In this document: in pieces, positions 1 to 32,000 of the stretch
How positions within the stretch are numbered: position 1 is the stretch's first letter
Layout of the letters: each line of letters begins with the position of its first letter
Assembly (NCBI RefSeq): GCF_000009705.1
Contig: NC_003276.1
Coordinates: 150,001-182,000 of the forward strand
Reading direction: 5' to 3'
DNA: 32,000 nucleotides
Source: Nostoc sp. PCC 7120 = FACHB-418
Lineage (GTDB): Bacteria > Cyanobacteriota > Cyanobacteriia > Cyanobacteriales > Nostocaceae
Notes under the pieces: generated by a model
Databases searched by the model: none
What the model was told of the DNA's origin: nothing
Seen by the model: only the letters and a program-made list of their open reading frames with translations
Made by a program: the position numbers and the translations under genes

Positions 1-1
1 T

Positions 2-187
2 TGTTCTCGTTGTGGGCATATCCACTATTCATTAGGCGGACAAAAAATCTTTAAATGTTCCAATTGCGGCAATCATCTACCGCGAGATTGGAATGGAGCC
101 TTGGGGAATTTCCTCAAGGCGTTGTGGGATACCACCTTGCTGAACTCAGCAAGCTTTGATTGCGTTCAGATGACAGTCTTTGTCTAG
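2..187 (+). CDS. tnpB: TnpB-like RNA-guided endonuclease, C-terminal fragment (5' end lies outside the window)
   Basis: Frame 2 reads CSRCGHIHYSLGGQKIFKCSNCGNHLPRDWNGALGNF... to TAG at 185-187. This is a CxxC...CxxC zinc ribbon followed by an RD-N-A RuvC-III motif, the usual TnpB C-terminus. Confidence 0.7.
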   Translation, partial: CSRCGHIHYSLGGQKIFKCSNCGNHLPRDWNGALGNFLKALWDTTLLNSASFDCVQMTVFV

Positions 188-405
188 CAATGTCCAATCT
201 TGAAGTATCAGTTCAGCAATCCGTATATATCTACGCTTGCCATGATCCAGTTGTTTTTGAAGGGCTGAAGGCGGCAGTTGAGGAGTTCTTTGCTCACCCG
301 AACCCAACTGCTGCACTACGGCAGGCTGGCGCTTTCTCTAACAAAAAGCGAATGAAACTTGTTAAATAGTGAAAAGCAACCGCACAGTAATTGACACTCT
401 CGCCG

Positions 406-1617
406 CTAACCGCAAAGCAGTGTAGCGGGAGATTCTTGCTTCTCAGAAACACGCTTTTTGGCACAAGTACCAACGAGTCTTACTGTTTCTCCGCAAGCTT
501 GAATTTCTGCGTGTCCCGCAGTATTTGTTTCTAGTATTCTTATCCCTTCTGTCCTCAAGTTCCGTGAAGCATTTTCATCTCTGTCGTGGGTTGTTTGGCA
601 ACTTGGACAAATCCACTCACGGATACTTAAATTCAGCAAATTATTCTTATGACCGCAGCATGAACAAAGTTTTGAACTGGGAAAGAATCTGTCAACTTGA
701 ACAAATTTACCTCCTTCTCTTTCCAGTTTGTAGCTGATGAAATTAAGCAGCATACCAAAACCAGCATCATGTATTGACTTAGCTAATTTGGTACGTGCTA
801 GACCTTTAACGCAAAGGTTCTCAGCTACTATGATTTGGTTATCATCAACTAACTTTCGTGAGAGTTTATGGAGAAAATCTTGTCTAGTGTTTGATATTTT
901 TTCGTGAACTTTCGCAACTACTTTAATTGCTTTTCGTCTGTTGTTAGACCCCTTGACCTTACGAGATAAAGCTTTTTGTCTAATTCGCAGTCGTTTTGCA
1001 TATTTTCTGGTGGGTTTGATTGGGTCAACCTTGTAACAAGTTTCACCATCAAACACAGTTATTAAACTGGTTAGTCCTAAATCAATTCCTGATATTTTGC
1101 CTTGCTTGTTGTTTGTTAAATCTTTGGCTTCAAATAAGAGTGCAGCAAAATATTTACCTGTACTTGTCTTGGAAACAGTTACAGATTTGATTTTGCTATT
1201 AATTTTTTTTGAAAGACTGACTTTAACAATCCCAAGCTTAGGTAGTTTTAAACCACTATCTTTAATCGAACAACTCTCAGGGAATCGGATGGACTGTTTA
1301 GAATGCTTGCTTTTGAATTTTGGAAATCCAGCACGTTTAGAGAAAAAGTTTTTAAACGCAGATTCCAAATTCTTGAGTGACTGTTGTAGAACGGCAGCAG
1401 TTGGTTCTTGCAACCATTCATAATCAGACAGTTTCTTCAACTGGGTAAGGTCTTTAGCCATCTGGCAGTAAGTCATACCTTTACCAGTTTCTTCATATTG
1501 AGTATTGGTTTTATTGAGGTAGAAATTCCAAACAAAGCGAGAACAACCAAAGCTTTTAGCTAAGGATATTTCTTGCTCTTTGTTTGGATAAATTCTGACC
1601 TTCAGTACGTCTAACAT
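406..1617 (-). CDS. tnpB: IS200/IS605-family TnpB (OrfB) RNA-guided endonuclease
   Basis: The track ORF is 406..1677. The family-typical start MLDVLKVRIYPNKEQE is the ATG at 1617. RuvC-I GIDLGLTS, RuvC-II VAENL, zinc ribbon CSCCGH...CPSCQ and RuvC-III RDENASRNL are all present. It is divergent from tnpA at 1722. Confidence 0.9.
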   Translation of the reverse strand: MLDVLKVRIYPNKEQEISLAKSFGCSRFVWNFYLNKTNTQYEETGKGMTYCQMAKDLTQLKKLSDYEWLQEPTAAVLQQSLKNLESAFKNFFSKRAGFPKFKSKHSKQSIRFPESCSIKDSGLKLPKLGIVKVSLSKKINSKIKSVTVSKTSTGKYFAALLFEAKDLTNNKQGKISGIDLGLTSLITVFDGETCYKVDPIKPTRKYAKRLRIRQKALSRKVKGSNNRRKAIKVVAKVHEKISNTRQDFLHKLSRKLVDDNQIIVAENLCVKGLARTKLAKSIHDAGFGMLLNFISYKLEREGGKFVQVDRFFPSSKLCSCCGHKNNLLNLSIREWICPSCQTTHDRDENASRNLRTEGIRILETNTAGHAEIQACGETVRLVGTCAKKRVSEKQESPATLLCG

Positions 1618-1721
1618 CAATATATTTTTGAGAAACTTATGAGGCAGTGTGGTCTTGGGGGTTTCCTCCATGAACAACTGCCGGTGGTAATATACTGCTT
1701 ACCGCTAACTCTTGTCAATAT

Positions 1722-2126
1722 ATGTACCATCATGGTTTTAGGTCTGTTTACAGACTTAACGCTCATATCGTTTTAGTTGTGAAGTACCGCAGAAAAGCTA
1801 TTAATGCAGAAATCCTAAACAGGTTGAAAGAAATAATCACAGATACCCTTAAAAAATGGGATTGTGAACTGTTAGAGTTTAACGGTGAACCAGATCATGT
1901 TCACATATTAATTGACTACAAACCAGATAAACCGCTATCAACATTGATTGGAAATATCAAAACAGTGAGTAGCAGGTTAATACGTAAAGAGTTCCCCTCG
2001 TTGGCTAAAAAATACTTCTACAACAAGCCTTACTTTTGGACTGGTGCGTATTTTGTGGCTAGTTGTGGTGGTGTCACAGTTGAGCAATTAAAGAATTACC
2101 TTGAGAACCAAGAACAACCAAAATAA
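1722..2126 (+). CDS. tnpA: IS200/IS605-family Y1 (HUH) transposase TnpA
   Basis: 134 aa with the HUH motif (PDHVHILIDY) and the catalytic-Tyr region (YFWTGAYFVASCGG). Confidence 0.9.
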   Translation: MYHHGFRSVYRLNAHIVLVVKYRRKAINAEILNRLKEIITDTLKKWDCELLEFNGEPDHVHILIDYKPDKPLSTLIGNIKTVSSRLIRKEFPSLAKKYFYNKPYFWTGAYFVASCGGVTVEQLKNYLENQEQPK

Positions 2127-2232
2127 TGATTCGCTGCGCTCAATTTTATACTGGTCGCAATTCATCATCCCGTTAAGCTTCGCTGTAACGGGAGTCCTCT
2201 TGCTCCATTAAGATAGAGCGGATAGAGGTAAT

Positions 2233-2820
2233 TCATGCTTCAGATTTCGTCTGACTAGCTTTTTTCGAGACAGCAATTGCACCAACTCCAAATAATAGAC
2301 CTAGTAGGGAACTGGGTTCTGGTACTGATGTAGATGAAGAACTCAGGGTAATATTGGCAGCAGAATCTTGATAGATGTATGTTCCTGCCCGTCCCACTTC
2401 ACCCGTCAAGCTAATTTCAGAGCTTGAAGTTCTTTCTAAGGTATATCTAGGAGCATCAAAAGCAATGCCAAAATCAACCACTAAATTCCAATTCGACCTA
2501 GAATCAAGCTCAAAATCAACATCTGGGGTTAAGTTACCGCCATTAGTAGATCCTGGATTCAAATTCAGGTCTAGATTGTTAACGTTCAGCTCCCAATCGC
2601 TCAAAGTCCCGTCCTTTGAGTAAACCACGAATCCCGAATATTCGCTCTCGAATGGCAAAGAGTTCGTAAGGAATGGGCTAGTAGTATCAACTAAGGTAAA
2701 ATTACCTGAAAATTCTTGTCTAGTTAGAATTGCTCCCAGCACAGGAGTAGCATGAAATACGCTTGCAACTACCAAACCAATCACGGCAACGCTAACTTTG
2801 GGGAGTCGAACTTGATTCAT
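2233..2820 (-). CDS. PEP-CTERM sorting-domain secreted protein
   Basis: N-terminal signal peptide (MNQVRLPKVSVAVIGLVVASVFHA). The C-terminus VPEPSSLLGLLFGVGAIAVSKKAS gives a PEP motif, a hydrophobic helix and a basic tail. Confidence 0.8.
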   Translation of the reverse strand: MNQVRLPKVSVAVIGLVVASVFHATPVLGAILTRQEFSGNFTLVDTTSPFLTNSLPFESEYSGFVVYSKDGTLSDWELNVNNLDLNLNPGSTNGGNLTPDVDFELDSRSNWNLVVDFGIAFDAPRYTLERTSSSEISLTGEVGRAGTYIYQDSAANITLSSSSTSVPEPSSLLGLLFGVGAIAVSKKASQTKSEA

Positions 2821-2875
2821 GGATTGGGTATGGTATCTAAAATTGTTGAAGGTATGCTATCACATCCGTCAATGA

Positions 2876-2910
2876 CCCGCCGCTAAATCTTTTTAGATTC
2901 TAGCGGCGGG
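2876..2910 (-). terminator. Stem-loop downstream of the 2917..3429 ORF (possible terminator, no clear U-tract)
   Basis: CCCGCCGCTA (2876-2885) pairs with TAGCGGCGGG (2901-2910). The inner AATCT/AGATT extends the stem. Confidence 0.35.
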
Positions 2911-2916
2911 AGGATG

Positions 2917-3429
2917 TCAAAGATTGATCGTGAGGATTTTTTTCTGGCTTTTTTTGTCGCTCAACACGACTGTATTGTAGGGTAATGTATCCGTTCCCAG
3001 AGGAATTGGCAGCTTAAAACTGGGGCTTTTATGATCGAGTTCCCCTAAATCAATGCTTTTCCTTATATCACCATCTGTTGCAAGATTCGCGGTAAGTTCG
3101 CCTTTATAATTTTCAATTAAAAAGTCTCTAAAGAAAACGACTTCCCCAGCATCAGGATCTATACCAAGGATGACCGTACCGCTAAAAGTTGCGCCTTTTC
3201 GTTCTTCATCAACCGTTGCCATTGGGATTTCCGAGGGGTTTTGACCGGACATATCTGCCATAAACTTTTTCCTGGACGAATTCTCAACAATTGAAAATGA
3301 TTTTACAAGAGCGCTATGGGCGATCGCAAAACTCTCAGGACGTATTTCTGCATCGGTCTTGCAAATGTATAACCAAGTTACGGGAGTTGACCCTGCCATT
3401 GCATCCATCAGTCTTGGTGCAGTACGCAA
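2917..3429 (-). CDS. Hypothetical protein (start uncertain; the ATG at 3261 follows an AGGA-like site)
   Basis: Open frame only; I recognise no motif. The HIP1 site at 3320-3327 lies in the N-terminal extension. Confidence 0.4.
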   Translation of the reverse strand: MRTAPRLMDAMAGSTPVTWLYICKTDAEIRPESFAIAHSALVKSFSIVENSSRKKFMADMSGQNPSEIPMATVDEERKGATFSGTVILGIDPDAGEVVFFRDFLIENYKGELTANLATDGDIRKSIDLGELDHKSPSFKLPIPLGTDTLPYNTVVLSDKKSQKKILTINL

Positions 3430-3890
3430 ATTTCAGATTAAGCCAATCTCTGGCAGACCCACAGACAGATTTCTGGTTGGAACACGGCAGCCTACTTTTG
3501 ATGCACCCTGGTTGCCAATCTACGCATCTGCACCAACTACCGAAGACAAATAAGGTTGTTGGCACTCGTATCAATCTTACCTTTCGTCCACATACAGGCG
3601 GTAAAAGATAAGACCAAAAAATCCTAAACGGAGGTTTTCTGCATCAGCCTAATGATAGACGTTTATCAATTTGTATGAGGGTTAATTGCTTGGTTAATTA
3701 GAAAATATAATTTCTCAAACCATTACCTTACAATGCTTTCTGGCTTTAATACCCTAATTGATGAGAATACTTGCCCTTAGTTAGATTGTTTAAATCTGCG
3801 TTACAGGTTAGATTAACTCAAAATATTAGTACATGGGTACTGTTAAAGATTTAGCTCTCATTCATAAAACTTAGATATTTATCACACACT

Positions 3891-4133
3891 TTGGTTGCCA
3901 AACATAGAGACAGAATAACAAGATTCGGCTTGAATTATATTAAGCTTCTGTTATCAGCCACAGGTAAAAGACTAGAGATTGTGAATGATGCTGACAACGG
4001 AAAAGATGAGCTAATGCAGGATTTAGTTTCTGTAATTACCTCATTTGTGCAACGCATTTATGGATTGCGAAGAGCAAAGCGTAAAACGGAGAAAATCATA
4101 GCAGAACTGCATCGCAATGGAGCAGAAGAATGA
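3891..4133 (+). pseudogene. tnpA: IS607-family serine-recombinase TnpA, C-terminal remnant (N-terminal HTH and catalytic Ser region missing)
   Basis: ..KHRDRITRFGLNYIKLLL..IEIVN..DELMQDLVSVITSFVQRIYGLRRAKRKTE matches the C-terminal part of IS607 TnpA. Upstream sequence is AT-rich with stop codons. There is a 4-bp ATGA overlap with tnpB at 4130-4133. Confidence 0.75.
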
Positions 4134-5356
4134 GATTAGTAGAGCGTCATATTGTCAAAACAAATCATCAATTTTACAAAGAAATAGATGATTTAGCATG
4201 GCGTTCTAAGAATCTGTATAACTACGTCAACTATTTAGTTCGGCAATCATTCATTTTTGACGGTAAGTATCTCAATAATGCAGCCATATTCCATCTAGTA
4301 AAACACCATGAATCATACACAGCTTTGCCAAGAAAGGTAAGCAATCAAGTATTGATGGTGTTGCACCGGAATTGGAAATCATTTTTTGAGACACACAAAG
4401 CTTACAAGCAAAACCCGTCAAAGTTCAAAGGTTGTCCGAAATTGCCCAAGTACAAAAATAAAGAAAAGGGGCGAAATATCGTAATTTATGAACTTGGTGC
4501 AATTTCAAAACCGTTACTAAAACAAGGAGTAATCAAATTATCTCAAACTGAAATCCAATTTCCCACAAAAGCCAGCAACATTCAGCAAGTGCGCCTAATT
4601 CCCCAGTGCGGACAGTATGTAGTTGAAGTGGTGTATTTGCAAGACGCAACGCCACAACAATTAAATCCTGATTGGGTAGCTGGTATTGATATCGGATTAG
4701 ATAATTTAGCGGCGTTAACTTCAAACAAGCCCGGATTCAAACCAGTTCTTGTTAACGGACGACCACTAAAAGCTATCAACCAACAATATAACAAAGCTAA
4801 AGCTCGTCTGCAATCTCAACTCAAGGGTAACGCTAAAACATCACGCCGGATTCAAGCATTAACTTGCAAGCGTAACAACCGGATTGATAATTATCTGCAC
4901 AATGCCAGCCGATGGATTATTAATCACTTAGCTAGTGCGGGTATTGGTACATTGGTGATTGGTAAAAATGACCAATGGAAACAAGAAATTAATCTGGGTA
5001 CAACAACTAATCAGAACTTCGTGAGTATTCCTCATGCGCGGTTTATTGAGCAGTTAAAATACAAAGCTGAATTAGTTGCTATGACCGTTTTGATTAACGA
5101 AGAAAGCTATACATCGGCTTCATCATTCTTGGACTTAGATCCAATCCCAGTTTATCAAGAAGGCGTGAAACATAGTTTTAGTGGCAAGAGAATCAAAAGG
5201 GCTTGGTACCAATCTGCTAATGGAAGATTTATCCATGCAGATATTAACGCTAGTCTGAATATAACAAGAAAGGTAGTCCCTGCGGCTTTTAGCTTAGGGA
5301 TAGCGGGTATTGCAGTTTGCCCTTCTCGGATTACTCCGGGTAAAGTAGCGATTTAG
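4130..5356 (+). CDS. tnpB: IS607-type TnpB RNA-guided endonuclease lacking a zinc ribbon
   Basis: 408 aa. RuvC-I GIDIGLDNLAA, RuvC-II INEESYTS and RuvC-III HADINASLNI are present. There are no Cys pairs between RuvC-II and RuvC-III (SYTSASSFLDLDPIP...). Confidence 0.9.
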   Translation: MRLVERHIVKTNHQFYKEIDDLAWRSKNLYNYVNYLVRQSFIFDGKYLNNAAIFHLVKHHESYTALPRKVSNQVLMVLHRNWKSFFETHKAYKQNPSKFKGCPKLPKYKNKEKGRNIVIYELGAISKPLLKQGVIKLSQTEIQFPTKASNIQQVRLIPQCGQYVVEVVYLQDATPQQLNPDWVAGIDIGLDNLAALTSNKPGFKPVLVNGRPLKAINQQYNKAKARLQSQLKGNAKTSRRIQALTCKRNNRIDNYLHNASRWIINHLASAGIGTLVIGKNDQWKQEINLGTTTNQNFVSIPHARFIEQLKYKAELVAMTVLINEESYTSASSFLDLDPIPVYQEGVKHSFSGKRIKRAWYQSANGRFIHADINASLNITRKVVPAAFSLGIAGIAVCPSRITPGKVAI

Positions 5357-5452
5357 GATATTTGTCCATAAATCTACTAACTGTCAGTCACTAATAATAT
5401 AGATATACAAACTCAAGTTGCTGACACAACACCACTCCCCAGTAATCAGGGT

Positions 5453-5680
5453 ATGGACGGGCAAGACAACCTCACTGATTCATGGTGGGGGCAGGTCAAA
5501 TCTTACGCTACGCTTGCGATGCCACGGGTAGAGCATGGGGTGGATTCGGTCAGAGAGTTCCTCAGTACCCTTACAAGTGACGAGCGTTGGGGCGTGATGA
5601 TGGCGATTGATGAAACACAGCCGCAGTTGTTTGAGCAGTTGGTGGCACAGGCTCCCGATTGGGTGCTTTGGTTGGGGTGA
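5453..5680 (+). CDS. Hypothetical 75-aa protein; its last ~20 codons form one copy of a direct repeat
   Basis: Open frame only. Its 3' end (5619-5680) is duplicated at 6361-6422. Confidence 0.4.
   Translation: MDGQDNLTDSWWGQVKSYATLAMPRVEHGVDSVREFLSTLTSDERWGVMMAIDETQPQLFEQLVAQAPDWVLWLG
5619..5680 (+). repeat. Direct repeat copy 1 (left flank of the TA cassette)
   Basis: AGCCGCAGTTGTTTGAGCAGTTGGTGGCACAGGCTCCCGATTGG... matches 6361-6422 with 3 mismatches in 62 nt by my manual count. Confidence 0.9.
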
Positions 5681-5694
5681 AGGGTTGGGTTAGC

Positions 5695-6030
5695 TTAAAG
5701 CTCTTCATCCAATTCACTAAGTATATTTGCTAAATCCCTTGCTCCATGAAATACCCGAAGAATTTCAATCGTAGTATTTTGAATACGATAAAAAACTAAA
5801 TAATCCTGAAAATCCTTGACACGCCATTGTCGGATTTCACCTAATTTCGATACCACCAACTGCGTTACCTTCCCCATTCCAGGATTCTTTTGCAACTGAG
5901 CAAATGTCGTTTCGGCAGCATTTAAAAATTTAACAGCCACATCTGCATTCCCATTGACTAATATGTAGTTGGCTAGGTGCCGCAAATCTTCGGTTGCCCG
6001 GTCTTTGATGATCAACCGATAGTTCATCAC
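5695..6030 (-). CDS. parE: Type II toxin, RelE/ParE family
   Basis: ~110 aa. It overlaps the upstream antitoxin gene by 4 bp. The sequence pattern (YRLII..A..DL..I..YI....A..F......L...P..G......G.R.W.V..Y.VFYR......I.I.RV.HGARD) is ParE-like. Confidence 0.85.
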   Translation of the reverse strand: MMNYRLIIKDRATEDLRHLANYILVNGNADVAVKFLNAAETTFAQLQKNPGMGKVTQLVVSKLGEIRQWRVKDFQDYLVFYRIQNTTIEILRVFHGARDLANILSELDEEL

Positions 6031-6284
6031 TCACCTGAATCACTTAAGCTGTTCTCTCCTAAAATGGTGCAACGCAAATTCTGCCAGTATTCGGGTGTTA
6101 CTTCCTGACCTGGAGAATCAATGCCTTCTTTCAAAAGTGCTTCTAAATTCGCTTGCGCTTTGTGTTTTTGGTCTTGTTTAACTAAAGCTAGGAAGTATTC
6201 GCCAATACTGTTATAAGCACCTGTCACCACTTGTGCCTCCACATAAACGCGTACTTCATCAGGTATATCAATATTGATATTCAT
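6027..6284 (-). CDS. parD: Type II antitoxin, ParD-like
   Basis: 85 aa, located upstream of and overlapping the ParE-like toxin gene. N-terminal MNINIDIPDEVRVYVEAQV.. followed by ...EALLKEGIDS fits ParD/COG3609-type antitoxins. Confidence 0.8.
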   Translation of the reverse strand: MNINIDIPDEVRVYVEAQVVTGAYNSIGEYFLALVKQDQKHKAQANLEALLKEGIDSPGQEVTPEYWQNLRCTILGENSLSDSGE

Positions 6285-6360
6285 TGGCTTTCAAGCATGA
6301 CTACTCTAATTATTTTAGCCGACCCTTTCGTTACGGGTTGATAGGGAATAAAAGAGAATG

Positions 6361-6422
6361 AGCCGCAGTTGTTTGAGCAGTTGGTGGCACAGGCTCCCGA
6401 TTGGATGCTGTGGTTGGGGTAA
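6361..6422 (+). repeat. Direct repeat copy 2 (right flank of the TA cassette), an orphan 3'-end copy
   Basis: It keeps the same reading frame and stop codon as copy 1 (..PQLFEQLVAQAPDWMLWLG*), but an in-frame TAG lies a few codons upstream. Confidence 0.9.
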
Positions 6423-6624
6423 GTTTTGGATTTGGGGCGATGTATGCGGCAACGTCAGAGGCGAACGCGCCGAGGCTCAGATGAACTACCCCTGGCTACT
6501 TCTCCGAGGAAGGAAATTACGCGAAATTTGTTAAATTGTTAAAATATATTGAAAGCAGTCCTCAACACAAAATCACTCAAAAGACTCTAATTTTTTCTAG
6601 AACAAGGAGCAACAATTACTCTTC

Positions 6625-8514
6625 ATGTTCAACCTGCGTGATTACCAACAAGATTTAATTTCAAAAACTTTTGCTGCGTGGTCTAGTGGAATTAGAAAGG
6701 TATTATTACAACTTAGTACAGGTGGTGGCAAGACAGTCATTTTTGCGGAGATCGCATCTAAGATGACAGCCCAAGGTGAAGGTGTATTAGTAGTTGCTCA
6801 CAGAGAAGAGTTAATTCTCCAAGCAGCAGAAAAACTGACAGCCGTGACCAAATTGCAGCCAGGAATCATCAAGGCTGGTTACAAATCTACTGACTCGCCC
6901 CTTCAGATAGCAAGTATCCAAACTCTTGCTCGTCGTCAAACTTATCCATCTGCACAACTAGTCATTATTGATGAAGCTCATCATTCTAGTGCTAACAGTT
7001 ACCGTAAATTACTAGACGCTTACCCCCATGCACTAGTTTTAGGGTTGACAGCCACACCAAGAAGAGAAGACGGATATGGATTGCGAGATATTTTTGATCA
7101 CCTAATTTGCTCTGTGTCTACCAAAGAATTAATCACTTTGGGGTATTTAACAGACTATAAGTTAATCGCTGGTTTTAAATATTCTCGACATAAAGTTCCT
7201 CAAAAACGCGACTTTACTAGAAAAGAATTAGAAGAAGTTGCTTCTGACTACAAACCATCTGAGGTGTTAAAACAGTGGCAGAATTTTTGTGCTGGTAAGA
7301 AGACAGTAATTTTTGCTGTTAACGTTATGCACTCCAAACAAATTGCCGCAGCATTTTGCGCTGATGGCATCACCTGCGAACATCTTGATGGTGAAACGCC
7401 CCATAATGAGCGTCAAGCCATTTTAAACCGATTTCGTAGTGGACAAACACAAGTTATCAGCAATTGTGCAATTTTAACTGAGGGTTTTGATTGCCCCGAC
7501 TCTAGTGCTGCCGTCATTGCTAGGCCAACCAGTAGCGTTACTCTCTGGTTACAGATGATTGGTAGAGTATTACGTCCTGCACCGGGAAAAGATTATGCCA
7601 CTATCTTAGACATGACTGATAACTGGTTTCGGCTAGGTCGTCCCTGCGACAATAGAAAATGGAGCCTTGAGCCAGTTTCTTGCGACCCAGATACTCAAGG
7701 AAGCAGGTGTTGCCCTCATTGCCACCATGTTTTCAAGCCAATGCCTAGTCTGATTCGCACCAAAGATTGCTTTAGTTATGAAAAAGCCGAATTTGTCATT
7801 CAATATGAGGTAGATTGCCCCAATTGTGGCAAATCTTTTAGATGGGTATTAGAAGAATCTTCTACTATAGAAAATTCTGGCGTGCCGATGATTATTTCTG
7901 AATCTGATATTCAGTTTAAAGAAGTACCACCCGAAGTCCGTCCATCTTTACTCACGCCAATTATTGAAGCTAAAAAGCGCAAGTTTAGAAATCAAGAAAA
8001 GAAATTAGTATTTTATGGTTTTACGGTTAGAGATTGGTTTTTAAATTGCCAAGAACTAACTCTTAGTGAGCTAAATTATGCTATTGAGCTACTTGAGTGT
8101 CCAGAACAAACATTTGAATTAAGTATAGAATCTTTAGTCTACCGTCTACGAAATGCTCAAGAATGGACAGACATCACCAAAATTATGTCTGAGCGTCCTG
8201 AAAGTATAAAAAAACTTATTTGGAGTAGATTATCCCATTACGAAAAAAATAAGTTTAAAAAGATGAAGGCTGATTATGAAAATCTGATTAATGAACTTCA
8301 GGATTGGTTAACTGAAGAAAATCTAGCATTAGTCGCGGATTATTTGTCAGATTGTCAAGACATCAGCATGATTTCTTCTTTGCGTGAAATTTATCACAAA
8401 TTAATTATTAAAGCAGCCATTGACCGTGTATCTCAAGATAAACGCGACCAAATCAGTCAGTGGGTTGCACAATTAGAGAGGCGAACAGAATTTAAAAACT
8501 TGTATTTCAGTTGA
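6625..8514 (+). CDS. SF2 DEAD/DEAH-box (ResIII/RadD-like) helicase with a C-terminal zinc ribbon and an unknown ~200-aa helical domain
   Basis: Motif I STGGGKT, motif II DEAH, motif III TATP and motif VI QMIGRVLR are present, followed by CCPHCHH...CPNCGKSF. I recognise nothing in the C-terminal third. Confidence 0.85.
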   Translation: MFNLRDYQQDLISKTFAAWSSGIRKVLLQLSTGGGKTVIFAEIASKMTAQGEGVLVVAHREELILQAAEKLTAVTKLQPGIIKAGYKSTDSPLQIASIQTLARRQTYPSAQLVIIDEAHHSSANSYRKLLDAYPHALVLGLTATPRREDGYGLRDIFDHLICSVSTKELITLGYLTDYKLIAGFKYSRHKVPQKRDFTRKELEEVASDYKPSEVLKQWQNFCAGKKTVIFAVNVMHSKQIAAAFCADGITCEHLDGETPHNERQAILNRFRSGQTQVISNCAILTEGFDCPDSSAAVIARPTSSVTLWLQMIGRVLRPAPGKDYATILDMTDNWFRLGRPCDNRKWSLEPVSCDPDTQGSRCCPHCHHVFKPMPSLIRTKDCFSYEKAEFVIQYEVDCPNCGKSFRWVLEESSTIENSGVPMIISESDIQFKEVPPEVRPSLLTPIIEAKKRKFRNQEKKLVFYGFTVRDWFLNCQELTLSELNYAIELLECPEQTFELSIESLVYRLRNAQEWTDITKIMSERPESIKKLIWSRLSHYEKNKFKKMKADYENLINELQDWLTEENLALVADYLSDCQDISMISSLREIYHKLIIKAAIDRVSQDKRDQISQWVAQLERRTEFKNLYFS

Positions 8515-8771
8515 TATACATAATTGTGATTTGAAATAAAAAATGAGATTTTAACTCATGATATGGATTCAAAGCATAATCACTGATATTGTTTCTTTGT
8601 AGCTTTGAGGAAATCAATTTATTGAAGTATTTGATAAAAACTGGCAGAATTATCCCAGAAAGTAGCTTGAGAAATCATGCTTACTTGAGGCTTAACTTAT
8701 CTACATATTCTACTATTAAACAATTGACATCCTCCCAGCACGCCACTACGTTTTGTGCGGGGATTCCCACA

Positions 8772-9995
8772 TCACTGCGAGACTTTCCTCTTTCGCCGAG
8801 ATGACTTACCTAAAGAAGTCGCCTTCTCCAAGCAGGGGTCAAACTCTCCAGAGGCGTGCTGAATTCCCGAATGTCCATCGGTATTTTTAAATAGTTCTAA
8901 TCCTTTGTTAAGGATATTAATACTGGCATTTAAGTCACGGCAAGCAGTGTATGAGCAGTTAGGGCAAATATGTGTTCTGGTGCTGAGAGTTTTGTGGACT
9001 TGATGCCCACAATTCGAGCAATCGATACTCGTGTACGCGGGTGACACAGCAACAACAACTCGTCCATACACCTTGCCGAAATACTCCAGCCACTGGGTGA
9101 AAATACTCCAACTGGCATCAGAAATACTTTTCGCTAGTTTGTGGTTTTTCAGCATATTCCGCACCTGTAAATTCTCATACGCCACAAAGTCTGCCGACTT
9201 AATTACGCTCAGTGCTTTCTTAACGCACCAATCTTTACGCTGGCGTTGCAACTTCAGGTGTTTTCTACCCAATCTATTTCGTGCTTTAGCACGATTTTTA
9301 GATCCTTTGGCACAATGAGACAATCTACGTTGTGCCTTTTTTAATGCTTTCTCGGATTTGCGTAGAAACCGGGGATTCTCAACTTTGTTGCCATCACTAT
9401 CTGTGTAGAAATGAGTTAGTCCAAGGTCAAGAGCAAGAGATTTACCAGTGGGTTCTAATTGCTCTTTTCGTTCGTGGTCAATGCAGAATTGGATGTATAT
9501 TCCATCTGAACGACGCACAATTCTGACTCGCTTTATTTGTTTTACTTGATAGTAATTTAAGTCACGGGTTCCCCTCAATTTCATCGTTCCAATTCCCAAC
9601 TTATCTGTGAATGTTATATAGTTGCGGCAATCGGATAGTGACCAACCACTTTGCTTGTATTCAACAGATGCTCTGGTTTGGAGTTTACGAAAACGAGGAA
9701 AACCCTTTTTGCCCGGAATCTTGTTTTTGCAATTATCAAAAAACCGTGCAATTGCTGCCCAGGCACGTTCTGCCATCGCCTGCCTTGCCGATGAGTTTAA
9801 TTTTGATACCCAAGGAAACGCAGGATTATCTGACAGAACTTTCGTATATTTATTCAAATCGTAACCGTTCTTCGCATGACCATCTATCCAATAGCGCAAG
9901 CAAGAGTTTCTAACAAAAAGAGCAGTTCTCAAAGCTTCATTCACTTTGAGTAACTGCTCTTTTGTTGCTTTTGCTTTTGCTTCGTAGATTATCAT
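8772..9995 (-). CDS. tnpB: Solo TnpB RNA-guided endonuclease (IS200/IS605 family, no adjacent tnpA)
   Basis: 407 aa. RuvC-I LALDLGLTHF, RuvC-II AYENL, zinc ribbon CSNCGH...CPNC and RuvC-III RDLNASINI are present. Confidence 0.9.
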   Translation of the reverse strand: MIIYEAKAKATKEQLLKVNEALRTALFVRNSCLRYWIDGHAKNGYDLNKYTKVLSDNPAFPWVSKLNSSARQAMAERAWAAIARFFDNCKNKIPGKKGFPRFRKLQTRASVEYKQSGWSLSDCRNYITFTDKLGIGTMKLRGTRDLNYYQVKQIKRVRIVRRSDGIYIQFCIDHERKEQLEPTGKSLALDLGLTHFYTDSDGNKVENPRFLRKSEKALKKAQRRLSHCAKGSKNRAKARNRLGRKHLKLQRQRKDWCVKKALSVIKSADFVAYENLQVRNMLKNHKLAKSISDASWSIFTQWLEYFGKVYGRVVVAVSPAYTSIDCSNCGHQVHKTLSTRTHICPNCSYTACRDLNASINILNKGLELFKNTDGHSGIQHASGEFDPCLEKATSLGKSSRRKRKVSQ

Positions 9996-10104
9996 GTGTT
10001 AGCTGAATTACTATCAAGTAGTCTACCATATTTACTATTAAAAACTCAACTATCCCTGGCACTTATCTCGCTACGCTCGATTTCGTTCCAGGGGTGTTTC
10101 GTTT

Positions 10105-10164
10105 TTAACCGCTACACGACCCCAGGTGCAGCGATAGCGGAACCTGGGGTCTTGTAGCGGTTAA
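10105..10164. repeat. Long imperfect palindrome (23-bp stem with 1 mismatch, 14-nt loop)
   Basis: TTAACCGCTACACGACCCCAGGT (10105-10127) pairs with ACCTGGGGTCTTGTAGCGGTTAA (10142-10164). Confidence 0.8.
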
Positions 10165-10167
10165 GAT

Positions 10168-10206
10168 AAAAAAACCGTGGTTAAATTTTTAGCAACCACG
10201 GTTTTT
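10168..10206 (-). terminator. Rho-independent terminator for the Bax-inhibitor-like gene (bidirectional shape)
   Basis: AACCGTGGTT (10173-10182) pairs with AACCACGGTT (10194-10203), flanked by an A-run and a T-run. On the minus strand the stem is followed by T7. It lies ~40 nt past the stop codon at 10246. Confidence 0.75.
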
Positions 10207-10245
10207 ACTTGATAAAACTTTACTTGTGTTAGCGTCTACAGACAA

Positions 10246-10973
10246 TTAATCGCGGCCATTGATGGCAATTAGCAACCGCAAGATAAAGACGAACAAGTTG
10301 ATGTAAGTAAGGTACATCGACAAAGCAGCAGGCAGATATTGGTCATCGCTGTAAGTACGGGGCAAGATGTAGAAATCAACAACAGAAACCCCAACAAACA
10401 GGAATACTCCTAAACCGGAGATGGCGATTTCTAACCAATTTGGCGTGTAAACACCAAACATGGCAAACCCAAATTGGACAAGGCATACAACCAGCAAGGC
10501 GATAACGCCGAGATTGATGGTTTTTGTCAAAGCCATGCCATCTTGTTCAGAAAGATTTGAACCAATTTGACGAGCAGCAATAAAGGTAACGCCACAACCA
10601 AGGGCAGCTAAACAATACCTTGAATGCCAACACCTTGGGATCTCAAAGCGACATAAACCAAGCCACTGAGAGTATACCCAGACAAGAGACTGTAAGTTGC
10701 CAGCAGGGGTAGTGCAAGACCCTTGTTACCTTTTTGGGCCACATTTTGGGCCACAAAGAACAAAATTAACTCTACAATCACCGCACCAATGAAGGTAGGA
10801 AAGAATATTCCGGGGTTAGTACGGATAACTCCCAAACCGCCGTAGGTTCCTAATGCGGTTAGCACCAATCCACCACCGACGTAGGGAAGGGCGTTGGCAA
10901 TTACGTTTGGGCCAACGAGGGCGTGAGATTTAGCCTCACGGATAGCTTCACGAAAATTACTGGTATTGCTCAT
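10246..10973 (-). pseudogene. Bax inhibitor-1/YccA-family membrane protein, split by a 1-nt frameshift
   Basis: ORFs 10608..10973 and 10246..10536 are the two halves of one multi-pass membrane protein. The downstream frame stays open back through ..LAALGCGVTFIAARQIGSNLSEQDGMALT... Adding one T to the GTTTAG run (plus-strand AAA at 10610-10612) restores a single ~243-aa frame. Confidence 0.75.
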
Positions 10974-11176
10974 ATTGAAAAACTGTTTTTTAGGAAAACG
11001 TTGTGCTTATTCCTATTGTTACCAATCTTTGCGGTTAATAGCCAAGGATTTAATCTTGTTGCAAAATCTGAAAGGTAGCTTCGTTGTTAAAAATTGGAAT
11101 CCTCAGAGAATGATGATTCCACAGGATCTTTAATACTGATAGCATACTCTTTAGTGAGACAAGAGCAAGAATATCG

Positions 11177-12588
11177 GGTTCTTGCGCCTGTTTTATGGAG
11201 AATTAATACTAAAGTGCCAGTTTAATAAACTGCGTAAACGGAAATTGTTGAAGTTACGGAAACCATATCCAAGACGTTTAATCAGCTTAAGTTTATTATT
11301 AATACCTTCTACAGTACCACTGGTAGTTCTACCATCAAAATAACCAACTATTTCCCCAAACCATCTAATCATTGTTCCGATAGATTTGGGAAAAAGTAGC
11401 ATGGCATCATACATCCAATCCAATAATTGAATGATGCTATCTCCCCAATATGTGTGAGATTCAAAGATTTGTCTAAATTTTTCTTTCAAGGAGTGCATCT
11501 TTGCTAGAGTTGGTGATACTTCTTGGACAGCTTTCAGTCTGATTTTTTGCTCTTCGTTTAACGAGTCTTCATTTTTAATCAAGCTATATTTACTTTTATT
11601 TAATCCCGCTAATATTCGTTCTTTTTCTGATTTATCTTCTAAAGACATTGCTGCTTTTTTCTCGGATTTACGTATTGTATCTAATTCATCATTTACCTGT
11701 TTCATCACATGAAACCTATCAGCAGTTATATTTGCATTGGGCATTAATTCTTCGACTAGACTTTTATAAGGAGACCACAGGTCTATACTCACTTCTTGGA
11801 TTTGCTCAAGTACCTTTAATCCCCATCCTTTCATGACTTCACCGATTTCTTCTATCCTTCTTGTCTTCACTATCTCAATTGGTTTACGAGTATCTAAATC
11901 TACTATTACTGCCAGATAATTTCCTTGCCCTTTCACTAAGGCTATTTCATCTATTCCTAACCTTTTTAATCCTCTTAAATTTATCTTCTGTATTTGGGTT
12001 ACTTGCCTTTTTAACATCGATTCTACTTCCTCATCACTGAGGTCGTTTCTTTTAGCCACGCTATGAATGTTGCTATTCAATACTTGCTCTACTATGTTAG
12101 CTGCTAATCTTTTTGTATATCCTTTGCTCTTTTCTACAAACTCTAGTTTCTCACTAAACACTTTTTTACACTTATGGCATTTAAATTGACGACGATTTAT
12201 TTTTAACAGAACTGGTTTTTCACTCCACGGTAAATCGTGAATCATTCGCCAATGGTCTTGGTGTATACTTTGAGTTACATTTCCACAATTTGGACAGCTA
12301 CAATGGTTGACGGCTTTTTCGATTGTGATAATTATTCCTGCTCCTTCCACTTCTTGACAATCTAACACTTTCGTCTCTGGTAGATTGAGGATTTGCTCTA
12401 CGGGAAATTTCATAACTATCGCCGCCAATTCCTGTGCTTGATCTATAATTATCTTACTTTCGGTAATTAAACATACCTTCAAAGCTGTAAAGTATTGTAT
12501 CTACTCTAGTTTAGGCTTCAATCTTTATAAATTTTATCCATTAATTTTCATTACTTTTTGCTTTCTCCATAAAATATCCGAAAGAACC
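11177..12588 (-). mobile_element. Complete ISL3-family insertion sequence (1412 bp)
   Basis: The terminal inverted repeats are GGTTCTTGCGCCTGTTTTATGGAGAA (11177-) and the reverse complement of 12563-12588, GGTTCTTTCGGATATTTTATGGAGAA (22/26 match). A perfect 8-bp target duplication GAATATCG lies at 11169-11176 and 12589-12596. Confidence 0.85.
11193..12413 (-). CDS. ISL3-family DDE transposase
   Basis: N-terminal zinc finger CPNCG...CHKCKK, then GIDEIALVKGQGNYLAVIVDLD, DRFHVMK and C-terminal TSGTVEGINNKLKLIKRLGYGFRNFNNF. The track start is 12482; the family-typical start MKFPVEQILNLP is the ATG at 12413. The stop codon lies inside the inverted repeat. Confidence 0.9.
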   Translation of the reverse strand: MKFPVEQILNLPETKVLDCQEVEGAGIIITIEKAVNHCSCPNCGNVTQSIHQDHWRMIHDLPWSEKPVLLKINRRQFKCHKCKKVFSEKLEFVEKSKGYTKRLAANIVEQVLNSNIHSVAKRNDLSDEEVESMLKRQVTQIQKINLRGLKRLGIDEIALVKGQGNYLAVIVDLDTRKPIEIVKTRRIEEIGEVMKGWGLKVLEQIQEVSIDLWSPYKSLVEELMPNANITADRFHVMKQVNDELDTIRKSEKKAAMSLEDKSEKERILAGLNKSKYSLIKNEDSLNEEQKIRLKAVQEVSPTLAKMHSLKEKFRQIFESHTYWGDSIIQLLDWMYDAMLLFPKSIGTMIRWFGEIVGYFDGRTTSGTVEGINNKLKLIKRLGYGFRNFNNFRLRSLLNWHFSINSP

Positions 12589-12990
12589 GAATATCGTAAA
12601 CTACCAATTTGATACCATTTCCCGAAAAATCTCATACAGATGTAAACTCTAAAAGCTGCTGCATCTAGGTTTTTTAATTGCGTTAGCGGGGCGGGGCGGG
12701 AACATCGTTGCGAATTGTGAATTAGTAAGACACTCCCTTTGAGTGGGCGCGACGGCAGCAAATCGTACTGGCGATATCTGATGGGGTCGTGTATATGCGC
12801 TTGGGGTAGGCTGTAGATTTACAACAGATAATGCGGCGATATCTTATAACTTAAAAAGTGGAAAATGAATTTTTGATTTGTTTTATTAAAGGATAAATCT
12901 GATTACAAATAAATATTTTATACTCCGCTTTAAATTATAAAAGCTTAATGTAAAATTCAAATAAGCAATTTATTTTTATATACGTATATC

Positions 12991-13797
12991 ATGTACAAAA
13001 ATAGTGGTAGATGTCTAGATGAGTATATGGTTAATGATGATGATGCTAGCCAATATCTGCGTGAATGTGCTATAGCTGCTCTTATAATAGTAGGAGCTTA
13101 CACTTTATTTATAACTGAACTTATTTCTAGTTTAATTTTATTTATAATTGTTGCTGTTACTTTACCTCGTTGGATTATTAATGTCCATGAACTGCTTCAT
13201 GCTAAAAGCAGCGAGCAGATAAATGGAATCATCAGATGTTTAGGAATTAGTCCTGTTCCACTCTCTATTTTTACATTAAGCTATCAGCAGATTCATGAAA
13301 TTCATCTAGCTCATCATCGCCATGCTGCAACAGAATCTGACCCAGATGCTTACCATATTAGAGGAAATTTATTCCTTATCATATTAAACTCTTTGACTAC
13401 ACCAGAGCAAAGCTTTCTCCGTTGGGTGAAAATAAATGGATTTAGTCCTCAACTAGGGATTGATTTGCTAATTAAATTATTATTTTTAGTAATATTAGCT
13501 TTATTAGGTGGAAAAAAGTTTTTATTTTTTTTGTTATTTATCAGAATTGTATATGGACTAGGTGACTTAGTGTTTTTTCGTCTTGTTCATCATCAGAAAG
13601 GCGAATACGGAACATTTGAAATGAAACTTCCCAGTATTATTACAACATGGGGAGAGCGAATTTTTGGGCGGACTGTGATTCAAGCAACAATTAATCATGA
13701 TGTCCATCATCAAAATCCTCGAATTGCCGCACATAATCTGGCAAAAGTTAGAGAACATATCATGGTTTCATGTTGCTCCAGAAGCAGCAGTGGGTAG
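12991..13797 (+). CDS. Fatty-acid-desaturase-family (His-box di-iron) membrane protein; the 3' end runs into ilvD-derived DNA
   Basis: Three His boxes are present: HELLH, HLAHHRH and HDVHHQN. It has several hydrophobic segments and a very AT-rich composition compared with its neighbours. The last ~10 codons and the stop codon lie in out-of-frame ilvD remnant sequence. Confidence 0.65.
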   Translation: MYKNSGRCLDEYMVNDDDASQYLRECAIAALIIVGAYTLFITELISSLILFIIVAVTLPRWIINVHELLHAKSSEQINGIIRCLGISPVPLSIFTLSYQQIHEIHLAHHRHAATESDPDAYHIRGNLFLIILNSLTTPEQSFLRWVKINGFSPQLGIDLLIKLLFLVILALLGGKKFLFFLLFIRIVYGLGDLVFFRLVHHQKGEYGTFEMKLPSIITTWGERIFGRTVIQATINHDVHHQNPRIAAHNLAKVREHIMVSCCSRSSSG

Positions 13798-14032
13798 TGC
13801 GTAGGCGTAGCCCGCCGTAGGCATCGCTCTTGTAGAAGAAGGCGATAGTATTACCATTGATGCACCTGCACGTCTCTTGCAGTTGAACATATCTGATCAT
13901 GAATTAGCTCGTCGTCGTGCTAGTTGGCAACCTCCTGTACCACGTTACACTAAAGGCGTGTTGGCGAAATATGCCAAATTGGTATCTTCTAGCAGTATCG
14001 GTGCTGTGACAGATTTGGATTTGTTCAATTGA
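13769..14032 (+). pseudogene. ilvD: Dihydroxy-acid dehydratase (ilvD), C-terminal remnant only
   Basis: The frame reads HVAPEAAVG, then a 24-nt insert with 2 stop codons, then [70 protein letters not shown]. This is the conserved IlvD C-terminus. No upstream ilvD sequence is present. Confidence 0.75.
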
Positions 14033-14198
14033 TATATAGGAGACATCCCCAGAAATTAGGTTTTCACCAAGATAAGATAAAGGTTTCAGCTTCTTTTTCG
14101 GAGATGTCTAGGGTAATTGATACAGAGTTTTAAGATTGCAGAAAATGTAGTTAGCCTAAACTATAATACGTTTGTACTAACTTATCTCTGCAACAATT

Positions 14199-14648
14199 AT
14201 GGCAGTTAAACCTATTCCATCCGGTTATCATACTGTTACACCGTATCTTTTTGTCGAAGGCGCAGCAACCTTAATCGAGTTTCTCAAACAGGGTTTTGCA
14301 GCCAAGGAAATTCGTCGTACTTTACATCCAGAAGGCAGCATCATGAATGCTGAAGTCAAAATTGGCGACTCAGTAATAATGTTGAGTGAAGCAAGGTGTG
14401 AATTTAAGCCAATGCCAAGCTCCATTTACCTCTATGTGGAGAATACGGACACAACTTATGACAATGCTCTCAAAGCGGGTGCTATTTCAATGATGCAGCC
14501 AAATGATGAATTTTGGGGCGATCGCCATGCGGCTGTGAAAGACCCAAACGGAAATTATTGGTGGATTGCGACTCATCAAGAGGATGTTTCATCCGAAGAA
14601 ATTGAACAACGAATTAAAGTCTTATTTGGCAGCAAAGAAGAAGTTTAA
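14199..14648 (+). CDS. VOC (glyoxalase/bleomycin-resistance, PhnB-like) family protein
   Basis: 149 aa. GYHTVTPYLFV.GA...IEF....F.A.E........G.I.NAEVKIGDS.IML.. and ...FWGDR...V.DP.GN.WWIAT are typical of this fold family. Confidence 0.75.
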   Translation: MAVKPIPSGYHTVTPYLFVEGAATLIEFLKQGFAAKEIRRTLHPEGSIMNAEVKIGDSVIMLSEARCEFKPMPSSIYLYVENTDTTYDNALKAGAISMMQPNDEFWGDRHAAVKDPNGNYWWIATHQEDVSSEEIEQRIKVLFGSKEEV

Positions 14649-14694
14649 TTCAGCATCCCAACTATAGCAATCAGCTTTGATTTTTGACATCATC

Positions 14695-14725
14695 CCACCG
14701 CTATACCCACAAGGGTTAGCGGGGG
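14695..14725. terminator. Stem-loop between convergent genes (possible bidirectional terminator)
   Basis: CCACCGCTATACCC-ACAA-GGGTTAGCGGGGG has a ~13-bp stem with one mismatch and one bulge. There is no strong U-tract. Confidence 0.4.
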
Positions 14726-14735
14726 ACTATTTGCG

Positions 14736-14765
14736 AACTACGGCTCTATTCCTTCATCAATCCAA
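14736..14765 (+). repeat. 30-bp perfect direct repeat, copy 1
   Basis: AACTACGGCTCTATTCCTTCATCAATCCAA is identical to 30524-30553. On the minus strand it encodes WIDEGIEP plus a stop codon. Confidence 0.95.
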
Positions 14766-15160
14766 ATCTGAAAATCATAGAAATGTTGAAGCGATCTCTT
14801 TAGCAAAAATCTTCCTTCAAGAACAATTACATCCACGTTAAAAAATTGATAATAATAGGTTTGCGGTATACCTGTAATTCCTGTTAAAAGCGTCGTTAAA
14901 TTAATCATACGCTGATTTTTTAACGGCAGGATCAATTGCTGGAATAGAGCATCAAAGTTAAAAGCATGATGGTAAAAATGCGTTGCTGGATTCTCAGAAT
15001 TAAATCGCTCAGTCGGGAGCTTATGCCAAGCATCTAAATTAATGGAAACAGCATGAACACTTTGCTCATTGAGAGCAATTATTAATTTTTCAGTAATATA
15101 ACCTTTGCCAGAACCATCAATACCACTGACAGCAACTAAAAAACCTCTATCTACTGACAA
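14738..15160 (-). CDS. P-loop nucleoside/nucleotide kinase-like protein, probably C-terminally truncated
   Basis: The Walker A motif is VAVSGIDGSGKG and the start codon is TTG. The kinase-like sequence stops at ..DFQIWID and then runs into the 30-bp repeat (EGIEP*). 140 aa is shorter than I expect for this family. Confidence 0.55.
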   Translation of the reverse strand: MSVDRGFLVAVSGIDGSGKGYITEKLIIALNEQSVHAVSINLDAWHKLPTERFNSENPATHFYHHAFNFDALFQQLILPLKNQRMINLTTLLTGITGIPQTYYYQFFNVDVIVLEGRFLLKRSLQHFYDFQIWIDEGIEP

Positions 15161-15181
15161 TTCTGCTTGCTTTTTGATTAT

Positions 15182-15733
15182 TCATGATAATTTTTCGCCT
15201 TTTTTTGTTAATTGATAATCCTCAAAAATTACCTCATATCCATTTCCTTGTGGTGATGCACACATGATTCCGACTTGAATGTCTAGCGCGACTGGAAAAT
15301 AAGCCATTCTAAATGGAACATAGCGAGAATATTCATCTAAATAAGCAATATGAATTGCCTCTTGGCATCGCTCAACCCGTACCTGAAAAATGTTAGGAGG
15401 ATTTAACAGAGGTGTGAATGACCAATCTGAATAGTTGTGAGTGACAACAGCACTCAGATTTTGTACTCCATCTACATACTCAATCCCAGTTTTGATCCAA
15501 TGTTGCTCGTCAGCACGAATCATAATTCCTGCTTGGTCGTATAAGTCTTTATAGTTTCCTTTTATCTTGACATCGACCACAAAATCTGTACTCACTCGGT
15601 CAAAATAGAAATGTCCGCTATCACGAATAAAACCATAGTGAGTTATACGCCAAAAATCTGTTTTTGGTGAGGTTGTAACTATAATTTTCTGATCTGAATG
15701 CGACCAATTAGGAGGTTCATTAAGCCATTCCAT
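15182..15733 (-). CDS. DUF1349-family protein (concanavalin-like fold)
   Basis: WLNEP..W.......I.V.T...TDFW..THYGF..D.GHF......DF...VK..G.Y..LYDQAG.MIR.D...W.K.G.E...G....S.VVT...SDWS matches my recollection of the DUF1349 pattern. Confidence 0.7.
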   Translation of the reverse strand: MEWLNEPPNWSHSDQKIIVTTSPKTDFWRITHYGFIRDSGHFYFDRVSTDFVVDVKIKGNYKDLYDQAGIMIRADEQHWIKTGIEYVDGVQNLSAVVTHNYSDWSFTPLLNPPNIFQVRVERCQEAIHIAYLDEYSRYVPFRMAYFPVALDIQVGIMCASPQGNGYEVIFEDYQLTKKGEKLS

Positions 15734-15858
15734 AGTTTTTATTGCAATTTTAGATGTAAAGGAATAAAGGGAGAAACGATGTTCCTATATGGTTGTGGAA
15801 TTTTACTGTGAGTAACTGAATTTTAAAAAATCCCCGTCGTTCAACTTTATTTAAGGTA

Positions 15859-16332
15859 CTACTTGAAGCTTTGGTCAGAATAGTTTTTGTCCAATTGATT
15901 AATTGCGATTGCTACTACTAATGTGGCTATTCCTAATATCTTGGGTGTGGTAATCGGATATTTAATAGCACAGAACCATCCCAACTGATCAATTACCAGT
16001 GACATAAACATCTGGCTAAAGACGACAACTAAAGTAGTTGTTGTTAAACCCAATTTAGGAACTATTAAGGTACTTAAGGTTACGAAGATTGCACCTAATA
16101 AACCACCTAAAAATGCCCACCAAGGAGTAACAGAAAGTAAGTCAAGTTTATAGGGTTTGAAAATACCAAGTACTAGCAGCAATGTGAGAATACTAAACCC
16201 AACTACAAAATTAATTGTTGCTGATGCTATTGGAGAGTCGAGTATTGTCTTTAATTGAGCATTAGCAGCTGCGCCAATTGTTGAAAAGCCACCAGCCGAA
16301 CCAGCACCAAGTAATGCTAAGAAGATTTCCAT
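15859..16332 (-). CDS. DMT-superfamily (YdcZ/DUF606-like) membrane transporter subunit
   Basis: Polytopic membrane protein of ~157 aa from the ATG at 16332 (MEIFLALLGAG..). It is paralogous to the upstream gene (shared motif ..N(A)QL...L.S...A). Confidence 0.7.
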   Translation of the reverse strand: MEIFLALLGAGSAGGFSTIGAAANAQLKTILDSPIASATINFVVGFSILTLLLVLGIFKPYKLDLLSVTPWWAFLGGLLGAIFVTLSTLIVPKLGLTTTTLVVVFSQMFMSLVIDQLGWFCAIKYPITTPKILGIATLVVAIAINQLDKNYSDQSFK

Positions 16333-16351
16333 AAGATGATATTGAAAAGTA

Positions 16352-16843
16352 TTAGGTTGGTAGCGAAAGCAAAAAAATTGCCACAATTAACAGCCCCATC
16401 ACAAGGCGACGATTAGCACTCAGGCGACGGCGGTTAACTCCCAACCAGCCAAAATGGTCAGTCACTAAGCCAGCGATCGCTTGTCCACAAATAATTAACC
16501 CCTGAGTTAAGGTAGTCCCCAAAATAGAGGTGAAATAAGCACTGGAGGTAATATACCAAACTCCAAATAAACCACCCATTAGACTCCATCGAGGAGCTTT
16601 GGCTAAAGCAGACCAATCTGGATGACCAAACCAACCTGTGCATAACAAACTAATCAATGCAATTGAGCCGACAAGGTAAGAAATATCTGCGGCTAGGGGT
16701 ACAGAATTGAGCGATCGCGCTAATTGAGCATTGAGATTGCTTTGAATCGGCAAGATAGCACCGTTCAGCAATGCTAGTAGAACATACAAGTAGCTTTGAC
16801 CATTAGGGACAGACCCCCGGAGAACTAGACGTATGGGTGTCAT
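16352..16843 (-). CDS. DMT-superfamily (YdcZ/DUF606-like) membrane transporter subunit
   Basis: Polytopic membrane protein. The likely start is the ATG at 16843 (MTPIRLVL..); the track start at 16885 would overlap the operator palindrome. Confidence 0.7.
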   Translation of the reverse strand: MTPIRLVLRGSVPNGQSYLYVLLALLNGAILPIQSNLNAQLARSLNSVPLAADISYLVGSIALISLLCTGWFGHPDWSALAKAPRWSLMGGLFGVWYITSSAYFTSILGTTLTQGLIICGQAIAGLVTDHFGWLGVNRRRLSANRRLVMGLLIVAIFLLSLPT

Positions 16844-16884
16844 GGCTGTTGTTTTATGAGGAGAATAGAGGATGCCTGTAAACA

Positions 16885-16944
16885 TATCTTGATATCAAGA
16901 TACTTAAAATAAAGATAAAAGTCAAGAATCTCGATGTCAAGATA
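16885..16944. promoter_or_regulatory. Putative MarR operator region in the divergent promoter
   Basis: A perfect 18-bp palindrome TATCTTGATATCAAGATA lies at 16885-16902. Further TCAAGA half-sites lie at 16922-16927 and 16937-16942, and TCAAGATA occurs twice. The region sits between the divergent DMT operon and the marR-type gene. Confidence 0.5.
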
Positions 16945-16954
16945 AAATGGCAAT

Positions 16955-17464
16955 ATGAACAAAGATCGAATTGACATCATTCTTGAGGAATGGCAACAGG
17001 AGTTGCCGCAGTTGGATACCTCAGCAGTAAGCATAACTGGGCGAGTACTACGAATTGCCCGTCTTCTGGAAAAACACCGAGAAAGTATACTGATTGAGTA
17101 TGGCTTGAACGTGTGGTCATTTGATGTGTTAGCCACACTGCGACGACAGGGACAACCTTTTCGATTGAAACCGACTGAACTCTATAGTTTGCTCATGCTG
17201 TCTTCCGGCGCAATGACAAACCGGATTGACCGTCTAGAACAAGATGGCATAGTAATACGTGTCCGTGATGCAGAGGATCGGCGCAGCGTCATGGTGCAAC
17301 TGACTCCCAAAGGAATACAGCTTGCGGATACTGTGATGCCTATTTTGTTTGAGAAAGAGAAACAGGTGTTATCTCAATTCACAGCTAATGAATTGCAATT
17401 ATCCATCCCCATGCTGCGTAAGCTACTTATGTTACTTGAACAAGATGCGAAATCAGTATCTTAA
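16955..17464 (+). CDS. MarR-family transcriptional regulator
   Basis: 169 aa with a winged-HTH pattern: ..FDVLATLRR.G.P..L.PTEL......SSGAMTNRIDRLE..G...R..D..DRR...V.LT.KG. Confidence 0.9.
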   Translation: MNKDRIDIILEEWQQELPQLDTSAVSITGRVLRIARLLEKHRESILIEYGLNVWSFDVLATLRRQGQPFRLKPTELYSLLMLSSGAMTNRIDRLEQDGIVIRVRDAEDRRSVMVQLTPKGIQLADTVMPILFEKEKQVLSQFTANELQLSIPMLRKLLMLLEQDAKSVS

Positions 17465-17675
17465 GTAAATCGGATTTTAGGGGATATTGCCTGGTCAGAC
17501 AAGGGTGGAAACTGGTTGAAAGTCAGTAAGCATGATTTTTTATGTATCGTTATGCCAAATTGACTTGATTGAGGATGTAAAGTTGTAACGCAAAGAGCGT
17601 TAAACTTAGATGCAGCACAGGGAATTTACAGGCTGTATTCATACAAGCTGTCGTTTGCCAATTAGTTTCATCTTT

Positions 17676-18890
17676 ATGTTTAACCTGAATCGTCGTCAGT
17701 TTTTATTGCGGAGTACTCTCGCCATCGCCGCAACTGTTAGTTACGATCATGTACAAGCTCAAAAACCAAAATCCCCTGGGACATTGCCCAAGGGATTACC
17801 ACGTCGAAAGGTGATCGTTGTCGGTGCGGGTATTTCTGGTTTAGTCGCAGCGTATGAATTAACAGCCGTTGGTCATGATGTCACCCTTTTAGAAGCAAGC
17901 AAACGTATAGGTGGTAGAGTGTTAACCCTGCGAGGAGCCTTTCAAGGAGAGGATTTATTAGAACTTGGAGCGGCTAGAATACCATCAAATCATCATTTAA
18001 CCTTTGGTTATATCAAACATTTTGGTTTAAAACTTTCACAATTTGCGCCGGCAGACGGGAAATACCTGACCATCAAAGACGGAAAGCGTCTGTTAATTCC
18101 AGCGAAAGTACTATTTCAAAATCAACCACAAATCCGTCCCCAAGAGATTCAAAAACTGACGGATGGATTTGATTTACTTCCTAAAGCATTTGCCCAAGCA
18201 TTGACAAAAGAAATTAAACTTGATGAGCCTGTTGCTCGGATTGTACAAACCTCTAATGGAGTTGAAGTGTCGTGCTTATCAGGGCAACGATATCTTGGTG
18301 ATTATGTGTTATGCACTGTCCCATTAACCGTTTTAAACCAGATTACTTTCTCACCTGAACTATCTGAGGAAAAAAAACAGGCGGCGGCTGGAGGATATAA
18401 CTATCGAGCAGCAACTCGTGGATTTGTAAAATTTCCTAACCGATTCTGGGAAAGAGAAAACTTAAATGGTTGGGGATTTTTCGACGATGAAGAACTGTGG
18501 CATACTACTTGGGACAGACCTGAAAAAACTGGCATTCTTCATGCTTATCTCAAAGGAGAAAAAGGTCTGGAGATCGATGGCTTTGAAGGGAAAACTCAGC
18601 AGCAAAAATTGCTCCAGCATTGGGAGAAGATTCTGCCTGGGGTAAGTAATTACTCTGTGCGCTCATATTTTCATTCCTGGACAAAAGATATTTGGTCAAA
18701 AGGAGGCTGGGCTTATCCTACAGATGAACAGGAAAAGAAACTATTTCCCGAATTAGGTAAGTCAGAAGGAAAAATTTATTTCGCTGGAGAACATACTTCC
18801 AAAACTAGAGGCTGGCTTCAGGGAGCATTAGAATCTGGACTTAAGGCGGCTCAAGAAATTCACTTTGCTGGCTCTACCGCTCCTCGATAA
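17676..18890 (+). CDS. Flavin amine oxidase / L-amino-acid-oxidase-like FAD protein with a Tat signal
   Basis: The twin-arginine leader is MFNLNRRQFLLRSTLAIAATV (ATG at 17676; the track ORF starts at 17610). The dinucleotide-binding motif is VIVVGAGISGLVAAYEL, and the C-terminal motif FAGEHTS..GW..GALESG is present. Confidence 0.8.
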   Translation: MFNLNRRQFLLRSTLAIAATVSYDHVQAQKPKSPGTLPKGLPRRKVIVVGAGISGLVAAYELTAVGHDVTLLEASKRIGGRVLTLRGAFQGEDLLELGAARIPSNHHLTFGYIKHFGLKLSQFAPADGKYLTIKDGKRLLIPAKVLFQNQPQIRPQEIQKLTDGFDLLPKAFAQALTKEIKLDEPVARIVQTSNGVEVSCLSGQRYLGDYVLCTVPLTVLNQITFSPELSEEKKQAAAGGYNYRAATRGFVKFPNRFWERENLNGWGFFDDEELWHTTWDRPEKTGILHAYLKGEKGLEIDGFEGKTQQQKLLQHWEKILPGVSNYSVRSYFHSWTKDIWSKGGWAYPTDEQEKKLFPELGKSEGKIYFAGEHTSKTRGWLQGALESGLKAAQEIHFAGSTAPR

Positions 18891-19234
18891 AAAGTAAAAA
18901 TTCAGAACCCAGGCGGTCGCCGAGCGCAGTCGAGGTGATTCAGAAGCAATGCTCTAAGCTTGTCGAAGGGTCAGAATTTAGAAGTATTTAGCAAATAGAC
19001 TCATCCGCAAATGGTAAATGCTTCAGTAACTGGGTTGGACGAATTTGGATGTGATAGGCGATCGCCAACCAAGGAACTATCGAGGCCTCTGCTGCTAATA
19101 TTGAATGCGAATTTGAATACAGAATCTTTAACTGAATCAAACTATTTTGACCGAAAAAGCCAATAAATTGATTGTGATCTGAGCTTCGGAAATTCCGACT
19201 CTGCTCCAGAATTAGCAAATAGCTGAATCCTTAT

Positions 19235-19693
19235 TCAAACTTCTCCATTCAGGAGCTTCGTCATTAGAAAACGCTCGTGTTTTTGATAGCCAACTCGATG
19301 ATAAAGGCGTTGGGCGTTTGGGTTTTCAAAATCTACCTCCAGATGAAGGGCTTGAACTCCTAGACTATGGCAAATTTTCTCTGCAAACATCAAAGTCTGC
19401 GTACCAATACCTTGTCCTCGATGCTTTGGACGAATATAAAATTCATCTATAAAAGCATCTCTACCTCGGTATTCTAGGCTGTACCCTAACGTCAAAACAA
19501 TATAGCCAATGACCTCATCCTCTTTCCTAATCAACCATATTTGTCCAAAAGAGTCATTACTCAAAAACTGTATGAGTACATGGCGATCGCTAGTTTTGTC
19601 AAATGGTAACTTTTCGGTTTCATGAAACTCTTCAACTAGTTCCAAAACAAGATTTAGATCGCAAAATGCGGCTTTTTGATAGTTAATATTCAT
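19235..19693 (-). CDS. GNAT-family N-acetyltransferase
   Basis: 152 aa. The acetyl-CoA-binding motif is RPKHRGQGIGTQTL. Confidence 0.85.
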   Translation of the reverse strand: MNINYQKAAFCDLNLVLELVEEFHETEKLPFDKTSDRHVLIQFLSNDSFGQIWLIRKEDEVIGYIVLTLGYSLEYRGRDAFIDEFYIRPKHRGQGIGTQTLMFAEKICHSLGVQALHLEVDFENPNAQRLYHRVGYQKHERFLMTKLLNGEV

Positions 19694-19707
19694 AATATAC
19701 CTTGCGC

Positions 19708-19776
19708 TTAGTTATCCAACAGTCCAAAGCTTAGGATTAATAATTCGCGTTGCATCGGTTTGAGAGGTAGGAGTGT
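19708..19776 (-). pseudogene. Orphan fragment of a group-2 sigma-factor gene (start of region 4)
   Basis: The minus strand reads *TLLPLKPMQRELLILSFGLLDN*. The core 19711-19764 is 51/54 identical to 28956-29009 inside the intact sigma gene. Confidence 0.7.
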
Positions 19777-19858
19777 CTAGCAATAGTGCAGAGGGCTTAA
19801 GCGCGTTACTGATTGTTCAGTTGGCTTGGTTCTCCAAAGCGATTAACCATCAAAACAT

Positions 19859-20698
19859 TCATATTAGGCTTTGATTTTTAGTTTTGACTCTTTGATAAAG
19901 TTCTTCCATTGTTTCTATAAAGGAATTATCTTTGTGCCAGAAAGCTGGGAAGTCTCCTTCCTTTTTAACTAAAATTGCTGAAACTCCGCTATCATTGGCG
20001 ACTTCAATAGTAGATGGTAAACGTTTTGCACCTAACCAAAACTCTCTTAAGTGTGGCTTGTCCGTAACAGTTTGTTTTTCAGGCGTTGTGTAAAAAGATT
20101 GACTCGGTTCAATAGCCCATTCTTGTTCATCTAAAACTGTAGATAGTGCTTTACCTAAAGGTGAATCAGCTAGTTTAGCTTGTAATTCTACTTTGGTAAG
20201 CCCCCTTAATTCAAATAGTAAAAAGGGGTTGCTATCAAGTTGAGAAGCTACTAAATAATAAACTCCAGCTATGTGCTTACAAGGGTTAGCATAATCTGGA
20301 CAAGAACATTTAGTTTTAAAGTCATTGCTACTATGCGGTAATAAGTGTAACCCCATTTGAGAGAATATTTCTTCAATATTTTCAGGAACTTCGTTTAATA
20401 ATAACCGCGAAACAATACTCGCTTTGGAAGAAATATTTTTGATGGCTTCATTCCAACGGGTTTTGGCAATGGGGGTAATTTCAATGACTATATTATATGT
20501 GGGTTCTTTGTAAACTCCAAAATAAGGATTCACTGAACCTCTAACTTTAGCTGTGATGATATTTTTACCAATATCAAAGCTTTTAACTTTACCACCACGA
20601 GCATAGGAGCGTCCTCTTTGTAGGCGACCATCATCGGTAAAATCTTCTAGTGCTTTGATAAAGCGATCGCCCCACCAAGTTCTGCTAAACTTATTCAT
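19859..20698 (-). CDS. SWIM zinc-finger protein
   Basis: 279 aa with the CxCxnCxH motif CSCPDYANPCKH. The start codon lies 5 nt after the SNF2 stop codon. Confidence 0.85.
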   Translation of the reverse strand: MNKFSRTWWGDRFIKALEDFTDDGRLQRGRSYARGGKVKSFDIGKNIITAKVRGSVNPYFGVYKEPTYNIVIEITPIAKTRWNEAIKNISSKASIVSRLLLNEVPENIEEIFSQMGLHLLPHSSNDFKTKCSCPDYANPCKHIAGVYYLVASQLDSNPFLLFELRGLTKVELQAKLADSPLGKALSTVLDEQEWAIEPSQSFYTTPEKQTVTDKPHLREFWLGAKRLPSTIEVANDSGVSAILVKKEGDFPAFWHKDNSFIETMEELYQRVKTKNQSLI

Positions 20699-20703
20699 AA
20701 TAT

Positions 20704-23700
20704 CTACTCCATAATTGTGCTTTTATTCAAGGCAATTAGTTTCTTAAAGGCTTCGTTATCTAATTCGGTTAGCCACGATTCATCACTACCAACTACGGCG
20801 GAAGAAAGTTTTTTCTTATCTTCAATCATTTGGTCGATTCTTTCTTCTAAAGTCCCAAGGGCGACAAATTTATGTACAAACACATTTTTTTTCTGACCTA
20901 TGCGAAAAGCGCGGTCTGTGGCTTGGTCTTCAACGGCTGGATTCCACCAACGGTCAAAATGAAAGACGTGGTTGGCTTTAGTTAAAGTAATCCCCACGCC
21001 GCCAGCTTTTAGGGAAAGGACAAATACAGATGCTTCCGTATCAGGATTTTGAAAGTCACTAATCATTTGTTCCCGACGTTGGCGACTTGTACCCCCATGT
21101 AGGTAGTAGGTATTGCAATGTAAGTTGTGTTTGAGATATTTTTCTATTTGTTCGCAGACTTCTGTAAATTGACTAAATATTAAAAGACTTTCTCCTTCAG
21201 AAATGGCTTCATCTACCATTTCGACTAAGCGGGAAAGTTTGTGCGAGCGCTCCGGTAAAAATTCGCTATTATCTTGGAGGAACTGTCTGGGATGATTGCA
21301 AATCTGTTTTAATTTCATCAGCGTTGAGAGAATTAAACCTTTGCGTTGTATTCCCTCAGCTTCTTGCAATTTTTCTTCCACATCTCTGACTACCACTTCA
21401 TATAGCGAAGCCTGTTCTTTGGTGAGGTTGGTATAGAGTTTTTGTTCAACTTTATCTGGTAAGTCTTTAATAATTGATTGGTCTGTTTTGACCCGTCGTA
21501 AAATTAACGGTTCAACCAGTTTCTTTAAGGTAGTCGATTTTACTTTATCGTTGTCCTTCTGGATGGGAATTTCAAAGGATTTGCGAAACTGTGCTTCTTT
21601 CCCTAAATAACCGGGATTGAGAAAATTAAAAATTGACCACAAATCAAGTAAGCGGTTCTCAACTGGTGTACCAGTTAAAGCTAGACGGTGTTTAGCACTG
21701 AGTTTGAGTATAGCTTTAGTCTGCGCTGCTTTGGGATTTTTAATGTTTTGTGCTTCATCTAAAACTAACCGTTGCCATGTCACACTATTTAGGAGTTTTT
21801 CATCTAAGCGAGCCAAAGTAAAGGAACTTATCACCACATCATGCTGTTGACAGGCGGACTTAAACTCCGCAGCATCTTGCAGGCGATCGCTACCATGATG
21901 CACCATAGTTTTTAAATGGGGTGCAAACTTAGCAATTTCTCTTTGCCAGTTACCAACAACCGAAGTCGGCGCAATTAATAATGTCGGTAATGGGGAACTT
22001 TGGCTATCTTTCTCCTGTACTAATCTCGCAATTACCTGCACGGACTTACCCAGTCCCATATCATCGGCTAAACAGCCATTTAATCCCAATTTTTCTAAAT
22101 ATTGTAACCAGGCTACACCCCGCTTTTGATATTCTCGCAGGTTGCCTTGCAAATTTAAGTCTTCAGAAATTGGCTCTAGCTGACTCTTATCTTGTAACTT
22201 TGCCATTATTTCTGATAAAGCTGCATCATATTCAATTTCCCAGTCATCTTCCCCTTGGGCGCTGCGTTGCATGAACTCTAACAAGCTCATTTGGGGCTGT
22301 TCATCGCCGTGGGACTGCCAAAATTCTAATAACTGCTGCATTTTATCCCGGTCTAATTCCATCCATTGACCGCGAAAATGCACTAGTGGTGCTTTAGTAT
22401 TAATCAATTGTTCCCATTCTTGAGGTGTGAGAGTTTGCTCTCCAATTGCTAATTCATACTGATACTGCACTAGTGAATCTAAACCGAAATAACTTTTGCT
22501 TTCCCCTACCGTAGCAGCTACCTTGCGACCACTAGAAGCTTTGAGGCGGATTTTCGCACGACGACGACCAGCCGGAGTATACCAAGCCGGGACAATGACC
22601 TTAAATCCTGAGTCTTCCAACACCCAAGCACTATCTTTGAGAAAATCAAACGCCTCATCTAAACTTAGCTGCATTCCTGTGGGAGAGTCCGTTTCTAAAC
22701 CTTGCCAAAGTTTGGGATACATTCTTGCTGCATAGCCTAAATTCAGCAGTAAATTAGTATCGAAATCTTTGCCAAACTCTTTATGTACACCAGCTTTGGT
22801 TTTGGAATTCATTATCCAGTAATCTGCCAAAGCTAATTTTAGAGACGGATCTTTTTTACTTGATACTAAAAATTGCATCTGCCAATTGTCAATTTGTTCA
22901 GCATCAGGTGAATGTAATTGGAAGCAAAGATGAAATGGTGATTCAGCTTGAGTACGGATAATCCTGTTTTTCCATCCCAACCACTGCTGATACTCTTGGA
23001 GAGCAGTATGGGTTTTGAGTGGGTTGTGTTTTTGGGGATAAAGACAATAGTGAATTAAAGAATCATCAATTTGTTTTTCAAATGCTGCGGTCAATGGTGT
23101 CTTACTCACTAAATTATTAAGCAGATACTCGCTGAAGTGGCGTAATAGAGTTTCTGGAGCAAAAAATTCTAATTTATCAGTTTGTGTGCTGTTACCTGCT
23201 ACACAAATCAATGGCATATATTCAATATATTTTTGAATATTGGCTTCGTATTGCTCGGAAATTATTTCCCAACCAGCATATATTTCAAATCCTGGGGGTG
23301 GTTGTTTAGGTTTTTTCTTTGTAGTCGCTGCGTTCGCTCTATATTTTAAAGATGGAATATATTGATCCTTAGTAATTATTTGTCTAAATGATTGCGTATA
23401 ATGATACCAAAATAATAAATCTGACCCTAATTGAAATTCACTAGCATTGTACAGGGCTAAAAAATGAATATCTTTGAGTAATTTAATAATATTAATTGCT
23501 ATCACTGCTTTCACAGAAGTAACAGTTTCATAACAAGTTACCTGCCAATATTGAAAATTTTCATACTCTTCAGGAACTTCTACTTCTAAATATTTGACTA
23601 ACTCTGGTGAAGGTAATGGCTCATTATTAGCAGTTGGTAGGGCAAAATATTTAGAACATATCCGTTGTTTTAATTGCGCTTCAGTTTCTTTAATCCCCAA

Positions 23701-23871
23701 AGTTTGAGTCAGAAAATTGAGTAATTCAAGAGAAGATAGATGTCCGGGATGAACTTGTGTATGAGTACGCTTTTTGTTATTAATCGGAGTTTCTACCCAT
23801 AGATAAAATGCTCCAGACTGCACAAAATCGCTATATTGGTTTGGTATCCACGAGCCATGAAGGACTTTCAT
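20704..23871 (-). CDS. SNF2-family helicase/ATPase with a long N-terminal SNF2-associated region
   Basis: 1055 aa. Motif I is LADDMGLGKS, motif II is DEAQNIKN and motif III is LTGTPVENRL. The helicase-C motifs are SLKAGGVGITLT and DRWWNPAVEDQATDRAFRIGQ. Confidence 0.9.
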   Translation of the reverse strand: MKVLHGSWIPNQYSDFVQSGAFYLWVETPINNKKRTHTQVHPGHLSSLELLNFLTQTLGIKETEAQLKQRICSKYFALPTANNEPLPSPELVKYLEVEVPEEYENFQYWQVTCYETVTSVKAVIAINIIKLLKDIHFLALYNASEFQLGSDLLFWYHYTQSFRQIITKDQYIPSLKYRANAATTKKKPKQPPPGFEIYAGWEIISEQYEANIQKYIEYMPLICVAGNSTQTDKLEFFAPETLLRHFSEYLLNNLVSKTPLTAAFEKQIDDSLIHYCLYPQKHNPLKTHTALQEYQQWLGWKNRIIRTQAESPFHLCFQLHSPDAEQIDNWQMQFLVSSKKDPSLKLALADYWIMNSKTKAGVHKEFGKDFDTNLLLNLGYAARMYPKLWQGLETDSPTGMQLSLDEAFDFLKDSAWVLEDSGFKVIVPAWYTPAGRRRAKIRLKASSGRKVAATVGESKSYFGLDSLVQYQYELAIGEQTLTPQEWEQLINTKAPLVHFRGQWMELDRDKMQQLLEFWQSHGDEQPQMSLLEFMQRSAQGEDDWEIEYDAALSEIMAKLQDKSQLEPISEDLNLQGNLREYQKRGVAWLQYLEKLGLNGCLADDMGLGKSVQVIARLVQEKDSQSSPLPTLLIAPTSVVGNWQREIAKFAPHLKTMVHHGSDRLQDAAEFKSACQQHDVVISSFTLARLDEKLLNSVTWQRLVLDEAQNIKNPKAAQTKAILKLSAKHRLALTGTPVENRLLDLWSIFNFLNPGYLGKEAQFRKSFEIPIQKDNDKVKSTTLKKLVEPLILRRVKTDQSIIKDLPDKVEQKLYTNLTKEQASLYEVVVRDVEEKLQEAEGIQRKGLILSTLMKLKQICNHPRQFLQDNSEFLPERSHKLSRLVEMVDEAISEGESLLIFSQFTEVCEQIEKYLKHNLHCNTYYLHGGTSRQRREQMISDFQNPDTEASVFVLSLKAGGVGITLTKANHVFHFDRWWNPAVEDQATDRAFRIGQKKNVFVHKFVALGTLEERIDQMIEDKKKLSSAVVGSDESWLTELDNEAFKKLIALNKSTIME

Positions 23872-24022
23872 CAGAACCTCCGTTGAGTCCTACCTTTGAA
23901 ACAAGAGTGCCAGAATGGCGTTTCCAAAAAAGGTGACGTTTGTTGATTACTTTACCAAAAACCGTGTTCTGTGCTGCTAAAGTTAGGAAGTTTTTTACAT
24001 ATAGACTAGTTTTTGACTGCTA

Positions 24023-24667
24023 TCAAGGCTCAACAGTATTCCTTAATCGCTTTTTAAGATCGCGGACGGCAGCACTTGAGTTACGTTCGTAAGCAATCTG
24101 CACACAACGAACTATGGTTTGTGCTAAATCAAAGTTAGGAAAATAACAACTATGAGTTTGCAGTTGGTAATTTTCACCTTGTAGTTGATGAATTAGTAAC
24201 TGCTGATTTCTGAATAACCAAACTTCTCTTACACGATAGGGCAGATAGTCTTGCACATCAGAATAACTGGTGACATCAATTTCGATAACTAAATCAGGTG
24301 GTGGGTCTTGTCCCCAGTCGATGCGTTTTTTCCCTGAGACTGCCTGCCAATTATCAATATAAAAGCAGTAATCTGGCTCAATGCCGCTTTCTTGGGGTAA
24401 GCTCATGGTTACAGGTGTAAACGCATCATATTCTCGCTCATCGTGATCTAATAAAGCCATCACAATGTTAGCCAGTAAATGAGCATCTCGACCGTGTACT
24501 GGTAATGGCGACATCAGCAATACTTCTCCATCACGGTATTTTATACGCGGTATTGACCCATCTCCTCGTTGACTGCATAAATGCTGATATTCTTGCCAAC
24601 TGGCAGGCAAACGTACTACAGCACCAGGAGGTAATTCAGTTTTGTCTGGAGAAACAAGAGCAAACAT
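24023..24667 (-). CDS. Uma2/DUF820-family PD-(D/E)xK endonuclease
   Basis: 214 aa. The motifs W..Y..L......RI.Y..GE..LMSP...H, then EPDYCFY, then PPDLVIEIDVTS are typical of the Uma2 proteins that are abundant in cyanobacteria. Confidence 0.8.
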   Translation of the reverse strand: MFALVSPDKTELPPGAVVRLPASWQEYQHLCSQRGDGSIPRIKYRDGEVLLMSPLPVHGRDAHLLANIVMALLDHDEREYDAFTPVTMSLPQESGIEPDYCFYIDNWQAVSGKKRIDWGQDPPPDLVIEIDVTSYSDVQDYLPYRVREVWLFRNQQLLIHQLQGENYQLQTHSCYFPNFDLAQTIVRCVQIAYERNSSAAVRDLKKRLRNTVEP

Positions 24668-24961
24668 GACTTATTTCCTATTACTGCTTCATACTGCAAT
24701 CTTAACAAGGATTTTCCCAACCACCTTTGTGATCGCAGATGGCAGACTTTTGTGGGCAACTGTTTTGGCTGCTTTGCGAGGTTACAGTTGGTGAAAAGAC
24801 AAACGAGCGATCGCCCTTGGCTTCACTCCGCCTAACTGTGCGGCTTGCTGGTGTCGCACACTTTACTCTCTAGTCCTGAAACATTGTAGTTTGCAATACC
24901 CCTTCAATCGGGTACTGGCATTGATACATGAGCAGAGTATTTCTCTGGTATTCTCTGGTAT

Positions 24962-25477
24962 TCACCTACTCCCGCAAGGAGTAGGTGAAGTTGACTCTGC
25001 TCTAGTTGCCCTGGAGGGTACAGAGATAGAAGTAAAAGAAATACCTCGACTACCAAGGACTAAAGTAGCTATCGCCTTCGCTCTGGGCATATGAAATTTG
25101 GAAGTGATTAAGAATATGTGCTTTATATGCTGTTGTTGGAAATCCTCTACCAAGCTTGTAAAATTAGTCACTGTGTCTGTAGCACGGTAATCAAGATGAA
25201 ACTGACTATCTGTGATACCTGCGGCATGAAAAATTGCTCGTGCTTGTTGCGGCTCAATCCCAGATGAAACCCAAATTTTTATATCTGGATAAAATTGGGC
25301 AAATAGAGCCGTAAATTCTTCTTTGTCTGCACCACCACCGAGAGTAAGAATAGCTTGAGGTTGAGGAGCTTGATGATTAGCAATTGCCAAGCGTACAGGA
25401 ATAGTTAGCCCTAAAACGAGGAGCAAACCCACTAGCCACAACATCAATATAGTTTTAATTCGATATGAAGACTTCAT
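24962..25477 (-). CDS. DUF218 (YdcF/ElyC/SanA-like) domain protein
   Basis: An N-terminal membrane anchor is followed by ILTLGGG... and ..DYRATDTVTNF......HI.LITS.FHMPRA. The likely start is the ATG at 25477 (the track ORF starts at 25504). Confidence 0.65.
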   Translation of the reverse strand: MKSSYRIKTILMLWLVGLLLVLGLTIPVRLAIANHQAPQPQAILTLGGGADKEEFTALFAQFYPDIKIWVSSGIEPQQARAIFHAAGITDSQFHLDYRATDTVTNFTSLVEDFQQQHIKHIFLITSKFHMPRAKAIATLVLGSRGISFTSISVPSRATRAESTSPTPCGSR

Positions 25478-25700
25478 AACTCTTTCACGGTAGGCACTTT
25501 CCACTTTACAGAGAACTGAGATTACCAGCAGCCCAGTGACTCAGTTGCTCTGTTGTTCTGGGGCAGAATAACCAGCGATTGCCTTAACTTGGGAGATAGG
25601 TGCAAAGGAGATTTGACTTAATTGCTAAAAAGACTAGCATAATTAGACGACTCATCATTTTGGTGATGCACTACAATTCATAGTTGCTTTTGAGGAGCAA

Positions 25701-25760
25701 GAGCCGCAGATGTTTGGGTAGCCGGTGGCTGTGACACTCTATTGGGTGCAGTAGATTTGG
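25701..25760 (+). repeat. Degenerate third copy of the 61-bp repeat that flanks the TA cassette
   Basis: GAGCCGCAGATGTTTGGGTAGCCGGTGGCTGTGACACTCTATTGGGTGCAG... aligns without gaps to 6360-6419 at 42/60 by my manual count. Confidence 0.6.
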
Positions 25761-25811
25761 TAAATTGTTTGAATTTGGTAGTTAAAACTTTAATCAAAAG
25801 GTTTTTTAATG

Positions 25812-26285
25812 TTAACTTCGCTCTACTATATAGCGCCTAAACAGTACTCCCTGACGATTTACAATTTCAGTATCGTAGATGTGGAAACCAAACTTTTGAA
25901 ATAAACCTAAGCTAAATTCACTCGCTTCGGCATATAAACGCCTAATCTTATGCAGATGAGCATATTCTAAAATTTTCTCCATGAGGATAGAACCAATCCC
26001 TTGACGGATAAGATCGCTCCTAACATAAGTAGCAGTTACATGACCATCTTCTGTAATTCCTGCAAACCCTAAAATTCCCCTTTCATCTGTAGCTATAAAT
26101 GTAGTGGCGTTCAAAATGAACTTTTGAAAATTATCTGTATCTGATGCAAAAGATGCCCACATTTGCGTTTGCTCTGGAGAGTAGTGCTGCGGTGCAACTG
26201 CCAACACTGTTGTTTGATAAAGTTCTGCCAATGCTGGAACATCCAATTCTTCAGCAATGCGAATATTCACATTCATCACTTTCAT
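25812..26285 (-). CDS. GNAT-family N-acetyltransferase
   Basis: 157 aa. The acetyl-CoA-binding motif is IRQGIGSILMEKIL. Confidence 0.85.
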   Translation of the reverse strand: MKVMNVNIRIAEELDVPALAELYQTTVLAVAPQHYSPEQTQMWASFASDTDNFQKFILNATTFIATDERGILGFAGITEDGHVTATYVRSDLIRQGIGSILMEKILEYAHLHKIRRLYAEASEFSLGLFQKFGFHIYDTEIVNRQGVLFRRYIVERS

Positions 26286-26399
26286 GGCGACTCCATTTTT
26301 TCAATACTTTAGAAGACGCTTTCTTTACGCATCACAACTCGTAATGCTATTTTTTAGAACCAACATTTTTCAGTATTGCTGATTTCTCTAGCTTCATCT

Positions 26400-26669
26400 T
26401 TATTTGGGAAATGACATGATGCTATCTTCATAATTTTCAAAATTACTAATCCAAAACTTAAATTCTTTATCTATCTCATCTACGACTTTGTATTGGGCAG
26501 CATTTTTCATAGTAAAATCAGTAATCAAGGCATAGTATTTCCCTTCTTGTTTAAATTTTACTTTTATACTATTTCTATTATTAGTCAGTCTAGACGCTGC
26601 TGATTTTAAGCTATTTAAATTATCTTCATTTGGTGGACTTGACACTACAATTTTAAATTGTACTTTCAT
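26400..26669 (-). CDS. Hypothetical 89-aa protein, translationally coupled to the upstream IS-disrupted gene
   Basis: Its ATG overlaps the stop codon of the upstream gene (TAATG at 26667-26671). The gene is AT-rich and I recognise no motif. Confidence 0.5.
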   Translation of the reverse strand: MKVQFKIVVSSPPNEDNLNSLKSAASRLTNNRNSIKVKFKQEGKYYALITDFTMKNAAQYKVVDEIDKEFKFWISNFENYEDSIMSFPK

Positions 26670-26943
26670 TATTCTAAATATATGGCTGAACTTTGAAATG
26701 CCTCTTCTGGTGTTCCATAAAAAGTACCATTATTAAATACACTAGGCTCGTATTTTTCATTGCTGTATGTGTAAAAAGCTTTTGTCCACTTTTCCTCATT
26801 GCCTTTGTAACGCAATCGACAAAGGTGAATTGGAGTATTCCTGGCTCTTTCTAAATATTCTTCAAGCGTTACTTTAAATAATGACGGGTCATAATTATCT
26901 GGAATGAATGGCTCTTTGTACGCATCTATGTAACAGAAATATC
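26669..26943 (-). pseudogene. C-terminal part of a small IS-disrupted gene (DUF3024-like by recollection)
   Basis: It reads (GYF)CYIDAYKEPFIPDNYDPSLFKVTLEEYLERARNTPIHLCRLRYKGNEEKWTKAFYTYSNEKYEPSVFNNGTFYGTPEEAFQSSAIYLE*. After the IS and one target-duplication copy are removed, it continues in frame from 28621..28770. Confidence 0.7.
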
Positions 26944-26961
26944 CTAGCGTGGCAAAACTTA

Positions 26962-27708
26962 CTAGAGAAGACGACTCTCTAGATTAGCCAAGTAAGCCTT
27001 GGGGTCTCTGCGAAATCGATACTGTTCAATTCTGGCTTTGTGGTGTTTTTGCAATTGAGAGCGTAATTCGAGCCAAGTATGAATATCAACTTGTGCTAAA
27101 TCAGATGCGGTAAAAGAATGAAGCTTAGTAGCTATCGCACAGGCAAGTTTGACAGAACCACGAATAACGAGAGATGAGGGGGCAACCTTACGACCGGTAC
27201 AACGACGTTGATGATAACGTAGCATACCAAAAGCGTGTTCTAAGTCATTATTAGTTCTAGGAAAATCTTCAATTTCATAACAATGAAAAAGTCCAGACCA
27301 GTAGCTGTGGGTGGTTTTTATAAAGTTATCGATTGCAGTGTTCAGGGTACCAGCTTTCTGCTTTTGTTGAGACATTTCTGTCAACAGTTGCTGATAACTT
27401 TGTTTGACCCCAGCAGCATCAAGACCTATTTTATTGTTGAGAATATTACTAGCTTTATCAACCCACTGATATGCAACCCTCACAGGTGAAAATAAAGATG
27501 CAGTAGCAGATAATCCCTTAGCTAGAAGGTGTTTTAGGTTAACTAAAGGTGGTGGTAAAGCACTTCTTTTTTCCATCCTTTCTAAGCTTTGTTCTATCAA
27601 AGTCAAATTTTCTTGTAACTTTAATCCAGATGCCTCTAACGGTGGATGTCCATCATTGGTTATAGAACTACGGACTGCCGAGCAATAATCTTCAATAATA
27701 GTCACCAA
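26962..27708 (-). CDS. Transposase, C-terminal part (frame stays open upstream to the A10 tract)
   Basis: This frame continues upstream as ..KKKVRGLREIERSVTNEDKDLVTIIEDYCS.. It is offset by +1 from the N-terminal part at the A10 run (plus-strand T10, 27760-27769). Confidence 0.7.
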   Translation of the reverse strand: MVTIIEDYCSAVRSSITNDGHPPLEASGLKLQENLTLIEQSLERMEKRSALPPPLVNLKHLLAKGLSATASLFSPVRVAYQWVDKASNILNNKIGLDAAGVKQSYQQLLTEMSQQKQKAGTLNTAIDNFIKTTHSYWSGLFHCYEIEDFPRTNNDLEHAFGMLRYHQRRCTGRKVAPSSLVIRGSVKLACAIATKLHSFTASDLAQVDIHTWLELRSQLQKHHKARIEQYRFRRDPKAYLANLESRLL

Positions 27709-27754
27709 ATCCTTATCTTCATTGGTAACACTACGTTCAATTTCTCGTAATCCT

Positions 27755-28543
27755 CTAACTTTTTTTTTTCAATTCCTTTTTTGCATTTCTATCCGCCTCA
27801 TATATGGGTTTAATTGCTTCTTTCAGGTAATGGTAATGACATAAACCATGAGCAATTTTAGGTAATGCTAACCCAACAGCTTTACGAATTGATTGTTGTC
27901 CATCACTAACAACTCCATCAATTGGTACATCCAGTGTATTAGCCACTTCTAATAATAACGCTACTAAATCTTCATTCCTTGATGATAATAAAGTTTTAGC
28001 AAGTAAAATTTCTCCTGATAGACAATCTCGAATTACCCATAATACCTCATGTCCAATTTCTGGCTGCATCCCATCAATGGCTAATATCACCCGTCCTTGA
28101 TTAGCCACTATTGCTTTTAATCTTTTATGGTCTTTTAGCCATAAAGAAAGTAACTCGTCATATCTGTCAATTAAGTGTGTGACCGTTCGTTTACTTATAC
28201 ATATACCTTTTAATTCAAGGTGAGTATGTATTTGAGGAACACTTCTATGTTCCTGGTAGCGTAATGCTCCTATATAAGCAATCACATCCAAACCAAATTC
28301 GTTCTGTGGTAGAGCGAGTGACCCTTCTTGCTCTGGTCGATATGCTTTTTTATACCGCATACATGACTTATTTTGACATCGCCGAATTTTTAGCTGTAGT
28401 TCTACTACCCCATTTAGCGTTCTTATATGTCGAGGATTATTGTATTCATTCCACATTGCTTGACCACACGAAGGGCATTTTTTTTGAACACAATCGAGTA
28501 CTTCAAACGATGTTGCTTCTGGTTTTAAACTTTTTCTTACCAA
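27755..28543 (-). CDS. Transposase, N-terminal part (zinc finger plus the start of the DDE domain)
   Basis: CPSCGQ...RRCQNKSC, ILAIDGMQPEIGHEVLWVIRD, GVVSDGQQS and LCHYHYLKEA resemble the IS66-type D...D...CwAH layout. The ORF ends KKELKKKS* inside the A10 run. Confidence 0.75.
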   Translation of the reverse strand: MVRKSLKPEATSFEVLDCVQKKCPSCGQAMWNEYNNPRHIRTLNGVVELQLKIRRCQNKSCMRYKKAYRPEQEGSLALPQNEFGLDVIAYIGALRYQEHRSVPQIHTHLELKGICISKRTVTHLIDRYDELLSLWLKDHKRLKAIVANQGRVILAIDGMQPEIGHEVLWVIRDCLSGEILLAKTLLSSRNEDLVALLLEVANTLDVPIDGVVSDGQQSIRKAVGLALPKIAHGLCHYHYLKEAIKPIYEADRNAKKELKKKS

Positions 28544-28620
28544 GTTTTTGTACCATTATTTCGTTACAAGCTCAAGATTACAGGATCTCTGCTCCTCTCT
28601 AGTAAGTTTTGCCACGCTAG

Positions 28621-28770
28621 GAAATATCCCTTAAACCTTACATCAATACGTATATATTTTCCTGAATAATGCTGTTCAGCATAAGCTAATATTCGTTGTT
28701 TCGTTCTTTGCTTGACGTTATCAGGAATCTTAACTCCTCCCGAATGTGGATCATTGACCCATGTTCTCAT
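28621..28770 (-). pseudogene. N-terminal part of the IS-disrupted small gene
   Basis: It reads MRTWVNDPHSGGVKIPDNVKQRTKQRILAYAEQHYSGKYIRIDVRFKGYF and then the frame runs into the IS inverted repeat. Confidence 0.7.
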
Positions 28771-28823
28771 GACTAACTCCCTACTTGTCTAAAATTTATC
28801 CCTTCTGGCTCCTGAATTCTGAC

Positions 28824-29774
28824 TCAAGAAGTTAGATACTGCCCAATCGATGGCTGTTGACGACGCAGAGCAGTCATTGCTTTTTGCTGGATTTGGCGCA
28901 CTCGCTCTCGGCTGAGATTTAGCTTTTCACCAATTTGGGCTAAACTTTGCTCTTGGTTATCCAACAGTCCAAAACGTAGGATTAATACTTCGCGTTGCAT
29001 CGGTTTGAGTGATGCTAACAAATCACTTAAGTCTTGGCGCAACATTTCGTGAGTAATGTTTTCGTCTGGCGAAACGCCCTCAGAGGCTAAAAGTTCGCTT
29101 AGTTCTGTTTCTTTGTTATCCCCTATTTTCAAATCTAAAGAAATTGTCCCACTGGCAACCTTGAGGTATTCTCTAATTTGGCTAGGTTCTAACTCCAATT
29201 TTTGGGCAATTTCTGCCACAGTAGCACGACGACCCAAGGTTTGAAAAAATTCGCGCTGTACCTTTTTGATTTGATTGAGTTTTTCGTTAACGTGAATCGG
29301 TAGCCTGACTGTGCGAGATTTTTCGGCGATCGCCCTGGTGATTGCTTGCGTTACCCACCAATATGCGTAGGTTGACAGCTTGTAACCTCGGTTGGGGTCA
29401 AACTTTTCTATTCCCCTTTGCAACCCGATTGCTCCCTCTTGAACCAAATCTAAGAACTCTAAGTTACGGCGCTGATATTTTTTGGCGATAGAAACTACCA
29501 GCCTCAAATTTGCGGTGATCATCTTTTGCTTGGCTCGTTGACCAAGCTCAAGTATTTGATTGACTTGGGCTTCAGTTTTATTGAGGAAATTAGCTAATTC
29601 TAACGTTGTTGGTTCTCGCTCCAGTTTTTGAGTAAGTTCATGCTGTTGCTCTTGGAGGGCAATCATTTGCTGTACAAGCCTGGCATAAGTTATTTCTTGG
29701 TCAGAGGTTAACAAAGGGAACTGACCAATCTCTTGCAAATAGATGCGTACCAAATCCGAACTCAGGCTAGGCAT
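28824..29774 (-). CDS. Group-2 (RpoD/SigA-like) sigma-70-family RNA polymerase sigma factor
   Basis: 316 aa. Region 2 is DLVQEGAIGLQRGIEKFDPNRGYKLSTYAYWWVTQAI, region 3 is present, and region 4 is LKPMQREVLILRFGL...SLAQIGEKLNLSRERVRQIQQKAM. Confidence 0.9.
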   Translation of the reverse strand: MPSLSSDLVRIYLQEIGQFPLLTSDQEITYARLVQQMIALQEQQHELTQKLEREPTTLELANFLNKTEAQVNQILELGQRAKQKMITANLRLVVSIAKKYQRRNLEFLDLVQEGAIGLQRGIEKFDPNRGYKLSTYAYWWVTQAITRAIAEKSRTVRLPIHVNEKLNQIKKVQREFFQTLGRRATVAEIAQKLELEPSQIREYLKVASGTISLDLKIGDNKETELSELLASEGVSPDENITHEMLRQDLSDLLASLKPMQREVLILRFGLLDNQEQSLAQIGEKLNLSRERVRQIQQKAMTALRRQQPSIGQYLTS

Positions 29775-30073
29775 ACAAATATAGAACTGCTACACAACCA
29801 GGGCGAACTTAAAAGTATAAATCAACTAGCTCCATTAACAATACCAACCGAGGAATGCAATTTTGTACTTCGGTTTTCCCCACCTTATATCCCGCCACTA
29901 ATTTGGAGTACCAAATTCAGTGGGGGACGAGGGCGTAATAGTTAAATTTGATAACAAGCGCTCATCATAAGCATTAACGATACTAATGTTATTATTCTTA
30001 ATATTTATTCATATATTGTTAGGATTAGGCTAAATAGCAATCTAAATAAAGGTTGCAAGGAAAGTAACGCCTC

Positions 30074-30262
30074 ATGCTCAAGCAAGGTATTTCACTGGCA
30101 GAAGCCGCAAAACGTTTAGGCGTAAGTCAGAGCGATTTGTATGTGGCTGTACAGAAAGGACAAATTCCTACCTTTAGAACCGATAGAAGAACTGTTGTTC
30201 TTCCTGGAGCTTTAAAAGATTATCAAGTTAGGCGAAGTTTGACTGGTGACTACAAGCTTTAA
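30074..30262 (+). CDS. Small helix-turn-helix (excisionase/MerR-like) DNA-binding protein
   Basis: 62 aa. The motif ISLAEAAKRLGVSQSDLYVAVQKGQIP resembles excisionase-family HTH domains. Confidence 0.5.
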   Translation: MLKQGISLAEAAKRLGVSQSDLYVAVQKGQIPTFRTDRRTVVLPGALKDYQVRRSLTGDYKL

Positions 30263-30283
30263 GTAGCAAAATTGCTTATGTTT

Positions 30284-30493
30284 CTACTTCCCTAGAGAAG
30301 AAAGTAACTTAACATCCCAAGTATAAACACCTTTTTCCCCTGGCACTCTGGAGAATATCCCTGTGCGATTTTCTCCCGTTAACCTGACGGTATAACGGGA
30401 GAGAACGTCACTTCCAGCCAGAATGGTATGGAGCTTACTTTGATTGCCATCAGTTTCTATTGTGACTTTCTCTTGTAAGAATTGTGTGAGCAA
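30284..30493 (-). CDS. Hypothetical 69-aa ORF (TTG start, no clear RBS)
   Basis: Open frame only. Confidence 0.25.
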   Translation of the reverse strand: MLTQFLQEKVTIETDGNQSKLHTILAGSDVLSRYTVRLTGENRTGIFSRVPGEKGVYTWDVKLLSSLGK

Positions 30494-30523
30494 ATAAAAT
30501 AATAAAATAGCTATTCATATCTA

Positions 30524-30553
30524 AACTACGGCTCTATTCCTTCATCAATCCAA
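30524..30553 (+). repeat. 30-bp perfect direct repeat, copy 2
   Basis: Identical to 14736-14765. It forms the last 8 codons plus the stop codon of the 55-aa ORF. Confidence 0.95.
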
Positions 30554-30693
30554 GTATCAATTGCTGTTTTTACGTTTAATTCAGTCACGGCACACCATTC
30601 TTTTTCGTTGATAGTTGTTTTAAATACCGCTCTTTTACCGTGACCAACTTTTTCTATTGAGTGTCCACGATACAAATTTTTAGACTTAATCAT
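30526..30693 (-). CDS. Hypothetical 55-aa ORF (not in the supplied track)
   Basis: My manual translation gives MIKSKNLYRGHSIEKVGHGKRAVFKTTINEKEWCAVTELNVKTAIDTWIDEGIEP*, starting at the ATG at 30693. Confidence 0.35.
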   Translation of the reverse strand: MIKSKNLYRGHSIEKVGHGKRAVFKTTINEKEWCAVTELNVKTAIDTWIDEGIEP

Positions 30694-30822
30694 TTTTCTT
30701 AATCATCTTTAGAGAATGGTCTGCTGAATAATTCTTGGGGTTATGCTTTTGGTAGTACGTTATTTTTGGGTTGGGTATTAGCTTCTGCTTTTCCCTTATC
30801 AAGTTAGTTCCTCTGATACAAA

Positions 30823-31263
30823 CTATATTAATGCAACATACTCACCTTGAAATTTGGCAGCACAAATACCACTTGATGTAATCTCTGCATCTAAAATAAT
30901 TCTTCCCTTCCCTTTTTCATCTAAATTAGTCACAAAACTGCTCCAGCTATCTTCAACTGGAGCTATGCAATGAGCTTGAAAATCTCCTTGGAGTGGTTGG
31001 AAATAATCGACAGTATTTCTTCTGATCACAATGCGACTATTAATGAATAATTCTTGAAGTCTTACATATACTAAAGTCCAGGCTGATAAAATTGCTAAAT
31101 TTGATATACTGCCACCAAATACTGTGCCGTGATGATTAATATTTGGTAATAACGGAGCAGCTAAGATTACTCCTTTTTCGTCAATAGATACTACTGACAC
31201 TGCCATTTGTTGCGAAATCGGTATATTCTGATGGAGATATTGTTCTACTTGTAAACTATTCAT
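30823..31263 (-). CDS. Hotdog-fold thioesterase (YiiD C-terminal-domain-like)
   Basis: 146 aa. The pattern ..YLH..IP.S..M.V.V......GV.L.APL.PNINHHGTVFGGS.S.LAILSAW.LVY.RL fits the YiiD_C/PaaI-like pattern as I recall it. Confidence 0.65.
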   Translation of the reverse strand: MNSLQVEQYLHQNIPISQQMAVSVVSIDEKGVILAAPLLPNINHHGTVFGGSISNLAILSAWTLVYVRLQELFINSRIVIRRNTVDYFQPLQGDFQAHCIAPVEDSWSSFVTNLDEKGKGRIILDAEITSSGICAAKFQGEYVALI

Positions 31264-31373
31264 GGTAATTTTTTATCTCCACTAATTATCAAGATTTTCT
31301 GAAGGTTAGCATTTTCCTAAAATTTACTATGTTTGAGATAAAAAATTAGTTGTATAAGGCTTTTGTGTCCAAA

Positions 31374-31721
31374 CTATCTGGGGCATGGACGTTCTTTATC
31401 TGTTCCTAAAAAATCTGCCCATTCACGCACACGCTCATGTGCTAATCCTGCGCCTGTCCTACCGTATGCTTCCAGAGCTTGACGACTTTTCTCAACCATT
31501 TGGGCTTGGGTGAGTGGTTGGAAATTTAATGTTGTATCTATTTCACCGTAATCATCAATTTCTTCTATACTTTGAGTAGATTCATGACTGAGTAACTGCT
31601 CAAAATCTTCTAAGTCTCCATCAGTTACACTCAACCATGTTTTGAGCAGACTTTTTACCTGCTCTCCTGGCAATACCTCAAGATGCTCTAAAATTTGCTG
31701 TTTAATATTGTTGATTGTCAT
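31374..31721 (-). CDS. Hypothetical acidic 115-aa protein
   Basis: Open frame with plausible coding composition. I recognise no motif. Confidence 0.45.
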   Translation of the reverse strand: MTINNIKQQILEHLEVLPGEQVKSLLKTWLSVTDGDLEDFEQLLSHESTQSIEEIDDYGEIDTTLNFQPLTQAQMVEKSRQALEAYGRTGAGLAHERVREWADFLGTDKERPCPR

Positions 31722-31930
31722 AGGTATTCGATTTCTAGCACGATTTCATTAAAATTCAATGTTTCACCAACATATCTAATTTTAACTTATTGGCATTGCT
31801 GATGGTGAGCCAAGCCTGAAACGCATAGCTGGGGCAGTGGCTCCTTTGGGTTGATTTTGCTTCGGGGTGTATCTCTGTAGTCTGTGATTGGCTCAAAGCG
31901 TTATAGCTCGTTAACTATAGGAAATAAATC

Positions 31931-32000
31931 ATGTCAAAAAGATTGTTATTACTCAGTAATTCCACAAATATCGGTGAAGAATACTTATTTTATGCTCGTC
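31931..32000 (+). CDS. pepE: Dipeptidase E (peptidase S51), N-terminal fragment (3' end lies outside the window)
   Basis: MSKRLLLLSNSTNIGEEYLFYAR matches the characteristic LLLLSNST start of PepE-type proteins. Confidence 0.55.
   Translation, partial: MSKRLLLLSNSTNIGEEYLFYAR

Follow-up and report, generated by a model that had tools for sequence, protein, structure and literature searches.

Islands, ICEs and prophages that occupy the 3′ end of a tRNA or protein gene restore that gene with an attP copy of its end. The locus described here shares with them direct repeats of a gene 3′ end, one in an intact gene and one as a distal orphan, as well as empty sites in relatives and, in Nostoc NIES-3756, a duplicated segment that reaches the gene end. 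However, it has no integrase/excisionase pair, its repeats are as divergent as independent alleles, and the functional gene end appears native. In addition, the cargo is not coherent, only one end is conserved, and the orphan was cut further by a microhomology deletion. The developmentally excised nifD, fdxN and hupL elements of heterocystous cyanobacteria, which use XisA, XisF and XisC, respectively, interrupt a coding sequence, encode a recombinase of their own and are bounded by short repeats (5-16 bp). The present locus resembles these elements in its Nostocales host and in having DNA bounded by gene-associated direct repeats, but the gene concerned, which encodes a sigma factor, is intact, no recombinase is present, and the repeat consists of a pseudogene fragment of 62 nt. 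Another precedent is Campbell-type homologous integration, or cointegrate formation followed by deletion, in mosaic plasmids, which gives a gene, inserted DNA and a partial direct copy. This route needs no dedicated recombinase, and explains divergent copies (from two parental alleles), variable truncation and mosaic cargo. Unlike plain Campbell-type integration, the present locus would require a separate illegitimate event for a joint at codon 256 of the sigma gene.

The sigma gene lies in a 32,000-nt stretch of DNA that was analysed as a whole and is called the window. It is a member of the plasmid SigB-type group 2 sigma factors of Anabaena PCC 7120 (SigB, SigB3 and SigB4; the "Bp" cluster), with which it shares a length of 316 aa, regions 1.2 to 4 and a replicon of ~408 kb (PMC2779892, PMC2758279). 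The protein is identical to BAB78263.1, and the exact protein was found on replicons of 391-409 kb. The gene is probably SigB4/All7179 (as named in PMC2779892) of the PCC 7120 alpha plasmid; no sigB4 expression was detectable under the conditions tested in that study. Neither PMC2779892 nor PMC2758279 mentions the orphan fragment and adjoining indel of the sigma gene, and nothing relevant was found in the literature on known alpha-plasmid rearrangements. A small HTH_17 gene (excisionase-type fold; 30074-30262) is located upstream of the sigma gene, outside the repeats. The features of the locus are as follows.

19235-19693, minus strand: GNAT acetyltransferase (GNAT1; Pfam), native downstream neighbour of the sigma gene in related plasmids
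19694-19706, minus strand: junction at which the orphan meets the -10 region upstream of GNAT1; deletion joint at AAAG microhomology
19703-19764, minus strand: orphan sigma fragment (pseudogene), codons 256 to ~276
19765-19858, minus strand: spacer X, separating the orphan from the stop codon of SWIM and related only to DNA at the same position in the NIES-3756 plasmid
19859-20698, minus strand: SWIM protein (Pfam), part of the conserved module 19859-24667
20704-23871, minus strand: SNF2/DUF3670 helicase (Pfam), part of the same module
24023-24667, minus strand: Uma2 (Pfam), part of the same module
24708-26669, minus strand: sigma-proximal cargo with no NIES-3756 partner (DUF218, GNAT2, hyp89)
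24962-25504, minus strand: DUF218, in the sigma-proximal cargo
25812-26285, minus strand: GNAT2, in the sigma-proximal cargo
26400-26669, minus strand: hyp89, in the sigma-proximal cargo
26944-28620, minus strand: IS of 1677 bp, whose terminal inverted repeats (26 nt) lie inside the 41-nt arms of a repeat pair
28824-29774, minus strand: intact 316-aa group-2 (SigB-type, plasmid-borne) sigma-70 gene (ORF; Pfam regions 1.2, 2, 3 and 4)
28948-29009, minus strand: right copy of the repeat, within region 4 of the intact sigma gene (codons 256 to ~276; 28956-29009 in the preliminary description)

The preliminary description of this DNA reported two copies of a 54-mer, the right one inside the intact sigma gene and the left one an orphan. 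Indeed, 19711-19764 and 28956-29009 have the same orientation and are identical at 51 of 54 positions (three mismatches), and the right copy falls within the 316-aa ORF that carries the four Pfam regions. The 54-mer of 28956-29009 matched only 19711-19764 elsewhere in the window, and had no match in 100 dinucleotide-preserving shuffles. A repeat search of the window extended the pair to 69 nt (62/69 identical; 19696-19764 and 28941-29009). Because the final ~8-10 nt of the extended repeat (19694-19703) correspond to the GNAT upstream region of Trichormus variabilis, the sigma-derived part is ~62 nt long (19703-19764). The left copy translates as LKPMQRELLILSFGLLDN followed by a stop codon, and direct reading of the sequence revealed an in-frame TAG 15 nt upstream. 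Four changes are unique to the window orphan (CAA to TAA and three others), and all of them are non-synonymous, being missense or nonsense. The 54-mer occurred twice in L095-L097, which cover ~40 kb of this replicon, and twice in a 38-kb part of the NIES-3756 plasmid; in PLSDB it was found solely within sigma genes. The segment 19703-19764 is to be annotated as a sigma pseudogene fragment.

The empty site that had been predicted was found in plasmid A of T. variabilis ATCC 29413, in which the sigma gene (90% identical to the window) is followed after 131 bp by GNAT1 (96.5%). Therefore, the 9.2-kb block represents an insertion/deletion polymorphism. Adjacency of sigma and GNAT also occurs in loci L055 and L057; in L055, L057 and L061, GNAT1 comes after sigma or a remnant of it. 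For the NIES-3756 case, Nostoc MS1 pNSMS102 provides the empty site, in which sigma-(GST remnant)-helicase is collinear with the orphan and flank of NIES-3756. Among the matches listed, the exact GNAT1 protein had SWIM upstream in 10 of 10 places and the exact sigma protein stood directly before GNAT1 in none of five; no excised variant was seen among these places. The earlier reading of an acquired block thus stands in so far as 9.2 kb are extra relative to the empty site, with the orphan at the far edge. The integrating element that it invoked is not supported.

The gene content proposed for the block (SWIM, SNF2, Uma2, DUF218, GNAT and an IS-split gene) agreed with our annotation, the SNF2 protein also containing DUF3670. 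Uma2, SNF2 and SWIM form the conserved module that carries the orphan. The closest relatives of its SNF2-SWIM pair are chromosomal (85.5-88.8% nucleotide identity), and the window and NIES pairs show 77% identity to other plasmid copies. The closest SWIM homologues (P0003 and P0005-P0009) are chromosomal, with RecR or PIN downstream, or are located on short contigs; since homology ends at the SWIM stop codon, they give no view of the former attachment of spacer X. PADLOC detected no complete defence system: SNF2 matched just the generic helicase core of the DpdE, ZorD and DrmD models, and Uma2 matched the candidate model PDC-S17. In the sigma-proximal cargo, two short intergenic pieces (24708-24802 and 25568-25678) are common to NIES-3756. 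The IS is flanked by an 8-bp target duplication (GATATTTC; 26936-26943 and 28621-28628) and splits a 138-aa gene, hyp138, into 28564-28770 and 26671-26943. The unsplit gene is present in L039 and in a plasmid of Nostoc UHCC 0870. The IS transposase showed weak MULE/IS66-like matches only. The hyp138-hyp89 pair is 95% identical to a pair in the UHCC 0870 plasmid, where no sigma gene is nearby. In related replicons, the flanking modules occur independently of one another, and the cargo is a mosaic of independently distributed modules.

No integrase had been noticed in the block, and Pfam scans of all block ORFs and the remaining larger window ORFs, a few of them relying on precomputed Pfam calls, identified no tyrosine or serine recombinase in block or window. 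The sole mobility enzymes among the window ORFs were IS transposases. The homologous 20-kb block of NIES-3756 is annotated with NRPS, hydrolase, YkvA, Uma2, SNF2 and SWIM genes, and no recombinase is annotated there.

Plasmid pNOS3756_1 of Nostoc NIES-3756 has the same junction as the window, namely SWIM, the 94-nt spacer X and sigma codon 256, with the spacer and the junction at identical position. Therefore, the joint is older than the split between the two. The joint shows no repeat structure, and a metagenome scan for spacer X (ACGCGCTTAAGCCCTCTGC) yielded one unrelated chance match only. Over 5118 nt, the module shares 94.5% identity with its counterpart in pNOS3756_1, and only 5.1 kb (Uma2-SNF2-SWIM, spacer and orphan) are common to both occupied sites. 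The sigma-proximal ends differ, with hyp138::IS in the window versus an Rpn-like remnant and NRPS genes in NIES-3756, where this side is the flank type found beside sigma in other genomes (L001, L003 and L005). The same joint between X and codon 256 precedes two different native downstream flanks, GNAT1 and GST-helicase.

The NIES orphan runs from codon 256 to the stop codon, 20.2 kb downstream of the intact sigma gene and in the same orientation, and the homologous segment continues to ~9 nt beyond the stop. The two NIES repeat copies differ at 16 of 186 sites, mostly by synonymous changes (pS 0.22, pN/pS 0.23), like alleles of different strains. This divergence indicates that they were not duplicated at integration. 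All known alleles, the neighbouring one included, are equally distant from the NIES orphan (91.4-92.1%). The pN/pS of the orphan, 0.15-0.23, matches that of intact-versus-intact pairs, so that it represents a separate allele that was once functional. After the window orphan there is a secondary microhomology deletion instead of the native gene end: relative to T. variabilis, ~240 bp (the remainder of sigma and the 131-bp spacer) are absent at 19694-19706, where the GNAT1-side joint aligns as ...TCTAAAGGTATATTATG in T. variabilis versus ...GCGCAAGGTATATTATG in the window.

The 3′ end of the window sigma gene is closest to that of T. variabilis (176/186) and the NIES end is closest to that of MS1 (175/186), whereas the two intact ends agree at only 169 of 186 sites; these comparisons cover 54-186 nt with few informative sites, which gene conversion between copies could blur. 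The allele least similar to the window orphan is that of T. variabilis (47/54), although the adjoining GNAT1 is 96.5% T. variabilis-like. From this small number of informative sites, the functional 3′ ends look native rather than imported.

Taken together, we consider, with a probability of about 65%, that the left copy is a recombination scar. It would be what is left of a second sigma allele, truncated twice, no longer functional and physically joined to the Uma2-SNF2-SWIM module. The remnant of a decayed second sigma copy, which the preliminary description had put forward as the alternative that would refute it, is thus closest to the data. The locus contains a truncated homologous fragment with disabling changes, illegitimate junctions and independently distributed flanking modules. 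In the proposed history, an illegitimate joint would have fused spacer X, downstream of SWIM, to sigma codon 256, giving the junction common to both plasmids. This fusion was presumably a single event before the PCC 7120-type and NIES-3756 plasmids diverged. The module and the sigma remnant would then have come to lie downstream of a resident intact sigma gene, in the same orientation and with other DNA between. The likely route is general recombination between related mosaic Nostocales megaplasmids, all carrying this sigma gene. It could have been a cointegrate or Campbell-type crossover in sigma with subsequent loss of redundant DNA, or the occupied allele could have been transferred by way of homology in the flanking sigma sequence. 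In the window lineage, as the alignment shows, a ~240-bp deletion at the AAAG microhomology took away what remained of the sigma fragment along with the spacer before GNAT1. The remnant afterwards gained one nonsense and three missense changes, and the sigma-proximal cargo was remodelled independently, IS insertion included. No dedicated integrase is involved in this history. The block is probably no longer self-mobile and probably never was; at most, the two repeats of today could support a rare RecA-dependent loss of the block. Three points speak against a scar. The NIES segment, from codon 256 to ~9 nt past the stop codon, would resemble an evolved attP mimic; one joint before two native flanks would also be expected from repeated integration of one element; and a recombinase elsewhere in the genome may act in trans.

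Truncated sigma fragments are common in Nostocales. Other break points are codon 232 (L061) and codons 1-148 (L057), and fragments of residues 1 to ~113-131 occur in 17 loci (L063-L079). In most loci, the DNA past sigma diverges from the stop codon onward. The Nostoc HK-01 plasmid, too, has SNF2-SWIM next to a sigma gene of this family. N. parmelioides was considered as a third occupied site and rejected: its fragment with GNAT1 (L061), which shares 99.7% identity with plasmid A of T. variabilis, breaks off at codon 232 beside a PLP enzyme, and linkage cannot be shown because the fragment and the intact sigma gene are on different contigs.

The strongest competitor, which we nevertheless regard as unlikely, is decay in place with no insertion. 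Ancestral tandem sigma paralogues would have flanked SNF2-SWIM, the distal copy would have lost its 5′ part, and the "empty" plasmids of T. variabilis (A) and MS1 would be derived, having lost the DNA in between through recombination of the two copies. Such an arrangement exists in Nostoc HK-01 plasmid1, with the order SNF2-SWIM, two small genes, a 316-aa sigma gene on the same strand, ParA/ParB and another sigma gene, and several other plasmids have SNF2-SWIM within ~2-10 kb of a sigma gene. The divergence of the NIES copies fits old paralogues as well as alleles, and dispensable plasmid sigma genes often decay; for sigB4, as noted above, no expression was detectable under the conditions tested (PMC2779892). 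However, sigma-GNAT1 or sigma-MGMT adjacency in more distant relatives (L055, with 78% sigma identity, L057, L019 and L023) makes the empty state look ancestral. All flank types carry the same upstream gene, hyp47x, and thus behave like alleles of a single locus rather than paralogues. The SNF2-SWIM pairs of the window and NIES-3756 share 86-89% identity with chromosomal copies but 77% with the other plasmid copies, a pattern that speaks for later capture.

We hold it improbable that Uma2-SNF2-SWIM with the sigma 3′ fragment is an integrase-less, homology-guided cargo cassette in which the fragment is a portable landing pad. If true, the cassette and linked DNA would insert by RecA-dependent Campbell recombination beside the conserved sigma gene of any related Nostocales megaplasmid, which would explain the same joint before two different native flanks.

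Slightly less probable still is a discrete element with its integrase lost or acting in trans, whose attP would mimic sigma from codon 256 to the stop. It would integrate site-specifically into the sigma 3′ part, leaving an element-borne functional end and an orphan that is the displaced native end, much as the preliminary description had it with its replacement end. Direct repeats do bracket the block, the empty sites are real, the segment duplicated in NIES-3756 corresponds exactly to codon 256 to just beyond the stop, and one joint with two native flanks is compatible with such an element, as is an HTH_17 gene upstream of sigma. However, that gene is outside the repeats, and no integrase was found in the window, the block or the NIES block. 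Nor does a recombinase family recur downstream of sigma orthologues: the 99 ORFs located there hit 161 families, and the 25 most frequent of these include no recombinase. The two occupied plasmids have intact 3′ ends that are closer to those of their empty-site partners (176 and 175/186) than to each other (169/186), and the window orphan is the least T. variabilis-like despite its GNAT1 neighbour. The NIES repeats, with a pS of 0.22 and a signature of purifying selection, have the divergence of alleles. The sigma-proximal end (Y) is not conserved, its NIES version being the flank of L001, L003 and L005. With one conserved end only (5.1 kb common) and an orphan that then underwent microhomology deletion, integration with a replacement end is disfavoured.

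The remaining candidates were rejected. A composite transposon or IS-mobilised block does not fit a single internal IS with its own 8-bp duplication and no IS ends at 19764 or 28824. Tandem duplication of hyp138-sigma, prompted by the 138-aa gene upstream of sigma in L039, leaves only ~11 nt of weak similarity past the sigma stop, and is contradicted by the hyp138-hyp89 pair found elsewhere without sigma. A heterocyst-type, Xis-dependent excision element is inconsistent with an uninterrupted sigma ORF and the lack of a recombinase of the XisA, XisC or XisF type. A tRNA-type attachment site or structured RNA at the junction was dismissed, as Rfam (gathering threshold) and tRNA/tmRNA scans of the window and the junction gave no relevant match; promoter/terminator scans of the same DNA gave none either.

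The probable recombination scar at this sigma gene reveals no new type of mobile element and no new function. The genes between sigma and GNAT1 are variable cargo of mixed origin, including a SNF2-SWIM pair whose closest relatives are chromosomal. An att-site-like footprint can arise without an integrase. The occupied and empty alleles document the exchange of blocks in Nostocales megaplasmids at a conserved plasmid sigma gene, probably sigB4.

A 54-nt sequence at 28956-29009 recurs just once elsewhere in the window, at 19711-19764; the two copies share their orientation and differ at three positions, where chance would give no match. Ungapped extension of the pair (19696-19764 versus 28941-29009) yields 62 of 69 identities. 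Both the repeat pair and the gene content between the copies agree with the preliminary description. The right copy lies within an intact sigma-70 gene (hereafter sigma). The left copy, a sigma fragment (the orphan) beside a GNAT gene (GNAT1, 19235-19693), reads LKPMQRELLILSFGLLDN and then a stop; 15 nt upstream of it is an in-frame TAG. The features are as follows.

28824-29774, minus strand: intact sigma-70 gene, 316 aa, with regions 1.2, 2, 3 and 4; contains the right repeat copy
Block between sigma and GNAT1, from sigma downward: IS-split 138-aa gene (hyp138), hyp89, GNAT2 (a second GNAT gene), DUF218, Uma2, SNF2/DUF3670, SWIM
26944-28620: IS of 1677 bp, splitting the 138-aa gene (of unknown function), with 8-bp target duplication GATATTTC at 26936-26943 and 28621-28628
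19765-19858: spacer X, between the SWIM stop codon and the orphan
19703-19764: sigma-derived part of the orphan

The sigma protein corresponds to BAB78263.1, named as plasmid-borne in Anabaena sp. FACHB-709, and window 18824-32000 is 100% identical to CP183818.1, a replicon of 408,621 bp. We infer that the replicon is the PCC 7120-lineage alpha plasmid and the gene sigB4/all7179, which belongs to a set of three SigB-type sigma factors encoded on plasmids (PMC2779892; PMC2758279). Between the same plasmid pairs, sigma is consistently more diverged (~89-91% nucleotide identity) than its neighbours (GNAT1, 96.5%; helicase, 95.5%; SNF2-SWIM, 94.5%), with pS of 0.17-0.33 in its 3′ part; the gene is either fast-evolving or often exchanged. 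Divergent from it is a 62-aa HTH_17 gene of MerR/excisionase type (30074-30262, plus strand) with no integrase partner nearby, which takes the place of a 205-aa gene in Trichormus variabilis and N. parmelioides.

The empty site anticipated in the preliminary description, with sigma directly followed by the GNAT gene at 19235-19693, was found in plasmid A of T. variabilis ATCC 29413. There, 131 bp separate sigma (90.4% identity to its window counterpart) from the GNAT1 orthologue (96.5%) downstream of it, and the upstream context is partly common to both plasmids (window 30283-30369). More distant loci (L055, L057, L019, L023) have sigma adjacent to GNAT1, or to MGMT without GNAT1. Compared with the sigma-GNAT1 arrangement, the window has about 9.2 kb of additional DNA, which bears out the proposal that the block is acquired cargo. 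Alternatively, an ancestral tandem pair of paralogues may have decayed in place and the empty plasmids may derive from it by deletion, a reading supported by the SNF2-SWIM/sigma neighbourhood in a Nostoc HK-01 plasmid. However, the empty arrangement is widely distributed and the upstream gene is shared, and we regard this history as unlikely.

A second occupied site is present in pNOS3756_1 of Nostoc sp. NIES-3756, where the Uma2-SNF2-SWIM module is 94.5% identical to that of the window over 5118 nt. The same 94-nt spacer X follows SWIM and meets sigma at the same nucleotide, in codon 256. The NIES-3756 orphan extends to the stop codon (186 nt in total). Upstream of it, beyond a 20.2-kb stretch that holds three NRPS genes, a hydrolase and YkvA, is an intact sigma with the same orientation. 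The matching empty site is pNSMS102 of Nostoc MS1 (hyp47x, sigma, a GST remnant and a 1405-aa helicase), whose sigma 3′ end and downstream DNA are collinear with the NIES-3756 orphan and its downstream DNA. By this comparison, the order sigma, variable cargo, Uma2-SNF2-SWIM, X, sigma fragment and native flank occurs twice, with an identical joint on the X side and different sigma-proximal cargo and downstream flanks. The orphan predates the window plasmid and is not confined to it. Sigma 3′ fragments in NIES-3756 (L100 29735-29920, record 219734-219919) and N. parmelioides (L061 10037-10258) keep a region-4-only open frame of 58-73 aa with an internal ATG (pN/pS ~0.2 in NIES-3756), encoding a putative peptide.

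The NIES-3756 orphan is no closer to the sigma beside it than to any other allele (91.4-92.1% identity throughout). Its divergence is chiefly synonymous (pN/pS 0.15-0.23, versus 0.03-0.26 among intact genes), with a pS of 0.22 to its own sigma. It therefore descends from a separate, once-functional allele rather than having arisen by duplication during integration. The window orphan shows its lowest similarity to T. variabilis (47/54), although the adjoining GNAT1 has 96.5% identity to the T. variabilis gene. It carries four changes of its own, every one missense or nonsense, which is the pattern of dead sequence.

At the edge facing GNAT1, the T. variabilis sequence (...TCTAAAGGTATATTATG), the sigma sequence (...GAGCAAAGTTTAG) and the window sequence (...GCGCAAGGTATATTATG) were compared. 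The remnant is therefore fused to the GNAT1 -10 region at an AAAG microhomology. About 240 bp, comprising the remaining sigma and the spacer, are missing at this joint; the right edge is thus a secondary microhomology deletion.

We consider it probable (about 0.65) that the orphan derives by truncation from a second sigma allele, that it travels with the module, and that general recombination set it downstream of the resident sigma. Such recombination would have occurred between related mosaic megaplasmids with the sigma gene as shared homology. On this account, illegitimate deletions formed the joint between X and codon 256 and, later, the one at GNAT1, and the cross-over could have been a cointegrate followed by deletion, a Campbell-type circle insertion, or transfer of an occupied allele via flanking homology. 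It is rather doubtful that the sigma fragment serves the module as a portable homology landing pad.

The preliminary description had proposed an element integrated into the 3′ part of sigma with a replacement end, and the structure resembles the attL/attR footprint left by islands with gene 3′ ends as targets. The window, however, fails the tests for such islands on recombinase, repeat identity and unit coherence, the comparison of 3′ ends tends, on a small number of informative sites, to speak for a native functional end, and the proposed mechanism is not supported. No tyrosine or serine recombinase was found in the block or the rest of the window (only IS200/IS605, TnpB, ISL3 and the block IS), none is annotated in the NIES-3756 block, and recombinase families are absent from the 25 most frequent of 161 families (99 ORFs ≤6 kb downstream of sigma orthologues, 36 loci). 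Import of the end predicts similar intact 3′ ends in the two occupied plasmids; they share only 169/186 positions, and each is nearest to its empty-site partner (window-T. variabilis, 176/186; NIES-3756-MS1, 175/186). The sigma-proximal junction is unconserved, as NIES-3756 DNA past the sigma stop matches an Rpn/YhgA-like flank beside sigma in three other loci (L001, L003, L005). We consider a genuine integrative element carrying an attP mimic very unlikely. A composite transposon is ruled out by the single internal IS with its own duplication, and a heterocyst-type excision element by the uninterrupted sigma and the lack of a Xis recombinase.

The cargo of the block is a mosaic. The nearest relatives of SNF2-SWIM (85.5-88.8% nucleotide identity, versus only ~77% for other plasmid copies) are chromosomal and sit in a conserved gene order, WD40-hyp129-SNF2-SWIM-RecR. 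A hyp138-hyp89 pair with 95% identity occurs on a plasmid of Nostoc UHCC 0870, where no sigma is close by, and locus L039 carries the 138-aa gene on the upstream side of sigma.

The block IS appears to have been recently active in laboratory or strain lineages, because its adjoining DNA differs among sister replicons: CP183474.1 lacks window 25470-26943, a gap exactly abutting the IS end, L098 and L088 run into other DNA at either end of the IS, and a further difference, in AP018217.1, covers 25296-28641. Intergenic window sequences 24708-24802 and 25568-25678 are conserved in NIES-3756 (L081 13129-13223, 13767-13859 and 14875-14984), with different genes between them (DUF218 in the window versus hydrolase and YkvA). 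In NIES-3756, the ~95-nt intergenic sequence flanks YkvA on both sides as a direct repeat; it may mark the edge of a cassette or represent a small repeat element. Outside the block, the window has a dense IS load (406-2126, 4130-5356, 8772-9995 and 11193-12482) comprising an IS200/IS605 pair (Y1 TnpA and TnpB), two more TnpB/OrfB and an ISL3 transposase. Adjacent minus-strand ORFs at 10246-10536 and 10608-10973 correspond to the C- and N-terminal halves of a Bax1-I family protein, probably one gene broken by a frameshift or stop.

Sigma fragments that break elsewhere in the gene are common. The N. parmelioides fragment (L061), 99.7% identical to T. variabilis plasmid A, breaks at codon 232, and that of Mojavia (L057) comprises residues 1-148. 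An N-terminal sigma pseudogene is conserved in at least eight Nostoc/Komarekiella genomes (L063, L065, L067, L070, L071, L072, L074, L075; e.g. L067 10001-10353). A stop at codon 26 is followed by a frame shift, and the pseudogene breaks off near residue 113-118; identical defects in all carriers indicate an old, widely inherited sigma scar. In most loci, DNA downstream of sigma orthologues differs from the stop codon onward. The window feature fits a known class, the recombination scars and partial gene duplications found at the borders of indels in mosaic plasmids, and adds an instance from the plasmid of a model organism.

Follow-up and report, generated by a model that had tools for sequence, protein, structure and literature searches.

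The locus described here, within a window of 32,000 nucleotides (the whole stretch of DNA that was analysed), represents, in a cyanobacterium, a two-gene module that is very common in bacteria, in which a gene for an SNF2-family ATPase is followed immediately by one for a SWIM zinc-finger protein. SNF2 and SWIM form a genuine module, whose gene order is retained in nearly all related cyanobacterial loci and in distant lineages, mostly with close spacing. We lean, by a modest degree of confidence, toward reading it as a two-subunit double-stranded DNA (dsDNA) translocase that would remodel protein-DNA complexes for the host.

Layout and conservation of the SNF2-SWIM pair

Three ORFs lie on the minus strand where the original prediction had placed them: a Uma2/DUF820 gene (24023-24667, 214 aa), the SNF2 gene (20704-23871, 1055 aa) and the SWIM gene (19859-20698, 279 aa), and the predicted spacing was confirmed, with 151 nt between Uma2 and SNF2 and 5 nt between SNF2 and SWIM. 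The SNF2 ATG is preceded by a GGAGG ribosome-binding site, and the SNF2 stop codon (TAG) is separated from the SWIM ATG by the spacer ATATT (20699-20703, minus strand), a distance consistent with translational coupling.

We compared the best 80 related cyanobacterial loci, which come from 80 different species and of which 69 have an intact SNF2 ORF. SNF2 sequence lies immediately 5′ of SWIM in 77 of the 80; where SNF2 is intact, the gap is at most 20 nt in 49/69 loci, and 5 nt is the commonest value (27/69). The same order, with the genes touching or overlapping, occurs in three distant lineages (L085, L087 and L088); the Pfam record for the SNF2 protein carries DUF3670 in L085 and L087, and none is recorded for L088. 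The SWIM protein is 66-95% identical across the 80 species, its family comprises 5047 clusters at 50% identity, and relatives occur in only 2 of the 50,697 phage records, a picture of host-like inheritance. These counts bear out the original prediction that the pairing is tightly coupled and widespread. Its statement that the pair has no established function also agrees with the literature searched, in which we found no experimental function for the pair and none for this family in cyanobacteria. The pairing cannot be called novel, since the association of SWIM with SNF2 has already been named (PMC5512222; PMC2677860). The very acronym SWIM is formed from SWI2/SNF2 and MuDR. One homologue of the SWIM partner carries a fused DNA-binding regulator of the Ros/MucR type.

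The ATPase and its SWIM partner

The Snf2 motor occupies residues 581-992 of the ATPase (20896-22131, minus strand) and consists in Pfam of SNF2-rel_dom (residues 581-862, E = 2e-73) and Helicase_C (residues 878-992, E = 5e-22). The helicase motifs, predicted to be intact, were all found in the translation (DDMGLGKS, DEAQ, LTGTP and QATDRAFRIGQ). The closest solved structure to the motor is SsoRad54 (1z63; E = 1.2e-140, 474 bits, covering residues 568-1049 only), and the second-best PDB match is INO80 (about 1e-76, 262 bits); gauged by such match scores, the motor appears nearer to SsoRad54 than to other Snf2 subfamilies. Motifs I-VI are intact, the motor is SsoRad54-like and a SWIM gene is adjacent, the features that define the SSO1653/SsoRad54-like (SWIM-associated SWI2/SNF2) group, and on sequence grounds the 1055-aa ATPase belongs to that Snf2 subfamily, which takes in cyanobacterial sll1366 and B. 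subtilis YwqA (PMC2677860). SsoRad54 is a dsDNA-dependent ATPase that alters duplex topology and stimulates RadA (PMC2677860), and homology to it suggests that the SNF2 protein may be a dsDNA translocase.

Within the subfamily, the protein scores 278 bits against the NCBIfam N-terminal model for the sll1366 family intein-prone helicase (NF058636, cut-off 550), although it aligns over the full length (residues 1-609 to model positions 1-589). Eight other homologues (45-57% identity) likewise fall under this cut-off, and no intein is present in the window SNF2 gene. Against the SCO1167/SCO6262 family helicase model (NF058637) it scores 668 bits over residues 210-1048, the cut-off being 1200. Because the protein falls below both equivalog cut-offs, it belongs to a sister lineage and is not an ortholog of either named family.

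The N-terminal 565 aa (22177-23871, minus strand) form a multi-domain alpha/beta region that AlphaFold2 folds with confidence (mean pLDDT 85.9). No catalytic domain was recognisable in it, in keeping with the predicted stretch of about 560 aa lacking a catalytic motif; the region is not, however, wholly unannotated, because DUF3670 ('SNF2 Helicase protein'; Pfam PF12419, E = 1e-43) lies at residues 396-537 (22261-22686, minus strand). DUF3670 recurs in the SNF2 proteins of the distant pairs L085 and L087 and in a Wolbachia fusion protein described below. A Foldseek search with the 565-aa model returned no match at E ≤ 0.001 in PDB or BFVD (best probability 0.13), and a profile search of the region against PDB sequences gave 0 matches.

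The SWIM protein (AlphaFold2 pLDDT 85.8, residues 11-190 mostly above 90) has a folded N-terminal module (about residues 5-190) that carries the SWIM signature CxCx6CxH; after it come a linker predicted to be disordered and, at the C-terminus, a conserved helix. The zinc-finger motif, CSCPDYANPCKH, spans residues 126-148 (20255-20323, minus strand; Pfam PF04434, E = 4.3e-6), and C131, C133, C140 and H142 are invariant across 48 diverse homologues. No PDB relative was found by sequence or by fold, so that the structure comparison suggested in the original prediction yields no solved relative for either this protein or the SNF2 N-terminal region, and the target of the pair is consequently unreadable from homology. 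Neither protein contains a nuclease domain according to Pfam, PADLOC, NCBIfam and the fold search.

The two proteins also occur as natural fusions. A single profile, phrog_29996, matches SWIM protein residues 1-168 together with the DUF3670 region, and a 'SNF2/RAD54 family helicase' from a Wolbachia WO region (QHJ75532.1) has SWIM, DUF3670 and SNF2 in one chain (E = 2e-33 to the window SWIM protein and E = 4e-84 to the SNF2 protein). Both share the three modules of the window pair, with 32-37% identity to both of its proteins, but differ in being single fused polypeptides in a prophage-associated context, and nothing in them matches residues 1 to ~370 of the window SNF2 protein. Gene coupling and fusion together suggest that the SNF2 and SWIM proteins form a complex.

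The Uma2 gene, a candidate promoter and the neighbourhood

The Uma2 ORF belongs to the PD-(D/E)xK family PF05685 (E = 4e-27; 95.2 bits against a gathering score of 27) and matches the PADLOC candidate family PDC-S17 over its full length (E = 8e-27). It had been proposed as a third component of the system, with a lack of conserved adjacency named as grounds for giving up that proposal. Such a lack is what we observed: Uma2 adjoins the pair in only 3 of 83 loci, namely the window and its two closest relatives (L001 and L004), and is absent beside all three distant pairs. Uma2 is a lineage-specific, unrelated neighbour, outside the conserved module.

The spacer between Uma2 and SNF2 contains a conserved extended -10-like box, TGGTAAAGTAAT (23947-23958, minus strand). 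TAAAGTA(A) occurs 5′ of the SNF2 start in 29/69 loci, most of them without Uma2; it lies about 50-53 nt from the start in 22 of the 29, and 83-85 nt from it in the window and the two loci most closely related to it. We regard TGGTAAAGTAAT as a candidate promoter of the SNF2-SWIM pair that would act independently of Uma2.

Other genes in the window encode GNAT, DUF218, MarR, amine oxidase, YdcZ exporters and a sigma factor. The original prediction placed the pair in a repeat-bracketed block next to IS insertions, and this holds in part. The repeat is real (69 nt, 90% identity, at 19696-19764 and 28941-29009), but the copy 3′ of SWIM is a 3′-end fragment of a sigma-70 gene (19696-19773, minus strand; sigma residues 253-278 by tblastn), the intact gene that it matches lying at 28824-29774, and the nearest IS (26931-28633, with 41-nt inverted repeats) begins 2.3 kb past Uma2. 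A longer sigma remnant (residues 253-316) occupies the same place in Nostoc sp. NIES-3756, and we rejected the repeat as a pair of mobile-element ends. From the SWIM end of the pair it is 7 kb or more to any other IS element. The window is probably a plasmid-borne, IS-rich region. Among relatives, the neighbourhood of the pair is variable, with no fixed housekeeping setting: recurrent neighbours are ParM-like (13 loci), ParA-like (8) and ParB-like (5) genes or chromosomal genes such as FtsH, and in several Nostoc strains the pair is on large plasmids. Of the distant pairs, that of L088 lies beside McrBC and that of L085 among sugar-metabolism genes.

Proposed role and comparison with known systems

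Under the favoured reading as a host remodelling translocase, the Snf2 ATPase would move along double-stranded DNA with ATP, neither unwinding nor cutting it, and the N-terminal 565 aa including DUF3670 would serve as a family-specific targeting or regulatory module. The SWIM protein, whose translation from a shared transcript would be coupled to that of the ATPase, would bind the ATPase as a substrate-recognition or gating subunit, acting through its folded module (residues ~5-190), with the conserved C-terminal helix probably contributing. The complex would push or strip proteins off DNA, the likeliest targets being stalled RNA polymerase or recombinase-DNA complexes, and the pair, with a promoter region of its own, would be passed on as a unit on the chromosome or on large plasmids. 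YwqA has been listed among RNA-polymerase-interacting translocases, and has been called poorly characterised, its deletion having a modest phenotype (PMC7385302). What tells against this reading is the strength of the motor's PADLOC scores to ZorD, DpdE and DrmD, the one distant pair beside McrBC and the IS-rich, probably plasmid-borne setting of the window.

A Rad54-like recombination accessory, in which the pair would work with RecA to remodel the duplex or clear RecA from heteroduplex and so aid strand exchange and repair, is a credible if unlikely alternative. It is a narrower form of the remodelling proposal, directed at another target. SsoRad54, whose motor is the closest, binds RadA and stimulates strand exchange (PMC2677860), and a RarA-like ATPase gene lies near the pair in 6 loci, in 3 of them directly 3′ of SWIM on the same strand. 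However, SsoRad54 has no N-terminal homology to eukaryotic Rad54 proteins (PMC2677860), so partner binding is not transferable between Rad54 relatives; moreover, neither recA nor another recombination gene is consistently linked to the pair, and reading by eye showed no LexA-type box in the 151-nt spacer upstream of SNF2. It is rather improbable that the two subunits make up a separate kind of DNA-remodelling machine whose role is new to bacteria, such as keeping large plasmids and chromids in check or stable, or countering invading DNA without a nuclease of its own.

Anti-phage or anti-plasmid defence, with SNF2 sensing or tracking foreign DNA, SWIM as adaptor and Uma2 or a nuclease supplied in trans as effector, we consider very unlikely. 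The motors of ZorD (Zorya), DrmD (DISARM) and DpdE (Dpd) are homologous to that of the window SNF2 protein, and PADLOC matches to all three are strong (E down to 4e-135); related SNF2 ATPases have been noted in mobile elements (PMC5512222), and the McrBC neighbour, the plasmid-like, IS-rich context and the PDC-S17 match of Uma2 point the same way. The PADLOC matches are, however, mainly to the generic motor, beginning at about residue 460-560, and the NCBIfam scores are 3- to 12-fold under the cut-offs (ZorD: 306 vs. 1500; DrmD: 89 and 63 bits vs. 950 and 610; DpdE: 41 vs. 500). The partner genes of these systems are also absent: no ZorA, ZorB or ZorC is nearby and Pfam finds no Mrr-like nuclease domain; DrmA, DrmB, DrmC and the methylase of DISARM are missing near the pair; and no gene of the dpdA-K cluster is within the window. 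The rarity of Uma2 adjacency argues against defence as well, as does the occurrence of the best 80 loci in 80 species at high identity, since defence genes typically show a patchy distribution. With only generic motor similarity in PADLOC and no defence gene recurring among the neighbours, the defence or accessory-cargo context that the original prediction had put forward was not borne out.

That the pair serves to maintain large cyanobacterial plasmids or chromids, by helping them to replicate, segregate or be transcribed, is scarcely probable. In its favour, a Nostoc plasmid of 447 kb is the best match from the plasmid collection, and 13-14 Nostoc loci have a ParM-like gene and a small ORF next to the pair, and ParA and ParB in the vicinity. 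Against it, many relatives are chromosomal (e.g., records of 7-11 Mb) with unrelated neighbours such as FtsH, and the distant pair of L085 is set among sugar-metabolism genes.

The window locus is an ordinary cyanobacterial copy and adds nothing unusual to the question of what the module does. That question concerns many bacterial lineages, the SWIM partner alone exceeding 5000 clusters at 50% identity, and no solved structure is related to some 750 well-folded residues, those of the SWIM module and the N-terminal region of SNF2 taken together. The enzyme's target, once found, would fill a gap in bacterial DNA and transcription biology and throw light on the prokaryotic ancestry of eukaryotic Snf2 remodellers.

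Known SWIM-associated SNF2 ATPases resemble the window pair in having an SsoRad54-type motor and a SWIM protein that is encoded adjacently or, in some lineages, fused, whereas no solved structure contains anything equivalent to the 565-aa, DUF3670-bearing N-terminal region of the window protein. E. coli RapA/HepA, which functions in RNA-polymerase recycling, is not known to have a SWIM partner; it gave no family match among the NCBIfam matches at E ≤ 0.01 (the presence of a RapA model in the set being unconfirmed) and is not among the fold matches listed for the N-terminal model. RapA has also been placed outside the Snf2 family proper (PMC2677860). What the window SNF2 protein has in common with RapA is that both are bacterial Snf2-like ATPases, YwqA being grouped with RapA-type translocases, and by this analogy RapA is a plausible functional counterpart, with the window pair perhaps likewise removing or reactivating stalled RNA polymerase.

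The SNF2 and SWIM genes as a unit

ORF analysis confirmed the three genes of the original prediction at the positions claimed, all on the minus strand: the upstream Uma2 gene (24023-24667, 214 aa; Pfam PF05685), the SNF2 ATPase gene (20704-23871, 1055 aa), and the SWIM zinc-finger protein gene (19859-20698, 279 aa). Between the SNF2 stop codon (TAG) and the SWIM start codon (ATG) lie the five nucleotides ATATT. Uma2 and SNF2 are separated by a 151-nt spacer, and a GGAGG ribosome-binding site lies ahead of the SNF2 start. Pfam places SNF2-rel_dom at residues 581-862 and Helicase_C at 878-992 of the SNF2 protein, and SWIM at residues 126-148 of the small protein; the motor motifs are intact in translation (DDMGLGKS, DEAQ, LTGTP, and QATDRAFRIGQ). 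The N-terminal region had been described as free of any recognised catalytic motif, and no nuclease or other catalytic domain was detectable in it or in the SWIM protein, but the region is not wholly blank, since a Pfam match at residues 396-537 makes part of it a named, uncharacterised domain (DUF3670).

The SWIM protein family comprises 5047 clusters at 50% identity (E ≤ 0.001). We scanned one genome per species with a nine-sequence alignment, a query that biases the loci towards cyanobacteria, and obtained 80 cyanobacterial loci from 80 different species with SWIM identities of 66-95%. A second homologue search, which returned many partial proteins, was used for alignment and not for occurrence counts. 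In 77 of the 80 loci, SWIM is immediately preceded on its strand by SNF2 sequence, which is frameshifted, internally deleted, or truncated in seven of these (L028, L031, L042, L053, L066, L068, and L070); SWIM stands without SNF2 beside it in the other three (L055, L075, and L077). The damaged and solitary copies may be artefacts of assembly, or the pair may truly be decaying in some strains. Inteins, considered because of the NCBIfam name "intein-prone", were not found in the related SNF2 genes, the split tblastn matches being frameshifts, a deletion, or truncations. Where the SNF2 ORF is intact (69 loci), the gap between the two genes is at most 20 nt in 49 loci and exactly 5 nt in 27.

The arrangement extends to three distant SWIM homologues (33-34% identity), each directly after a SNF2 gene of ~1035 aa that it touches or overlaps; Pfam records DUF3670 for two of these SNF2 proteins (L085 and L087), with none on record for the third (L088). 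A single profile, phrog_29996, matches both the SWIM protein (residues 1-168) and the DUF3670 region. Furthermore, a protein of the Wolbachia phage WO region (L092:6001-8841, MN180251.1) carries a SWIM module, DUF3670, and a SNF2 motor in one chain, with 32% identity to the window SWIM protein (E = 2e-33) and 37% to the window SNF2 protein (E = 4e-84); its CDS ends inside the SNF2 domain and may be truncated. Taken together, conserved gene order, translational coupling, and fusion argue strongly that the SNF2 and SWIM proteins work as a complex.

Uma2, a candidate promoter, and the surroundings of the pair

Adjacency across loci speaks against Uma2 as part of the proposed system. The gene adjoins the pair in just 3 of 83 loci (the window, plasmid pNOS3756_1 of Nostoc sp. 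NIES-3756, and Anabaena azotica), and we rejected it as a component. Over its full length, the Uma2 protein matches PDC-S17, a candidate single-gene family of PADLOC (E = 8e-27); this concerns Uma2 alone, and any role of Uma2 genes in defence is a question separate from the pair. Upstream of SNF2, a TGGTAAAGTAAT box (window 23947-23958) is common to 29 of the 69 loci, most of them without Uma2, which points to a promoter belonging to the pair itself, with the box as a candidate -10 element. The box lies ~50-53 nt upstream of the SNF2 start in most of the 29 loci, and 83-85 nt upstream in the window and its two closest relatives.

The repeats that were thought to bracket the block, as in defence or accessory cargo, turned out to be sigma-70 gene sequence, and we rejected a repeat-bracketed mobile block. 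One copy of the 69-nt direct repeat (28941-29009) falls within an intact sigma-70 gene (28824-29774), and the other (19696-19764) belongs to a sigma gene remnant just downstream of SWIM (19696-19773), 9.2 kb from the intact gene, that retains 26 codons of the 3' end (residues 253-278). The repeat is thus a rearrangement scar between sigma genes rather than an element boundary, and the remnant suggests an old rearrangement between sigma paralogues. The closest plasmid, from Nostoc sp. NIES-3756, carries a longer sigma remnant at the equivalent place.

An IS element at 26931-28633 has 41-nt inverted repeats (88% complementary) and encodes a transposase, weakly matched to the MULE domain, in two ORFs (26962-27708 and 27755-28543); the split is either a frameshift or a product of programmed frameshifting. 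The stretch 406-12482 is rich in IS elements, with three IS605-type TnpB genes (406-1677, 4130-5356, and 8772-9995), an IS200 TnpA (1722-2126), and an ISL3 transposase (11193-12482). Between two of the TnpB genes lies another, unrelated SF2 helicase (6625-8514, plus strand, 629 aa; ResIII and Helicase_C). A Bax1-I family gene (10246-10973, minus strand) is broken into two ORFs, one matching the N-terminal and the other the C-terminal half of the Pfam model, and is probably a pseudogene with a frameshift.

Proposed function and its alternatives

Among solved structures, Sulfolobus SsoRad54 is the best match to the motor (1z63, E = 1.2e-140; runner-up near 1e-76). The N-terminal 565 aa of the SNF2 protein are modelled confidently (pLDDT 85.9), with no fold match at E ≤ 0.001 in PDB or BFVD and no match in a profile search of PDB sequences. 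The SWIM protein model (pLDDT 85.8) is well folded over residues 11-190; a disordered linker connects this part to a C-terminal helix. The model likewise had no fold match at E ≤ 0.001 in PDB or BFVD, and a family profile search of PDB sequences gave chance-level uL29 matches only. The zinc ligands (C131, C133, C140, and H142) are invariant in 48 diverse homologues, as are several N-terminal residues (W9, G29). In some homologues (P0200, P0146, and P0203) the SWIM-partner module is joined to a Ros/MucR DNA-binding regulator, TPR repeats, or a PRiA4_ORF3 domain, and these fusions may hint at its recognition target.

On balance, we favour a two-subunit dsDNA translocase that would remodel or strip protein-DNA complexes for the host. 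Recognition or gating would fall to the SWIM protein, and docking and regulation to the SNF2 N-terminal region. We infer the ATPase and translocase activity, the complex formation, and the target alike; RNA polymerase is slightly favoured as the target, YwqA having been counted among the translocases that interact with RNA polymerase (PMC7385302). The main alternative, to which we give a minor share of our confidence, is that the pair works with RecA in the manner of Rad54; SsoRad54 has a dsDNA-dependent ATPase activity, changes the topology of duplex DNA, and stimulates RadA (PMC2677860).

A role in defence, the framing of the original prediction, is improbable. McrBC does adjoin one distant pair (L088). 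Relatives of the SWIM protein occur in only 2 of 50,697 phage records. The PADLOC matches of the SNF2 protein are to DpdE, ZorD, and DrmD (the SNF2 helicases of Dpd, Zorya, and DISARM) and are confined to the motor or extend little beyond it; the NCBIfam bit scores are far under the cut-offs (ZorD: 306 vs. 1500; DrmD: 89 vs. 950; DpdE: 41 vs. 500), partner genes of the known systems are absent from the window, and these systems were rejected. No defence genes are found among the pair's immediate window neighbours, which are two GNAT acetyltransferases, DUF218, MarR, amine oxidase, two YdcZ exporters, and DUF1349.

Clustering of all flanking ORFs of the related loci revealed no conserved neighbourhood beyond the pair itself. 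In Nostoc, 13 loci have a ParM-like gene and 14 a small ~100-aa ORF next to the pair (L002, L003, L007-L009, L028, L044, L048, L049, L053, L054, L056, L060, and L062); together with ParA-like genes in eight loci and ParB-like genes in five, these mark the partition region of large Nostoc plasmids. We regard a role in plasmid maintenance as very unlikely. All other neighbour clusters occur in at most six loci each; FtsH and a transporter recur in five chromosomal loci. A RarA/MgsA-like ATPase gene with a long C-terminal extension, its family assigned from sequence reading, is a neighbour of the pair in six loci: in three (L048, L060, and L065) it directly follows SWIM on its strand, ~0.9-1 kb downstream of the SWIM start, and in three (L008, L022, and L042) it lies within 3.4-7.4 kb.

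Relation to known SNF2 families

The association of SNF2 with SWIM is old knowledge, the domain being named after SWI2/SNF2 and MuDR. Our literature search found comparative remarks and YwqA genetics only, and no work on the function of the SNF2-SWIM pair in bacteria; the locus therefore belongs to a known but uncharacterised kind. What survives of the original prediction is a real, tightly coupled, widespread, and uncharacterised pair, without the Uma2 link and the defence framing. Its value lies in the SNF2-SWIM family as a whole, the window copy being of modest interest. Synechocystis sll1366 and B. subtilis YwqA have been placed in the SSO1653 subfamily (PMC2677860). For the window SNF2 protein, the NCBIfam N-terminal model of sll1366 gives an end-to-end alignment and the SCO1167/SCO6262 model one over residues 210-1048, but both scores are under the cut-offs, so that the protein belongs to a sister lineage rather than being orthologous to either family.
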